Shown: in pieces, positions 1 through 59,014 of the stretch
Layout: each line of letters starts with the position of its first letter
How positions within the stretch are numbered: the first letter of the stretch is position 1
Assembly: GCA_041743715.1 (NCBI GenBank)
Contig: JBGTMH010000069.1
Location: 1 to 59,014, forward strand
From: Patescibacteria group bacterium
GTDB taxonomy: Bacteria > Patescibacteriota > Microgenomatia > Levybacterales > UBA12049
DNA: 59,014 nt
Direction: 5' to 3'
Notes under the pieces: generated by a model
Seen by the model: only the letters and a program-made list of their open reading frames with translations
What the model was told of the DNA's origin: nothing
Databases searched by the model: none
Translations under genes and position numbers: made by a program

Positions 1-225
1 TGACGCTGATACAAAACCTTACTTGCTGCTCATCGGTCATACCTGTTGGTATCATAAATGAAGAATTATTATTCCCAAGTTTCATAGGAATTTCCAGTGT
101 AGAAAGATTTAACTGCTTTTGTCAAATCCTGAACGGCTACATTGAGCCAAAGCAGAGTTTGCAATTTTCTCAAAATCGTATTACAATAATTCTCATCTCT
201 CATTTCTCAACTTTCATTTCATATT

Positions 226-1662
226 ATGCTGCCTACTAAGTTAGCCTTCGTCGATATAGAAACAACCGGTCACAGGTCGTCTTATGACCGTATTATTGAA
301 ATTGGGATCCTCAGAGTCGAAGATAATAAATTAGTCAAAACGTATCAGTCACTTATTAATCCTCAGTCCCATCTCCCAAAAGAAATTACGATGCTCACGG
401 GTATACGGGCAGAAGAGTTGGAAAATGCTCCGACTTTCCGGACAATCAAAGATGAGATTCTCGAACTGTTAGCTGATTGTACATTTGTCGCTCACAATGT
501 GCGATTTGATTATGGATTTCTCAAACATGAGCTAATGCGGGAAAATATCTCTTTTACTACCAAACACTTTTGCACAGTCCGGCTCTCCCGTCTCCTCTAT
601 CCTTCCTGGCCACGACATAATCTTGATGCAGTTATGCAGTATTGCAATATTTCTTGTGCGAACCGCCATCGTGCCTTTGATGACGCGCAGGTACTATTCG
701 AATTTTATAATCATCTACAAAAAACATTGCCTCTGGAACAACTTGAACAAGCACTTGCCAAAACGATGAAAAAACCGTCATTACCTATAAAACTACCGAT
801 TGAAGAACTTGAAAAACTCCCTGAAAAACCGGGTGTCTATGTATTCTACGGTGAAAAAGGTGCACCGCTCTATGTCGGAAAAAGTATTAACATCAAAAAC
901 CGGGTTCTCAGTCATTTCTCACAAGACATTGCCTCTCCTACTGAAATGAATATCGCACAGCAAATAGAAAGTATAGAAACGATAACAACCGCGGGAGAAC
1001 TCGGCGCGTTATTTCTTGAGTCGCAAATGATTAAAGAACTTCTCCCGTTATATAACAAACGCTCCCGCATCAAACGGGAATTGATTGCATTAAAAAGTAA
1101 AATTAATGACAAGGGTTATCACCAATGCTATATGGAACCAATCACAACAATTACATCTGATACTTTACAAAGTTTTCTCGGATTCTTCCGCTCCCGCAGA
1201 CAAGCAAAAGCTTTTTTGGTTGATATCGCCAAAAATCATTCGTTATGCGAACGGCTTCTGGGACTTGAAAATACGAAATCGGCTTGTTTTGGATACCGAT
1301 TGAATAGGTGTAAAGGCGCTTGTATAAATAGCGAAAATCCAAAGCTCTATAACCTCAGATTTATCACTGCTTTAACAGATATAAAAATACTGACTTGGCC
1401 TTTTGAGGGATCAATTATTATTCAAGAAAATGATATTGACGGGAAAAAAGAATACTTTGTTATAGACAATTGGTGTTACGCCGGAAATGTCACGGTTGAT
1501 AATGAGGGAAATGTAAAAGACGAATTTCTTAAAGCTGTAACATTTGACCTGGATATGTATAAAATCTTAAGACTTTATCTCAAAAATCCGGCAAATTCCA
1601 AAAAGATATCCCACTTCGCTTTAAATAATAATGGGATAATGCTACCGAAGCTTCTATTCTAA
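226..1662 (+). CDS. DnaQ-like 3'-5' exonuclease fused to GIY-YIG (Cho/UvrC N-terminal-like) nuclease domain
   Basis: DEDDh exonuclease motifs FVDIETTG, AHNVRFD, HRAFDDA in the N-terminal third. GIY-YIG motif GVYVFYG..LYVGKSINIKNRV follows, then a UvrC-like region. ATG start, TAA stop. Confidence 0.85.
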   Translation: MLPTKLAFVDIETTGHRSSYDRIIEIGILRVEDNKLVKTYQSLINPQSHLPKEITMLTGIRAEELENAPTFRTIKDEILELLADCTFVAHNVRFDYGFLKHELMRENISFTTKHFCTVRLSRLLYPSWPRHNLDAVMQYCNISCANRHRAFDDAQVLFEFYNHLQKTLPLEQLEQALAKTMKKPSLPIKLPIEELEKLPEKPGVYVFYGEKGAPLYVGKSINIKNRVLSHFSQDIASPTEMNIAQQIESIETITTAGELGALFLESQMIKELLPLYNKRSRIKRELIALKSKINDKGYHQCYMEPITTITSDTLQSFLGFFRSRRQAKAFLVDIAKNHSLCERLLGLENTKSACFGYRLNRCKGACINSENPKLYNLRFITALTDIKILTWPFEGSIIIQENDIDGKKEYFVIDNWCYAGNVTVDNEGNVKDEFLKAVTFDLDMYKILRLYLKNPANSKKISHFALNNNGIMLPKLLF

Positions 1663-1739
1663 AACAATATTCTGTAAAATAATATTACATAGCTCCGTTG
1701 GGGATTATGCACTATTTTAAATGCGAAGGAGCATAAAAC

Positions 1740-1904
1740 TTATTGGACAAAAAGGAATACCGTTAACATCAGAACTACCAATCCTCCACCGGCAATGATA
1801 ATAAAATCATGCTCTGTTGCATAAAGCGCAGTACCAATTGTCCGTTTTGACTTGCTGGAAGTTTTGGCTTTTGTACTTTTTGCAGCTACTTTTCGTTTTT
1901 TCAT
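1740..1904 (-). CDS. small (54 aa) tail-anchored membrane protein, hypothetical
   Basis: Not in the ORF track (<60 aa). ATG preceded by AAGGTGGGTG about 7 nt upstream. Sequence MKKRKVAAKSTKAKTSSKSKRTIGTALYATEHDFIIIAGGGLVVLMLTVFLFVQ: basic Lys/Ser/Thr N-terminus like the neighbouring SurA-like protein, plus one C-terminal TM helix. Confidence 0.35.
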   Translation of the reverse strand: MKKRKVAAKSTKAKTSSKSKRTIGTALYATEHDFIIIAGGGLVVLMLTVFLFVQ

Positions 1905-1997
1905 ATATATCACCCACCTTTAGAACTCGTACAATGTGTATCTATAAATATAGTACAGTATAAGACCTAGTAGTTGTCAAGAGGCGTTTGTGAAAAT

Positions 1998-2087
1998 TAT
2001 CAAGAGTATCAAGTGTACCAGGGGTATCAAAGGCAAACAGACTTAAAAAGCTCTTGATACTCTTGATACTTTTGATACCCTTGATAC
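1998..2087. repeat. TTGATAC word array: 3 inverted copies (TATCAAG/TATCAAA) facing 4 direct copies at 9-bp period
   Basis: TATCAAG at 1998 and 2007, TATCAAA at 2025. TTGATAC at 2054, 2063, 2072 and 2081. The two sets form an imperfect long palindrome. Confidence 0.8.
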
Positions 2088-2156
2088 CTTTTTTGAAAAA
2101 ACGATAGCTTAGTTGGGCAAGATAATATACTAGATTAGAAGAATTTCAGGGGGGCT

Positions 2157-2921
2157 TTAGTATTGTACGAAGTAGACTACTTTTGCTTCTTTTTGGATAG
2201 CGGCGAGCCATGTGCGTACTTTTTCATTGGTCTTTTGCTGTTTGAGTTGCTCTTTCACTTGCTTTTTTAACGTATCCTCATCTCCTTCTTGTGGAAGCGC
2301 TTCTTTATTTTTCTCAATATATTCATCAACTTCTTTATCGGTTACATTAACATCTTTTCCAACCATCTTGGCAACAAGTTTATCTAATTTGATAAGTTTT
2401 CTGAGATCTTCCTTGCCCATGCCTTGTGTTTTTAAGACTTGATCGAGGTTTTGTCCTTGTTTGGATAAATTGTCTTGGAGCTTTTTAATTTCGTCATCAA
2501 TTTCTTTTTCACTGACGGATACCTTTTCCTTCTTTGCTTTTTGTTCGATTAATAAATTTCTTACCTCTGTTTCAAGCGTCTGTTTGCCACTCTGTTTTTC
2601 TGTCTTATTTACTATGTCTAAACGACTAATAGGTTGACCATTAACAACTGCAGCGACGAAAATTCCGCGGAAATAATACAATGCAGCGCCAAGAAGCAGA
2701 ATAACGATAACAAGCGCTATATAGGGACGACTGAATCTTGCAGCTGTTTTCGCGCCTGTGTCTGTTTTGGATGATGTATCTACTGCGCTTTTTTCGATAG
2801 GGGCTGTTGATTTAACAGATGTTCTTGAAGCTGCACTCCTTGTAGATCTATTTGAAGACGCTGGTGATGATTTCGTTTTTGTTGCTGTTGTTGTCTTTTT
2901 TGCTGTGCGTTTCGTTGCCAT
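2157..2921 (-). CDS. membrane-anchored SurA N-terminal-domain-like chaperone (no PPIase motif seen)
   Basis: Low-complexity basic K/T/S N-terminus, one TM (YIALVIVILLLGAALYYF). Then VNGQPISRLDI...LIEQKAKKEKVSVSEKEIDDEI, typical of SurA_N-like proteins. Confidence 0.5.
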   Translation of the reverse strand: MATKRTAKKTTTATKTKSSPASSNRSTRSAASRTSVKSTAPIEKSAVDTSSKTDTGAKTAARFSRPYIALVIVILLLGAALYYFRGIFVAAVVNGQPISRLDIVNKTEKQSGKQTLETEVRNLLIEQKAKKEKVSVSEKEIDDEIKKLQDNLSKQGQNLDQVLKTQGMGKEDLRKLIKLDKLVAKMVGKDVNVTDKEVDEYIEKNKEALPQEGDEDTLKKQVKEQLKQQKTNEKVRTWLAAIQKEAKVVYFVQY

Positions 2922-2979
2922 GCCTTATATTATAAACTGAACCGGTTTGATTTTGCAAGTAGCATTTTGTATTACTTAT

Positions 2980-4137
2980 TTATTTTTCTGGAGCCACTTT
3001 GAGAATGGCATCGACCTCTTGCGTGTCTCCTGCTCTTTCGAAGGTGATTTTTACGCTATCTCCGATTTTTTTCTTTGATATCATTGCTGATAGTGGCGTC
3101 TTCTCATTAATTTGCTCCCCATCTATTTCGGTTATGATATCTTCTGGCTTAATGCCTGCTTCATCTGCGGAAGAACCTTGTACGACATCTTGAACATATG
3201 CTCCTTCTGATAAGTCATTATTATTTGCCATTTCTTTTGTCACGAGTCGATATGCAACACCTAAATATGGCCGGTCAAATTTGCCTGTTTGGTTGAAATT
3301 TTTGAGAGAATCTTTGATTACATTGATTGGAATCGCGAATCCGATATTTTGACCGCTTTGCGACACAGCGGTATTGACCCCTATAACTTGACCAGACGAA
3401 TTAAGCAAAGGTCCACCACTATTACCAGGATTTATGGCAGCATCAGTCTGGATTACATTATCAAGCCGTTCAACAGCACCTTCATAAGGACTCCCAGCAG
3501 TTATCCCCCGCCCTAGTCCGGAGATAATCCCCGTTGTTACTGTATTACGAAATTCTCCGAGTGCAGTACCGATGGCGACAGCATACTGACCTGCTTGCAG
3601 CTTTGATGAGTCCCCGAGTTCGAGTGCCTTTAATGTATTACCGGAATTTTGAGAAAGATCAACTTGCAGGAGCGCGATATCGTTCAGCGGATCCCGATAA
3701 ATTTTCTGTACATTATACGTTTTTTCATTATTTGTTATTATTTGATATTTTATATCTGGATCCGAAATAACATGTTTATTTGTAACTATCAAACCTTCTG
3801 CTCCAATAACAAATCCTGTACCGATACTTTGTGGCTGCAGTGGATCTTGAGGGTCTTGTTCTTCAAACCCAGGAATGCCAAAGAAAAAATCATAGGGCGA
3901 GTTCGAACGCGATCTTGTCCTTCCTTCTTGCGCAACTGTCACAACTGATGCACCTGCTTTTTTTGCTATATCAATGGTAATAGATTCTTCACTAACAATT
4001 TTTATTTTTTCGGTATTTTGTGAACTTGGTAGTTTGGAAGTATCTACATTAAATATCTTTGGAAAAAATATCTGTGCAGAATTAATGACAATGAGTACTC
4101 CGACTAAAAGTACAATTAAAAGAATTAAGCGGCGCAT
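2980..4137 (-). CDS. htrA: HtrA/DegP-family serine protease with C-terminal PDZ domain
   Basis: N-terminal TM. Catalytic contexts TNKHVI, DIALLQV, GNSGGPLL. PDZ-like GIKPEDIITEIDGEQI. Confidence 0.9.
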   Translation of the reverse strand: MRRLILLIVLLVGVLIVINSAQIFFPKIFNVDTSKLPSSQNTEKIKIVSEESITIDIAKKAGASVVTVAQEGRTRSRSNSPYDFFFGIPGFEEQDPQDPLQPQSIGTGFVIGAEGLIVTNKHVISDPDIKYQIITNNEKTYNVQKIYRDPLNDIALLQVDLSQNSGNTLKALELGDSSKLQAGQYAVAIGTALGEFRNTVTTGIISGLGRGITAGSPYEGAVERLDNVIQTDAAINPGNSGGPLLNSSGQVIGVNTAVSQSGQNIGFAIPINVIKDSLKNFNQTGKFDRPYLGVAYRLVTKEMANNNDLSEGAYVQDVVQGSSADEAGIKPEDIITEIDGEQINEKTPLSAMISKKKIGDSVKITFERAGDTQEVDAILKVAPEK

Positions 4138-4189
4138 AAGCTATTTTAACATATTATGTAAAATGAAACTTAAGACTTGCTTAACAACG

Positions 4190-5470
4190 TTATTTGATGA
4201 GTTCCCCAATCGCTTTTTCAAGTTGAATATCATGCGACTGGTCGACTTTATCTAATCCTACTTCGACATCAGGTTTGAGACCTGTACCATTTTTACCATT
4301 ACCTACCCATGTACCGTTTGGTGTCAGCCATTTGGCAATAGTCACGTGAATCCCGGCGCCCCCACCTAAATCTTCAGCTTGTTGGATTGTACCTTTACCA
4401 AACGACGTCTCTCCAACTAACTTCGCGCGAGTATGATCTCTGAGTGCTCCGGCAACAATTTCACTTGCTGATGCGGATCCTTTATTGATAAGAACCACCA
4501 CTGGAACTTCAGTTAATAGTCCTTTTCCTGTTACTGGAAATTCTGTTCTTTTATTATTTTTATCTTCTTGCATAACTGCGGTACCACTTTTAATGAACTC
4601 AGACGAAATATACACTGCGTCATTTAAGTAACCACCCGGATTGTTACGCAAATCAAAAACGATTCCTTTGATAGTTTTATCAGTCTTTATCTGTTGATTA
4701 ACTGAATTGGCAATATTTAACCATTCACCATTGGTATTATCGCCAAATTGAGAAAGCCTCAAATATACCACTTTGTTTTCTCCGACATTTGCTAATTCTT
4801 TGGCTTTCGTATCGATTTCTTCAACATCTTTTATTTTTTTAGTCCATGTCGTCAGACTTTTTACGGTAATTGTATCTCGTATGATTTTAACATCAACAGG
4901 CTGTTCCCCTGCTTTGTGTTGAATATTTAAAGCAACTTCTGTTCCTTTTGGACCACGTATCTTTTCCACGACTTGATTGAGAGCCAACCCAGTGATGTAT
5001 TGACCATTTACTTTGATAATAATATCTCCTGCCTTGATTCCGGCTTTTTTGGCAGGACTACCATCGAGTGGAGCGACAACAACGATATTTTTTTCTTTCA
5101 AACCAAGCTCAGCACCAATACCTTCAAATTTTCCGGCGAGTCCTTGTTTGAAATCAGTATTTTGTTGGGGAGGTAAATAAACAGTATATGGATCATCAAG
5201 ACTTGCAACCATACCCGAGATAGCGCCATTCATGGCTTTTTCGGCATTAATTGCCTTTTTGTCATAATACAGGTTTTCAATTTTCCCGAGCACTTCCCAC
5301 ATTCTGCCAGCGTCACCCGTCTGTAATGAAGGTGGAGGTTCTTTACTCGAGACTTCAATATGCGGCTTAAAATTATTCCAATCAAGTGCTATTTTGCTGA
5401 CACCGATATAATAGCCAACTAATCCAGCTATCAGTATAAGTAATATAAAGCGAAGTTTGTGTGATTTCAT
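4190..5470 (-). CDS. S41 carboxy-terminal processing (tail-specific) protease with PDZ
   Basis: N-terminal TM. PDZ GIKAGDIIIKVNGQ. S41 serine region LINKGSASASEIVAGAL. The start overlaps the upstream gene's stop (ATGA). Confidence 0.9.
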   Translation of the reverse strand: MKSHKLRFILLILIAGLVGYYIGVSKIALDWNNFKPHIEVSSKEPPPSLQTGDAGRMWEVLGKIENLYYDKKAINAEKAMNGAISGMVASLDDPYTVYLPPQQNTDFKQGLAGKFEGIGAELGLKEKNIVVVAPLDGSPAKKAGIKAGDIIIKVNGQYITGLALNQVVEKIRGPKGTEVALNIQHKAGEQPVDVKIIRDTITVKSLTTWTKKIKDVEEIDTKAKELANVGENKVVYLRLSQFGDNTNGEWLNIANSVNQQIKTDKTIKGIVFDLRNNPGGYLNDAVYISSEFIKSGTAVMQEDKNNKRTEFPVTGKGLLTEVPVVVLINKGSASASEIVAGALRDHTRAKLVGETSFGKGTIQQAEDLGGGAGIHVTIAKWLTPNGTWVGNGKNGTGLKPDVEVGLDKVDQSHDIQLEKAIGELIK

Positions 5471-6243
5471 GTCTTTTGTAGTACTACTGTTTTATGCTGT
5501 GCATCAATACGTACATCTTTACCTTTCCATTGTATCAGTTGACTCATCGCTTCGGTATCAATCTCCATAGCAGGTACTGTGATTTTTTTTTGAATCATAT
5601 ATTCTAAATCCTGCTCCCGGATATCCGTTCCTATAAATCCAGCGACACCGATGCTAACTCCTTTAATTAATATTTCTCGGGTGAACTTACCGCCGAGGAC
5701 AACTTTACCAATTGCCCGACTATCAAGGTAAAAAAGCATGCTGCTGGACTCGCGGTCTGCAAAGGATTCTTCAAGAACGAATACTTCGCCAGTACTATTT
5801 GCTCCTGAGACTACTCTACCACTCGTCACAGCTTTGTCTGTATGTATGACAATTTCTTTATTATTACACAAATCAACTCTCCCATCAACAGGTGAAATAA
5901 GCTCATTCGTGGCTGTTTGTTGGTCAATTCTGACAAAAAGATTGCCAGTGTCCCGTTCGTAACGTGTGACAATACCCTCTATTTCGCTGATGATTGCCGC
6001 TTGTTTTTTGCCGAACAAATTTCGCTTTTCAGCGATAACATCTCCTTGACTTACTTTGTCACCAGGATTCTTTTTCAATACTTTTTTGACATACTTTAGC
6101 GGTACATTTAGTCCTTGCGCTATGTTGACTGTTACTTCGCTTGGAGATATTTTATGAGCAATGACTTGTCCAGCGGTAACATCCATACCAGCGACAACAA
6201 GAGAAGAAAAACCTTCAGGAAGAAGAATAGGCAGCGAAATCAT
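5467..6243 (-). CDS. hypothetical protein with lipoyl/barrel-sandwich-like motifs
   Basis: Long ORF co-directional with and overlapping the Ctp gene. Motifs such as AGQVIA and GDKVSQGDVIAEK resemble barrel-sandwich hybrid folds. The track start (TTG 6273) lies inside a palindromic repeat, so the start was re-called to ATG 6243. Confidence 0.5.
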   Translation of the reverse strand: MISLPILLPEGFSSLVVAGMDVTAGQVIAHKISPSEVTVNIAQGLNVPLKYVKKVLKKNPGDKVSQGDVIAEKRNLFGKKQAAIISEIEGIVTRYERDTGNLFVRIDQQTATNELISPVDGRVDLCNNKEIVIHTDKAVTSGRVVSGANSTGEVFVLEESFADRESSSMLFYLDSRAIGKVVLGGKFTREILIKGVSIGVAGFIGTDIREQDLEYMIQKKITVPAMEIDTEAMSQLIQWKGKDVRIDAQHKTVVLQKT

Positions 6244-6357
6244 AAAAGTCAAAATGCAAAAGGCAAAATTCAAAAGTACAATTCAAAACTTAAAAGTGAA
6301 AAACTTTTGACTTTTTACTTGCATTTTTGACTTTTGAATTTTAACTTTTGACTTGAC
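6244..6357. repeat. low-complexity palindromic intergenic element (AAAAGTCAAAA/TTTTGACTTTT words), copy 1
   Basis: Left arm is rich in aaaagtcaaaatgcaaaag; right arm is rich in cttttgactttt/catttttgacttttg. The related copy at 56936..57050 shares aaaagtcaaaatgcaaaag exactly. The right end abuts the rpsR stop codon. Confidence 0.8.
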
Positions 6358-6360
6358 TCA

Positions 6361-6603
6361 TTACCCGCTCGATACAAACGGAAGTAGAGCGAGGTGTCTT
6401 GCATTCTTTACAGCAGTAGTCAACCTACGCTGATGTTTGGCGCAGAGACCGGACCGTGTCCTCACGATTATTTTTCCTCTATCTGTTGTAAATTTCTGCA
6501 AACTTGTCGTGTCAGAGTACCAGGGAACTTTTTTCTCTGTACAAAAGTAGCAGTCCTTTGGAACTGTTATATTCTTCTTTGGTATTCGTCGTTTTTCTGC
6601 CAT
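6361..6603 (-). CDS. rpsR: 30S ribosomal protein S18
   Basis: CYFC...[35 protein letters not shown], the typical S18 core. Confidence 0.95.
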
Positions 6604-6608
6604 ATTCG

Positions 6609-6672
6609 AAATTGAGAAATGAGAACTGAGAGGTGAGAAATACTTCTAACTTCTCACATCTCCCTTCTCACT
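6609..6672. repeat. GAGAA-word imperfect hairpin between rpsR and ssb
   Basis: gagaaatgagaactgagaggtgagaa faces ttctcacatctcccttctcacttc. Confidence 0.6.
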
Positions 6673-7236
6673 TCAAAAAGGTATATCATCCGGTGCTACA
6701 TCTTCGTCACTTTTTTTAGACTCTTGAGGAGTCTCTTCCGATCGTCCAGAGCCAGTCGAAGGATTTTTTGCTATCGACTCTTTCGCTTTTGCACTTGCCG
6801 CTTTGGATGCGGAAGTTGGATGCTCTACTGTCGATTGCGAATCAGCTGAATCAGGATCCGTATGTTCCTCTGCCTGTCCACTATGCTGTGCAGTTGTTCC
6901 TCCCTGCTTATCAAGGATAATCATGTCATCAATTACTACCTCAGTTGTTGTTTTTTGCGTCCCATCCTGACCAGTCCAGTTACGTGTTGATAATCTTCCT
7001 TCAACGTATACTTTTCTTCCTTTGCCAAGGAACTGGCTACATATTTCTGCCAATTTATTCCAAGAAACAATTTTATGAAAATCTACTTCTTCTCGCTTCT
7101 CACCTGCATCAGTTGTCCATGATCGATTCGTCGCCAATCCAAAAGTACAAACTCCATTTCCATTTGGTGTATATCTAAGCTCCGGATCTCTTGTTAAATT
7201 TCCGATTAGTTGAACTCTATTTAAACTTCTTGCCAT
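6673..7236 (-). CDS. ssb: single-stranded DNA-binding protein
   Basis: MARSLNRVQLIGNLTRDPELRYTPNG OB-fold N-terminus, acidic tail ending in the canonical DDIPF, then TGA. The start was re-called from TTG 7257 to ATG 7236. Confidence 0.95.
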   Translation of the reverse strand: MARSLNRVQLIGNLTRDPELRYTPNGNGVCTFGLATNRSWTTDAGEKREEVDFHKIVSWNKLAEICSQFLGKGRKVYVEGRLSTRNWTGQDGTQKTTTEVVIDDMIILDKQGGTTAQHSGQAEEHTDPDSADSQSTVEHPTSASKAASAKAKESIAKNPSTGSGRSEETPQESKKSDEDVAPDDIPF

Positions 7237-7249
7237 ATGCTCTTCGGTT

Positions 7250-7340
7250 AAAATCAAAGATTAAAAATCAAATCTCAAAAATTAAAATGAAAGATCTAAA
7301 AATTTTAAACCATCATCTTTGAGATTTTATCCTTGATTTT
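7250..7340. repeat. ATCAAA/TCTCAAA-word imperfect hairpin between ssb and rpsF
   Basis: aaaatcaaagattaaaaatcaaatctcaaa faces tctttgagattttatccttgatttt. Confidence 0.6.
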
Positions 7341-7619
7341 TTATTTCGTCCTTAGTAATAGGTGACGAATCACACTATCGTTTTGCAAAATTCTTTGTTC
7401 AAGATTTCCCGGCACACCCTCTTCAGATTCTAATTGCAACATATAATAATGTCCTGAGTCTTCTTTTTTTATTGTATATGCAAGTGCCTTTTGCCCCCAA
7501 TCATTCTCTTTTGCTATTTTTACTTTTCCAAGCCACTCTTTAATTGTCGCGAGCAATTTTTTCCGATCAGCTTCTTTCACAGAAGACCGTAAAACAACCA
7601 CCAATTCATACATTCTCAT
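7341..7619 (-). CDS. rpsF: 30S ribosomal protein S6
   Basis: MRMYELVVVLR... S6-like N-terminus. The track start is GTG 7625. ATG 7619 lies 6 nt downstream of TGGTACAAT (extended -10), so a leaderless start is likely. Confidence 0.9.
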   Translation of the reverse strand: MRMYELVVVLRSSVKEADRKKLLATIKEWLGKVKIAKENDWGQKALAYTIKKEDSGHYYMLQLESEEGVPGNLEQRILQNDSVIRHLLLRTK

Positions 7620-7712
7620 GCCCACATTGTACCACAGGTTTCAGTTTGAACTCAAGAGGGAATATATAAAGATATTATATTTTTGGGATATATATAGTAA
7701 AATAGACGCAGC

Positions 7713-8636
7713 ATGGGGGGCTCTGAATTCCAATCCAACCCAGAGAGTAGAAATATAACTGCTTCCTCTAAAAAAGGTGTACGTGATTCTATTCCTTCAA
7801 CAGCTGTGACAGACAAGAATACAGCTTATGAGCAAGCCCACGCAATTAATAATAATATTATATATCTTGATCAGGTAACGACGCGGCGGCGGGAAGGATT
7901 AACGGTGTTATTTAATACATTGGATAAACAAGTAACTGCAAGTCGAAATGCAAAGAGTAAAAGACGGGATCGTATTGCTGATGAACTATTGCGATTGCCT
8001 GAGGAAAGATCATTTGTGCGAAGCGTGATTATTGATAACGCTGTCCTTGATCCTGTCGATAGAGAGTTTATTAATGAAGTTAGTGTACTCCATGCGGAAC
8101 AACGTATGGATGCCGCATTTGCACGCGATGATGGTGTTGAGACCGCACTTGATAACCTTGGATATCGCTATGAAAATGAACTTGGGGAAAAACGGCATAC
8201 AGTGATGACAAGTCTAGGTGCAATTACTTTTTATGTCTCAAGAGATACTAATTCTGTAAGAACCGAAGTCCCGCATAGGTTAAACGTGCAACAACCGGTA
8301 AATCCTGATATCAATACGCTTAATCCTCATCATACGACACTAATCGTTGCAGACTGTCATCATATTACAAGAACACTGATGCGTTTAGAAGGTCATGCCG
8401 GTCAAATATGTACTGATTATGCCCAAGCCGTGGATTTCTCATTAATAAACTCAAGCGATCCAAATCATCGATGGATAGTTGCAAGTGCTTTGGATGATAC
8501 TGAAGAGGGTATAAGAAATGTATTTGGAGCGGATGAACAAACATATGTCGAAGTTGTTCTAAACGCAATTTATGTATCTCGAACCCATCGTACTCATCCA
8601 GGAAATACAGACAATTTGCAGTTGTACCATGCTTAA
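7713..8636 (+). CDS. hypothetical soluble protein
   Basis: 307-aa ORF with no TM and no motif I recognise. R/D/E/H/T-rich, K-poor composition. Confidence 0.6.
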   Translation: MGGSEFQSNPESRNITASSKKGVRDSIPSTAVTDKNTAYEQAHAINNNIIYLDQVTTRRREGLTVLFNTLDKQVTASRNAKSKRRDRIADELLRLPEERSFVRSVIIDNAVLDPVDREFINEVSVLHAEQRMDAAFARDDGVETALDNLGYRYENELGEKRHTVMTSLGAITFYVSRDTNSVRTEVPHRLNVQQPVNPDINTLNPHHTTLIVADCHHITRTLMRLEGHAGQICTDYAQAVDFSLINSSDPNHRWIVASALDDTEEGIRNVFGADEQTYVEVVLNAIYVSRTHRTHPGNTDNLQLYHA

Positions 8637-8676
8637 ACTATTACTACTTGCCTACTCTCCCCTTTCACTGTGCTTT

Positions 8677-9555
8677 TCAACTGGGGTACTTTAATAGTGA
8701 TGAATGAAGTTTCTCTCTTCTCGTGGCATTCGTTGTTGGTGCAAGTAGCCCAAATGTCGTCATTTGCCATCGTCTTGCATCCGCTTCGAAACGATGACTG
8801 GTTCGAACATGATCCAGCTCAGTGTGATCTCTCGCAAATTTATCATAGAGCTCCTTGATACCTAGATCATGAAGTCCGTATTCACCCAATTTTGACCCCC
8901 AATGAACGAGCCAACTTGCGACAGTTATGAAACGCTCTGGATTATCTTCTCTATGCTTCTTAATATTCGCAAAATCCGCTAACACTTGTTTTTCATCAAT
9001 TTGCTTTCCACTTAAAGCTCCGAAAAATTGCAACTCGATACCAATGAGTGATCTTGAGGGATGATCTTCAGGTAACGCGTAACGCGCCTGTTGTAATAGT
9101 TGCTCACCGCGGACAAAAAGTTCCTGTCTCTGTTCGGCTTTATAAAACGGCATGGCTGAAAAAAGTACTCTGGCATAACCCCTTGGCAATTCTGCCGCGA
9201 AATGGAACTCTTCTCCTCTATGATCTGTTGTAACTCCGTATAATTGCGATATTAAAGCCTCGTTTTGATGAACCGTTGAGATTGTTCCTGACGCTCCTTC
9301 GAGAGCTCGCAAGACCCTACGAGGTGAAAAAGAACGATTTGCAACGCTGGTCTGAGCATCGATGTGAAGCTGAGCGAGACAAGCCAGTACTGATCTCTGT
9401 TCTGGATCTCGCGCAATAGCAGTAACCTGATCAGGATGTAAACTACCCATTTCAGTAGCAGCAATCTCCGCAGCTTGAACTATCAGATTACGTTTTCGGA
9501 TATATCTTGCAGCTTCAACTGCACTTGGATCAAATCTTTTTCTCTCTACACCCAT
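8677..9555 (-). CDS. hypothetical soluble protein
   Basis: 292-aa ORF. TGTTATAAT lies 7 nt upstream of the ATG. No recognised motif. Confidence 0.6.
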   Translation of the reverse strand: MGVERKRFDPSAVEAARYIRKRNLIVQAAEIAATEMGSLHPDQVTAIARDPEQRSVLACLAQLHIDAQTSVANRSFSPRRVLRALEGASGTISTVHQNEALISQLYGVTTDHRGEEFHFAAELPRGYARVLFSAMPFYKAEQRQELFVRGEQLLQQARYALPEDHPSRSLIGIELQFFGALSGKQIDEKQVLADFANIKKHREDNPERFITVASWLVHWGSKLGEYGLHDLGIKELYDKFARDHTELDHVRTSHRFEADARRWQMTTFGLLAPTTNATRREKLHSSLLKYPS

Positions 9556-9592
9556 GGAAGTGATTATAACAAAACGTCAGATAATAAATAGA

Positions 9593-12500
9593 TTACGAAT
9601 TTCCCTTTGATATTGCTCTCCGTCTTATCAATCTATACCCACCATATGCCATTAATGGCAATAGAGCCAGAAAAAGAAGTATAATGCCATTTACTGTGTA
9701 AAAAGTCTTTGTTTGCTCGACGAATGCAAAACCGCTTATTAACAATAAGCTGAAATAAAGCAGGAGTAAGTAGGCAAGTAAATTTTTGCGTAGAACAAAC
9801 ACGACAATTACTATCATTCCCACAAAAATTGTTATGGTTTCCCCTAGTGATACAAAAAACTCAGGAAGTGACTTTTGATCAGGAATAGATAAAAGAATGA
9901 GGATATTCAAAAGTAAGATTACAACAAACTTCCATTTTTTAAAATACTTATACAACAACAGAATAATACTTCCAACGATACCTACACCAATAATAACCCC
10001 TGGCATAGCCGTAATAGTACTCAGTAAAGGAAGAAAACTGTCGAGTCCCGTCAAAGAATCATAATTCGAAACAGATTGTAGGGTGTCATGTGATAATGAG
10101 AGATACAGAATAAGGATTGTTACACCGCTCAAAAGAAATGGTGTGAGATATGCAGCGATAATGGCATCATGTATGTAACTCTCTCGAACCTGTTTCTCTT
10201 CTGGATAAAACCCTCCATTCACATATTTCCATAGCGCAAGAAATAAGCCCACAAAAACACTTATAAAGAAAAATCCTACAACAAGACTAACACCAAAAAT
10301 AAGAATTGTTTGTAACGTATATGTTGCAATCGGTATTGATGTCGTATAACTATAATAAAAAGTAGGAATATTATTGAGGATTCCGATAATTGAAAAAAGT
10401 GTCGCGACCGCAGCAAGTTGGAAAGCGAATTTAAAAGGTATGCGTTTCTCCCGGGTAAAAGCCAAAAATGTTCCAAATCCCAAACTAATAATAAGCAGAC
10501 CCAGCAAACCCGTTATCGCACCTATTATAAAATCAAACGTTGAGGTTTCACTCTTTTCCCGTACCCATGCTTCAGGAAGCTTGATGTACTGATCAAATCC
10601 TGATACTTTATCTCCTTTGACCGTGACAGAGGTACGAAATTTTGCATCAGCAATTTTTTTATTTCTCTCCTCAAATTCAAAATAATAATCCATTCTATTC
10701 TCTTTCTTTTCAGCGGTCGTTTCAACCATTTTATACAGAGACAGATTATATTTTTTCACCTTTGCAAGATATTCCTCAGCTTTTTTCTGCGCTTGCTCAG
10801 CAGTGAGATTCGCACCTTTTGCTTTTTCATCCAAGGTATAGACTGTTTGATATATCTGTCCATCCGGAAGTATGTCAACGTGGTACTCTTCTTTCTGTAG
10901 GGGTTTGAAGTACCGGACAGACCAATAATCAGTCGGAATTTTATCAGGGTAAATACTTGTCAGCGTTTTGAAATCTGCTTTTTCAAATATATATTCTTGC
11001 GCTTCCCCATCTTCTTTATTTTCAAAAGTCACAACATGTTTATAGCCGTTGACGTTTATATTTTTATCGTTCAACGACTTTTGTGCAATCTGTTGTGCTT
11101 CCGAACGATCGATTGAAAGTGGGATATGTTCCATACTGGCATCTTCCCCAAAATTCCAAAAACCGACGACACTTAGGATTGAAAGTATTACAAGTACAAT
11201 GATTGTTTTCTTTCCAAACGGCTGATACGAAAATGCTGACTTTATTTTCTCCTGTATTGCTGCCGTTGCTTTGGGAAGATATGTCGTGAAGTGGTTATTA
11301 AAAAACTCTTTCTTTTCCTGTATAAATCCTCTCTTTCGCCACGCCCATCCCAAAACTATCACAGCGATAATAAACGGTAACAAAGACACTAAGGTACTAC
11401 TGCTTATCGCGTAGACATTTCCGGATGTTGTAAAAAATATAGCTGTTTGGAGAGCATTGAAAGTGTAATGCGCCACGATTGCAGCGATGATGCCATAGCG
11501 GACGAAAAGCATTCCAAAGACTATTCCAACCACACTCAATTCAATTCCGCGCACAAACCACGGAGATTGTGGATAATTACTGTGCAAGAACGCCCAAATA
11601 ACTGAGGTAATAAGAATGGCAAGCCATGTGTGTTTTAAATACTTTTTCAGTAAAGAAATACCAAAAAGCCGAAAAATCCCCTCTTCTGTTATCGCAGCAA
11701 TAAATCCGATAAAGAGCGGATATACCCAAGGCAATACGGTACTGAATATATCATCATAATTGATATCCGCGGGTGACCAAAAGCCAATATATTTTCCCAA
11801 AAAATAATAAGCTACTTCATAGGAAAAAAAGATAATTCCTACAAAGACTCCGACAAAAAGCGCTTTATTCACAGATTTGGTCGGGAAAGCCTTAGTTATC
11901 ATTGCATCAAGCGCGAACTTGTGAGGAAAGACTGCCCGATAAAGAGCTTCACCCGATGCAAAAATCAAAAGTACAGTCACACCTTGGGAAAGGCTTCCGA
12001 TAATACTTCCAAATAGCAGCTCTCCGATGAACGCCTCCCAACTCGTTGTTGTGGGATAATAATAAAGTTCTAGAGGTATCGAGTTAAGTGAGGTCAAGAA
12101 TGCAATGACTGCCGCAACGATAGCAAGTTTTCTGCTGAATTTTAATTTAAGATTGTTATTCTTGAATTGGACGATAAATGTGATAATCATGGCAAGTCCG
12201 AAAATAATAAGGGTCAATGATTCGGCTATTGTTTGTGCCAGACTATTTCGCGAAGTTTCTTTTTCATATTGTCTGAGCCAGGTTTCCGGGATTTTGAGAA
12301 ATTCCGTATAAACGCCTATTTTATCTCCCTGGACTCCGACCTGTATACGATATGTTGCTTCTTTTGCTTTAAATTCTTTTTTCTCCCATATAAATGTGTG
12401 ATCGACACGTTTGGGTCTCTGTGTACTGTCACCGCTTATAAACTCCCACTCAGACATGTCCTGTGAAACGGTTTGGGTCAGAAAGTTTTCAGCGACTTTT

Positions 12501-12955
12501 TGTGCTTGGTCTTTTGATAACCGAGCACCCGGCGCGGCTTCTTCAATATCATGGGAATATCCAACAAATCTTCCGTTCGGTAAAAAAGAAACACTCAGTT
12601 CTTCTTTTTTTTGTGGTTGAAAAAATCTTGTAGAGAAATGCCAAAGATCAACTTGATTTGATGCAAGCTCTGCCGTCTCAGGCACTCCGACTTCCCGCTC
12701 AAGATACGTTTTACTTGTCGTATCACTTGAAAAAATCGTTGCTTCTTTATAGGTATCCGTTTTAATCTTTTGCTCTGAAACAAACTTCCGCGCTTGTTCC
12801 GCAGCTTGTTCACGGGTAATGTTAAATTTGATATTATGTTCTGGAAAAGCGAGGGTGCGAAACTGGAGGAAGAAAAAAAGACTTACAAGGCTGGTAATAA
12901 ATAAGATTGCCAAGAAAAGTTTCTCTTTTGTGGTATAAAATCTTTCTGTATTCAT
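9593..12955 (-). CDS. giant polytopic membrane protein with CPBP (CAAX/Abi-type) intramembrane protease domain, internally duplicated
   Basis: CPBP motifs EEGIFRLFG, FLHSNYP and HYTFNAL in the first half. The second half repeats the extracytoplasmic module and TM bundle without these motifs. Confidence 0.8.
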   Translation of the reverse strand: MNTERFYTTKEKLFLAILFITSLVSLFFFLQFRTLAFPEHNIKFNITREQAAEQARKFVSEQKIKTDTYKEATIFSSDTTSKTYLEREVGVPETAELASNQVDLWHFSTRFFQPQKKEELSVSFLPNGRFVGYSHDIEEAAPGARLSKDQAQKVAENFLTQTVSQDMSEWEFISGDSTQRPKRVDHTFIWEKKEFKAKEATYRIQVGVQGDKIGVYTEFLKIPETWLRQYEKETSRNSLAQTIAESLTLIIFGLAMIITFIVQFKNNNLKLKFSRKLAIVAAVIAFLTSLNSIPLELYYYPTTTSWEAFIGELLFGSIIGSLSQGVTVLLIFASGEALYRAVFPHKFALDAMITKAFPTKSVNKALFVGVFVGIIFFSYEVAYYFLGKYIGFWSPADINYDDIFSTVLPWVYPLFIGFIAAITEEGIFRLFGISLLKKYLKHTWLAILITSVIWAFLHSNYPQSPWFVRGIELSVVGIVFGMLFVRYGIIAAIVAHYTFNALQTAIFFTTSGNVYAISSSTLVSLLPFIIAVIVLGWAWRKRGFIQEKKEFFNNHFTTYLPKATAAIQEKIKSAFSYQPFGKKTIIVLVILSILSVVGFWNFGEDASMEHIPLSIDRSEAQQIAQKSLNDKNINVNGYKHVVTFENKEDGEAQEYIFEKADFKTLTSIYPDKIPTDYWSVRYFKPLQKEEYHVDILPDGQIYQTVYTLDEKAKGANLTAEQAQKKAEEYLAKVKKYNLSLYKMVETTAEKKENRMDYYFEFEERNKKIADAKFRTSVTVKGDKVSGFDQYIKLPEAWVREKSETSTFDFIIGAITGLLGLLIISLGFGTFLAFTREKRIPFKFAFQLAAVATLFSIIGILNNIPTFYYSYTTSIPIATYTLQTILIFGVSLVVGFFFISVFVGLFLALWKYVNGGFYPEEKQVRESYIHDAIIAAYLTPFLLSGVTILILYLSLSHDTLQSVSNYDSLTGLDSFLPLLSTITAMPGVIIGVGIVGSIILLLYKYFKKWKFVVILLLNILILLSIPDQKSLPEFFVSLGETITIFVGMIVIVVFVLRKNLLAYLLLLYFSLLLISGFAFVEQTKTFYTVNGIILLFLALLPLMAYGGYRLIRRRAISKGNS

Positions 12956-12958
12956 ACT

Positions 12959-13422
12959 CTTAAATTCAAACTCTAAACTCTAAATACTAAACCCTAAACA
13001 AGTCCAAAACACAAAATTCAAATTATGATGACTTTGTTACTATTGATCCGAAAATTTTCATCAATTCATTTACTTCTTGTAATAACTTTTCTTTTTCCGT
13101 TGATTCATTTTCAATTAGTCTCAGCCATAATCTTGTTTCTTTCGCTTCTTTTCTGCTGATTTTTATTCTCATTAAAAAGTCTTTTTTACTTAACGATTCA
13201 CTTGCCTCGATATAGTTAGCAGCTATTGATCCTGAAGATCTTATTATTTGTTTTACATATTCAATATTTGAAACCGTTCTCGGCAAGCTCTTTACAAAAT
13301 CTCTAACATTTCTAGCAAACAAAAATGTCCTTTCATCCAAATCATATTGCTTTGAGTTTTGATTTTGGGTCATTTGAATTTGTTTAGAATTTAGGGTTTA
13401 GAGTTTAGAGTTTGAATTTAAG
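12959..13422. repeat. inverted-repeat-flanked cassette carrying the four-helix-bundle gene
   Basis: cttaaattcaaactctaaactctaaa (12959..12984) is the exact reverse complement of 13397..13422 (26/26), with weaker complementarity further inward. The right repeat overlaps the ychF stop codon. Confidence 0.85.
13023..13373 (-). CDS. four-helix-bundle protein (23S rRNA intervening-sequence protein family)
   Basis: FARNVRDFVKSLP...IRSSGSIAANYIEASESLSKKDFLMRIKISRKEAKETRLWLRLI matches the TIGR02436/PF05635 pattern. Confidence 0.85.
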   Translation of the reverse strand: MTQNQNSKQYDLDERTFLFARNVRDFVKSLPRTVSNIEYVKQIIRSSGSIAANYIEASESLSKKDFLMRIKISRKEAKETRLWLRLIENESTEKEKLLQEVNELMKIFGSIVTKSS

Positions 13423-14521
13423 ATCCAATCTTAAATTCTATGACATCTCCATCCTTCACAACATAATCTTTTCCTTCAAACCGCGCCTTCCCAACTTCTC
13501 TCGCTTTTTTCCGTCCGCCGATAGAAATATAATCATCAAAAGAAACGACTTCTGCCTTTATAAACTTCTTAATAAAATCCGTATGAATTGCTCCTGCCGC
13601 ATGTTGCGCGTCCAAGTCTTTTGCTATAGTCCACGCTTTTACTTCCTTCTCCCCTGCTGTGAGAAAGGAAATTAAACCTAAAGTAGTGTATGCCTTTTGA
13701 ATAAGCCGCTCCAAACCTGAAGCGTCCAATCCCAAATCTTTCAAATATTCTTTCTGTTCTTCATCAGATAATGCAGCAAGTTCTGATTCGATCTTCGCAC
13801 AAATAACAACAAATTTTTCTTCCGGCTGATTCAAAAGTCCAACATGCTTTTTCGTAATTTCTAAAATTGCGCCAGGATTATAATCCTTCTCCTCAACATT
13901 CAAGACAATAATTTCCTGCTTATGAGTAAGTAAAAACAAATCCGCAACCAATTCCTGCTCCTCATCATTCAACCCAACATCCCGAGCTGCCGTCCCAGCA
14001 TTTAACCCCTTATATAATTTCTCAACCGCAACCTTCTTCTTTGCATCAGTCTTCACAGCCTTACTCTCCCGAGACTTCTCAACAGTCTGCAAATCCGCAA
14101 TAATCAGCTCAGCCAAAATAATCTCATAATCCGACTTAGGATCCACCGCCCCCTCCTTAATCACATCCGCATCCTCAAACCCCCGCACCACATGCGCAAT
14201 TATCTTAACCTCCCGAATATGCGAAAGAAACTTATTCCCTAGTCCAGCTCCCTCACTAGCCCCTTTCACCAACCCCGCAATATCCACAAACTCAATAATA
14301 GCCGGCTTAACTGGCGGCAACCCAGGCATCTTCTCCTCTTCCTTTGTAACTTCTGCAAGTTTATCAAGACGCGAATCCGGCACAGGAACGGCCCCGACAT
14401 TTGGCTCAATAGTAGCAAAAGGATAATTAGCCGCCAAAGCCTGCTGCTTCTTCAAAAGCGCATTAAACAAAGTAGATTTGCCTACATTTGGAAGACCGAC
14501 GATTCCGACTGAAATGTTCAT
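13418..14521 (-). CDS. ychF: redox-regulated ATPase YchF
   Basis: P-loop GLPNVGKSTLFNAL, ATIEPNVG, and a C-terminal TGS-like segment RFEGKDYVVKDGDVIEFK. TGCTATAAT lies 7 nt upstream of the ATG. Confidence 0.95.
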   Translation of the reverse strand: MNISVGIVGLPNVGKSTLFNALLKKQQALAANYPFATIEPNVGAVPVPDSRLDKLAEVTKEEEKMPGLPPVKPAIIEFVDIAGLVKGASEGAGLGNKFLSHIREVKIIAHVVRGFEDADVIKEGAVDPKSDYEIILAELIIADLQTVEKSRESKAVKTDAKKKVAVEKLYKGLNAGTAARDVGLNDEEQELVADLFLLTHKQEIIVLNVEEKDYNPGAILEITKKHVGLLNQPEEKFVVICAKIESELAALSDEEQKEYLKDLGLDASGLERLIQKAYTTLGLISFLTAGEKEVKAWTIAKDLDAQHAAGAIHTDFIKKFIKAEVVSFDDYISIGGRKKAREVGKARFEGKDYVVKDGDVIEFKIGS

Positions 14522-14579
14522 AAATGTGATTATAGCAAGAAGAAGAGAAAAACGAAATAAAGAAAGGCGGAAATTTTAT

Positions 14580-15215
14580 CTATCTAGATATATATCGCTG
14601 TGGATTCCGCATCATATCTGTCATCTTTGCTTGCTGAGGCTCTCGATGCTTTGGGATCTTAGTTAAATATGTTTCCTTGTCTATTATCGAATAAAGTCCA
14701 AAGACAAAATAGGAATTCCTTGCGTTACCACTATTTGCATTTCGTAAGAACCACAGCATTTCATCTCTGGTGCTGCCAATTCTCGAATGAATATCTCTGG
14801 GAACAAAAAATACAATAGGTTTATCTGTAGCTGTAATCGCTTCTAGATACTCACTAGGATCCTCCTGTCCGCGCTCAACTGAAATATCATACATCTCATA
14901 TCCCTCTTCCCAATGATATAAATCATAAGCTATCGATGCATAAGGATAAAGACGTAAATCATTACTTAAACCCAAACTATATCCCCTTTTACCATCTCCT
15001 TTATCAACACTTTCTGAATCAACCCACATTTTAGCAAAATCATAGAAAGAAAGAACTCCTGCAGAATGATTTCTTAACAATTCAATATCCTCCTGCGTAA
15101 GTCCACTTGCTTTTATCTCATGATCAAGATCCAAAGGTATCATTGTCGGCTCCTCTTTTATCGGACCACTCCATGCTACCTTAGGAATATAACCACTTAG
15201 TGCTTCTATTGCCAT
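14580..15215 (-). CDS. hypothetical soluble protein
   Basis: ORF with a consensus promoter directly upstream. The start was re-called to the second ATG (15215), which lies 6 nt after TATAAT. Confidence 0.6.
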   Translation of the reverse strand: MAIEALSGYIPKVAWSGPIKEEPTMIPLDLDHEIKASGLTQEDIELLRNHSAGVLSFYDFAKMWVDSESVDKGDGKRGYSLGLSNDLRLYPYASIAYDLYHWEEGYEMYDISVERGQEDPSEYLEAITATDKPIVFFVPRDIHSRIGSTRDEMLWFLRNANSGNARNSYFVFGLYSIIDKETYLTKIPKHREPQQAKMTDMMRNPQRYISR

Positions 15216-15221
15216 CTGCAT

Positions 15222-15249
15222 ATTATAGACATTAACTCTGCATTGTCAA
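15222..15249 (-). promoter_or_regulatory. consensus sigma70-type promoter TTGACA-N16-TATAAT driving a leaderless mRNA
   Basis: On the minus strand: TTGACA (15249..15244), a 16-nt spacer, TATAAT (15227..15222), then atgcagATG. Confidence 0.7.
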
Positions 15250-15385
15250 AACTAGCTGAAGTTATTGCTTAAAAAACATATGGAGATCCCGCCTTCTCTA
15301 TTTGTCTAAAGTATTTCTCTCAATAATTACTTGCGCTTTTCTTAAATGTGGTAAGCATAGCTTAAACTTGAAGGGTATGAGCCCC

Positions 15386-15419
15386 AACACCCGGTGTTAA
15401 ATAGCTTCCAACCTCGAGA
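15386..15419. repeat. intergenic repeat family copy A: AACACCCGGTGTT palindrome + GCTTCCAACCTCGAGA box
   Basis: 23 nt are identical to copy D (58641..). The box is shared with 54336.., 55195.. and, more weakly, 16388... Confidence 0.75.
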
Positions 15420-15443
15420 TGGATATATGATTTTATTGAATTA

Positions 15444-15881
15444 TTACTTTGCAAACCTACTTGCATTGAGGATGGTTAGACCAATCAACTTATCTTTCTT
15501 TTTTCTTCGAATGATACCATCTTCTTGATATGAATCATCTGCTTTTTGGGGTGTGCCGAAATTTACGTAGAGTACATCTGCTTCTCTGTCGTAATCAATC
15601 CACAGCTTAGAATCGCCAAGTTGTGCTAAGTGTAAGATATTTGTTACTACTCCAGTTGTTGATTTTACTATACTTTGTTCCATAATACCTTTACTCTTAA
15701 ATAACCATTTATCATCAGTAGTTATATAAGCTGTCAAAATAAACCCGTCCGTTGCTTTAACTTCCTTATATACTACCACAAACCATATTTTTCTTCTAGC
15801 TTTTTTCTTAACTACAAGTAGCTCATCATTGACTTCTAACCCCAGGTTTTGGATAGGTTCAAGCCTCGGGATAAAGTTCAC
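15444..15881 (-). CDS. DUF2283-like domain protein with an in-frame N-terminal DUF4258-like remnant
   Basis: C-terminal KLWIDYDREADVLYVNFG...LIGLTILNAS is DUF2283-like. The N-terminal part, WFVVVYKEVKATDGFILTAYI, resembles only the C-terminus of DUF4258 toxins. The track start is GTG; an internal ATG at 15683 would give a 79-aa DUF2283 protein. Confidence 0.5.
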   Translation of the reverse strand: MNFIPRLEPIQNLGLEVNDELLVVKKKARRKIWFVVVYKEVKATDGFILTAYITTDDKWLFKSKGIMEQSIVKSTTGVVTNILHLAQLGDSKLWIDYDREADVLYVNFGTPQKADDSYQEDGIIRRKKKDKLIGLTILNASRFAK

Positions 15882-15898
15882 CGGATATTAGAGTTTAA

Positions 15899-16126
15899 CT
15901 ATTTTAGTATCGCTAAAAATCCTTCTTTGGTCAGCCCCGACTCTTTAATAATTGCATGCAGTGTCCCATTGGGAACGTCTTTTGCGTGCATGGGGATTGT
16001 TAGTCTTCTGTGGGATATTGAGTGGAAGAGAATAATATGGCTTCCTTTTTGTCTATCGATAATATAACCCTGTCTCTCAAATACTTTAATAAGTTCTCGT
16101 GGTTTAATACTTGGGAATTTAGGCAT
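15899..16126 (-). CDS. hicA: HicA-family mRNA interferase toxin
   Basis: KPRELIKVFERQGYIIDRQKGSHIIL... typical of the YcfA/HicA fold. Overlaps hicB by 8 nt. Confidence 0.9.
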   Translation of the reverse strand: MPKFPSIKPRELIKVFERQGYIIDRQKGSHIILFHSISHRRLTIPMHAKDVPNGTLHAIIKESGLTKEGFLAILK

Positions 16127-16361
16127 GGGAAGGGATTACGGATACTTGGGTATAGAAGGTTTCGGTTTCTTCTGGGATTTCTTCATCATGATCTTTTAGG
16201 CTTTCCAAATATAATTCTATTGCTTCTATCGCCATTTTTTTTGCTTCCTCTACATCTTTTCCATATGTGACACATCCCGGTAGAGCCGGAACAGTAACAG
16301 TATACCCTCCTTCAGATTCCTTTTGGAGTATCACTGTATAATTGAGAACTTTGCTTTTCAT
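16119..16361 (-). CDS. hicB: HicB-family antitoxin (UPF0150-type, no obvious HTH)
   Basis: YTVILQKESEGGYTVTVPALPGCVTYGKDVEEAKKMAIEAIELYLE. TATAAT lies 6 nt upstream of the ATG, with TTGGAA 16 nt further upstream. Confidence 0.85.
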   Translation of the reverse strand: MKSKVLNYTVILQKESEGGYTVTVPALPGCVTYGKDVEEAKKMAIEAIELYLESLKDHDEEIPEETETFYTQVSVIPSHA

Positions 16362-16691
16362 ACAGTTATTATATCATCTATTTACTGGATTCCAACATCA
16401 GGATTGACCTATCATTTTTTGCGTTTTCCCTATGTTTGAAGCCATGGCTTCGTATGGCGATTAGTGTAACGTGGCGAATTATTTGACTTAGCGGAAAATG
16501 TTAATTATGAAGTACGGATTCTGAATGCTCTTCTTATGTCTCTTCCATCATCGTTTACCACAGTAAGTAAATGATTTTCCATCATTTGCAGTCTTGATGA
16601 TCATAGAGTTTGATACACTACCAGCAGATAAATAACATCTTATTTATCAACTAATCGAAATTCGACTTATAGCATAAACCGAACAATCGTC

Positions 16692-17333
16692 TTAAGAATT
16701 ATCTTGATCTGTTTCGCCAAGAAGTGCATTCATTTGATTTATCTCATGTTGCCTTCTTACCAATCTATACACCGCACGTGCACCAGATTTTTCGTGTACG
16801 TTGAGCACAGCAAATACACTTGCCAGTCCGCGATTTTCACTTAAAATATCATCAGTACTCAGTGACATATGGCCAGCTTCATTTGTAGCATCACGAGTTA
16901 AATCAATCATTTCGTCGATTTTTATATCTCCAGTTGTAGATTGATCTCCAATTAGTCTATCTATTGCAAAATGGCTATTGTTACCCTGTTCATTAATTAT
17001 TCTAAACGCTTCTTCACCTACCGTTGGCCATTGGTAACCTTCTTTTTTTAACTCTTGCATTACGCTGTACATGTAGGCGGCACCAAATTCAAAATGTGGT
17101 GTGACCTCAGCATAAACTTCTCGAGGTAATAACTCCGCACCAAACGATCTTACAACTATAAGCCCCATATGCAACATCGGTTCATTCTGAAACATAGTTC
17201 CATGGTAAACTTGGGACCTGAATAATTTTTTATCCAATGCCCGAGCTCCAATTGCGTTCATAGCTCGCTCAGTGTGTTCTGCTCTTATTTTGGGAAACGG
17301 CGACATAGGAATACCTAGATTTCTTTCAACCAT
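16692..17333 (-). CDS. hypothetical soluble protein
   Basis: 213-aa ORF. TATAAT lies 6 nt upstream of the ATG. No recognised motif. Confidence 0.6.
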   Translation of the reverse strand: MVERNLGIPMSPFPKIRAEHTERAMNAIGARALDKKLFRSQVYHGTMFQNEPMLHMGLIVVRSFGAELLPREVYAEVTPHFEFGAAYMYSVMQELKKEGYQWPTVGEEAFRIINEQGNNSHFAIDRLIGDQSTTGDIKIDEMIDLTRDATNEAGHMSLSTDDILSENRGLASVFAVLNVHEKSGARAVYRLVRRQHEINQMNALLGETDQDNS

Positions 17334-17378
17334 GTTATTATTATAGCATATTATAGGGTATTTTGCCGCTGTAAATTA

Positions 17379-18182
17379 TTATTTGGGGTAAAAATTGAGA
17401 AGGTCTACTTTTATGTTTGGGTCTTTTGCATTTACTAGTTCTTTGAATTTATTGATATCCGCTAACCCATCTTGTCCTCTGTAGTGGTACGGGTGGACAA
17501 CTTTTGGTTTAAATGCAAGGACTCCTTCAGCAGCCTCTTCAACACTCATGGTAAATGGAAGATTCATGGGGACAAATGCACTATCTATATTCTTAAGCGC
17601 TCGCATTTCAGGTGTAGCACTCGTGTCCCCTGCTATATATACCCGTTTTCCATCAGCGCTTAAGACGTATCCATTTCCACGACCTTTTGTATGACGGGCA
17701 TCTTCTGACTCAGGCAAGTTATACATGGGTATTGCCTCAATTTCTACTCCTTTTAGTGGTGTCTTCTTTCCATTATCTAACACGATCACAGTTCCTGGAA
17801 GATCTTTGGGTAGCATATCAGAAACTGCTTGAGGCACGACAATTACCGTATCTTCTTTTGAGACAGCGTTAAGCGTCTCAGGATTCAAATGATCCCCATG
17901 GATATCTGTTACAAGAATAATATTTGGTGCTGGCTGTCCTGCAAATGCTTCCGCTCCTCCAACTGGGTCTGTATAAATTACCTGCCCTCCAAGATGTAGG
18001 ACCATTGTGGCATGTGATATTGGAGTAACTTTCACTGAACTTTCACTCGTATTGGTATTTAAAGAATTCGTACTTTCCATTTTGTCCCCCTGTTTTTCGT
18101 TATAAATATAATTATTAAAGGCAAAGAAACCTACAATTAAGACCACGATAATTGCAATGATTATAACAAGCCTATTTTTCAT
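17379..18182 (-). CDS. membrane-anchored MBL-fold metallo-hydrolase
   Basis: N-terminal TM. VTDIHGDHLN and a later HPYHY histidine cluster, typical of UPF0173-like beta-lactamase-fold proteins. Confidence 0.7.
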   Translation of the reverse strand: MKNRLVIIIAIIVVLIVGFFAFNNYIYNEKQGDKMESTNSLNTNTSESSVKVTPISHATMVLHLGGQVIYTDPVGGAEAFAGQPAPNIILVTDIHGDHLNPETLNAVSKEDTVIVVPQAVSDMLPKDLPGTVIVLDNGKKTPLKGVEIEAIPMYNLPESEDARHTKGRGNGYVLSADGKRVYIAGDTSATPEMRALKNIDSAFVPMNLPFTMSVEEAAEGVLAFKPKVVHPYHYRGQDGLADINKFKELVNAKDPNIKVDLLNFYPK

Positions 18183-18294
18183 TTTACTACGTTTATTATA
18201 GCACCTAATTATTTTTATTTCATTCTATTTTCATCACTTGGCTGTAAGTAAGATACAAGATTTTATGCTAAAATCGAGACATAATGTGTAAATT

Positions 18295-19422
18295 ATGAAA
18301 GAAAAATTTTCATTAAAGGACTGGTTATTTAACGAAGAAAAAGTAACCAAGATAGCAAACGAAATTCATGGTGTTTATCCTGATTTTGATACTGGGCATT
18401 TTATCAGGACAACGGTTGCACAGTTCCCTTCTCTTGAATTAAAGGCACGGATTTCTTGGATTAGTGAAAATTTAAAATTACATCTGCCTCAAGATTACCG
18501 CCAGGCAATGACCATACTTCTTGCATCACTCCCTCAACCACATGATAACAGCTGAACAGATAATGATTTTGGGGATTTTATTTATGCCCCATATGCTGAG
18601 TTTGTCGCCAAGAATGGTTGTAATAAAGATAATCTCGAGTTCTCACTTAAGGCTTTGAAAGAAATTACGATGCGCTTCTCCGCAGAAGACGCGATTCGAT
18701 ATTTTATCAATGCCTATCCCAAACAAACACTCGCTGCACTTTTACGCTTTAGCCGCGATCGGCATTATCATGTCAGAAGACTTGCTAGTGAAGGGACAAG
18801 ACCCAAATTACCTTGGGCACAAAAGATCAATATACCTATCCAAGATCCGCTACCGATTTTGGATAATTTATTTTCAGATAAGACTCGCTTTGTAACCAGA
18901 TCTGTTGCCAACCATCTCAATGATATTTCGAAAATAAATCCTGAGCTCACACTTATGACGCTGAAAATATGGCAACAATCAGGAAAACAAGACCCGAAAG
19001 AAATGGAATATATAACAAACCATTCATTAAGAACACTTATCAAACAAGGATATAAAAATGCTATTACGTATCTCAATTTTTCCATAGAGCCGGAAGTGAC
19101 GATCTCTGATTTTACAATTATCAAAAATCCAGTAAAGATCGGGACGTCACTTGATTTTGCACTGACACTAACTGCACTGAAAGAAGAACAAGTATTGATT
19201 GATTACATTATCTCTTACCAAAATAAAAAAGGTGCGATGAGCAGCAAAAAAATCTTTAAAATCAAAAAACTCAACATGTTAAAAAATCAAAAACTGACCA
19301 TCCAAAAACGACACCCTATGAGAGAAAATATGACGACACGAACACTCTATCCAGGAGAACATAAAATTGAAATTCAGATCAATGGAAAAATTGTCGGGGG
19401 GGGAAATTTTGATGTAACGTAA
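18295..19422 (+). pseudogene. DNA alkylation repair protein (AlkD/YhaZ-like HEAT-repeat family) interrupted by one in-frame TGA
   Basis: Track ORFs 18295..18555 and 18655..19422 are in the same frame, and the frame stays open from 18556 onward. The only interruption is TGA 18553..18555. The family signature RLASEGTRPKLPWAQKI is present. Confidence 0.7.
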
Positions 19423-19423
19423 A

Positions 19424-20146
19424 TTATATACCAGCTACTCCAACGAGTCTTCCGATTCCATATGTCACGACCATAGCAACTGCTCCACCAATGACTACGC
19501 GTATTACAGCTTTGAGGACATTCGCCTCACCTGCTTTTGCGCTTAATACACCAGTGATTATTAAAGCAATTACGACAGAAATAAACGTTATGGGAATACG
19601 TAGGGCTTCAGCGGGTAAGAGGATTGCAATCAAAGGAATGAGTGCGCCTGCAAGAAAAGAAAGTGCGGAAGCGAATGCAGCATGCCAAGGATTTGTGAGG
19701 TTATCAGGATCAATTCCTAACTCCACATCGACATGTGCCGCAAATGCATCATGCGCAGTGAGTTCTTTGGCGACAAGATGGGCAGTCGAAGCCGAGAGGC
19801 CTTTTTTTTCATACAGATGTGCTAACTCCTCCAGCTCCTCTTTGGGATAATTCTTTAACTCAAATCGTTCTTTCTCAAGCAATGCTTTTTCAGTATCTCT
19901 TGAGCTACTGACAGACACATATTCTCCGGCTGCCATTGAAATTGCGCCTGCTATGATACCCGCAAAACCAGCTGCCACGATAACGGTCTGTGATGAAGTC
20001 GCGCCCGCCACTCCTAAAACTAACCCTGCAATAGATACAATACCATCATTTGCGCCGAGCACTGATGCTCTAAGCCAATTTAATTTAGAAAGATGATTAG
20101 TTGCGTGGGGTTCATGGTGGGTGTGCATATAAATACTTTTTTTCAT
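19424..20146 (-). CDS. VIT1/CCC1-family iron/manganese transporter
   Basis: LGANDGIVSIAGLVLGVAGA signature, a His-rich N-terminus, and C-terminal TM helices. Confidence 0.85.
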   Translation of the reverse strand: MKKSIYMHTHHEPHATNHLSKLNWLRASVLGANDGIVSIAGLVLGVAGATSSQTVIVAAGFAGIIAGAISMAAGEYVSVSSSRDTEKALLEKERFELKNYPKEELEELAHLYEKKGLSASTAHLVAKELTAHDAFAAHVDVELGIDPDNLTNPWHAAFASALSFLAGALIPLIAILLPAEALRIPITFISVVIALIITGVLSAKAGEANVLKAVIRVVIGGAVAMVVTYGIGRLVGVAGI

Positions 20147-20215
20147 CTTCTTAAGTAGTATAACATTTTAACAAGTACTACTAAATCTCCGTTGTAGAAA
20201 AATACTATTCTTGTT

Positions 20216-21205
20216 ATGCTTGAGATAATGAAATTATCTTTTCTTCTTTTTTTTTCGTTTGCGACACCGCTTGCACTTTTTCTTGGAACAATTCTCTATG
20301 GTGGCATCACGAATGATAATATTAAAAAAGCGCTTGCCCAGTCCCCAGTCTATACGCAAATCAGTAATCATTTCAAAAATCAAGATGCGCAAGTTGTCAC
20401 TCAAAAACAATTCTCACCGATTTTTGTTAGCAAACGATTAACTCCGGAGTATATTAAGACAAAAACCGAATCCACAATTGACGACTCAACAAATTGGGTT
20501 ACAGGGAAATCGCAGACAGTTCCAGTACTTTCTTTAAACGAGCTCAAGACGGATATGCAAAGAGAGCATCCTGAACTACTCAAGGCTATTGAACACGTAC
20601 CTACTGAATCTGAACTCAAAGGATCAAATTTAAACGAAAAAGAATTGGATAGATATCTTGAACAGGCAACACAACTTAGTTCCTTCGCAAAAGCAGATTT
20701 TACACTCACACTCGATAGACATCTAGAGGGATTTAAATTAGTCTACGAAGTCTTACAAATAGCACTGCCATTACTTGTGGTACTCCTTATTTGCAGTCTC
20801 CTCATGCTTGCAAAGTTGGCTAATGGAGTGCCTGCAAAGTTCAAATGGATAGGAGCTGCTTTGCTGACAAGTAGTATAGTGGGTTTCGGCTGCATATTCC
20901 TTACTACGTATATCTCCAGCACTATTGCACAAACGAACCTTCTGGAGCTATCAGATTTTCTTATGCTCTTTACTCCTATCATCATAACAGTACTGAATCA
21001 TTACCTTGCTGTCTACACTGGTTACCAAATAACCGCAAGCACTGTATTACTCGTATGTGCTGGGGTATGTTTTTTAAGTGCAGTACTTACGAGAAAACAA
21101 GCAGCTCCGATAATAAAACCCCTGAACGTAGAGCATTCTTATTGGGTACAACCGATAAAAGAAATCGAGCCCGAGCCTTCCGGAGAATCTAAGAACTCAA
21201 AGTAA
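20216..21205 (+). CDS. hypothetical membrane protein
   Basis: N-terminal TM, a roughly 150-aa soluble segment, then about 4 C-terminal TM helices. No recognised motif. Confidence 0.6.
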   Translation: MLEIMKLSFLLFFSFATPLALFLGTILYGGITNDNIKKALAQSPVYTQISNHFKNQDAQVVTQKQFSPIFVSKRLTPEYIKTKTESTIDDSTNWVTGKSQTVPVLSLNELKTDMQREHPELLKAIEHVPTESELKGSNLNEKELDRYLEQATQLSSFAKADFTLTLDRHLEGFKLVYEVLQIALPLLVVLLICSLLMLAKLANGVPAKFKWIGAALLTSSIVGFGCIFLTTYISSTIAQTNLLELSDFLMLFTPIIITVLNHYLAVYTGYQITASTVLLVCAGVCFLSAVLTRKQAAPIIKPLNVEHSYWVQPIKEIEPEPSGESKNSK

Positions 21206-21286
21206 TAAGCAGCACATTCTAATGCGTATTTCCATCCTTCTCAGACTTGAAGCGCCCAACCCCAGATATTTTAAAATTAACATACG

Positions 21287-21318
21287 AAAAAAAATAGGAC
21301 GGTGTTTGATACTGTCCT
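21287..21318 (-). terminator. rho-independent terminator oriented on the minus strand
   Basis: 8-bp stem (21296..21303 with 21311..21318, one G-U pair) and a 7-nt loop, followed on the minus strand by A then T8 (21294..21287). No U-tract in the plus orientation. Confidence 0.6.
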
Positions 21319-21376
21319 GCAGAAAACGAACATAAAAACTTGAAAAAGCTTTTAGCTTAAGTCATAATAAATTACT

Positions 21377-22153
21377 ATGCATTTACTCTGGACTGGGTCT
21401 ATTAGTTTTGGGCTTATCACTATCCCAGTTACTATGTATTCTGCTTCCAAAGCCAGAACGCTTGAGTTTAATTTGCTTCGTAAGAGTGATATGAGCCCAA
21501 TTTCTTTTAAAAGAGTCAGCAGTACGACTGGAGAAGAAGTCCCATATGATGAAATTGTGAAAGGCTTTGAATATAAGGAGGGTGCGTATGTGGTTCTTGA
21601 TAAAGAGGATTTTAAAAGAGCTAGCCCGGAAAAATCTGAAAGGATTGATATTGAAGAATTCATCAATTGGGATGAGATAGATGCTAAATATTATGAAAAG
21701 CCTTATTATCTCGAGCCAGGAAAAGGAGCTGACAAAGCCTATGTTCTCCTGCGGGAAGCACTTACTCAAGAGAAAAAAATGGCAGTCGCCCGCATGGTCT
21801 TTCGCGAACGGGAAGATCTCGTCGTTGTAAAACCTGATGGTGACCTCCTCTTAGTAATCCAGATTCGTTATGAAGACGAGCTCAGGACACCAATAGAACT
21901 AAAAATTCCCAAAAGTGCAGATGTTTCAAAAAAAGAAGTTACCATGGCTATTGAGTTGATTGATCAAATGAAAGGTAGATTCCGCCCTTCTTCATTCCAC
22001 GATACATATACAGAAAAATTAATGAAGATAATTTTGGATAAAGCTCACGGGAAAAAACTGCAACCATTGCCCAAACAGTCCCAACCTACGGAACCCACAG
22101 ATCTTGTCGCACAACTTCGCGCTAGCTTAGAACACCATCGAGGGAAGAAATGA
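21377..22153 (+). CDS. ku: Ku DNA end-binding protein (NHEJ)
   Basis: LWTGSISFGLITIPVTMYSA N-terminus typical of bacterial Ku. TTGAAA-N17-CATAAT lies 8 nt upstream of the ATG. Confidence 0.9.
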   Translation: MHLLWTGSISFGLITIPVTMYSASKARTLEFNLLRKSDMSPISFKRVSSTTGEEVPYDEIVKGFEYKEGAYVVLDKEDFKRASPEKSERIDIEEFINWDEIDAKYYEKPYYLEPGKGADKAYVLLREALTQEKKMAVARMVFREREDLVVVKPDGDLLLVIQIRYEDELRTPIELKIPKSADVSKKEVTMAIELIDQMKGRFRPSSFHDTYTEKLMKIILDKAHGKKLQPLPKQSQPTEPTDLVAQLRASLEHHRGKK

Positions 22154-24570
22154 CTCTTACCACATATCGTAAAAAAAGACACTTTGCAAAAACCCCTGAG
22201 CCAAAAGGGAAACATATATCTCAAGGAAAACAGTTGTGCTTTGTCGTCCAAAAGCACGCTGCATCTCATCTGCATTATGATTTTCGTTTAGAAATGGAGG
22301 GTGTTTTGAAAAGCTGGGCCGTGCCGAAAGGTCCCTCGATGAATCCTGCTGATAAACATCTGGCAGTTATGGTTGAAGATCATCCTTATGCATACCGCAA
22401 ATTCAAAGGCACTATTCCCAAAGGGAATTACGGAGCTGGGACAGTTGCAATCTGGGACGAAGGCACCTATGCCCCAGCCGCACCCGGGAAAAATGCCGAA
22501 ACAGTTTTACTCGAGGAGCTTAAAAAAGGAGATCTAAAAATTATTCTCCATGGGAAAAAATTAAAAGGAGAATTTGCTTTAGTCAGAATGGGCAAAGATG
22601 AAGATAATTGGTTGCTCATTAAAAAAGCCGATACATATCAAACAGAAGAAAATATTCTCAAAGAAGAAATTCCAGCTAGCGTTCTCAGAAAGATCCTTAT
22701 GAAGGGTAAAAAAATAAGCATACCTCACGAAGTAAAACCAATGTTGGCAAATCTTGCAAAGAATCCCTTTAATGATCCTGCGTGGCTATATGAACTCAAA
22801 TGGGATGGTTACCGAGCGCTTTCGGAAATTCATAAAGGAAAGATCCGCCTCTATTCTCGAAACAAGCAAGAATATAATATAGTTTTTCAGGAAATAGTTA
22901 CTGCACTCGAGCGAATATCAAACGATGTTGTCCTCGATGGTGAAATTGTAGCATTTGATAAAAACGGAAAATCAAGTTTCCAATTCATCCAAGATTATCG
23001 CAAAACACCTCAGGGTATAACACTCGTGTATTATGTCTTTGATCTTCTTTATATCGATGGCTATGACATCCGTGACTTACCACTCATAGAAAGAAAAACC
23101 ATCCTTAAAGAAATTCTTCTAGAAAACACGCTTCTGAAATATAGCGATCATATAGAAAATTATGGTTTGCAGTTATTTGAATTAGCAAAAGTAAAAAATA
23201 TGGAAGGAATTATCGCGAAGAAAAAGGACAGTAAATATGTTCCTACCCGAAGTTCTGAATGGTTGAAAATAAAACATATCCAGATGCAAGAAGCAGTTAT
23301 TTGCGGTTTTACACAACCCAGTGGACATAGAAAATACTTTGGTGCTTTGATACTGGGAATCTATGAAAATAGTGAACTGAGATATGCCGGCCACACGGGA
23401 GGAGGGTTTGATGACGATAAATTAAAAGAAATAACCACTTTATTAAAACCACTGACTACTACCGCGTCACCTTTCCAGGTCACACCACCTACGAATACCC
23501 CAGCCACTTGGGTCCAGCCAAAACTCGTTTGTCAAATAAAATTTAGCGAATGGACGAGAGACGGCCTCATGCGCCAGCCAATTTTCTTAGGTCTTCGTGA
23601 AGATAAAAAACCTGAAGAAGTAACGCAAGAAACTCTTCAGGCCAATACAAAAATATCTGGTAAAAAAACTTTCCCGAAAAAGCAAAAAATACAATTGACA
23701 AATCTTACCAAAATTTTTTGGCCAAGAGAAACCTATACAAAAGGCGATCTTATCAAGTATTATGAACGTATTGCTCCTGTTATTCTTCCTTATCTTAAAG
23801 ATCGACCCGAATCGTTACTTCGACATCCTGATGGAATTACCTGTGTTGGTTTTTTTCAAAAAGACATGTCGCAAGCCCCACCCTGGGTAAAAACAATCCA
23901 ACTCTTTTCCGAATCAGAAAAAAAAACAATCCATTGGCTCCTCTGTAATGACCAGAACACGTTGCTCTATATGGCAAATCTCGGCTGCATCGAAATAAAT
24001 CCTTGGAGCAGCCGCTACCATAAAAAAGACTATCCCGACTATCTCATCATAGATCTTGACCCCAATGACATTCCCTTTGCAGAAGTAGTCCATACAGCCC
24101 AGTACATCAAAAAACTCATGGACCAAGTAGAAATAGAAGCCTTCATAAAAACTTCTGGCAAAACAGGCCTCCACATCCTTGTACCCCTAGGAGCCAAATA
24201 TACGTTCCATCAAACAAGACAATTTGCCGAAATCCTCGCCAATACCGTCTCACAAGAACTCCCCCACACCACAAGCGTAGTCAGAGACCCAAAAAAAAGA
24301 GAAAAAAAAGTCTATATAGATTTCCTCCAAAACAGAATCGGCCAAACCCTCGCCGCCCCCTACTCCATCCGCCCAGTCCCCCATGCACCAGTCTCCACCC
24401 CATTGCGCTGGGATGAACTCAATAATACCTTTCATCCGACAGACTTTACAATAAAAAATATTTTTAAACGGTTGGATAAACACCAAGACATCTGGAAAGG
24501 ATTTCTTCATCATAAGGGAATAAATATGCTGAAAAGTTTGGATTTGCTGATGAAAGCTTTCAGGGCTTAA
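22150..24570 (+). CDS. ligD: three-domain DNA ligase D (phosphoesterase - ATP-dependent ligase - polymerase/primase)
   Basis: PE motif HAASHLHYDFRLE; ligase adenylation lysine ELKWDGYRA; polymerase-domain motifs IIDLDP and KTSGKTGLHILVPL. ATGA overlap with ku. Confidence 0.9.
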   Translation: MTLTTYRKKRHFAKTPEPKGKHISQGKQLCFVVQKHAASHLHYDFRLEMEGVLKSWAVPKGPSMNPADKHLAVMVEDHPYAYRKFKGTIPKGNYGAGTVAIWDEGTYAPAAPGKNAETVLLEELKKGDLKIILHGKKLKGEFALVRMGKDEDNWLLIKKADTYQTEENILKEEIPASVLRKILMKGKKISIPHEVKPMLANLAKNPFNDPAWLYELKWDGYRALSEIHKGKIRLYSRNKQEYNIVFQEIVTALERISNDVVLDGEIVAFDKNGKSSFQFIQDYRKTPQGITLVYYVFDLLYIDGYDIRDLPLIERKTILKEILLENTLLKYSDHIENYGLQLFELAKVKNMEGIIAKKKDSKYVPTRSSEWLKIKHIQMQEAVICGFTQPSGHRKYFGALILGIYENSELRYAGHTGGGFDDDKLKEITTLLKPLTTTASPFQVTPPTNTPATWVQPKLVCQIKFSEWTRDGLMRQPIFLGLREDKKPEEVTQETLQANTKISGKKTFPKKQKIQLTNLTKIFWPRETYTKGDLIKYYERIAPVILPYLKDRPESLLRHPDGITCVGFFQKDMSQAPPWVKTIQLFSESEKKTIHWLLCNDQNTLLYMANLGCIEINPWSSRYHKKDYPDYLIIDLDPNDIPFAEVVHTAQYIKKLMDQVEIEAFIKTSGKTGLHILVPLGAKYTFHQTRQFAEILANTVSQELPHTTSVVRDPKKREKKVYIDFLQNRIGQTLAAPYSIRPVPHAPVSTPLRWDELNNTFHPTDFTIKNIFKRLDKHQDIWKGFLHHKGINMLKSLDLLMKAFRA

Positions 24571-24659
24571 GTTTGACCTGCATACTTTATTTCATCTAAT
24601 TCCTCTCCGCCTTTTTCGACCAATGGTTATAGTTCCTGCACCCAAAGATAGATTAGGCC

Positions 24660-24693
24660 CTTGATACCCTTACACTTGATACTTTTGATACCC
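24660..24693. repeat. second TTGATAC array (3 copies)
   Basis: TTGATAC at 24660, 24675 and 24684. cttgatacttttgataccct (24674..24693) is identical to 2062..2081. Lies 33-63 nt upstream of a TTGACA -35 (24723). Confidence 0.8.
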
Positions 24694-24774
24694 TATCTAG
24701 TGCTTACCTTTTGGAAACTATATTGACACAAAGGTATTCTGGTGTTAGCATAGCTATACTTCAACTGCCAATAT

Positions 24775-25734
24775 ATGAACACACCTCAGTCAAAAATTCA
24801 GAATGATACAAAGCTTCTTGATGCTTATTCAAATGCTGTTATAGATGTTGTTGATACTGTGGGGCCTGCTGTTGTGCAGATCTACGTTGACAAAAAATCC
24901 AATGATGCGGCCTTTGGTGGACAAGGGATGGGGTCGGGGTTTCTGGTCACTCCTGATGGATTTGTCTTGACAAATAATCATGTTGTTGAAAGTGCGAAAG
25001 ATATTCAAGTCATGGTGACAAGTGGACAAACGTATAATGGGACATTGGTCGGCACTGATCCTGCCACGGATTTAGCACTTGTCCGTATGCTCGGTCAAGA
25101 TTTACCTTTTGCACAGCTTGGTGATTCAGATCAGTTAAAAGTCGGACAATTGGTTATTGCTATCGGCAATCCTTATGGATTTCAGAACACGGTTTCGACC
25201 GGTGTCGTTTCGGCTCTTGGACGGGCTATGAGAAGTACCTCTGGTAAGATGATTGAGAATATAATTCAGAGTGATGTCTCACTCAATCCAGGGAACTCAG
25301 GGGGGCCACTTGTGGATAGTCGTGGCAAAGTGATCGGCATCAATACTGCGATGATTCAAATCGCGCAGGGCATCAGTCTCTCAATTTCTAGTAATATTGC
25401 AACATGGGTTATAAGTGAATTGATAAGTTTTGGACATGTGAGAAGAGGGGTACTCGGCATAACCGCCGCAACGACTTCGATTCCCGTACAAATCCAAAAA
25501 ATATTCAAATTACAGTCCCCCGCTGTTGTTGAAATTATGTCAGTCCAAAAAGGAAGTCCTGCTCACAAATCGAATTTACAAAAAGGAGATCTCCTTTTTG
25601 AGGTAAATGGCAAAAAAATCTCAGGCGTTGATCAGCTCACAAAGGCGATAAGTCAAAAACCTGCAGGAACGACTTTTGCAATCACATTTCTCCGAAATTT
25701 CAGACTTCACAGTGTGTCGATTACATCAAATTAA
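24775..25734 (+). CDS. HtrA-like trypsin-fold serine protease with PDZ, no obvious signal anchor
   Basis: TNNHVV, DLALVRM, GNSGGPLVD. C-terminal PDZ LQKGDLLFEVNGKKI. Confidence 0.85.
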   Translation: MNTPQSKIQNDTKLLDAYSNAVIDVVDTVGPAVVQIYVDKKSNDAAFGGQGMGSGFLVTPDGFVLTNNHVVESAKDIQVMVTSGQTYNGTLVGTDPATDLALVRMLGQDLPFAQLGDSDQLKVGQLVIAIGNPYGFQNTVSTGVVSALGRAMRSTSGKMIENIIQSDVSLNPGNSGGPLVDSRGKVIGINTAMIQIAQGISLSISSNIATWVISELISFGHVRRGVLGITAATTSIPVQIQKIFKLQSPAVVEIMSVQKGSPAHKSNLQKGDLLFEVNGKKISGVDQLTKAISQKPAGTTFAITFLRNFRLHSVSITSN

Positions 25735-25748
25735 AAAAACAGACATCC

Positions 25749-26552
25749 TCAAATTTTTTTAATTAACTCCACCGATCTCTTAATTCCCTCAAAATCATAC
25801 TTTCTCAAACGCACTTTACTTGGATAATAGACTTCCAATGTTATTAACCCACTATAATTTCTTTGTTTTAATTCTTCGATAAATTCAGTCGTTTTGAAGT
25901 CGCCCATATCCAGAGGTAAATGATCTTTATGACGAGTAAAACTACTCAAATGAATATTTTTTATATTGGGGAATATTTCAGCAAACCATGACTCTTTCTG
26001 AGGCCGACTAGAAGATGTATGTGATGTATCAAACGTTATTCCTAGTCCAAAATCTTGAACAGCTTTGAGTACTTTTCTAGGATTCGTAGCATCCGAGTGA
26101 TATGGCAAATATCGTTTTAGTATTTTGGCCCGGACTCCTAAAGGCATATTCTCAAGTAATATATCAACGCTATATTTCTTTTGCAGGTCTGCTAATCTCT
26201 TTAAATATGTTACCATCCGTTCATCTGAAAATGCACATCTTGCAAGAGGATGAAATACAAAGGTATTTATACCAATCCGTTTTGCTGCTGCTATACAGCC
26301 TTCATCAAACCACACACCCGCAATACCCCAGAGGGGTTGATGAACAGAAGTAATAGGCAAATTATAGTGCGCTGATAATTCTTTAACTTTTGTAAAATTC
26401 CAACGGGATTTAAACCCAGGTACAAGCTCAACTCCATCTGCCCCAGCCTCTTTAAGACCAGAGTACATATAATCTAAACTAACAAAAAGTGGAGAATCGG
26501 TAACTGAAACACTGACCTTAAAAAGATTACTCTTTGCATTCATATTCAACAT
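25749..26552 (-). CDS. xylose-isomerase-like TIM-barrel protein (sugar phosphate isomerase/epimerase family)
   Basis: Pattern VHQP.., FVFHP, LLENM, ITFDTSH, HLSSF..HLPLDMGD is typical of the AP_endonuc_2 TIM-barrel family. Confidence 0.65.
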   Translation of the reverse strand: MLNMNAKSNLFKVSVSVTDSPLFVSLDYMYSGLKEAGADGVELVPGFKSRWNFTKVKELSAHYNLPITSVHQPLWGIAGVWFDEGCIAAAKRIGINTFVFHPLARCAFSDERMVTYLKRLADLQKKYSVDILLENMPLGVRAKILKRYLPYHSDATNPRKVLKAVQDFGLGITFDTSHTSSSRPQKESWFAEIFPNIKNIHLSSFTRHKDHLPLDMGDFKTTEFIEELKQRNYSGLITLEVYYPSKVRLRKYDFEGIKRSVELIKKI

Positions 26553-26756
26553 GCTTGCGTCTTTTCACTATACCAAAAGCCAAGGTCATTATGTATAAGC
26601 TATTCTCTATTCATCTCTTTACGTTATGATTATTTTTAATGAGACTGTGAAGCGACAAACAGAAACTCAAGTTTTAAAGAAGGATAGTACATAAAAATCC
26701 GCATATTTATTTTAACTTTATAAATCAACTTAATGATATAATACAGAAGAATATTT

Positions 26757-27242
26757 ATGTCACGTCCAGAACAGCCACAAGAAAGATATACAGCAGGAAT
26801 GCAATCACAATCCCTTTCAGGAGAAACCTCGAGATTCGGAACTCCTGTGGAAGCACAATTGAGTATAGATTATCGGTCTATGTCCTTATCTGTTAAACGA
26901 AGTGTAGGTTCTTCTCAGCTATTAACACCGAGCCCTGCAGATGTTAATGCAGCAGTAATTAGATATCTTGCGGCACGTTATGGAAAACATGTATCCAAGG
27001 ACGAATTGGAACCTGTTATTAATAATACTGGATCTGAAGAAAATGTAAGCACTGTCATAGCACGTGCAAAGAAAATCCTTCGTGATAATGATCGTAATAA
27101 TCTGCATCCCTTGATTATTACGGACGGCATAGGAGATCGGGCAACTTATATGATTGGAGGAAAAAATCGAGTCACTATCATTGCAGAAGATGGTACTACG
27201 ACAATTTATGATCCTGACACTCCAGAAAGTAGGGTTGCATAG
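26757..27242 (+). CDS. hypothetical protein with one OmpR/PhoB-type winged-helix-like module
   Basis: PSPADVNAAVIRYLAARYGKHVSKDELEPVI...VSTVIARAKKILRD...ITDGIGDRATYMI resembles the repeat unit of the 618-aa protein at 48224..50080. Confidence 0.55.
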   Translation: MSRPEQPQERYTAGMQSQSLSGETSRFGTPVEAQLSIDYRSMSLSVKRSVGSSQLLTPSPADVNAAVIRYLAARYGKHVSKDELEPVINNTGSEENVSTVIARAKKILRDNDRNNLHPLIITDGIGDRATYMIGGKNRVTIIAEDGTTTIYDPDTPESRVA

Positions 27243-27277
27243 ACACTAGCACAAGAATCGATGTGACAAATTGAGTC

Positions 27278-27823
27278 TTATTGTTCTTTATCTGGAACAA
27301 AAACAAGTGCGGCTGAATTCATGCAATATCGTTTACCAGTCGGCTCTGGGCCGTCATCGAAGACATGACCGAGGTGACCTCCACACTTATCCAATATTTC
27401 AATACGTGGTTGCCCAATGCTGTTCTCTTCTCGCAACACCAACGCATCAGGTTTGATAGGATCCCAGAAGCTTGGCCAACCTGTTCCGGAGTCATACTTT
27501 TGCTCTGATCGAAAAACCGGTTGGTTGCACCCTGCACTATAATAAGTCCCTTTTCGTGTCTCACCATTGAGCTCCCCAGTATAAGGAACCTCAGTCCCCT
27601 GCTCTCTCAAAATATAATATTGGCTGGAAGAAAGTATTTTCTTCCATTCGGCATCTGTCTTGAATTTACTTTTATCAAACGCGCCTGAAATAATTTTCCC
27701 ATCACTTTCGACAGCTAAGGGTTGTGAAGCACTATCTTTCGGAGTTTGTTTTGAAAGAATAGAATTAGCTGCAATAGCAATTATTGCGATACCAAGCAAA
27801 ATAAGCGGTATTCCTTTTTTCAT
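27278..27823 (-). CDS. msrB: membrane-anchored/exported peptide-methionine (R)-S-oxide reductase
   Basis: N-terminal hydrophobic anchor. CNQPVFRSEQKYDSGTGWPSF, GHLGHVFDDGP, RYCMNSAAL. Confidence 0.9.
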   Translation of the reverse strand: MKKGIPLILLGIAIIAIAANSILSKQTPKDSASQPLAVESDGKIISGAFDKSKFKTDAEWKKILSSSQYYILREQGTEVPYTGELNGETRKGTYYSAGCNQPVFRSEQKYDSGTGWPSFWDPIKPDALVLREENSIGQPRIEILDKCGGHLGHVFDDGPEPTGKRYCMNSAALVFVPDKEQ

Positions 27824-27832
27824 ATAAAATTT

Positions 27833-29557
27833 TTATCCAAAAGTAAATGTATACGCTTCTACCCCAGGAGTTTGAAAACGCAACTCTAATATATGATTTC
27901 CTGGCTTTCCTTTCAAATCAACAATATCATAGAGTCTATCTTCATTGACAGTCACTATGCCATTTTGCACGTCAGTTCCTGAAGATGCACTATCGATTAC
28001 TTTGCCATCGAGTATAACTTGTATCTTTCCATTCACAGCATTACCTTGTTTGAGTACCATATAGACATGTTCTCCGTTAAAATTATATACTAATGCAGCA
28101 TTTTTGCCGACACCTGCGAACTCATTACTAATATACCAATTCCCTCCGAAAGAAAATTTATTTTTAGGTATATTTTTCTCGAGCGTAAAATTTTGCTCCC
28201 CTATAGGTGCTTTTCCGCCTGGCACGAGATAAAGCATTCGCTGTGATCCGAGATAGGTTTCTGGTGAAAGTTCATCACGTGATACTCTTTTTTTGGGTGC
28301 TGAATTGACAGAGCCAGTTACTTCGCGACCTGCTTCCCTAAGAAGCGACTGTATCTTTTTTTCAGTCTCATCATAATTCCCTTCTCCATAATGAGATTCC
28401 CGGATAACACCTTTTGCATCAATGAGATAATGAGAAGGCCAATACTGATTTTTATACGCATCCCACGTCGCGAAATTATTATCCTGCGCGACTGGGTATT
28501 TTATGTTATACCGTTTTATCGCTGACAATACGTTATCAGCATCTTTTTCAAACTCAAATTCAGGAGTATGCACACCGATAACAACAAATCCATCATCTTT
28601 ATACGTGTCATACCATTTCGTGACATACGGCAGTGTCCGGATACAATTAATACATGTGTATGTCCAGAAATCGATAAGTACCACTTTGCCTCTGAGTTCT
28701 TGCATTGTCAGAGGTTTTTCAGTATTTAACCATCTCGCAATACCTGTGAATTCAGGAGCCGTTTCGATTGTCCCTAAGTCACCCACTTGTGTTGTTGATT
28801 CTCTACCACGCAATGCATCAAGTTCTTTTTTAACAGAGTCATTACTTTCAAGTTGGGTTAAAAAACTGCCATATGTCGGAAAGGTATCGAGAAGCTTTGC
28901 TTGAAGTGTTTTGTCGTAATTGGTCGCTATCGAAAGTGCCGTGAGAATCATTATGACCCCGAATACTTGCTGTATCCGTCCAGTGTACTTTGAAAGCAAT
29001 CTACTTTTTGTGAAGAGAGCGCTTCCTGCAGTCGCAAAGATAAAAAGCGGGATGCCGACACCGATGACATAAACTATAGTCACCAGAACCACATTCAGAT
29101 TTACGGCTTGGGTTGCAGCAAGTGTGGCAATTGTGGCGAGAATCGGACCAGCACAAGGTGTCCAGACAATGCCGAGTGCAAATCCAGTGACAAAACCTGA
29201 CCAGAATCCCGTTTTCTGTGGATTAGAAACCATTCCCAATTTTCCACTTAACCGACTCACAGCTCCCTCAAGTTTTTGCGAAAGTGCCGGGATGACCAAA
29301 GTCAATCCGAGAAAACCAATAATCCCCACTGCAAAATAACGAAGTATTTCAGGATCAAAGGGAATAATTTTAACGATATAGGAAATCGAGAGTGTGATAA
29401 GAGCAAAACTAACAACAATTCCAAGTGTAATCCCTAACGGCTTTTTATGTCCCCCACTCGTTGATGCAGATAAAATAATTGGCAATAGTGGCCATATACA
29501 AGGAGCGAAAATTGTGACGAGTCCTGAAATGAATGCGAATAATAGTAGTACTTCCAT
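27833..29557 (-). CDS. dipZ: DipZ-type fusion: CcdA/DsbD-like thiol-disulfide transporter + thioredoxin-like domain + C-terminal beta-sandwich domain
   Basis: FAPCIWPLLP and WTPCAGPIL in the membrane domain, and the redoxin CxxC motif WTYTCINCIRTLP. Same architecture as Mycobacterium DipZ. Confidence 0.85.
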   Translation of the reverse strand: MEVLLLFAFISGLVTIFAPCIWPLLPIILSASTSGGHKKPLGITLGIVVSFALITLSISYIVKIIPFDPEILRYFAVGIIGFLGLTLVIPALSQKLEGAVSRLSGKLGMVSNPQKTGFWSGFVTGFALGIVWTPCAGPILATIATLAATQAVNLNVVLVTIVYVIGVGIPLFIFATAGSALFTKSRLLSKYTGRIQQVFGVIMILTALSIATNYDKTLQAKLLDTFPTYGSFLTQLESNDSVKKELDALRGRESTTQVGDLGTIETAPEFTGIARWLNTEKPLTMQELRGKVVLIDFWTYTCINCIRTLPYVTKWYDTYKDDGFVVIGVHTPEFEFEKDADNVLSAIKRYNIKYPVAQDNNFATWDAYKNQYWPSHYLIDAKGVIRESHYGEGNYDETEKKIQSLLREAGREVTGSVNSAPKKRVSRDELSPETYLGSQRMLYLVPGGKAPIGEQNFTLEKNIPKNKFSFGGNWYISNEFAGVGKNAALVYNFNGEHVYMVLKQGNAVNGKIQVILDGKVIDSASSGTDVQNGIVTVNEDRLYDIVDLKGKPGNHILELRFQTPGVEAYTFTFG

Positions 29558-29572
29558 ATTGTTTTTTTAGTT

Positions 29573-29662
29573 GTCATCCCGACCGTAGTGGAGGGATCTT
29601 TTCAACTGAGCAGCTTGGGTTGAGAAGATTCCTCGGCTTCGTTTCACTTCGCTAGGAATGAC
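29573..29662. repeat. REP/MITE-like imperfect palindrome
   Basis: gtcatcccgaccgtagtggagggatcttttcaac faces gttgagaagattcctcggcttcgtttcacttcgctaggaatgac. The outer 8 bp and inner ~15 bp are complementary. Confidence 0.7.
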
Positions 29663-29674
29663 AAAAGGCTTCCC

Positions 29675-29702
29675 CTGCCAGGTACAAGACTGCACCTGGC
29701 AG
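29675..29702 (-). terminator. hairpin downstream of the fasciclin gene (probable terminator)
   Basis: Perfect 9-bp stem CTGCCAGGT/ACCTGGCAG with a 10-nt loop, 33 nt after the stop. Only a short T4 run follows on the minus strand. Confidence 0.45.
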
Positions 29703-29734
29703 TATGAAAGCATGCTTACCCAATAATAATCTTA

Positions 29735-30340
29735 TTATTTCGGTAAGACAACTGAGTCAATGACGTGCGTTACGCCATTTGAAGAAATAACATCAGCAAT
29801 TTCAATCATTGCTGATTCGTTAATCCACCACTTACCATCTTTTTGTGTAAAAGTAAGTGACTGTCCATTGACAGTTTTGAGTGTCAGACCTTCTGTAATA
29901 TCAGATGATCTATACGCTCCGGAAACAACGTGATATGTCAAAATACCTGTTAATTTTTCTTTATTTTCAGGTTTGACGAGTGTTTCAACGGTTCCTGCTG
30001 GAAGCTTATCAAAAGCTGCGTTGGTTGGCGCGAAAACGGTAAAAGGACCTGCGCCCTTAAGAGTTTCGACCAATCCCGCTGCAGTTACTGCTGCAACTAA
30101 AGTGGTGTGATCACTGGATCCGACAGCATTATCGACTATATCCTTATCAGGAGTCATAAGTGCACCTCCGACCATAACACCTTCTTTTTTCTCCATAGCA
30201 TCGCCACCCTGTGTAACTTGTGGTTGCGCTTGGTTGGCTGTTGTGTTTGTTGTTGCTGGTTTGTTAGCGTTCATAGCGAGAAGTAATCCTCCTCCGAGAA
30301 CGATAACAGCTACCACAACGATTATCATAGTTTTATTCAT
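29735..30340 (-). CDS. exported fasciclin (FAS1) domain protein
   Basis: N-terminal anchor. FTVFAPTNAAFDKLP and THVIDSVVLP FAS1 motifs. Strong SD GGAGGTG upstream. Confidence 0.85.
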   Translation of the reverse strand: MNKTMIIVVVAVIVLGGGLLLAMNANKPATTNTTANQAQPQVTQGGDAMEKKEGVMVGGALMTPDKDIVDNAVGSSDHTTLVAAVTAAGLVETLKGAGPFTVFAPTNAAFDKLPAGTVETLVKPENKEKLTGILTYHVVSGAYRSSDITEGLTLKTVNGQSLTFTQKDGKWWINESAMIEIADVISSNGVTHVIDSVVLPK

Positions 30341-30383
30341 AATTTTTCACCTCCTTTCAACATATAGTTTACTTATAAAAATA

Positions 30384-30396
30384 TTAACTTACTTAA
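30384..30396. promoter_or_regulatory. TTAACTTACTTAA near-palindrome upstream of the fasciclin gene (candidate MarR operator)
   Basis: Differs at only the central base from the perfect palindrome at 30935..30947. Confidence 0.4.
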
Positions 30397-30441
30397 GTAT
30401 ACAGTCCGAAATACAGCTCTTGTCAAGTAGTATTTGGGAGT

Positions 30442-30909
30442 TTATTCCTTTGTGTTATTCACGATAACGGTCAAGACCTTCAAATAGGTTACCAGTTCTT
30501 CGTGTGTAACACCTTTAAGTATTGTGTACATAGTCTTTTTTACTTCGGGCTCTGCAGCGATGATTAATTTATTACCACGGGGCGTAATATGAATTATTTT
30601 CGCCCGCTCATCCAAACGGTCCGGTTCACGTTTTACCAATCCTTTTTTTTCAAGCTGCTTGACCAGTTTGGTTACCATAGGTGGATCATAACTCAGAAGA
30701 TCAGCAAGAACCGAGAGTTTTATTTTCCCATGTTCATGCAATTGGCCCAGAAGCTTCCATTCTGGAATATTGACAGAAAATTGATACAGTGTTTTTGTGA
30801 GATGTGAATGCAGTCTGCTATACGCTGTCCCCTGCAAAAGTCCTGTGCTATATGCGTGAAGGTCTGTGGGATCAATATTAAGTTTTTCTTCAATTAATTT
30901 TTTAGTCAT
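30442..30909 (-). CDS. MarR-family transcriptional regulator (no cysteines)
   Basis: Winged-helix segment LSVLADLLSYDPPMVTKLVKQLEKKGLVKREPDRLDERAKII. Confidence 0.85.
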   Translation of the reverse strand: MTKKLIEEKLNIDPTDLHAYSTGLLQGTAYSRLHSHLTKTLYQFSVNIPEWKLLGQLHEHGKIKLSVLADLLSYDPPMVTKLVKQLEKKGLVKREPDRLDERAKIIHITPRGNKLIIAAEPEVKKTMYTILKGVTHEELVTYLKVLTVIVNNTKE

Positions 30910-30934
30910 ATATTTAGTTATTTCTATAATTTAA

Positions 30935-30947
30935 TTAACTTAGTTAA
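30935..30947. promoter_or_regulatory. perfect palindrome TTAACT-T-AGTTAA in the marR / SGNH divergent region (candidate MarR operator)
   Basis: 6-1-6 perfect palindrome, 26 nt upstream of the marR ATG. Confidence 0.45.
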
Positions 30948-31000
30948 CATTATATATAGTTTTCCTGTTTTGTCAAGTGTTTTGTTATACTTAGATTATT

Positions 31001-31702
31001 ATGAAAAAATATATATTGATTTTAGGCGTGATTATTGGGATTGGTATCCTTTTTTTACTTACTGCTGGAAAACCAATCACAAATAACCAAGACTATTCTA
31101 GTGGTTTTAGATACGTAGCAGTTGGTGACTCCTATACTATTGGTGAAAATGTACCGGAACAAGATGCCTGGCCAGTACTTCTTACCAACCATTTGAACAA
31201 AGAAGGAATTGCAATCAATCTCATCGCAAATCCTTCAGTTACTGGTTGGACGACACAGGATGTCATTGATCGCGCGCTACCAACGTATGAATCCTCAAAC
31301 CCGACATTCGCGACACTGCTTATTGGAGTCAATGATTGGGTACAGGGCATAGAAAAAGAATCCTTTCATAAAAATCTCATCCTTATTCTCGACCGAATGC
31401 AAGCTGAACTACCTGATAAATCCAACCTCATTCTTGTAACCATCCCTGATTTTTCAACGACCCCCAACGGACGTTTGTACAGCAATGGCCGAGATATTTC
31501 AAAAGGGATTTCAGAATTTAATGACGTTATTAAAAAGGAAGGACAAAAAAGAAATTTGCCTGTTGTAGACATTTATCCGGTGAGTCAGGATATGAAAAAT
31601 AATCCAGAACTCGTATCATCCGACGGTCTTCATCCATCTGCCAAAGAATACATCATCTGGGAAAAACTCATCTTCCCTGTGGCATTTAAGATGTTACAGT
31701 AA
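31001..31702 (+). CDS. SGNH/GDSL-family hydrolase, membrane-anchored
   Basis: Block I VAVGDSYTIGE and block V SDGLHPS. N-terminal TM. Confidence 0.8.
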   Translation: MKKYILILGVIIGIGILFLLTAGKPITNNQDYSSGFRYVAVGDSYTIGENVPEQDAWPVLLTNHLNKEGIAINLIANPSVTGWTTQDVIDRALPTYESSNPTFATLLIGVNDWVQGIEKESFHKNLILILDRMQAELPDKSNLILVTIPDFSTTPNGRLYSNGRDISKGISEFNDVIKKEGQKRNLPVVDIYPVSQDMKNNPELVSSDGLHPSAKEYIIWEKLIFPVAFKMLQ

Positions 31703-31725
31703 AGTTCTATTCAGAACAGACTATT

Positions 31726-33858
31726 TTATACATTTGTCATCGGGACATTTTGATTTGAGGGTTGTGGCATTGGTGGTTGCATCGGTTGGATAGGACTCGG
31801 AGGTGGATTTTGTACTGGGTTTTGTTTTCTCTTTCTTATGAAGAAAACAATGCCTCCGGCTCCTATTAATAACAAAAGTAATGGTATACCGATAAGGACA
31901 AAAACGGGTACTTTGTCAGTTATTGCTCCCCACATCCCCTCTTTATCTTCGCCGTTTTTGATAGCATCCTGTGCATCAGACATATAGCCGTCAACGCTGG
32001 GATGAATTGGATATGCGGTTTTTACATTTTGAAATTGCTTGACTGATTTCCTGTGATATCCATTCCAAGAATTAGTGAGGCCTCCGTACCAATCTGTATA
32101 TGTAGGATTTTCTGACACCTGGATCTTATTTTTTTTCATCAAACCCGAAAGATCTTCGATACTTCTAAGAAAATTATAATTCCCACTTTTGCTATCAACC
32201 GCATAGGTTGCAATACCTACTACGTTTCCATATTTGTCAAAAGCCGGACCACCACTATTGCCTGAATCAATAGATGCGTCAGTTTGAATTAATTTCCTCC
32301 CATCCTGATCAGTTTTGATAGAGCTGATTATTCCTTTTGAAACAGTCGGTTTGGCTGAAGATTTATAACTTAAAAGTGCTGATTTTGTCGCTTCGCCTTC
32401 AACCAACCCTGGATAGCCGATTATTAAAAGACTATTACCTTCTCTTACTTTATTTATGTCCCCAAATGTTAGTCCTGGATAAGAAAACTTTTCATTATTA
32501 TTTAATTTTATAATCCCGACGTCCGTTCCTGTCGTAACTTTTTTCCTTATAATTGCATCAGGAGAATAAATATTTGGATACTCATAAGCAACAATTTTTG
32601 CTTCTTTAACATCTTTTGTGACTTTAATTGCATTAAAATAATCTCCTTCTTTTGCTTTCTCCTTATCTACAGTAAATGGTTCATTCCCAAGCTTCACAAA
32701 AAACTTGCTTTCACCTTCCTCAATGACGAGTGATTTGCTATCGAGAAGCGTATAGACAAACTTTAGCAATCCATTTGTTCCCAATGGATCCAACAATGCA
32801 TATTGTACATAATATGCTGCATCGTCTTGACTTATTTCCTCTTGGTTATACAGTAATGTCTCCAATCGAAATAAATCTATAAGAAATTGATCTAGCTCAG
32901 GTGAACCACCATATAAAACTCCTTGTACCAGAGCTTCTTCAGGATGAATTTTCGCGACATGACCATTTGTCCCAATATGACCGTCTTTTGAAATCATGAA
33001 TCCAGAACCTTTCGCGCCCGAACAAAATTTATAATTTGGTTTTAAATATTTAAGCCGATTGGCATGGACAAGTTTTAATTTTGTACAGTAGACATTCCAG
33101 ATATTCACGACCGAGGGATTTGTAAGTTCTGTTATCTTTGTTTCATCAAGCGTTACTTTTGTGTCAGTTACTGCCTTCACGCTGTTGATACTGTTAGAAA
33201 ATACAAATGAATCTATAAAACTTTCTGCAAGATTTGGAGACGTACCGATATTGACATATTTTGCTGTTATTTCATAGTATTTTGCTTCATGGAGTAAGAC
33301 ATATGCATAGTATTCATTTGTTGCTCTGAGCATTTTTTGTTCAAATGTCAGTTTATACATATCTTTTCCATTTCTGACTATTCTTTCTGTCTTAACAAGA
33401 TTTTCGTCCGGTGTAAGATTTGCTTTCTTATCTTTTGTGACATATGAGACAACTTTGTCCAAATCATCTTTTCCAAGGGCAAATTCAGTGGCAATCACAG
33501 AAAGAAGCTCATTTTGATCATGAGCTTCCAAAGTTACAGATGCTCTCCCAAATTGATCATGCAATTTAAATGAGAGCATTTTTGAGTCTTTTTTACCAGG
33601 AGTCATCCCATTTACTTCGCTCCAGTAACTTTTATCAAAATCTATAGAATACCCATATTTGTCTGAATAATAAGAGATTTTCTCAATTAGCGGATTTTCC
33701 TCCAGTTCTGTCAATGCCTTAGGTACATGTGTTTGAGTGATATCAGGCTCTACCGCTCTCCCTCGTACAGTTTGAAACTCCTGGACAACGATAACTCCCA
33801 GCCCTAATCCTCCGATAAGAAACAAAATAATAAAAATTCTTAAATAGACACTATTCAT
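31726..33858 (-). CDS. large trypsin-fold (S1C-like) serine protease anchored at both ends, with a Pro/Gln-rich cytoplasmic tail
   Basis: TNGHVA, DVGIIKL, GNSGGPAFD. N-terminal TM, C-terminal TM, then a PPPSPIQPMQPPMPQP tail. Confidence 0.8.
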   Translation of the reverse strand: MNSVYLRIFIILFLIGGLGLGVIVVQEFQTVRGRAVEPDITQTHVPKALTELEENPLIEKISYYSDKYGYSIDFDKSYWSEVNGMTPGKKDSKMLSFKLHDQFGRASVTLEAHDQNELLSVIATEFALGKDDLDKVVSYVTKDKKANLTPDENLVKTERIVRNGKDMYKLTFEQKMLRATNEYYAYVLLHEAKYYEITAKYVNIGTSPNLAESFIDSFVFSNSINSVKAVTDTKVTLDETKITELTNPSVVNIWNVYCTKLKLVHANRLKYLKPNYKFCSGAKGSGFMISKDGHIGTNGHVAKIHPEEALVQGVLYGGSPELDQFLIDLFRLETLLYNQEEISQDDAAYYVQYALLDPLGTNGLLKFVYTLLDSKSLVIEEGESKFFVKLGNEPFTVDKEKAKEGDYFNAIKVTKDVKEAKIVAYEYPNIYSPDAIIRKKVTTGTDVGIIKLNNNEKFSYPGLTFGDINKVREGNSLLIIGYPGLVEGEATKSALLSYKSSAKPTVSKGIISSIKTDQDGRKLIQTDASIDSGNSGGPAFDKYGNVVGIATYAVDSKSGNYNFLRSIEDLSGLMKKNKIQVSENPTYTDWYGGLTNSWNGYHRKSVKQFQNVKTAYPIHPSVDGYMSDAQDAIKNGEDKEGMWGAITDKVPVFVLIGIPLLLLLIGAGGIVFFIRKRKQNPVQNPPPSPIQPMQPPMPQPSNQNVPMTNV

Positions 33859-33918
33859 GGGTTTAGTTTATTATATGACACATCAATACTAAATACAGTA
33901 CTGCAAAAAAATTTTACA

Positions 33919-34305
33919 TTAGGAAGACACACCAGGTGAGGGAGGCTGGAGGAGTTGTTTTACTTTTTCTACTACTTCATTTGGGGTCGTGTTAGCTTTG
34001 AGGAGAAAGTATTTGGCTCCCCAATTTTGGATAAGATCTTGTGTGTCGGCAAAAATATTAGTTAAGACTATGATTGGAATTTTGTTGAGTGCGGGATCAT
34101 CTTTTGCTATTTTGAGTACCTCCAAACCGCTTACTTTCGGCATGAGTAAGTCAAGGAGCACGATGTCAGGCTTGTCTGTCCGCATTTTATCAATTCCGTC
34201 CTGACCGTCAACAGCGGTTATTACTTCAAATTTTTCATGCGTGAATTTATCCTTGTACATCTCAAGGAGCGCTTGATCATCTTCAACTAGTAGCACTTTA
34301 CTCAT
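33919..34305 (-). CDS. single-domain response regulator (receiver only)
   Basis: VLLVEDD, DIVLLDLLMP, PIIVLTN, and a conserved K in FLLKA. No output domain. Confidence 0.9.
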   Translation of the reverse strand: MSKVLLVEDDQALLEMYKDKFTHEKFEVITAVDGQDGIDKMRTDKPDIVLLDLLMPKVSGLEVLKIAKDDPALNKIPIIVLTNIFADTQDLIQNWGAKYFLLKANTTPNEVVEKVKQLLQPPSPGVSS

Positions 34306-34306
34306 A

Positions 34307-34702
34307 TTATGCTATTTTAAGTACCTCTTTTATTTTATCTACCACGTCCCCTGGCGCAGCACTTGTCTTCATCAGATAGTACGCGGGACGGTTTTCGATG
34401 ACTTCTTGGATGATATTATCGTTAGCATTGAGATTGGTTAATATAATGACAGCTACATTTTCTCCCCACGGATCATCCCGCAACTTTTTAAGCAACGTCA
34501 AGCCATCCATTTTTGGCATCAAGATATCAAGCAAAATGATATCAGGTTTGTCGGCAAGTGCAGTTGCCAATCCCTCATTACCGTCCTGAGCAATCGTCAC
34601 CTCAAAGCCTTCAAGAACACATTTTTTCTCGTAAATTTCAGCCAGTGCAGCATCATCCTCGATCAATAATATTCTTTTACTCCTGGCATTATCCAATCCC
34701 AC
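34307..34702 (-). CDS. single-domain response regulator (receiver only)
   Basis: ILLIEDD, DIILLDILMP, AVIILTN, YLMKT. Confidence 0.9.
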   Translation of the reverse strand: MGLDNARSKRILLIEDDAALAEIYEKKCVLEGFEVTIAQDGNEGLATALADKPDIILLDILMPKMDGLTLLKKLRDDPWGENVAVIILTNLNANDNIIQEVIENRPAYYLMKTSAAPGDVVDKIKEVLKIA

Positions 34703-34746
34703 ACTTATTTATAACACGTCTGCTAATTTCCATCAATACGTTTCCT

Positions 34747-37083
34747 TCAACCGATTTCTTTTTTCACTTTTCGCGCATGGAATGTGTTAGCCATAGGTAG
34801 CGAGAATGCAAAAATACTTCCCTTATCGATAACTGATCGTTCAATCCACAATACACCACCCATTTTCTTTACAAATTCGTGCGAAATATACAGTCCAAGT
34901 CCTGTACCTGTTGTTTTCCCTGCCTGCTTGAGTTTTATTTCATCAAATTTACTAAAAAGTTTGGACTGATCTTCTTTTGCAATTCCGATCCCCGTATCTG
35001 TGACAAAAACGATAATTTTGTCATCTTTTTGCTCGACTGAAATGGTAATACTTCCCTTTTGTGTAAATTTGAGGGAGTTACCTACGAGATTATTAATTAT
35101 CTCAATAAATTTTTCTTTATCTGTCTGGACAAACAATGCAGGACTTTGTTTAATGATGAGTTTTATATTTTTACGATCAGCGAGATTTTGCAACGCCGCA
35201 GTTCCTTCTTTTAGTAACTCATGGATATCATAATCTATCAGTGAAAAATGCAATCTCCCTGCCTCTATTCTCGACACATCCAGCATCTCATTGACAATAT
35301 GAATTAACCGTTCAGTAGACGTCGAAATCATTGTGAGTGGCCTTTTTAATCCTTGATTGATTGGACCATAATCACCATCATGGATCATAGCAACCAGTCC
35401 CCGGATCGCGCTTAAGGGAGTACGCAACTCATGCGATGCAAGTGAGATAAACTCTGTTTTCATTTCATCTATTTCTTTTTCTCGAGTAATGTCATGAAAT
35501 ACTTTTACAACGCCAATTACTTTTTTGTCGAGTATTATCGGTGACACTGTAATCAGGGACGGAAATTTCGTATTATCTTTTCGCACAAGGTAATGTGTAG
35601 CAGTAATTTTTTTCTTTTTTGCAAACACTAGCTTGAGAGGACGGTCTTCTACTGAAATAGCGATACCTTTTTCATCTTGCATAGCAAAGAGATCAACTTC
35701 ACTTTTTCCTATTACTTCACTCTCTCGCCAACCAAGTAACTCTTCAAATGCTCTATTTACTAATATAATTTTGCCGTCAGGATCAGTAGCGATTATCCCA
35801 TCACCTATACTCGCAAGCAGTGCCTCGTCTTCAGCTTTTTCATGCGCTACTTTTTCTTGATTCTTCCTTCGTTCGGTAATATCTAATGAAAGAATAGAGA
35901 TACCTTCAGAAATTGGTTCGATTCTGAGTTCAAACCATTCAGTACTACCATCTGGAAAATCAAATTTAGTTTCCATATGATGCGGTACCCGCTCTTGCAT
36001 CGAGCGTTTTAGATGAACAAATAAATCTGTTTTTTCAATACCAGGATACATTTCCATCATTGTCCTACCTAAAAGCTCATCTTTACGTTTCCGGCCTTGT
36101 TTGATGACTTCTTTGTTAACATATAAAAAACGCCAATCAAAACCGATTATCTGAAAACCCTCGGACATATTATTCAATGTGCTTTGCAATCGCTCTTCTA
36201 TTTTCCGGCCTTCCGCAACAGCAACTGAAAGCGCCAGCGCGGTAAGTGTCGTGACATCCATGAAAATTTGAAGCATAAGTAATGCAGTATTTTTCGAAAA
36301 TACTGCAAATGGCCCAAATCCTTGTAATGTTCCCCAAATCGCGAAACACGCGAATAGCACGATTGCACTAACAGTTTCACGACGGCCAAATCGGAACGCA
36401 ATCCAACCGATAACAGGAAGACAGATAAAAGTGAGTGGGTAGGTTTTGGCTATTCCACCAAAAAGTATTACAGAAACCAAAATGAGTACACTAAATGCAA
36501 TGAGCGCTTCTAATTTTCGGCTTTTACTTGAATACAAAGGATGCCTTGCTGCCCAGAAAATAATAAAAGGCGCTACTATAAGTGCTCCAGTCGCGTCCCC
36601 CATCCACCACGTGAACCAAATGGGCAAAAACTGCGACCACTGCGCATAACCACCTAGAATAAGACTCGTAACACCAATATTTGCACTCACTGTAGTACTG
36701 AGAAGCGCAGCCAAAACAGTAAATCTAAAAAGATCTTGCGCGCGAAGAAAAGCATTCCTCCCATGCGCAAAATGATTTACTAAATACGCTCCAATTACAG
36801 CTTCCAACGTATTCCCTGTTGCTATACCAAGCGAGGTAGCAACTGAACCGGCTGTGGTGAGGTTGGTCAGAAATGCAGCGATAAAAATTGCCGGCCAAAA
36901 CCGGTAACCAAAAAGCAGACATGCGGCAAGAGCAATACCTGTTGGTGCCCAAACCGCGGTGGAGCTCGTATGAACAAACGCAAGCATCAATCCCATTTTG
37001 CCTGCGATAAAATAAGATAAAGCTATTGATAAAAAAAGTATTATACTTTTATACTTATTATGTCGTTTGTTAAATAACACCAT
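34747..37083 (-). CDS. sensor histidine kinase: MASE1-like membrane domain, two PAS-like regions, HisKA, HATPase_c
   Basis: About 8 N-terminal TM helices (AVWAPTGIALAACLLFG). H-box SHELRTPLSAI. G-box GTGLGLYIS. Confidence 0.9.
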   Translation of the reverse strand: MVLFNKRHNKYKSIILFLSIALSYFIAGKMGLMLAFVHTSSTAVWAPTGIALAACLLFGYRFWPAIFIAAFLTNLTTAGSVATSLGIATGNTLEAVIGAYLVNHFAHGRNAFLRAQDLFRFTVLAALLSTTVSANIGVTSLILGGYAQWSQFLPIWFTWWMGDATGALIVAPFIIFWAARHPLYSSKSRKLEALIAFSVLILVSVILFGGIAKTYPLTFICLPVIGWIAFRFGRRETVSAIVLFACFAIWGTLQGFGPFAVFSKNTALLMLQIFMDVTTLTALALSVAVAEGRKIEERLQSTLNNMSEGFQIIGFDWRFLYVNKEVIKQGRKRKDELLGRTMMEMYPGIEKTDLFVHLKRSMQERVPHHMETKFDFPDGSTEWFELRIEPISEGISILSLDITERRKNQEKVAHEKAEDEALLASIGDGIIATDPDGKIILVNRAFEELLGWRESEVIGKSEVDLFAMQDEKGIAISVEDRPLKLVFAKKKKITATHYLVRKDNTKFPSLITVSPIILDKKVIGVVKVFHDITREKEIDEMKTEFISLASHELRTPLSAIRGLVAMIHDGDYGPINQGLKRPLTMISTSTERLIHIVNEMLDVSRIEAGRLHFSLIDYDIHELLKEGTAALQNLADRKNIKLIIKQSPALFVQTDKEKFIEIINNLVGNSLKFTQKGSITISVEQKDDKIIVFVTDTGIGIAKEDQSKLFSKFDEIKLKQAGKTTGTGLGLYISHEFVKKMGGVLWIERSVIDKGSIFAFSLPMANTFHARKVKKEIG

Positions 37084-37148
37084 CTACTTCAACTATAAAA
37101 GAGGTATGGAAGGAAAAGCAAGGGTAAGTATGGTATCATAATTATAGT

Positions 37149-37598
37149 ATGGGTGTTCTAGAAGATATTAAAATCCTTTATGGAAATAAAAAGAAATCAG
37201 GTCAATCTGTTGTAACCAAGAAATCAAAACCTCTAAAAAAAGTTTTAATTGTCGAAGATGAACCTTTTTTACAAGAAATGTATCGTGATAAATTCAAGCA
37301 TGAAGGATTTGCAGTCATAGTTGCTGATAATGGCAAAGACGGATTAGAAAAAGCAATCAAGGATAAACCCGACATTATCCTGCTCGATCTGATGATGCCC
37401 GTTATGGACGGAAAATCAATGCTTCGTAAATTGCGTGGAATCCCAGAATTCAAAACCTTACCAGTCATTGTCCTCACCAATGCGGGAGAAGTAGAAAATA
37501 TTAGGGAAACACAACATTTCGATAACGCAAACGAATTTCTGATCAAGTCAAATGTGAATATTGATGATGTAGTAAAAAAAGTAAAGCATTGGACATAA
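37149..37598 (+). CDS. single-domain response regulator with a short basic N-terminal extension
   Basis: VLIVEDEPF, DIILLDLMMP, PVIVLTN, FLIKS. CATAAT lies 6 nt upstream of the ATG. Confidence 0.9.
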   Translation: MGVLEDIKILYGNKKKSGQSVVTKKSKPLKKVLIVEDEPFLQEMYRDKFKHEGFAVIVADNGKDGLEKAIKDKPDIILLDLMMPVMDGKSMLRKLRGIPEFKTLPVIVLTNAGEVENIRETQHFDNANEFLIKSNVNIDDVVKKVKHWT

Positions 37599-37617
37599 CC
37601 TTTTCCCAAAATATAAT
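37589..37617 (+). promoter_or_regulatory. candidate promoter TTGGAC-N17-TATAAT for the small-peptide transcript
   Basis: TTGGAC at 37589..37594, a 17-nt spacer, TATAAT at 37612..37617. This would give a roughly 240-nt 5' leader. Confidence 0.5.
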
Positions 37618-37748
37618 TTAGACTTATTGCATTAAAACCTCTTATTTAACGAGACTAATTTACCTTCTTGATGTATTTATTACAAAACCTTTTCCTTATT
37701 CTATTAATTCTATAGTTAAATAGCACTCTATTAGCAAAAAAGATAGCT

Positions 37749-37855
37749 GGGGGGCACAGCCCTCCGTAGCCTGATCCTCTACAGGATAAGATTTAAAAAT
37801 CAACAGAGGTGCGAAACCATCCTTCGCATAAAGCTTCGGATGGCGAAGGGGGGTG
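37749..37855 (+). promoter_or_regulatory. GC-rich structured 5' leader (riboswitch/attenuator-like) ending in the purine-rich RBS tract
   Basis: Hairpin GGGGGGC-aca-GCCCTCC (37749..37765) and hairpin ATCCT-ctac-AGGAT. Three mutually exclusive helices at 37810..37849 involve TTCGC and GCGAAGG. Confidence 0.4.
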
Positions 37856-37863
37856 AATAAAAT

Positions 37864-38013
37864 AATGGCTAAAACTAAAATAACTATTGATGATTTGAAA
37901 CAGCAAAGAGCTGAAGAATTACCAGAACGTGAAGAATTGACACTTTTTGGAGGATTCGGATTAGGAATATTCCTAGGCTTTGGTGGCTGTAATCCTTGCT
38001 TCCGTTGTAAGTA
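37864..38013 (+). CDS. 49-aa precursor-like peptide: charged double-glycine-type leader + Gly/Phe-rich hydrophobic segment + CxxCxxC tail
   Basis: Below the ORF-track cutoff. ATG..TAA translates to MAKTKITIDDLKQQRAEELPEREELTLFGGFGLGIFLGFGGCNPCFRCK. GAAGGGGGG lies about 10 nt upstream, and an M50 protease gene starts 100 nt downstream. The only competing ORF is an implausible antisense one. Confidence 0.6.
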
Positions 38014-38040
38014 AGGACAACTGTTAACGAAATATTGATG

Positions 38041-38073
38041 TGGGGGCGGGTCGCAAATCGAAAGACCCGCCCT
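38041..38073 (+). other. GC-clamp stem-loop after the peptide ORF (partial terminator or mRNA-stabilising hairpin)
   Basis: GGGCGGGTC (38043..38051) pairs perfectly with GACCCGCCC (38063..38071), with an 11-nt loop. No U-tract follows; TGGTATAAT (38075..38083) follows directly. Confidence 0.55.
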
Positions 38074-38113
38074 CATGGTATAATTAAAAAATACCTCAAA
38101 CTGTCCACGAATT

Positions 38114-39487
38114 ATGAAACAATTGGTTGAAGGAATAGAAATTATCGGAAAAGTCAAAGATTCAGGATACAAAATTCCACTCTATTTAATCCGTACTCAG
38201 GAGGGGAAATTTATTCAGCTGACAGATCTTTTATTCCATACTGTCGTTGCATTACAAAATGAAACAACACCTCAAGCTATCGCAGCGCGTGTCAGTGAGA
38301 TAACTGGAAAAGACATTGATGAAGATGTAATCGTATATCTTATCAATGAAAAACTTGAACCACTAGGAATTCTCGCAAGTTCTGATGTAACAAAAAAACA
38401 CAAACAGAAACAGTTGCTCGGACTTACTGCCCGTTTCACATTGCTTCCAGAATCTATCGTTAATATCTTTGCTCGTTTTTTACGACCTTTTTTCCATCCT
38501 TTTCTTATAGGTGTGGTGCTGGCTGCTGTTATTGAAATAAATATCTGGCTTTATTTTTGGCATGGCATAGACAATGCACTTGCGCAAACGACATTGCAAC
38601 CATTACTCATACTCATGATTTTAGGATTATTTCTTCTCTCAAGTCTTTTTCATGAATTAGGCCATGCGACAGGAAGTCTGTATGGAGGAGGAAAACCAGG
38701 AAGGATAGGCGCTGGTTTATATCTCTTATGGCCTGCATTTTTTACTGACATTACTGATACCTACAGACTCAATAGATTTGCCAAACTTCGAAGTGATATT
38801 GGAGGTATCTATTTTAATTTAATTTTTTCACTATTTATAGCGGTCGCATACTATTTCACAGGTTTTGAGCCACTGGTGCTTCTCATCATTATCCAGAATA
38901 TCGAAATACTTTATCAACTTTTACCATTCCTCCGCCTGGATGGATATTTTATTGTTTCAGACATTGTCGGTGTCCCAAATCTCTATGGTCGTATCAAACC
39001 ACTCTTACTAAGTATCCTTCCCGGACAACACAGAGAAGCAACAAAAGATCTCAAACCTTGGGTCAGATGGGTAGTTGTTCTTTGGGTAATACTCACTATA
39101 CCTGCACTTGGTTATTTCTTTTGGTTCTTACTAACTAATGCACCTCAAATCTTTACTACTGCCTTGATTTCGGTATTGACCCAATCAAATATAATTGCTG
39201 AAAATTTACGTAATGGTACCTATCTTTCAGCAGTTATTCCCGGTTTACAGTTGCTTATTCTTTTACTCCCTGCACTAGGATTGCTCTTAATCATTTTCCG
39301 CTTTGGAGAAACAGGATTAGATGCGATATATCGTTTGGCTGGTGATTCTTTTGGAAAAAGGACGATCATTACGGCCGGCCTATTTATAGAAGCTCTTTTA
39401 TTTGCTTATTTCTTAATCCCTCCCCAATTACTTGATACCCCGCTGAAAGTAATAGCACAAAACCTAATCTCAATATTTCCTAAATAG
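38114..39487 (+). CDS. M50-family (site-2-protease/YydH-like) membrane zinc metalloprotease with ~90-aa PqqD/RRE-like N-terminal soluble domain
   Basis: HExxH as FHELGHA and a second M50 motif LPFLRLDGYF, in a polytopic membrane region. The N-terminal segment KFIQLTDLLFHTVVALQNETTPQAIAARVSEITGKDIDEDVIVYLINEKLEPLGIL resembles PqqD-type peptide-binding domains. Confidence 0.75.
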   Translation: MKQLVEGIEIIGKVKDSGYKIPLYLIRTQEGKFIQLTDLLFHTVVALQNETTPQAIAARVSEITGKDIDEDVIVYLINEKLEPLGILASSDVTKKHKQKQLLGLTARFTLLPESIVNIFARFLRPFFHPFLIGVVLAAVIEINIWLYFWHGIDNALAQTTLQPLLILMILGLFLLSSLFHELGHATGSLYGGGKPGRIGAGLYLLWPAFFTDITDTYRLNRFAKLRSDIGGIYFNLIFSLFIAVAYYFTGFEPLVLLIIIQNIEILYQLLPFLRLDGYFIVSDIVGVPNLYGRIKPLLLSILPGQHREATKDLKPWVRWVVVLWVILTIPALGYFFWFLLTNAPQIFTTALISVLTQSNIIAENLRNGTYLSAVIPGLQLLILLLPALGLLLIIFRFGETGLDAIYRLAGDSFGKRTIITAGLFIEALLFAYFLIPPQLLDTPLKVIAQNLISIFPK

Positions 39488-39529
39488 AAACAATCTCTTT
39501 TAATGAGGTATGTTATACTTTTTGCAATA

Positions 39530-40102
39530 ATGAAAAAAAGAGTGATCTTAATACACGGTTGGGAAGGAACACCTGATAAAGGATGGAAAGTATGGCTGAA
39601 AGAGCAGTTAGAACCAAAAGGAATCAAAGTCCTTATCCCCACAATGCCTGAAACAAATACTCCTACGCTGGAAAAATGGGTATCACATCTGACATCAGTT
39701 ATCGGTAGTCCTGATGAAAATACTTTTCTCGTAGGACACAGTCTTGCATCCATAACGATTCTGAGATATTTGGAATCATTACAAGAAGGACAGCAAATTG
39801 GGGGTGCTATTTTCGTTGCGGGATTCGGAACCGATTTGGAATATGATGGATATAATCAAGAGGTGTCTAATTTCTTTACAACGCCTATCAACTGGGGGAA
39901 AGTAAAAAAACGATGCAAACATTTCGTCGCTTTCAACTCTACCGATGACCCATTGGTCAAACCTAAGCATAATAAACTGTTTGAAGAAAAACTCGACGCC
40001 AAAGCCATAATGCAAAGTAATATGAAGCATTACAGCGAAAGCGAAGGAATTATAGAAGTGCCAAGCATATTAAAGGAAGTGCTTCAAATGATAAAAGCAT
40101 AG
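39530..40102 (+). CDS. RBBP9/YdeN-family alpha/beta serine hydrolase
   Basis: VILIHGWEGTP and nucleophile elbow LVGHSLAS. Start re-called to MKKRVILIHGW. Confidence 0.75.
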   Translation: MKKRVILIHGWEGTPDKGWKVWLKEQLEPKGIKVLIPTMPETNTPTLEKWVSHLTSVIGSPDENTFLVGHSLASITILRYLESLQEGQQIGGAIFVAGFGTDLEYDGYNQEVSNFFTTPINWGKVKKRCKHFVAFNSTDDPLVKPKHNKLFEEKLDAKAIMQSNMKHYSESEGIIEVPSILKEVLQMIKA

Positions 40103-40110
40103 ATTATCCC

Positions 40111-41127
40111 CTACAGACCTGCTGCTTGGCGGATTTCTATTTCACTGAAAGGGAGTATTCTATTACTGATCATTGTGTTTAGCTTATCTAAAATAGTATT
40201 TGCCAAAAATCCATTTATTACTGTTCCTGTATGTACTCCGTCACTCAGGTAGAAATTGCGTGGATTATTATTCAGTAAGAGCCGCTCGAGTGGAACACCA
40301 TCGACTGTAATTTTGGCACTTCCGTTTTTATAAAAAAGGTCATTGTATAACTCGTTTGGATCGACTGTCTGTAAATTTTCTTCTTGCGCGAGTTTATCAA
40401 TTTCTGCGTTTGCATCTTTGACAACTTCAGACACCTGCGCTCTTTGATCGGGAAATGGATAAGCAACCTGGACTCCCAGATGATTCCCCCAGTCAGGAAT
40501 CTTAACAAGAAGTATTCGAACTTCACCTGCATCCTTTATCGCATAAACTGCTGTTTTGATATCAGCAATTACTCTGTTAATTTTGCTCTTTTTGTCAGGA
40601 TCAGAGAGATTGTTATTATAAATTGCGCCATAGTCGTCTTGTGTTATATAAGGCGCAAAATCAAGCGCTCCGATAAAGAGTATGACAACATTTAATTTTC
40701 CTTCTTTCACTTGCTGAGCAACACCGGTATGCTGTCCACTTTCTATCAGACTCCGTGCAGTCGCGCCTGATCGTGCCCAGTTATATTCAAATCCAGTCCG
40801 CCGCGGCTCACCCCAATCACCCCATTCGCCAAAGTCAGTTCCCCGAACTTTCGCAAGCAATTCTACCCAATTTTTTGTAGCCGAAGGATAATTATCTCCT
40901 CTATTATCATCTGCCCTGTATTCATCTGACTGACTGTCACCCAAAACCGCAATACCTTTCATCTTCAAAGGCACTGGTGTCACTGATGGTACCAATGGTT
41001 GTAGACGATCTATAACAGCTTGCGGATGATAAACGGTAAAAACGCCTACACTAATCGAGACAGCAAATACTCCAATCAGAATAACAAAGAGAAATATCTT
41101 AAGTATTTTACGAATTTTCTTGGACAC
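40111..41127 (-). CDS. membrane-anchored SGNH/GDSL-like hydrolase
   Basis: Block I AVLGDSQSDEY and block V LSDGVHTG. N-terminal TM. Confidence 0.7.
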   Translation of the reverse strand: MSKKIRKILKIFLFVILIGVFAVSISVGVFTVYHPQAVIDRLQPLVPSVTPVPLKMKGIAVLGDSQSDEYRADDNRGDNYPSATKNWVELLAKVRGTDFGEWGDWGEPRRTGFEYNWARSGATARSLIESGQHTGVAQQVKEGKLNVVILFIGALDFAPYITQDDYGAIYNNNLSDPDKKSKINRVIADIKTAVYAIKDAGEVRILLVKIPDWGNHLGVQVAYPFPDQRAQVSEVVKDANAEIDKLAQEENLQTVDPNELYNDLFYKNGSAKITVDGVPLERLLLNNNPRNFYLSDGVHTGTVINGFLANTILDKLNTMISNRILPFSEIEIRQAAGL

Positions 41128-41189
41128 AATTTTTCTATTGTATCAAATTATTATGTTTACGCATTGACAATATTGTGTTATATTAGGGT

Positions 41190-41879
41190 ATGAATAAGAA
41201 GCTAGAAAAATTGGTAGCGAGAATCCCAGGCTGGTTATCAACAAGAGAGGCTAGGTTTTTAGCGAACGCCGTCAAACAGACAGAGCGGCTCAGTGGCGAA
41301 ATTGTTGAACTTGGAAGCTTTTGCGGGAAATCTACTATATGCCTCGCGCAGTCAAACGGTAAAGTCTACGCGATTGATCCTCATGAAGGAGACACAGGAG
41401 AAGAAAAATACTTTCCAACATATAAAATGCTCAAGGCAAATCTTAAAAAAGCAAATGTTGCGTCTAAAGTCGAGCCAATAGTCAAGACCTCACAAGCTGC
41501 CGCAAAGACTTGGAAAAAACGTATCCGTATGCTTTTTATCGACGCCTTACACGATGAAAAAAATGCATTACGGGATTTTGAACTCTGGAGTCGGCATGTT
41601 GTCCCCGGAGGTATCATCGCCATTCATGATAGTTTCCGCAAGTGGTCAGGCAGCGAAAAAGTTGCACTGAAAAAAATTGTTCACTCAGATGATTTTTATA
41701 TCATCGGGGTAATGGATACGATAACCTACGGGGTAAAAGGAAAAGGTGCAGTAAAACATAAAATTGTCAAACACCTTCTCAGAATCTATATCCAAACCAT
41801 GGTAACTCTTGAACATATCAAAATAGTGCTTCTCAATTTCCCTTCAATCTCCCGAAAAGTATTCGGAGCAAAAGTATAA
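41190..41879 (+). CDS. class I SAM-dependent methyltransferase
   Basis: VELGSFCGKST (motif I-like), LFIDALHD, GGIIAIHD. Confidence 0.65.
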   Translation: MNKKLEKLVARIPGWLSTREARFLANAVKQTERLSGEIVELGSFCGKSTICLAQSNGKVYAIDPHEGDTGEEKYFPTYKMLKANLKKANVASKVEPIVKTSQAAAKTWKKRIRMLFIDALHDEKNALRDFELWSRHVVPGGIIAIHDSFRKWSGSEKVALKKIVHSDDFYIIGVMDTITYGVKGKGAVKHKIVKHLLRIYIQTMVTLEHIKIVLLNFPSISRKVFGAKV

Positions 41880-41883
41880 TCAT

Positions 41884-42216
41884 ATGGCCACCAAACAATC
41901 CATAGTAGACTTTCTTACAGAACAAATGGCAAATGCCGGAAACATAAGCTCTCGGAAAATGTTTGGAGAATATGCAATTTATTGCAATGAAAAAGTTGTA
42001 GCGTTTGTCTGTGATGATAAATTATTTGTCAAACCTACCCATGCAGGCCGAACATTTATCGAAACAGTCGAAGAAGCCCCTGCCTATCCTGGTAGTAAAC
42101 TCTACTTTTATATCAGTGGAGACTTTTGGGAAGACCAACAATGGCTTTCAGAACTCATATCCAAAACTGCTGAAGAATTACCGCTTCCAAAACCGAAAAA
42201 ACATAAAAAGAAATAA
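41884..42216 (+). CDS. TfoX/Sxy N-terminal-domain protein
   Basis: ISSRKMFGEYAIYCNEKVVAFVCDDKLFVK is the typical TfoX_N pattern. Confidence 0.75.
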   Translation: MATKQSIVDFLTEQMANAGNISSRKMFGEYAIYCNEKVVAFVCDDKLFVKPTHAGRTFIETVEEAPAYPGSKLYFYISGDFWEDQQWLSELISKTAEELPLPKPKKHKKK

Positions 42217-42251
42217 ACCAAAACTTATTGGTCAAAGGGGCATTCGTAACA

Positions 42252-42920
42252 CTACTTCTCATTACTCTTGAGGAGAGCAAAACCTGTCCAAATATCAAAG
42301 ATCATAGCCAGAATGAGTGATGGCATAAAGACCATAAAGCCTATAAAAGCAAGTGACGTTCCGCTTGTGAATACTCCAAGAAGAGTTGCAATACCGGCGA
42401 TTATAGCTACCCAACCAATCCCGACAGGAAGTACTTTATGCGAAATTGTTGCCCAACCGACCACCATAAGCATCAAGCCGAGCAAGAAGTTTCCAAAACC
42501 TTGAAATCCACTCGTAATCGCAGTAAACGCACCCCAAGCATTTGTGGCTGATTCAGGGTTTGTTGCTGCGAGAGCAAGAAACATTGGAATACCGATATAA
42601 AAACTCAAAGCAACCAAACCATGCCCCACTCCACCTAGAATACCAAAGTATAAAGTCGCGACAGCCGCTGTCGGCGTCTTAGCTTTAAGTTTTGCGGCCA
42701 ATCCTGCCACATAGATCATTCGCACTGCAACCCCTGCCGCGCCAAAGAGAACAGCCAACCTCAGAAATAATTCGCTGTCTCGCAAGACCATCATGGCAGT
42801 CGAAGGATTATTGAACTTTTCAGGAGAAAATCCACTAAGCATAAAGAACCCGAATTCACCAGCCAAAAAAAGACCTGTAAATATCCCAGCAATTCCTGCA
42901 TTTTTTAAACTTGGACTCAT
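42252..42920 (-). CDS. hypothetical polytopic membrane protein
   Basis: Six or more hydrophobic helices. No recognised catalytic motif. Confidence 0.6.
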   Translation of the reverse strand: MSPSLKNAGIAGIFTGLFLAGEFGFFMLSGFSPEKFNNPSTAMMVLRDSELFLRLAVLFGAAGVAVRMIYVAGLAAKLKAKTPTAAVATLYFGILGGVGHGLVALSFYIGIPMFLALAATNPESATNAWGAFTAITSGFQGFGNFLLGLMLMVVGWATISHKVLPVGIGWVAIIAGIATLLGVFTSGTSLAFIGFMVFMPSLILAMIFDIWTGFALLKSNEK

Positions 42921-42921
42921 G

Positions 42922-43515
42922 TTAGTTAACCTCCCGTGCCTGCTTAAGTGCTTTTACCCACCAGCTTAATGTTTTTAGTTGTGCGGAGATATCGCCATGT
43001 GCAAAACCTGGTTTGGGGTTGCCGCTTTCATCAAGAGCCGCCCAAACCTGTGTAATCGAAATATGATCACTCGATCTTGCGACGCTTGCTACTTGGAGTT
43101 CTGCCATCACTTGTATGAGATGTTCAATCGCGCGTGTTGCGCCAGTACCACCATAGCCGACGTAAGCAGCCACTTTATGATTCCATTCAGCATTAAGATA
43201 ATCGATAAAGTTCTTGAGACTGCCAGGTATCGAGTGGTTGTATTCACCTGTGACAAACACAAAACCATCTGCACTTCCGACTTTTTCGGCAAGTTTTTTT
43301 TGAAGAGCACCATACTGATGATGCATTGGTGGGACAGGTTCATCGAACACAGGAAGTTTCAGATCTGCCAAATCAAATAATTCCAACTCCATCCCTGAAT
43401 CAACTTTATTTGCTTCGCTTAGATACCAATCAGCAACTTTGCGGCCTACTCTCCCCTGACGTGTTGTCCCTACAATGACAAGTATTTTTGGTTTTGCTTG
43501 ATTTTTATTGAGCAT
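42922..43515 (-). CDS. NAD(P)H-dependent FMN reductase-like flavodoxin-fold oxidoreductase
   Basis: ILVIVGTTRQGRVG and FVFVTGEYNHSIPG. The track start is GTG 43536; ATG 43515 lies 7 nt after TGGTATACT. Confidence 0.8.
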   Translation of the reverse strand: MLNKNQAKPKILVIVGTTRQGRVGRKVADWYLSEANKVDSGMELELFDLADLKLPVFDEPVPPMHHQYGALQKKLAEKVGSADGFVFVTGEYNHSIPGSLKNFIDYLNAEWNHKVAAYVGYGGTGATRAIEHLIQVMAELQVASVARSSDHISITQVWAALDESGNPKPGFAHGDISAQLKTLSWWVKALKQAREVN

Positions 43516-43580
43516 ACAGAGAAGTATACCAGACACTTTCTATCTTGCAAGTACGTACAACATTGTGCTATACTCACCTT

Positions 43581-43967
43581 ATGGTAAGTAATGGATTTAA
43601 AAACGGTGAAGGTTGCCCTCCAGATTTAGCGATAATCGACTCAATCTCAGGCAAGTGGACAGTACTCGTAATTTATTTATTAAATGGCGATACGAGACGT
43701 TTTGGAGAATTGCAACGGATGGTACCTGGCATTTCACAAAAAGTGCTGACCCAAACACTTCGAAAGCTTGAACGCGATGGGATTGTAATCCGCAAAGTCT
43801 ATCCTGTTGTACCGCCCCAAGTAGATTATACTTTGACTCCGCTTGGCAAATCGTTAACGGGATTATTATCAAATATGTGTTTGTGGGCAAGAGAACATTT
43901 TGAAGAAGTTAATAAAGCAAGGATAAAATATGAGAAACACTCCAATAAAAAAACAGCCTCACTTTAA
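43581..43967 (+). CDS. HxlR-family transcriptional regulator
   Basis: CPPDLAIIDSISGKWTVLVIYLL..RRFGELQR..ISQKVLTQTLRKLERDGIV. The track start is TTG 43545; ATG 43581 lies 6 nt after TGCTATACT. Confidence 0.85.
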   Translation: MVSNGFKNGEGCPPDLAIIDSISGKWTVLVIYLLNGDTRRFGELQRMVPGISQKVLTQTLRKLERDGIVIRKVYPVVPPQVDYTLTPLGKSLTGLLSNMCLWAREHFEEVNKARIKYEKHSNKKTASL

Positions 43968-43996
43968 AATATACTTGTCCATTTTTCGGTTGCGGA

Positions 43997-45070
43997 ATGA
44001 TACAAACTTTGTTATATTCTATACATATGAATCTACCAACCCACGAAATAATGTATGAGGCATTACTCACGAAAGACAGTTATTATGAAGGTCAATTTTT
44101 TGTAGGCGTTAAAACAACTGGTATTTTTTGTCGCAACACATGTACAGCAAGAAAACCCAAAAAAGAAAATGTAGAATATTTTCAAGATACCCATAAGGCG
44201 CTTCTGCATGGATATCGTCCTTGCAAAGTATGTCATCCATTGGATGTTATTGGTAAAACACCTCCATTTATTAATGATTTACTCGAAGAATTAGATACAA
44301 AAGATTTTAAAAGAATAACAGATTGGCAGCTTCGGGAAAAAGGTTTTGATCCTATTCGTGTCCGGAGATGGTTTTTAAAAAATCACGGTATAACTTTTCA
44401 TACATATCAACGTCTCAATCGTGTGGATCAAGCGATAGGTCTTCTCAAAAATGGAGCAAATGTGACCCAAACAGCATATGACTTAGGATACGAATCACTC
44501 AGCGGTTTTGGATATTCAATGAAAAAAATGACTGGAACGTCACCAATACTGACAAAAGAGAAGCAAATCATTAAAGTTATAAAAATCCCTACGCCACTCG
44601 GTCCCATGATTGCTGCCGCATCTAACAATAGTATCTGTTTACTTGAGTTTACTGATCGTAAAATGCTTCCAACAGAAATTGAGCAATTGAAAGTATTATT
44701 GAATGCAGTATTTATCCCCGGATCAAATAAGCATCTAGACATACTAGTTCTACAACTGAAAGAATATTTTGCTGGAAAAAGAAAAGTGTTCACATTGCCG
44801 CTTGTTACTCCTGGAAGTCAATTTCAGCAAGCAGTTTGGAAAGAAATTGCAAAAATCCCTTACGGTCAAACACGTACTTACACACAGCAAGCAATTGCCG
44901 TTGGTTCTCCTCGGGCTGTGAGAGCAGTAGCAAGAACAAATGGATTGAACCGACTCGCTATCATTATCCCCTGTCATCGAATTATCGGAGCAAATGGAGC
45001 CTTAACAGGTTACGCAGGGGGTCTTGTCAGAAAGCAATGGCTACTTGATCATGAAAATAAATTTGCCTAA
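43997..45070 (+). CDS. ada: Ada-type fusion: Zn methylphosphotriester-repair domain + AraC HTH + O6-alkylguanine-DNA methyltransferase
   Basis: TGIFCRNTCTARKP (Ada Zn cluster), AraC HTH VTQTAYDLGYESLSGFGYSMKK, and MGMT active site IIPCHRIIG. The true start may be ATG 44027 or 44051. Confidence 0.85.
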   Translation: MIQTLLYSIHMNLPTHEIMYEALLTKDSYYEGQFFVGVKTTGIFCRNTCTARKPKKENVEYFQDTHKALLHGYRPCKVCHPLDVIGKTPPFINDLLEELDTKDFKRITDWQLREKGFDPIRVRRWFLKNHGITFHTYQRLNRVDQAIGLLKNGANVTQTAYDLGYESLSGFGYSMKKMTGTSPILTKEKQIIKVIKIPTPLGPMIAAASNNSICLLEFTDRKMLPTEIEQLKVLLNAVFIPGSNKHLDILVLQLKEYFAGKRKVFTLPLVTPGSQFQQAVWKEIAKIPYGQTRTYTQQAIAVGSPRAVRAVARTNGLNRLAIIIPCHRIIGANGALTGYAGGLVRKQWLLDHENKFA

Positions 45071-45074
45071 CTAT

Positions 45075-45461
45075 TTACTTTGTAGCGTCGATAAGTAAAA
45101 CATCAGGATATTTGAGTATCTTAGAATCACCAGTGACAAGTGTCATATTTTCACTCTGGCTTTGCGCGATCAATAAACGATCGAAGGGATCTCGATGAAT
45201 TAATGGCAAATCCATAGTGGCGTGTATATGAGAAAGTTCAATATTCAATAAACCAAAATCAGCTTTTCTAACATACACGTCAAGATCACGTTTGAGTGAT
45301 AGTTTACCACGAGCCTTCTTAATTGCTGTTTCCCAGACTGATACATAAGAAACACACATCTCTTTATATGATTGGACAATTAAATCTCTCGTATTGCGAC
45401 CGAGTGCTGGATTTCCGTTAAAAAACCATAGCGCAGCGTGGGTGTCAAGAAGAAATTTCAT
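45075..45461 (-). CDS. vapC: PIN-domain VapC-type toxin
   Basis: LLDTHAALW and DPFDRLLIAQ acidic PIN residues. 4-nt overlap with the antitoxin gene. Confidence 0.85.
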   Translation of the reverse strand: MKFLLDTHAALWFFNGNPALGRNTRDLIVQSYKEMCVSYVSVWETAIKKARGKLSLKRDLDVYVRKADFGLLNIELSHIHATMDLPLIHRDPFDRLLIAQSQSENMTLVTGDSKILKYPDVLLIDATK

Positions 45462-45715
45462 AGTTTTGGTTCTATTGGTCCGTAAAAAAGTTCTTCTATT
45501 TCTTTATCTGTCCATTCAAAATCAGGTCCAATAGCAATTTCGTCTTTGAACATACCAAACAGTGGTTTTTTCTTTTTTTCTATACTCTTTTTTGGCTTTT
45601 TAAGCTCAGCAACCGGCTTGCCGCGATTGGTAATAATCACTTGCTCACCCTCAGCCACTTTGACTAGCAGCTTAGACAGGTTTGTTTTAGCGTAATGAAC
45701 GTTAGCCGTAATCAT
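45458..45715 (-). CDS. Phd/YefM-type antitoxin
   Basis: NLSKLLVKVAEGEQVIITNRGKPVAEL. Confidence 0.8.
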   Translation of the reverse strand: MITANVHYAKTNLSKLLVKVAEGEQVIITNRGKPVAELKKPKKSIEKKKKPLFGMFKDEIAIGPDFEWTDKEIEELFYGPIEPKL

Positions 45716-45721
45716 ACTCTG

Positions 45722-45750
45722 AGTGTAGCTAACTTAGCTAGATTTGTCAA
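45722..45750 (-). promoter_or_regulatory. TA-operon promoter TTGACA-N17-TACACT with an embedded perfect 7-1-7 palindrome (candidate operator)
   Basis: On the minus strand: TTGACA (45750..45745) and TACACT (45727..45722), with the ATG 6 nt downstream. The palindrome TAGCTAA-C-TTAGCTA (45726..45740) fills the spacer. Confidence 0.65.
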
Positions 45751-45838
45751 GACGATAGACCCGCTTACTAATAAAGTTTCACTCTTTATAAAAGTCTTTA
45801 CCATCTCTATCGTAGCATAGCCTACCTTTAATATCTCA

Positions 45839-46411
45839 TCAATATAACTTTTCTCCCTTTGTTAACATCTCAAGTATCACTTTCATCCTCCTCTGTCGTG
45901 TTTCTGGCTTTTTAGCGGTTTGTAATTTCCAGGCAATTGCGTAAGTATTGGTTTTATTAAGCGTCTTAAAAAACGCTTCAGCTTTTTTGTCTTTGGATAA
46001 CTCTTTAAGAAAATCCTCAGGGATCACCATATTTTTTGGCGAGTCATATGCCTGGTCCCATCTCCCATCTTTTTTAGCTGCTTCAACTGTTTCAAGACCG
46101 GCTTGTTGCATTTTCCCCTCTAGTATCAATCTCTCAACTATGTCGCGATTTCTCTTCGACCAAATACTCTTTGGACCACGCGGAGTGAATTTTTGTAGCC
46201 AGTATTTATCATCAAACGGTTTCACTTGTCCATCAATCCACCCATAACAAATCGCTACTTCAAGAGCCTCTTGATAGGTAACGGACGGAATTTTACTCGC
46301 CTTTTTAGCAAGTTTTATCCAAATTCCTTTTGTTATTTGATGCTCTTTTTTTAACCATGCTTCCCAAGCTTTCGGTGAAGAAAATGGTTTTATAATATAA
46401 TCATTTTTCAT
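45839..46411 (-). CDS. YdeI/OmpD-associated family protein
   Basis: WEAWLKKEH...GIWIKLAKK...EALEVAICYGWIDGQ. Confidence 0.75.
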   Translation of the reverse strand: MKNDYIIKPFSSPKAWEAWLKKEHQITKGIWIKLAKKASKIPSVTYQEALEVAICYGWIDGQVKPFDDKYWLQKFTPRGPKSIWSKRNRDIVERLILEGKMQQAGLETVEAAKKDGRWDQAYDSPKNMVIPEDFLKELSKDKKAEAFFKTLNKTNTYAIAWKLQTAKKPETRQRRMKVILEMLTKGEKLY

Positions 46412-46414
46412 TAT

Positions 46415-47128
46415 TTATTTGATTTTTGGTGTAATAGTTGTTTGAACTGTAGTATTGGATGAATTAATCGTAGTATTTGTATTTTCTAAAAATGGTTGTA
46501 TCGTGAGATATATAGGGAGCATCATGAGCATGATGAGAAGGCCAAATAGTAACGCTATGATGAAATATTCAGCAATAAACAAAAAGATAAGTGCTATAAC
46601 ACTTCTCGTTGATTTCTCATTTTTTTTCTCATCTATTACCATAGTTTTTGATAAACTATCATGCAATCCAATAGGATTTTTTGAAGATAAAAACGAGAAT
46701 ATTTCAAAAGGAATTAAACGGCAAACACTTCGTAATAGGATAGTCGTAAATGAAGGTGTCGCACCGGTTTTGGTCACAACTTTTGTTTTTGTTAGAAATT
46801 TCGCTGGAGATTTCTGCCAGATCGCTTCAAAAAATGTATAAAAAATAACGAGACTCACCGCGCCGATAATATAATTTGTGAAGGAATTTGGTTTTTCCGC
46901 GTAGTTATTAATAAAAGTCAATTGAAAATAACCAGACAGAAAGCCCACTACTGTAAGGCTTGTTAAAAGGATATACCAATCTAGTATGTGATTAAGGAAA
47001 CGTTTATTTATGGATGCGGGGATACGTTGTTGAACAGTAGTATTATTTTGGTTGATACTCGAAGAGGCAAGAGGAGCAGCTAAAGGCTCTCCATTACTCT
47101 TAACTTGTGCACTTGCAAGATCGTCCAT
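46415..47128 (-). CDS. RDD-family membrane protein
   Basis: KRFLNHILDWYIL, then 3-4 TM helices. Low-complexity termini. Confidence 0.6.
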   Translation of the reverse strand: MDDLASAQVKSNGEPLAAPLASSSINQNNTTVQQRIPASINKRFLNHILDWYILLTSLTVVGFLSGYFQLTFINNYAEKPNSFTNYIIGAVSLVIFYTFFEAIWQKSPAKFLTKTKVVTKTGATPSFTTILLRSVCRLIPFEIFSFLSSKNPIGLHDSLSKTMVIDEKKNEKSTRSVIALIFLFIAEYFIIALLFGLLIMLMMLPIYLTIQPFLENTNTTINSSNTTVQTTITPKIK

Positions 47129-47239
47129 ATAAATTATCCTTTCGAATGAATGATCTCACGATATAATAAAGAAAGTCAATTCAACTGAGCAATTAATCAC
47201 CTGTTGCATACGCCGTCAAAATATTGTTGAATAATACAT

Positions 47240-48202
47240 ATGACTATTTCAGTTGGGACATTTAACCTCAATAATCTTTTCTCACGTTTTAACTTTGAAG
47301 CGGAAATAAATTCGCTTGCGGAAATAACAGAAGGGGTAACTTTTGAAAGTCACACAAATACCGAAGGTGGATCTCTCTATAAGATCCGCACATATAAAGG
47401 AAGACTGGTCAAAAAGAAAGATCCTGAAGATGCAGCGATTATTGCTGAGCGGATCAAACGTATGAACGTGGATGTCCTGGCAGTCCAAGAAGTGGAAGAC
47501 CGTGATACCTTAAAAGAATTTAATGCCATGCTTTTGGATAATATGTATCCGTTTGTTGGTTTGATCGAAGGAAACGATCCCCGGCTGATTGATGTGGGAG
47601 TGATGTCCAAATTACCGATTGGTGGACTCACCTCTTGGCAATATACGATCCATCCAGAAGATCCGGGAAGACGGATATTTAGTCGCGACGTTCTGGAAGT
47701 TGAGATTCTTAATCATGCACGTACAAAAACACTTTTTACACTTTACAATAATCATTTAAAAAGCCATTATGTTGATTTCAGGACTGATGCCGATATAGGT
47801 AAAAAAGCAAATAATGCGACACGCATACGTCAAGCAGAAGCCTTAGCAAAAATTATCAAACAACGTACTCGTCCAGGAAGCAACTATATCGTGACAGGAG
47901 ACATGAACGATCCAGTAAAATCTGAATTTTTATCTCCTTTAACAGGCGATTCTGAACTATCCCTGGTAAATGCTTTAAAAAATCCGACTGAAACGCAACC
48001 GTTCAAAGAGGAACTCCCGACAAAAGCTTGGACACATCGATTTAAAGAATCTGGTAAACCAGCACACTATGAACTCTTCGATCATATCTGGTTAAGTTCA
48101 AAACTCTCAGAAACGCAGCAACAAGCCTATATCGACCGCCGTACGCTTCTCACAGGCGACGGCAGTGATCATGATCCAGCATGGGTGGTTTTGAAAATAT
48201 AA
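47240..48202 (+). CDS. endonuclease/exonuclease/phosphatase (EEP) family protein
   Basis: VGTFNLNNLF, LAVQEVED, VTGDMND, GSDHDP. Confidence 0.8.
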   Translation: MTISVGTFNLNNLFSRFNFEAEINSLAEITEGVTFESHTNTEGGSLYKIRTYKGRLVKKKDPEDAAIIAERIKRMNVDVLAVQEVEDRDTLKEFNAMLLDNMYPFVGLIEGNDPRLIDVGVMSKLPIGGLTSWQYTIHPEDPGRRIFSRDVLEVEILNHARTKTLFTLYNNHLKSHYVDFRTDADIGKKANNATRIRQAEALAKIIKQRTRPGSNYIVTGDMNDPVKSEFLSPLTGDSELSLVNALKNPTETQPFKEELPTKAWTHRFKESGKPAHYELFDHIWLSSKLSETQQQAYIDRRTLLTGDGSDHDPAWVVLKI

Positions 48203-48223
48203 ACAGTGGGACGATTTTGTATA

Positions 48224-50080
48224 TTACTCGGATAAATCAACGATAGTCATAGATGCTGATTCGGGACTTCCTCCTTCGGCAGGTTCGGAGGATAAAAATG
48301 TTTCTCCATCTTGTCTTTCAGTAACAAGTTTACGCCGATAATTTTTCTCTAGTATAGGACGCATCTCAGATACTATAGCTGAAACTCTATTGGTTACTTG
48401 ATCAATGACCTCAGCGTCTGGATAAAGTATTTGAGCTAATTCCCTATACGATATTGCTGTACCGAAGGATAAATTAATCATTTCCCATACGAAACGTGCT
48501 CGTTTCCCTCCAATGAGTCTTCCATCTGGACAAACTATAAAATCCTCTCTCTCAATAGTAAGTGTATCCTTGCTTCTTTCAAAAGTTATCGGGATATCAG
48601 CAAGACTATAACCTAACCTGGTTGGGGATACTTGATTTTGTTGGATTATTGAAAGATTGTTATATGTTATGTTTTTTATGATCCAGTCAATTGCATCATA
48701 GAATCTTGAGTATGCTAGTTGGTCAGTAGCATGTGCACTACCATAGAGAATTGTACATAATTCATTTATTTTCAAAGGGCCGTCATTTTGAATAAGTGCA
48801 TCTAATATTGTCAAAGCAGCATGACCAGCTCTAGAGTGTGATCTCTTTTTTAAAGATATTATTTGCTCTCCAATTTGGATGATATCTTGTTTCTCATAAT
48901 ATATTATTTCTATTTGAGTCTCATCTGCTTCACGCAGTTCCTCAGCGCTTATTACTCTATTTTGAGATCTTCCTTTAGGATAACGTAATGGTAGTACTTC
49001 CAGCCCTTCTCGCTTTGAAATTTCATCAAACGGAATATCTGATGTCTTAAATACTACATCAACAGCTGCAATTCCATAACGAGCATCAGATGATCTTTTT
49101 TCGATAACACGAATAAGAGGTTTATTTCCTACAACAACAAATTTTTGTAACCATTCTTTTGCAAATCGGCTTTTATCATTAACTGATTTTCTGTCAAGTT
49201 CAGGATGTTTTATTGCAATTTCACCATTTAGCTCAATAGAAGGGACTAACTCACCTTGTCTTTCAATAAGATATTCAAGTATTATAAGAGCATCTTCTGC
49301 AGTTGGATTGACACCTCCTGGCGATCTCAAAGGTATAAGCGTATTATTAATTTGTATATAATCATGGTCCCTATGGATTGTAATTCGCGTAACTGCATCA
49401 ATGCTGTACCGTTCTTTCCGACTATTATTTGCATCAACAATTCTTTGCAATCGATACCTTGGATGTTGGGGCATATATTTTTGAGAAATTTGTTGTAAAG
49501 TACCTCTTGTCACATCAAGAGCTTCCTCACGAAACAGTACATGAGGGTAAACTAGTGGTGCGATTTCTTCTACACTCAGTGAACGCGCACGCGTTGCTCC
49601 ACGCAATAATAGCATCGTACGAGCAGTTGGGCCTTTGTAAGCTTTATCGTCGAGGACAAAGGTATCTCCTCTCTCTGATTCACTTTTTACATCTCTTTCT
49701 TCTCGTAGAGGAGTAACCAATGGTAAACCCCTGTCAGTAGTAGTTCTATAGTGCATGTCAGCTAGAACAAATACTGGATCCCTTCTGAGTTGTTGCACTA
49801 TTTGGCTACGCACTACTATTAATGTTTCTGCATCAAACGTTCCCTCCCCAACCGCTACAGCTAGTCTTCCCAATTCTCTCTCAGTTCTCTGAGCGGATTC
49901 CCTGGCAAGATGAAACATCTCACTCGATGCAGGATGATACCTAGCCACATCAAGGGAAAGTGGACGGGAGTGAGACCATATACGCAGTTTGCTGGCTAAC
50001 TCCTTTGGAAAAACAATTTTTTTATCATAAGGAGATCCGCCCCTATTTATATTTCTACCTGTATCACGCTCATTAACCAT
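48224..50080 (-). CDS. hypothetical protein with four tandem OmpR/PhoB-type winged-helix-like modules, no receiver domain
   Basis: By-eye repeat units begin near GPTARTMLLLRG, NPTAEDALIILEYL, HSRAGHAALTILDAL and GGKRARFVWEMINL. Each has a helix / x-S-x-x-E-L / recognition-helix / aromatic-wing pattern. TGGGATAAT lies 6 nt upstream of the ATG. Confidence 0.6.
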   Translation of the reverse strand: MVNERDTGRNINRGGSPYDKKIVFPKELASKLRIWSHSRPLSLDVARYHPASSEMFHLARESAQRTERELGRLAVAVGEGTFDAETLIVVRSQIVQQLRRDPVFVLADMHYRTTTDRGLPLVTPLREERDVKSESERGDTFVLDDKAYKGPTARTMLLLRGATRARSLSVEEIAPLVYPHVLFREEALDVTRGTLQQISQKYMPQHPRYRLQRIVDANNSRKERYSIDAVTRITIHRDHDYIQINNTLIPLRSPGGVNPTAEDALIILEYLIERQGELVPSIELNGEIAIKHPELDRKSVNDKSRFAKEWLQKFVVVGNKPLIRVIEKRSSDARYGIAAVDVVFKTSDIPFDEISKREGLEVLPLRYPKGRSQNRVISAEELREADETQIEIIYYEKQDIIQIGEQIISLKKRSHSRAGHAALTILDALIQNDGPLKINELCTILYGSAHATDQLAYSRFYDAIDWIIKNITYNNLSIIQQNQVSPTRLGYSLADIPITFERSKDTLTIEREDFIVCPDGRLIGGKRARFVWEMINLSFGTAISYRELAQILYPDAEVIDQVTNRVSAIVSEMRPILEKNYRRKLVTERQDGETFLSSEPAEGGSPESASMTIVDLSE

Positions 50081-50213
50081 GAGGAGATTATCCCATAATA
50101 TTTTATTTGTGTAAATACGACTCTGTAATCCAGAAACAACTGATTTTTTTCAGTATGAATGAGGCTTTAGAAAACAAAATGAGGTGATTTTACAGTTATC
50201 TTTTTTTCATTAC

Positions 50214-50738
50214 TTATGAACTACATGTTTCGCTTCTTTTTTCTATCTCTTGAATCCGCTTCTTTGTTACTGCGGATTTGAGGTATTTCTCATCATCGGT
50301 GTGTTTACCGATAAAGATAATGACAGAATCATAGGGTTTGATTTTTTCGACCAGAATATCATCAACTTTATTACCGTTGATGTACGCAACAACATTCTTT
50401 TCATCAATAGGATATTTGATATTGGTAAAAAGATCCCCCCATGTGGGATTATTTCGATGGCTATGCACAACATCGCCGACATGATCATGCAAATGCGCCT
50501 TCTCAGATTGTTCATCACCATTTGAAGCAACTGGCTTACCATCAACTGCACAAGGCGCTTCATGCATATATTTGTTACCAGTAAAACTCTGCAGCTTACC
50601 ATCTTTATAGACTTGAAAGCCGGCATGAAAGTGGACTGGTTTGGGCTTTAAGAGTGTTTGGGGAAGAACCACAACTGCAACAACACCTATAATTATGAGC
50701 AGTAAAATACCTATAAGAATCTTCTTCATCGATTGCAT
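50214..50738 (-). CDS. membrane-anchored His-rich hypothetical protein
   Basis: N-terminal TM. Histidine clusters VHFHAGF and HLHDHVGDVVHSH suggest metal binding. Confidence 0.6.
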   Translation of the reverse strand: MQSMKKILIGILLLIIIGVVAVVVLPQTLLKPKPVHFHAGFQVYKDGKLQSFTGNKYMHEAPCAVDGKPVASNGDEQSEKAHLHDHVGDVVHSHRNNPTWGDLFTNIKYPIDEKNVVAYINGNKVDDILVEKIKPYDSVIIFIGKHTDDEKYLKSAVTKKRIQEIEKRSETCSS

Positions 50739-50760
50739 TATACCATGGGAAGTCTTCTTT

Positions 50761-51651
50761 TTACTCCTTATTCTCTTGTTTTCTCCTGTAAGTCAGGTCA
50801 TGTGAAATGATTCGTGCAAACTCTGTTACCCCTGTTAATTCTTCTATTCGTTGAGCTATTTTATGAGGCTTACTCCCAAGTCCTTCTGCATCTGCAATCT
50901 CATACACCAGCGCTCGTCGTGCGCTTACTTTTGGGGAAAGCCTACGCCCACTTTTACTTTTCGTTAATTCTTCTTTTTCTCTCATTTCAAATAGAACCTT
51001 TCTAACGCGAGCCGGAGGAATTATCTGCCCGGGTTTACTTAACCGCTCGGCTATATCAACAGGACGGATACCCTCTACCTCATTATGAATTTTAAGTACT
51101 TTTGCCCGAAGTGCAGCTGCCTCTTTCTCTCTTTGACTTTTCACTCTACGTTTTTTTCTTTTTTTCTTAGATGGTTGATACAACGGTTCTCCTCCTTCCC
51201 AATTAATAGTTGGTACTGCGTTCGCGTGTCTAGATACTACTTCTGCTCCTTTGACAGTAGGGTGCGCTTCAATAATAACTTGTTCTTCAGTACTAACTGG
51301 GGAACCGTGGGGTTCCGCAAATCCATCTTCATGTAGTGTAGTTGGAGAATCTCCTAATGTTTGATTTACGGCGTCTTCCAGGAGTATTCGAAGACCATGA
51401 GGTACTTTATCTTGAGGAATTTGTTCTACTAGAACCAATGCACCTCTATATTCTCTTGGACCCCATGTAGTATCTGTTATTACTTTATTTGCAAGTAACC
51501 TTAACAGTAAGTCTACTGTGCCATCACTCATACTCTGCAAGTGTACTTCTGATAATCGAGCTTTCGCTGGATCAATTAATGCTCCCACTCTATTAGTGTT
51601 CAACATTCGTTTGACAAGTAGCCTCGAGCCCTTTCTCTCATTTTCTCCCAT
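50761..51651 (-). CDS. hypothetical protein with a basic KKKRKKRR linker and two C-terminal HTH-like segments
   Basis: ORF with a clear AAGGAGG SD and its own promoter. C-terminal segments IRPVDIAERLSKPGQIIPPARVRKVL and KPHKIAQRIEELTGVTEFARIISHDL. Confidence 0.6.
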   Translation of the reverse strand: MGENERKGSRLLVKRMLNTNRVGALIDPAKARLSEVHLQSMSDGTVDLLLRLLANKVITDTTWGPREYRGALVLVEQIPQDKVPHGLRILLEDAVNQTLGDSPTTLHEDGFAEPHGSPVSTEEQVIIEAHPTVKGAEVVSRHANAVPTINWEGGEPLYQPSKKKRKKRRVKSQREKEAAALRAKVLKIHNEVEGIRPVDIAERLSKPGQIIPPARVRKVLFEMREKEELTKSKSGRRLSPKVSARRALVYEIADAEGLGSKPHKIAQRIEELTGVTEFARIISHDLTYRRKQENKE

Positions 51652-51681
51652 ATAAAGTATCCTCCTTCTTTTGGAGATGTA

Positions 51682-51710
51682 AGTATAAACGAGAACCGAG
51701 TCTGAGTCAA
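51682..51710 (-). promoter_or_regulatory. promoter TTGACT-N17-TATACT for the 296-aa gene
   Basis: On the minus strand: TTGACT (51710..51705) and TATACT (51687..51682). SD AAGGAGG lies at 51667..51661. Confidence 0.6.
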
Positions 51711-51813
51711 ACTATGAGATTTACAAGAACTATATTAAATCCCAAAATCCAATTGGAATAACCTGTTATTAAATGAACAAATATTTCTACTGCGAAGATA
51801 TAACCAATCTGTT

Positions 51814-51954
51814 TTATTTAGGCAGTTGAGGCAACTTTCCTCTTTTTCTCATTAGACTAGCACGACGGGCAACATGAGCTGGTGTGATTTCCTTGTCTGT
51901 GAAATCCGCATTAAGTATTTGCGCAATCTTAAAATTGTAAGGTCGGGGTTTCAT
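51814..51954 (-). CDS. 46-aa basic small protein, stop-start coupled to the upstream gene
   Basis: Not in the ORF track. TAA|ATG junction with the 166-aa gene. MKPRPYNFKIAQILNADFTDKEITPAHVARRASLMRKRGKLPQLPK; the FKIAQ...A..RRK pattern echoes the C-terminus of the 296-aa protein. Confidence 0.45.
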   Translation of the reverse strand: MKPRPYNFKIAQILNADFTDKEITPAHVARRASLMRKRGKLPQLPK

Positions 51955-52455
51955 TTACACAAGAAAAGCTATTATTGCATCCCTCGCTATATCTTCTTCA
52001 GTTTGACGTGGCCCTTTTTTTGGTCTTGGCTTTCTCTCTTCAAAAAGAGTAACTTCTTCAAAATCCGGGTGTACTGACAAAGAAGTATCACTTACTACTC
52101 CCACACGTTGCTCTCCGTGATCGCGTCCAACATTAACCGCACACGTAGAATCCATTTCAGGCGTTAAAGGTTCTGTCATAGCAGAGACAACTTCTAAATC
52201 TGATCTATTTTCCCTTCTTTCGTCAACTTCGACTGCAGCTCTGAGTACTTTCAAGGGATAATCTCCTAGCCCACTATCTTCACTCCCAAAAGCTGGATGA
52301 TCTAATGCTTCAGGCTCCTTAATTTCCTTTTCTGGAGATCTAATTCTACCACGAAAATAATTTACAGCTTCATCCAACACTGCACTTGGAACTCTGTCAC
52401 CAAGAGCTTCGTAGACAGCCATGACTTGTGGATGTCTTTCTGAATCTTCGATCAT
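51955..52455 (-). CDS. acidic hypothetical protein
   Basis: 166-aa ORF. TTGACT-N16-TATAAT (52494..52467) lies 11 nt upstream of the ATG. Confidence 0.55.
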   Translation of the reverse strand: MIEDSERHPQVMAVYEALGDRVPSAVLDEAVNYFRGRIRSPEKEIKEPEALDHPAFGSEDSGLGDYPLKVLRAAVEVDERRENRSDLEVVSAMTEPLTPEMDSTCAVNVGRDHGEQRVGVVSDTSLSVHPDFEEVTLFEERKPRPKKGPRQTEEDIARDAIIAFLV

Positions 52456-52538
52456 ATAAGATTAATATTATACGCTATTTTTTTCACGAGTCAATAGAAA
52501 CGACTCCCCCATCATGCAATAAATATTAGGCCCATAGT

Positions 52539-52567
52539 TTGACAGGTGCTATAAAAACCTCTATACT
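52539..52567 (+). promoter_or_regulatory. promoter TTGACA-N17-TATACT, leaderless
   Basis: TTGACA at 52539..52544 and TATACT at 52562..52567. The ATG at 52574 follows 6 nt later. Confidence 0.7.
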
Positions 52568-52573
52568 ACGGCC

Positions 52574-53245
52574 ATGGTTGATCAAGAAAGAAATAGGACA
52601 AATGGGCCGGAATCAGACCTAGCAACACATACAGAAATACCTGAAGTCAGAGCAATAGTTTCTTTGGATACTGAAGCCGGATGGAATAAACTGAGAACTG
52701 CTCTTGGCCAGTCAAGAGGTGCTGCTGCAATCGCTGTACATCCTTTTGATGCAGATATTTCTGGTTCTACCTATTCGAGCAGACATGACTACGGGTCATA
52801 TGTTAATACGTTATCAACTACGGTCAGACGATATAGAGATTTAGGATTACCTTTGATACTTTTTGAAGAGGAAGGCGCGCTTGCGGAATTACCAAATACT
52901 CTCGACCGGATGGGGGTAAGTAATGGAGAAGTTTTTCTCATAACCACAGGCCACGACTCCCCTGTTCCTACAAAGAATCCCATGAGCACACTGATAAGAC
53001 AGTTTACGGATGTTGGCTTACAAAGAGCATCTGTCGTTGGTAGTTATCTTGATAAATATGACCGGACTGCGTATCCGAATATTTATAAAGCTGACCCGTA
53101 TCCTGAGGCACCGGTAATTTTTCAAAAATATTCTATGCTAGGATGTGTCGGTATTCTTATAACAGAATTATTAACTGCAAACATAAAAGCAACACCAGGA
53201 TCAGCAACTTTTTCAAGAATATTCCCTCGAAGGCCCACTACCTAA
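52574..53245 (+). CDS. hypothetical soluble protein
   Basis: 223-aa ORF with a consensus leaderless promoter. No confidently recognised motif. Confidence 0.6.
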   Translation: MVDQERNRTNGPESDLATHTEIPEVRAIVSLDTEAGWNKLRTALGQSRGAAAIAVHPFDADISGSTYSSRHDYGSYVNTLSTTVRRYRDLGLPLILFEEEGALAELPNTLDRMGVSNGEVFLITTGHDSPVPTKNPMSTLIRQFTDVGLQRASVVGSYLDKYDRTAYPNIYKADPYPEAPVIFQKYSMLGCVGILITELLTANIKATPGSATFSRIFPRRPTT

Positions 53246-53265
53246 ATCTATATCATGACTCCTCG

Positions 53266-53667
53266 CTATTTGTGAGTGTTTTTAATAACCAGTTCTTCAA
53301 ATTTTGTTACCGGATCAGATTCTCTTTGAAATATTGTGTCTTCTATTTCTCCTATCGCTATTTCTGCTGTGATGCCGACAAGAGAACCTGGCCTCAGATG
53401 TCCGCCAAATACCTTTCCATTTTTATCAGAGATAGAAATATGCAAATGACTATTTCCGACTTCCATTGTTCCCACCAAAGAAACAATTTCAAACGTCCCC
53501 TCATATATTTTGGTACTCCGCTCATCCGCCATGCGTATTACTGCTTTTCTGAGATTCCCAACACACGTAAGTAAAATACCCGCACGAATATGTTTGCTTT
53601 TGATAAATGAATCAATTTCTTGACGTAAATCTTGTCCTGGATTAAGTCTAAAAACATGAGTTTTCAT
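53266..53667 (-). CDS. PPC (DUF296) domain protein
   Basis: HVFRLNPGQDL...GILLTCVGNL...FEIVSLVGT...HLHISISDKNGKVFGGHL. Confidence 0.75.
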   Translation of the reverse strand: MKTHVFRLNPGQDLRQEIDSFIKSKHIRAGILLTCVGNLRKAVIRMADERSTKIYEGTFEIVSLVGTMEVGNSHLHISISDKNGKVFGGHLRPGSLVGITAEIAIGEIEDTIFQRESDPVTKFEELVIKNTHK

Positions 53668-53683
53668 AAGTAAATTATACGTT

Positions 53684-54268
53684 CTATTTTTTAGCTAACT
53701 GCCTTCTCCTAACCATAAGACTTATACTAAATACTCCATTTGCTAAAAGCTGAGAGACTGGATAGAACGTTGTTATAATTGAATAATTTTGAAGTGCATA
53801 TATACCCATCGTGAAACGGGAAATATTTATCAGATACGATGATAACGTTTCAGAATGTGGATTGTTCCATGATTTTCTGATAGTAGGAATAAATGCTAAC
53901 AATTCTGCTACTGATAACAGAATAACCGAAATGACAGGCTGTTTTGCAAAAAGCCAAATCACTAATGCAATTAAAGAAAGTATAAAGAAAATAGTATCAG
54001 ATCGAGTAATATCTTGCTTACCTGCCCGCAAACTCAATACAAAAATAAAACCAGCAATAAGAACTGCAGCTATAGTAATAAGTGCACCAATGCCAGCTCC
54101 ATCACTTACTTGTAATGCAAATACAATTCCAGTTGATGCTGACCATAAAAACCAACTATACGCATGAGGCTTCGTTTTACCTTTAATGGTATCCCGTATA
54201 TAAGGCACATAACCTATAAAAGTAAGGAAGACTGCAAGAATTCCAATGGTATATTTTAATTCTTCCAT
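53684..54268 (-). CDS. hypothetical 6-TM membrane protein
   Basis: Six hydrophobic helices. No recognised motif. Confidence 0.6.
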   Translation of the reverse strand: MEELKYTIGILAVFLTFIGYVPYIRDTIKGKTKPHAYSWFLWSASTGIVFALQVSDGAGIGALITIAAVLIAGFIFVLSLRAGKQDITRSDTIFFILSLIALVIWLFAKQPVISVILLSVAELLAFIPTIRKSWNNPHSETLSSYLINISRFTMGIYALQNYSIITTFYPVSQLLANGVFSISLMVRRRQLAKK

Positions 54269-54315
54269 AGTTAAATCAAAGAAAAGACCTATGTAGTATA
54301 GCAGAGGTTAAGTCT

Positions 54316-54351
54316 CCAACCCCAGGGGTTGGATGGCTTCCAACCTCGGGA
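54316..54351. repeat. intergenic repeat family copy B: CCAACCCCAGGGGTTGG palindrome + GCTTCCAACCTCGGGA box
   Basis: A perfect 8-1-8 palindrome followed by the shared box. GGTTGG could alternatively pair with the downstream CCAACC. Confidence 0.75.
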
Positions 54352-54354
54352 TAT

Positions 54355-55161
54355 TTATTGCGCTTGGAGTAGCTTATCAATCACTATTGATACTCCGTCA
54401 TCTTCATAAGATGGTGCAATAAAATCTGCAATATGTTTTAACTCGTCAGGTGCATTTCCCATAGCTACTTTATACCCGCATGCTGCTAAGAGAGGATAAT
54501 CGTTGTAACTATCCCCGATTCCAACTATTTGCTGAGGATTTATATGCAAAAGCTTGGATAACTCAAAAACCGCTGTATATTTAGTCGCTTTTTTTGAAGT
54601 TATCTGCCAATTTTTCGAGTAAGGTGAATAACTTTTTACTACTTCTACCGACGAAATTTTCCCATTAATATTATTTTTGACAAAATCTTCAATCGATTTT
54701 TCTTCAAGAGAATCCGTCCATATAACTATTTTTGCAATATCTTCATAGGGCATCTCACTTATTTTTTTATATGTAACATCTGGGACTTCTGCGAATGGCT
54801 CTCCAGTCAGTGTGTACAGAATAGATCCTTTTTCTGCGGTAAATGGATACTTGCTTTCAAGGAGTATTTGAATCAATTTTTTTAAATCTTTACTTTTAAA
54901 ATACTCCGAATAAATAATCTTTCCTGTCTGAGGATCCACAATTTCAGTTCCGCCTCTCACAATTTGAGGATCAGTTAAATTTAATCGCTTACATTCATGC
55001 TGTATATGCTTATATTGTTTGCCTGTTGAAATAGAAAAATGATTTCCCTGACTTATCCATTGTTGTATCGAATTTGATACTTTAGATGAAATTTGCCAAT
55101 CCACTCCTGCCAATGTGCCATCAAAATCAGAAGCTATTACTTTATAATCACCACCTACCAT
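54355..55161 (-). CDS. Cof-type HAD-IIB phosphatase
   Basis: IASDFDGTL (motif I) and GIGDSYNDYPLL (motif IV). Start re-called to MVGGDYKV (ATG 55161), 6 nt after TGGTATACT. Confidence 0.85.
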   Translation of the reverse strand: MVGGDYKVIASDFDGTLAGVDWQISSKVSNSIQQWISQGNHFSISTGKQYKHIQHECKRLNLTDPQIVRGGTEIVDPQTGKIIYSEYFKSKDLKKLIQILLESKYPFTAEKGSILYTLTGEPFAEVPDVTYKKISEMPYEDIAKIVIWTDSLEEKSIEDFVKNNINGKISSVEVVKSYSPYSKNWQITSKKATKYTAVFELSKLLHINPQQIVGIGDSYNDYPLLAACGYKVAMGNAPDELKHIADFIAPSYEDDGVSIVIDKLLQAQ

Positions 55162-55194
55162 ACCTAGAGTATACCAAAATTCAAATTCGAGGTG

Positions 55195-55210
55195 GCTTCC
55201 AACCATAGGA
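55195..55210. repeat. intergenic repeat family copy C (box only): GCTTCCAACCATAGGA
   Basis: Shares GCTTCCAACC..GGA with copies A and B. Lies just upstream of the HAD promoter. Confidence 0.5.
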
Positions 55211-55330
55211 GAGAGAATAAAAACTCTAAAAAACAGCTCTCAGCAAAGTTGTGTTTTTATCGTGTTTTATGCGATAACACCGCGACGCCGAGAGCTGTCT
55301 CGAAGATTTACCCATAACTTTATTTTTCAC

Positions 55331-55816
55331 CTACCATACATGCGCTTTAAATCCCATCCCTTTGCCTCCATGGGGAATAAGATATTGCAAATCTATATCG
55401 TTTGCTTGCGCCCATTCTTTCAATTCTTGATGCTTTTTTTCAAAAGCTGCCTTCCGCTGCTCAGGAGTCATTGATCTTAACGATTCTTTGCCCACACTTT
55501 TATGCTCCTTGAGCTCTTTAAACTTCGTAATGATTGCTTGCTTTTGGGTTTCTGTTATCTTGCCGTCTTTTACAGCCTGCGTTAACTTCTCCTCAAAGCG
55601 GGCATGCATCTGAGCTTTACGCTGCGTGTGATGCTCATCAACCACTGCTTGTACCTCGTCTTTGTTCAGTCCAAATTTATCAGAAATTTTTTGAACAAGC
55701 GGAGACATATGGTCTTTATTAGTTGTGTCATTCTGAGCAAAAGCAGTCGATGCCGCAAGTGTTCCTGCACCAAGAACCGTAATCGCTACCGCTGTTAAAA
55801 TTATTTTTCTTTTCAT
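55331..55816 (-). CDS. exported Spy/CpxP-like (LTxxQ-motif) helical protein
   Basis: Signal peptide MKRKIILTAVAITVLGAGTLAASTAFA and two LTxxQ-like motifs (ITETQ, MTPEQ). Start re-called to ATG 55816 behind GGAGGTG. Confidence 0.65.
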   Translation of the reverse strand: MKRKIILTAVAITVLGAGTLAASTAFAQNDTTNKDHMSPLVQKISDKFGLNKDEVQAVVDEHHTQRKAQMHARFEEKLTQAVKDGKITETQKQAIITKFKELKEHKSVGKESLRSMTPEQRKAAFEKKHQELKEWAQANDIDLQYLIPHGGKGMGFKAHVW

Positions 55817-55898
55817 ATATTCACCTCCATTCTGTTTTAGCATGTGACTAGTGTATCGAAGGCGTCTTAAGAAACCCTTAAAAGGAGAAAATTCCTTT

Positions 55899-56933
55899 TT
55901 ACAGTGGGAGTTCGAAGATAAAGGTTGTTCCCCCGCCTGCATTGTTATGCGAAGCATTTAGAGCATTGCGGGCAGGACTATTTTCTTTGCTCCTTACAGT
56001 AATCGAACCACTATGGACAGCAATTATTTTCTTTGCAATAGACAACCCTAATCCAAAACCATCCTGATTCCGCGATTTGTCTGCTCTATAAAAGCGCTCA
56101 AATATATGAGGCAAATCTTTTTTAGCAATACCAACTCCTTGATCAGAAACAAATACTTTCACGTGTCTCTTGCTTACCTCCGTTGAAATGTTAACCGTCG
56201 ATTGATTTGGACTATATTTAATTGCGTTATCAAGAAGAATGACAAATACTTCGCGAAGACTGGAAATATTACCATTAATAGTAGTATTAGTAACGTCAGT
56301 CTTTATTGAAATTTGTTTTCGTTTCGCGAGGGGGCTCACTTTCTTAGTCGCCGATTTAATAATCTCTAAAAGTGATACTTTCTCCATATATTTCCCGGGA
56401 TTCGTATTATGGATTTGCGCAATTTTCAGTAGATTATTGGAGAGTTCTTGTAGAGTATCGAGCTCTTCTAGATTACTTTTAATTAACCCACGGGCTTTTT
56501 TATCACTAAGCTTTCTTTCTAACAAGCTCCCTTCCATTTCAGCCCGGAGCGTAGCAATGGGAGTACGCAGCTCATGTGATGCGTTTGAAATAAACTGATT
56601 TTGCTCATCAATCATACCCTTTATAGGTCTCAGTGTTCGTCCAGCAAGAAAATATCCCGCAGCACCGGCAATGATAAAGATAAACACATTGAGAATAACT
56701 AAATGAAATTTCAGTCGTTGTTTTGCACGTTGCAGCTCTTCCAATAAGAACGGTGGTGGTGGACGACCAATCGCTCCATTGTCTAACTGTTGCTGCTTAA
56801 ACTCTATCTTGTCAATAATATGCTGAATTTCGCGGGTTGAAGCATGATAAAACGCCACGCTAAATAAAATGCTAATGAGCATGATAATCAAAAGATACCA
56901 GGCAGTTAATTTCAGACGTGCCGATTCAAACAT
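55899..56933 (-). CDS. sensor histidine kinase (two TM, HisKA, HATPase_c)
   Basis: H-box SHELRTPIATL. N-box LLDNAIKYS. G-box GFGLGLSIA. Confidence 0.9.
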   Translation of the reverse strand: MFESARLKLTAWYLLIIMLISILFSVAFYHASTREIQHIIDKIEFKQQQLDNGAIGRPPPPFLLEELQRAKQRLKFHLVILNVFIFIIAGAAGYFLAGRTLRPIKGMIDEQNQFISNASHELRTPIATLRAEMEGSLLERKLSDKKARGLIKSNLEELDTLQELSNNLLKIAQIHNTNPGKYMEKVSLLEIIKSATKKVSPLAKRKQISIKTDVTNTTINGNISSLREVFVILLDNAIKYSPNQSTVNISTEVSKRHVKVFVSDQGVGIAKKDLPHIFERFYRADKSRNQDGFGLGLSIAKKIIAVHSGSITVRSKENSPARNALNASHNNAGGGTTFIFELPL

Positions 56934-56935
56934 GA

Positions 56936-57050
56936 CAAAAATTCAAAAGTAAAAAGTCAAAATGCAAAAGTACAAGTTAATATTCAAAATCTCTACTTAT
57001 TACTTTTGAGTTGCACTTTTGACTTTTGATTTTTGCCTTTTGACTTACTC
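56936..57050. repeat. low-complexity palindromic intergenic element, copy 2
   Basis: attcaaaagtaaaaagtcaaaatgcaaaagtaca faces cacttttgacttttgatttttgccttttgactt. Lies between the RR stop and the HK start, and its right end overlaps the RR stop codon. Confidence 0.8.
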
Positions 57051-57716
57051 ATTTATCGTATACCCTCTCCCACGGACTGTTTTAATGAGTTGCGTCTCAA
57101 ATGGCGTATCAATCTTATCCCTCAAATGTTTCATGTGCACTTCAACTGTACTTGGCAAAACGTCAGCATCATAGTTCCAGACATGGGCAACAATTTGCTC
57201 ACGCGTCAGAACGGCATTTTTGTTGCGGAGTAAGTATTCAAGAAGTGAGTATTCTTTGATTGATAAATTTATCACGTGTTCACCTCGCTTGACGGCAAAT
57301 GTCGTCGGATTGAGTGTTAAATCTTTGACCATTAATACTGTATTATTTACCTGCAACGGACGTCTCACCAAAGCTCGAATCCTCGCAAAAAGTTCCTCAA
57401 ACGAAAACGGCTTGACGATGTAATCATCCGCACCCACATCGAGCCCGGTTACCTTATCACTTACTTGTCCCTTTGCTGTAAGCAGAATAATTGGCGTATG
57501 AACACCTTCTACCCTAATCAATTTACAAACTTCCAATCCATCAATCTCCGGCAACATAATATCCAAAATAATGAGGTCAAACTTCTCTCCAACAGCCAAA
57601 TCGAGCCCCTGCGTACCAGTCGTCACAAAATCCACCGCATACTTCTGCAACTCCAAAGCCCGCTTCATAGCATACCCCAACTTCATCTCATCCTCAACAA
57701 TTAATATTCTCATCAC
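57045..57716 (-). CDS. OmpR/PhoB-family response regulator
   Basis: Receiver ILIVEDE, DLIILDIMLP, ILLTAK. Winged helix LSIKEYSLLEYLL...VRGRGY. Confidence 0.95.
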   Translation of the reverse strand: MMRILIVEDEMKLGYAMKRALELQKYAVDFVTTGTQGLDLAVGEKFDLIILDIMLPEIDGLEVCKLIRVEGVHTPIILLTAKGQVSDKVTGLDVGADDYIVKPFSFEELFARIRALVRRPLQVNNTVLMVKDLTLNPTTFAVKRGEHVINLSIKEYSLLEYLLRNKNAVLTREQIVAHVWNYDADVLPSTVEVHMKHLRDKIDTPFETQLIKTVRGRGYTINE

Positions 57717-57880
57717 GGTAAATTCTAAACCTGCTATCTTAAGGTTTGCTTAAGATTGATGAGAACATTATACTCCCCTTTTTCTATAATCTTTCAAGTA
57801 ATGGGGTTTCATGTTGATGTTAGTTAAGAAAAGTGGGGATCTTTTTATCTCCAGCGGATATAGTTCATTTCATATAAGCT

Positions 57881-58276
57881 TTAATTATTCAATTCTTCTA
57901 CTACTTCTTCTATTGTTTGCTTTCTTGTCACAGAAGGGTGAAGATAAAAAAGATTTGATTCCAGATACGGACCAATCACATACACTTTTGGTTTACCATG
58001 TAACGAAGAGGAAAGTAAGGCAGCACCAAATTCAGTTGTACTTCCTGCTCCAGTTTTTTCCGTTGTTAAAAGGACAAATATTTCACAATCAAGAACTGCT
58101 TTTACGTCTTCTATAGCATATTGTGTTGCAAGACTGCGATTTGAGTCTGTGACAGGCTGAACATGTTCGTGAGTAGTCCAATCTGTTGTTATTTCATGAC
58201 CATGCCCTTTCAAAATTTTTTGTAAACTTTTCACTCTATCTATATTGGCAAACCTTGAAGCAACATATATTTTCAT
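57881..58276 (-). CDS. nucleoside 2-deoxyribosyltransferase-like (flavodoxin-like fold) protein
   Basis: KIYVASRF...GHEITTDW...DVKAVLDCEIFVLL...GAGSTTEFGAAL...GKPKVYVI matches the general NDT-like pattern. The assignment is tentative. Confidence 0.45.
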   Translation of the reverse strand: MKIYVASRFANIDRVKSLQKILKGHGHEITTDWTTHEHVQPVTDSNRSLATQYAIEDVKAVLDCEIFVLLTTEKTGAGSTTEFGAALLSSSLHGKPKVYVIGPYLESNLFYLHPSVTRKQTIEEVVEELNN

Positions 58277-58344
58277 ATAATAAGGCAGTATACCATAGTT
58301 GAGTTTAAGTATTCAAAATCCAAGCTGGACAATTTTGGAGCGTT

Positions 58345-58611
58345 TTATTCAACCTCACCATTCTTTGTAATTTTAGTATCTTCATACGGACCCACTATTT
58401 TCCTGTACAATTCCTGAGTTATTGCAGTTAAAACACCGAGTGCCCTGTTAAAATGAAAATACTTCTGAGGATATACATGTTTGATTATTTTTGTCACTGC
58501 ATAATTCAATGAACCATCCTGGTCTTCTAAAGGAAGTGATTTTAAATGTTCTATAAGAGGTTTAACAAGTTCATCTATTGCAGGACGTTGTTCTTTTTTT
58601 ATGTAAGGCAT
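58345..58611 (-). CDS. hypothetical small protein
   Basis: 88-aa ORF. TGATATAAT lies 6 nt upstream of the ATG. No recognised motif. Confidence 0.55.
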   Translation of the reverse strand: MPYIKKEQRPAIDELVKPLIEHLKSLPLEDQDGSLNYAVTKIIKHVYPQKYFHFNRALGVLTAITQELYRKIVGPYEDTKITKNGEVE

Positions 58612-58640
58612 ACTGCGATTATATCAAATTAACGAGCTCT

Positions 58641-58674
58641 AACACCCGGTGTTAAATAGCTTCGAACATAAGGA
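58641..58674. repeat. intergenic repeat family copy D: AACACCCGGTGTT palindrome + GCTTCGAACATAAGGA box
   Basis: aacacccggtgttaaatagcttc is identical to copy A (15386..15408). Confidence 0.75.
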
Positions 58675-58746
58675 CTTCTTAAAAAAACTGCTACAATCAG
58701 TAAGAATAGTACATTTTTCTTTTCTCACGAGATAAGATACTTAAAC

Positions 58747-58779
58747 AAAAAAACCTGCAAACACCTTCGGCCTCGCAGG
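58747..58779 (-). terminator. rho-independent terminator on the minus strand
   Basis: On the minus strand: CCTGC...GCAGG stem (58779..58754) with further inner G-C/G-U pairs, followed by T7 (58753..58747). Confidence 0.6.
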
Positions 58780-59014
58780 AGAGTTTAGCAATATTATCCT
58801 ACAACATAGGCGCTTAAGTGTCAGTGTAATGCTATCAATTCTGAACATTAGGAATTATAGAGAAAATGTCTAACTTCGGTACTGAGCCAGGAGATGGTAT
58901 CCACTCCAGGGGCCTAAATCGACAGAGATGTTGTCAAGGAAAAGAGGAGGCACAATTCTGATTCTATCATCAAGTGTTGGCAACTGGGAAGATAAATGTT
59001 GGTATGGGGTAATT

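What the first reader, a model, noticed from the sequence alone, without database searches (positions are those of the whole stretch)
37589..40102. Unannotated 49-aa Cys-rich peptide with a double-glycine-type leader next to an RRE-like/M50 protease fusion: candidate new peptide-maturation or intramembrane-processing module
What the sequence shows: an ORF below the 60-aa track cutoff (ATG 37864 to TAA 38013) encodes MAKTKITIDDLKQQRAEELPEREELTLFGG / FGLGIFLGFGG / CNPCFRCK. The N-terminal 30 aa are charged and helical and end in E-E-L-x-x-x-E-E-L-x-x-x-G-G. This is the shape of double-glycine leaders of class II lanthipeptides and bacteriocins (consensus LSxxELxxIxGG). The remainder is a Gly/Phe-rich hydrophobic stretch with a second GG, then CxxCxxC. 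One hundred nt downstream starts a 457-aa polytopic protein with HELGH and LRLDGY, i.e. the M50/site-2-protease family. That family includes YydH of the B. subtilis yydFGHIJ epipeptide operon, whose precursor YydF is also 49 aa. Inference: its first ~90 aa are soluble and read like a PqqD-type RiPP recognition element (strands, then helices: LTDLLFHTVVALQNETTPQAIAARVSEITGKDIDEDVIVYLINEKLEPLGIL). The window contains no radical-SAM enzyme, LanM/LanB, cyclodehydratase or C39-ABC exporter, so the locus fits no described RiPP class. Two readings are possible. (a) It is a minimal leader-guided protease plus precursor releasing a small disulfide or metal-binding Cys peptide. (b) The Gly-rich hydrophobic stretch is a helix-destabilised TM segment, and the peptide is a dedicated intramembrane substrate of the M50 enzyme. 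A YdeN-type serine hydrolase is co-directional immediately downstream. An SGNH hydrolase and a SAM methyltransferase follow and could be tailoring candidates or unrelated genes.
Basis: partly seen in the sequence, partly recalled or inferred. Interest (0 to 1): 0.85.

Follow-up and report, generated by a model that had tools for sequence, protein, structure and literature searches.

The report
Leader peptide with RRE-fused membrane protease
A real 49-residue peptide gene sits next to a membrane metalloprotease that carries its own peptide-recognition domain; the pair belongs to a very large, unnamed family related to the leader-removing protease of daptide antibiotics but has no modifying enzymes.

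Summary
Its N-terminal half carries a conserved leader motif, (I/L)(S/T)xE(E/D)L…E-x-L-P-x-R-E-x-(M/L). A profile built only from non-CPR peptides finds this ORF as the single hit in the window's 1,286 six-frame segments (E 4.6e-5).

The same leader precedes the homologous protease gene in at least 131 of 151 loci from Actinomycetota, Chloroflexota, Dormibacterota and Levyibacteriota-like (CPR) genomes. All seven distinct CPR relatives have it. What follows the leader (the cores) is unrelated between loci.

The 457-aa protein has an N-terminal three-strand, three-helix domain whose best PDB matches are RiPP recognition elements (RREs): TbiB1, PqqD, McbB, CteB and TruD. It also has an M50 core with invariant HExxH and LDG. 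Its closest curated model is the daptide intramembrane metalloprotease, but below that model's cut-off.

No rSAM, LanM, YcaO, daptide enzymes, C39 peptidase or ABC exporter is in the window.

The "double-glycine leader" reading is not supported, because the GG is not conserved. The adjacent hydrolases and methyltransferase are not conserved partners.

Best reading: RRE-guided intramembrane removal of the leader from an apparently unmodified peptide. This is a new variant of a known kind.

The parts
37590..37617 (+). Promoter-like site TGGACA-16 nt-TATAAT (11 of 12 matches), overlapping the end of the response-regulator gene (stop codon ends at 37598). It is a possible own promoter for the peptide gene, giving a ~245-nt 5' UTR. 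Tentative.
   Evidence: This is a consensus match only; the number of such sites in the region is not above the shuffled expectation. Neither Rfam nor folding shows a structured element in the UTR.
37846..37853 (+). Shine-Dalgarno-like run AAGGGGGG, 11 nt upstream of the ATG of the small ORF.
   Evidence: Read directly from the sequence.
37865..38014 (+). Precursor peptide gene: 49 codons plus TAA. Residues 1-28 (37865-37948) are the leader. Residues 29-49 (37949-38011) are the core, GGFGLGIFLGFGGCNPCFRCK. The exact boundary is inferred from where family conservation ends.
37919..37939 (+). Conserved leader motif L19-P20-E21-R22-E23-E24-L25. The family consensus is L-P-(D/E)-R-(E/A)-x-(M/L). 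Across 376 family peptides, L occurs 358 times, P 361 times and R 360 times.
38040..38076 (+). Perfect 13-bp GC-rich hairpin (GGGGGCGGGUC...GACCCGCCCUC) between the peptide and protease genes. It is a probable leaky terminator or attenuator, or an mRNA-stabilising element.
   Evidence: -35.3 kcal/mol, z = -4.7, 0 of 200 shuffles as stable. A hairpin with the same GGGCGG/CCGCCC stem core sits in the same spacer in all 7 CPR relatives checked.
38114..39487 (+). Gene for the 457-aa RRE-fused M50 (site-2-protease-like) intramembrane metalloprotease.
38114..38383 (+). N-terminal soluble domain, residues 1-90. It has three main strands then three helices (strands 9-14, 23-27, 33-36; helices 38-47, 53-64, 70-84), which is a PqqD-like RiPP recognition element fold. 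A disordered linker (residues 91-101) follows.
   Evidence: AF2 models: full length, pLDDT 85; domain only, pLDDT 88.7, pTM 0.80. Foldseek against PDB: TbiB1 prob 0.99, TM 0.59-0.64; also PqqD, lasso B1, McbB, CteB and TruD. PF05402 is the commonest weak Pfam hit among relatives.
38651..38665 (+). HELGH zinc-binding/catalytic motif (H180, E181, H184), lying inside a predicted membrane helix (163-190).
   Evidence: (invariant in 28 and in 19 homologues).
38924..38947 (+). Second S2P motif P-F-L-R-L-D-G-Y (residues 271-278). D276 is the presumed third zinc ligand.
   Evidence: P271, R274, D276, G277, Y278 invariant.

Best explanation
The 49-aa ORF is the cognate substrate (precursor) of the protease encoded 99 nt downstream.

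Proposed steps:
1. The acidic N-terminal half of the peptide is a leader (…ITIDDLKQQRAEELPEREELTLF).
2. The cytoplasmic PqqD-type recognition domain (residues 1-90 of the protease) binds this leader.
3. Binding places the segment just after the motif, about residues 25-30, in the intramembrane HExxH/LDG zinc site.
4. The leader is cut off, releasing a peptide of about 21-24 residues. This peptide has a Gly-zipper hydrophobic stretch (GxxxGxxxG) followed by a cationic CxxCxxC tail.

No tailoring enzyme is needed or present. The mature product is therefore probably unmodified apart from possible disulfide or metal chemistry of its three Cys. It probably acts at or in a membrane, either as a bacteriocin-like peptide or as a signal.

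The hairpin between the two genes probably keeps peptide mRNA in excess over protease mRNA.

Shown: the ORF, the family-wide leader/protease linkage, the RRE-like fold, intact catalytic motifs, and absence of tailoring genes.

Inferred: leader binding to the RRE, the cleavage position, export, and the activity of the product.
For: 1. Leader specificity. A profile of non-CPR leaders finds only this ORF in the window (E 4.6e-5, next best 5.6). It is still the only window hit after two iterations (E 7.7e-6).

2. Linkage. 131 of 151 loci with at least 600 nt of upstream DNA have 1-6 same-strand leader ORFs within 1.6 kb 5' of the protease gene. Six of the 20 'misses' are CPR loci where the leader is visible by eye, and two more have divergently oriented peptide genes.

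3. All CPR relatives (50-58% identical proteases) carry an ORF with the same leader directly upstream. Their cores are unrelated: Cys-rich, His/Asp-rich, Tyr/Asn-rich or Ala-rich, from 34 to about 200 aa. Conservation of leader plus protease with free cores is the signature of leader-guided processing.

4. RRE fold. AF2 models have pLDDT 85 and 88.7. The top PDB matches are TbiB1 with its bound leader (prob 0.99, TM about 0.6), PqqD, lasso B1, McbB, CteB and TruD.

5. Homology to the daptide RRE-S2P leader peptidase. NF041824 scores E 1e-30 over query residues 26-346, so the match reaches into the N-domain. YydH/LiaK scores E 2e-14. The daptide paper describes exactly this fusion and its role in leader removal.

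6. The catalytic residues are invariant.

7. This N-domain type is found essentially only fused to M50 proteins. There are 1,286 clusters at 50% identity. Of the 56 top hits of at least 400 aa, 47 contain HExxH followed by xDG.

8. No conserved enzyme neighbour is seen anywhere in the family or in the window.

9. A conserved hairpin lies between the two genes.
Against:
- Foldseek E-values are weak (0.03-0.6). The window's own N-domain has no PF05402 hit, and only 8 of 42 relatives have a weak one.
- Pfam's Peptidase_M50 model does not hit the protein at E <= 0.01. A sequence profile finds nothing in the PDB.
- The NCBIfam scores are far below the equivalog cut-offs (107 vs 300; 54 vs 225).
- The core of this peptide has no detectable homologue, so purifying selection on it could not be tested.
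- No exporter or immunity gene is evident in the window.
- The cleavage site and the function of the product are guesses.
- 12 of 151 loci have no recognisable leader ORF nearby.
Confidence: 0.68

Rival explanations
1. The peptide is a signalling pheromone. The M50 protease matures it, as Eep-type site-2 proteases mature enterococcal and streptococcal peptide pheromones (from my own knowledge). The adjacent MASE1-PAS histidine kinase and single-domain response regulator sense it or control it. This rival concerns the product's role and is compatible with the cleavage mechanism above.
For: Two-component genes flank the module in the window: the HK at 34747-37083 and the RR at 37149-37598. They also flank it in the syntenic loci L003 and L004; in L003 the RR gene overlaps the end of the protease gene. 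Actinobacterial loci often have regulators next to the peptides: FHA, Clp_N-HTH, MerR/DUF433, ECF sigma and RRs.
Against: Other CPR loci have no two-component genes nearby (L001, L167, L169, L171). Most family loci carry 2-6 tandem paralogous peptides, and some cargos are about 200 aa. Neither is typical of pheromones.
Confidence: 0.15
2. It is a true modified RiPP. The tailoring enzymes are either the neighbouring YdeN-type hydrolase, GDSL hydrolase or Methyltransf_24 protein, or are encoded elsewhere in the genome.
For: The hydrolase is co-directional and starts only 16 nt after the protease stop codon. A GDSL lipase recurs near the module in a CPR subclade: the window, L003, L004, L172 and the P0013 contig. 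A different methyltransferase lies next to the L167 module.
Against: None of these genes is conserved across the family or even across all CPR loci. None has an RRE. The family's RRE type was found only on M50 proteins. No known RiPP tailoring family is in the 59-kb window.
Confidence: 0.1
3. This is regulated intramembrane proteolysis of a membrane-inserted substrate. The Gly-rich hydrophobic stretch is a helix-destabilised transmembrane segment that is cut within the bilayer, and the RRE-like domain is incidental.
For: LTLFGGFGLGIFLGFGGC is about 18 hydrophobic, Gly-rich residues (core GRAVY +0.69). Site-2 proteases classically cut such segments (from my own knowledge). The fourth-best structural match of the full model is the SpoIVFB:pro-sigmaK complex.
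Against: In relatives, the equivalent segment after the same leader is hydrophilic (GRAVY -0.7 to -1.9) or only mildly hydrophobic. Substrate choice therefore cannot depend on a transmembrane segment. What is conserved is the acidic soluble leader and the RRE.
Confidence: 0.08
4. It is a class II (double-glycine leader) bacteriocin or lanthipeptide precursor, cut after GG by a C39 peptidase/ABC exporter encoded elsewhere.
For: EELTLFGG partly resembles the ELxxIxGG consensus (read from the sequence).
Against: The GG is absent at this position in every relative. No C39 domain, ABC transporter or LanM is in the window. The leader instead matches the family that is linked to the M50 protease.
Confidence: 0.02
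5. The small ORF is a chance ORF and is not translated.
For: It is short, no homologue of the whole peptide was found, and a 158-aa antisense ORF overlaps it.
Against: It is the unique leader-profile hit in the window. It has a strong SD. Its position and strand are as in at least 139 other loci.
Confidence: 0.02

Closest known systems
Daptide leader peptidase MpaP/DapP (RRE fused N-terminally to an intramembrane site-2 protease) with its DapA precursors (Ren et al., Nat Commun 2023;14:1624)
   Same: Both have the same two-domain architecture, an N-terminal RRE followed by an M50 membrane protease. This is the best curated sequence match (NF041824, E 1e-30, covering residues 26-346). In both, precursor genes lie directly upstream, often in several copies. 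The leaders are short and acidic with an E-L…E-A/M-type motif: daptide ELExMEAP versus E-x-L-P-x-R-E-x-M/L here.
   Different: The score is 107 bits against a cut-off of 300. The peptide has no C-terminal Thr (it ends in Lys). No DapB (DUF-RRE), DapC (Fe-ADH type), DapD (aminotransferase) or DapM is in the window or in related loci. The leader motif is different. The host range includes CPR.
Epipeptide systems: YydF/EpeX precursors with the M50 protease YydH/EpeP/LiaK
   Same: Both pair a small (~49 aa) precursor with a membrane M50 protease thought to cleave, and perhaps export, the peptide. NF058609 matches at E 2e-14.
   Different: Here there is no radical-SAM epimerase (YydG/EpeE) and no ABC transporter in the window. 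The match covers only the catalytic core (residues 130-283) and is below cut-off (54 vs 225 bits). According to the NCBIfam profile length (246), YydH-type proteins lack the RRE domain.
Stand-alone or fused RiPP recognition elements (PqqD, lasso-peptide B1 such as TbiB1, McbB, CteB, TruD)
   Same: The N-domain has the same three-strand/three-helix fold, with TM about 0.5-0.64.
   Different: Sequence identity is 9-18%. In those systems the RRE hands the precursor to a modifying enzyme; here its only partner is a protease.
Double-glycine leader / C39-PCAT bacteriocin processing
   Same: Both are leader-guided proteolysis with little or no modification of the peptide. The leader is acidic and helical and, in this one peptide, ends in GG.
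   Different: The protease class is different (an intramembrane zinc protease versus a cysteine protease fused to an ABC exporter). The GG is not conserved and no PCAT is present.

Membership tests
RiPP recognition element (PqqD-like RRE) | Winged-helix fold: a three-stranded antiparallel sheet followed by three helices | tested here: met
   AF2 places strands at 9-14, 23-27 and 33-36 and helices at 38-47, 53-64 and 70-84. The top PDB matches are RRE proteins: TbiB1 prob 0.99, then PqqD, lasso B1, McbB, CteB and TruD.
RiPP recognition element (PqqD-like RRE) | Sequence match to PqqD family PF05402 | tested here: inconclusive
   The window's own domain has no hit. PF05402 is the most frequent weak hit among relatives (8 of 42, best E 0.0043).
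RiPP recognition element (PqqD-like RRE) | Binds the leader of the cognate precursor | not testable with these tools
The only support is the family-wide co-occurrence of leader and domain.
Peptidase M50 / site-2 protease | HExxH in a membrane helix plus a downstream (N/Q)xxPxxxLDG motif supplying the third zinc ligand | tested here: met
   HELGH is at residues 180-184, inside predicted helix 163-190. QLLPFLRLDGY is at 268-278. These residues are invariant in the alignments.
Peptidase M50 / site-2 protease | Match to the curated family model (Pfam PF02163) or to solved S2P structures | tested here: inconclusive
   No Pfam hit at E <= 0.01. No PDB sequence hit. The Foldseek hit to SpoIVFB is weak (prob 0.41). 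NCBIfam M50-type RiPP protease models do match.
Daptide biosynthetic system | RRE-fused intramembrane metalloprotease at equivalog level (NF041824, cut-off 300 bits) | tested here: not met
   107 bits, E 1e-30: a homologue, not an equivalog.
Daptide biosynthetic system | [quoted passage not shown] | tested here: not met
   The leader is EELPEREEL and the C-terminus is Lys.
Daptide biosynthetic system | DapB (DUF-RRE), an oxidative decarboxylase (Fe-ADH type), a PLP aminotransferase and a methyltransferase in the cluster | tested here: not met
   None of 57 window ORFs matches PF00465, PF00202 or related families. These genes are also absent from related loci.
Epipeptide (YydF/EpeX) system | Radical-SAM epimerase and ABC transporter next to the precursor and the M50 protease | tested here: not met
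   No Radical_SAM or ABC_tran hit in the window. NF058609 scores 54 bits against a cut-off of 225.
Double-glycine leader bacteriocin / class II lanthipeptide | Conserved GG (or GA/GS) cleavage site, with a C39 peptidase-ABC exporter and/or LanM | tested here: not met
   The GG is unique to this peptide. Relatives have N, D or S at that position. No C39, ABC or LanM gene is present.

The most novel reading that the evidence does not exclude
The E-x-L-P-x-R-E-x-(M/L) leader together with the RRE-fused site-2 protease may be a general, modification-free sorting and maturation pathway.

In this reading the leader is an N-terminal 'address tag', read by an RRE and removed in the membrane. It directs hypervariable cargo to the cell envelope or the exterior. 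The cargo ranges from 21-aa Cys peptides to ~200-aa low-complexity proteins, and includes the very abundant NANxAAPVNAAVAANVLSD peptides.

The system would be comparable in logic to sortase, exosortase or rhombosortase systems. It would use a RiPP-type recognition domain, and it is widespread in Actinomycetota, Chloroflexota, Dormibacterota and CPR bacteria.
Probability: 0.3. Interest if true: 0.85.

Novelty: new variant of a known kind. Interest (0 to 1): 0.62.

Why it matters
RRE domains are normally thought of as adaptors that deliver precursors to modifying enzymes. Here, across at least 1,286 protease clusters (50% identity) and at least 7,900 peptide clusters (90% identity), the only partner of the RRE is a membrane protease, and no tailoring enzyme travels with it.

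This would be a minimal 'leader plus RRE-protease' maturation route for ribosomal peptides. It is a large family of secreted or membrane peptides that no database names. It is present in cultivable Mycolicibacterium, Saccharopolyspora and Pseudonocardia, so it is experimentally tractable.

The family also occurs in genome-reduced CPR bacteria, where peptide natural-product-like systems are rarely reported. There it carries Cys/His/Asp-rich cores that could be metal-binding or antimicrobial.

For genome mining, the leader motif and the hairpin-separated two-gene layout give a simple handle for finding unannotated small ORFs.

Tried and rejected
- A word-based homologue search with the 49-aa peptide found nothing.
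- Rfam found no RNA family in the window. The 5' UTR fold is no better than shuffles.
- A PDB sequence search with the protease profile gave no hit.
- The metagenome scan returned only soil actinobacterial relatives (46% identity or less). It yielded no close relative of the window, so dN/dS on this core is impossible.
- Looking up the window's own protease to learn the source record found nothing on record. The taxon is therefore inferred only from the best hits (Candidatus Levyibacteriota, 58%), from synteny and from 38.6% GC.
- Literature searches found no description of this family. I searched for the peptide motifs, for RRE plus site-2 protease, for M50 plus RiPP, and for RRE-Finder plus metalloprotease. 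Only the daptide papers and a protease review came up.
- My first leader profile had included the window's own ORF among its seeds. I rebuilt it without any CPR sequence and repeated the test.
- Rejected readings: the double-glycine leader, the neighbouring hydrolases and methyltransferase as conserved tailoring genes, and the transmembrane-substrate model as a general explanation (reasons are given under the rival explanations).
- Clustering of neighbours in high-GC loci produced mostly antisense shadow ORFs. Only a ~260-aa lipoprotein-like protein (28 loci), an FHA regulator (12 loci) and a Clp_N-HTH protein (16 loci) recur, and none is an enzyme family known from RiPPs.

Full report
**1. 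The observation.**
The small ORF is present, but it is shifted by one base relative to the finding. The ATG is at 37865 and the TAA ends at 38014. It encodes the quoted 49 residues. A G-rich Shine-Dalgarno run (37846-37853) precedes it, and a promoter-like TGGACA-16-TATAAT sits at 37590-37617.

Ninety-nine bases downstream starts a 457-codon gene (38114-39487) that contains HELGH and LRLDGY. The quoted neighbours are confirmed: a YdeN-type serine hydrolase, a GDSL hydrolase and a Methyltransf_24 protein.

I scanned 57 ORFs of at least 110 aa, covering the whole 59-kb window, against Pfam. None matched radical-SAM, LanM/B/C, YcaO, C39, ABC transporter, class-III aminotransferase or Fe-ADH families. 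The descriptive part of the finding therefore holds.

**2. The protease.**
Pfam gives no hit. NCBIfam matches the 'daptide biosynthesis intramembrane metalloprotease' NF041824 (E 1e-30, 107 bits, query residues 26-346) and the 'YydH/LiaK epipeptide maturation metalloprotease' NF058609 (E 2e-14). Both scores are far below the equivalog cut-offs.

Homologues reach 58% identity in Candidatus Levyibacteriota MAGs and 35-47% in hundreds of Actinomycetota, Chloroflexota and Dormibacterota. Where they carry any name, it is 'putative peptide zinc metalloprotease'. H180, E181, H184, D276 and G277 are invariant.

An AlphaFold2 model (pLDDT 85) shows three parts:
- a soluble N-domain with strand-strand-strand-helix-helix-helix topology;
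- a disordered linker (residues 91-101);
- a polytopic helical body.

The best PDB matches of the whole model are the lasso-peptide RRE TbiB1 bound to its leader, followed by SpoIVFB:pro-sigmaK. The N-domain modelled alone (pLDDT 88.7, pTM 0.80) again finds RRE-containing RiPP proteins first: TbiB1 (prob 0.99, TM about 0.6), PqqD, lasso B1, McbB, CteB and TruD. The E-values are modest (0.03-0.6). PF05402 is only a weak hit, although it is the most frequent one, among relatives (8 of 42).

I accept the fold assignment.

A profile of this N-domain finds 1,286 clusters (at 50% identity) in 1.84 billion representatives. Of the 56 top hits of at least 400 aa, 47 contain HExxH followed by xDG. The short hits look like contig-end fragments. 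This RRE type therefore seems to occur only on M50 proteases.

**3. The peptide and its relatives.**
In every CPR relative whose DNA I could read, an ORF directly 5' of the protease gene starts with the same kind of leader and continues with an unrelated core.

| Locus | Leader (end) | Core |
|---|---|---|
| window | …ITIDDLKQQRAEELPEREELTLF | GGFGLGIFLGFGGCNPCFRCK |
| L001 | …ENAELLPQREELSLL | NVAAPVNAAVAVNAL… |
| L167 | MTKISLDQLMEEKAEVLPTRDELSVF | DCGGSRF… (5 Cys; Asp/Asn/His/Tyr-rich) |
| L169 | …EEELLAQIAEPLQERLELWVL | NCHP… (8 Cys; His/Asp-rich) |
| L171 | …SFDELSSQKGELLPDREELCVM | SYGSCAQVTC… (5 Cys) |
| L172, L003, L004 | same leader | 150-210 residues of Tyr/Asn/Trp/His-rich sequence |

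A second assembly (L168) carries the L167 ORF unchanged, although the gene caller chose another frame.

In Actinomycetota and allies, the protease is preceded by 1-6 tandem genes for peptides of about 65-70 aa. Their leader is L(S/T)xEEL…GExLP(D/E)R(E/A)xMSL(I/V). The dominant core is NANxAAPVNAAVAANVLSDxSxAYAxAxQxxxIxQxN. Pro-rich, GN-repeat/Cys and long repeat cores occur as alternatives behind the same leader, sometimes in the same array.

Over 376 such ORFs, the motif positions are almost fixed: L (358), P (361), R (360), M (350) and S (345). Conservation ends after a hydrophobic pair, and the next residue is N (295), D, S or G.

**4. Is the window's ORF a family member by a fair test?**
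My first profile had included the window's ORF among its seeds. I rebuilt it from non-CPR sequences only. In the window's 1,286 six-frame segments it then finds the small ORF alone (E 4.6e-5; next best 5.6), aligning DLKQQRAEELPEREELTL to ELeaqaGEeLPDREAMSL.

After two iterations, the profile finds at least one same-strand hit within 1.6 kb upstream of the protease in 131 of 151 loci that have enough upstream DNA. Only 19 hits lie anywhere else in those loci. Eight of the 20 'misses' do have the peptide: six are CPR loci where it is visible by eye, and two have divergently oriented peptide genes.

- the ORF is not absent in relatives;
- homologues do not routinely lack an adjacent ORF;
- the N-domain fold is RRE-like.

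**5. What does not hold.**
The GG after the leader is unique to this peptide, so the double-glycine analogy is a coincidence of one sequence. No C39/ABC partner exists in the window.

The YdeN hydrolase is not found next to the protease in any relative. The GDSL lipase and TfoX_N recur only in one CPR subclade and in changing positions, which looks like shared synteny.

Neighbour clustering over about 170 loci shows regulators (FHA, Clp_N-HTH, MerR/DUF433) and an unknown lipoprotein-like protein, but no enzyme.

The 'dedicated transmembrane substrate' reading fits this hydrophobic core (GRAVY +0.69). It does not fit the hydrophilic cores of relatives (-0.7 to -1.9).

**6. Mechanism proposed.**
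This rests on analogy with MpaP/DapP. That enzyme was discovered precisely as an RRE N-terminally fused to a site-2 protease, and it is assigned to leader removal. The proposed steps are:
1. The cytoplasmic RRE binds the acidic leader.
2. The segment after L-P-x-R-E-x-L-(T)-(L)-(F) is fed into the intramembrane zinc site.
3. The leader is removed.
4. The core is released, possibly across the membrane, as has been suggested for EpeP.

The daptide motif ELExMEAP and the present ExLPxRExM/L share an E-L…E-A/M pattern and both lie immediately before the core. I regard this as suggestive, not demonstrated.

The 13-bp GC hairpin between the genes (z = -4.7) recurs with the same GGGCGG/CCGCCC stem core in all seven CPR relatives, often followed by a U-run. 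This fits the attenuator commonly seen between precursor and enzyme genes.

The mature window peptide would be a GxxxGxxxG hydrophobic stretch with a CxxCxxC-K tail. Its role is open: it could be bacteriocin-like or membrane-active, metal- or disulfide-linked, or a signal read by the adjacent MASE1 kinase.

**7. Known or new.**
The architecture is known from daptides. However, the defining daptide features are absent: the C-terminal Thr, DapB/C/D/M, the ELExMEAP motif and an equivalog-level score. So are the epipeptide features (rSAM epimerase, ABC transporter).

No source names the peptides. At least 7,904 clusters are all 'hypothetical protein', with no Pfam or NCBIfam model. The searchable literature does not mention their motifs.

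I classify the locus as a new variant of a known kind: an RRE-guided intramembrane leader peptidase working without tailoring enzymes. The window holds a divergent CPR member with a unique Cys-containing core. The broader possibility, that this is a general leader-directed sorting pathway for hypervariable cargo, is not excluded.

Noticed in passing
window 38040-38076; also L001 3923-4000, L003 3940-4000, L004 3935-4000, L167 2926-3000, L169 2913-3000, L171 2654-2807, L172 2939-3000: All CPR loci have a GC-rich hairpin with the same stem core, GGGCGG…CCGCCC, in the short spacer between the peptide gene and the protease gene. The proteases are only ~45-58% identical. I did not check whether this is simply the usual terminator style of these genomes or a specific element.
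   Followed up: partly
L005-L166 (e.g. L035 1758-2847, L006 1754-2843): There is a very large unnamed family of ~65-70-aa peptides with the core NANxAAPVNAAVAANVLSDxSxAYAxAxQxxxIxQxN. They occur in 1-6 tandem copies upstream of the protease. At least 7,904 clusters are all 'hypothetical'. The S/Q/N-spaced repeat pattern and the longer repeat variants (L061, L072, L080, L059) are reminiscent of amyloid or beta-solenoid-forming peptides. There is no Pfam hit.
   Followed up: partly
L003 3256-3939, L004 3218-3934, L172 2384-2938, L059 2069-2899: The same leader also heads long cargos: 184-238 aa of Asn/Trp/Tyr/His/Asp-rich low-complexity sequence in CPR, and a ~270-aa repeat protein in Mycolicibacterium agri (L059). 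The system is therefore not restricted to small peptides.
   Followed up: partly
window 40111-41127 (-), 41884-42216 (+), 29735-31702; L003, L004, L172: A membrane-anchored GDSL lipase and a TfoX_N protein recur close to the protease in one CPR subclade, but in different orders. A Fasciclin-MarR-GDSL(233 aa) trio is shared with L172. This is probably shared synteny rather than a functional link.
   Followed up: partly
L169 1-2441; L167 1746-2573 and 6198-7292: Some CPR loci have export-type genes next to the module. L169 has a YknX/HlyD-like adaptor, an ABC ATPase and a MacB/FtsX permease directly upstream of the peptide gene. L167 has a Peptidase_C39_2 protein upstream and a YknX-like adaptor downstream. 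The window has none of these.
   Followed up: no
window 37696-38172 (-): A 158-aa antisense ORF overlaps the whole peptide gene and the hairpin. It is probably a shadow ORF. I did not test it.
   Followed up: no
window 21377-24570 (+): Ku and a full three-domain LigD (phosphoesterase, ligase and primase-polymerase) are present. That is a complete NHEJ pair in what appears to be a Patescibacteria-type genome.
   Followed up: no
window 9593-12955 (-) and 45839-46411 (-): A 1,120-aa protein carries an Rce1-like (CPBP) intramembrane protease domain, and there is an OmdA/YdeI 'bacteriocin-protection' family protein. Both family types are sometimes linked to bacteriocin immunity. Neither is adjacent to the module.
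   Followed up: no
window 27278-29557 (-): A DsbD-transmembrane/thioredoxin fusion protein lies next to MsrB (SelR). This thiol-redox machinery could matter for a secreted Cys peptide, but it lies 8 kb away.
   Followed up: no
window 48224-54268: A run of six ORFs (143-618 aa) has no Pfam hit at E <= 1e-4.
   Followed up: no
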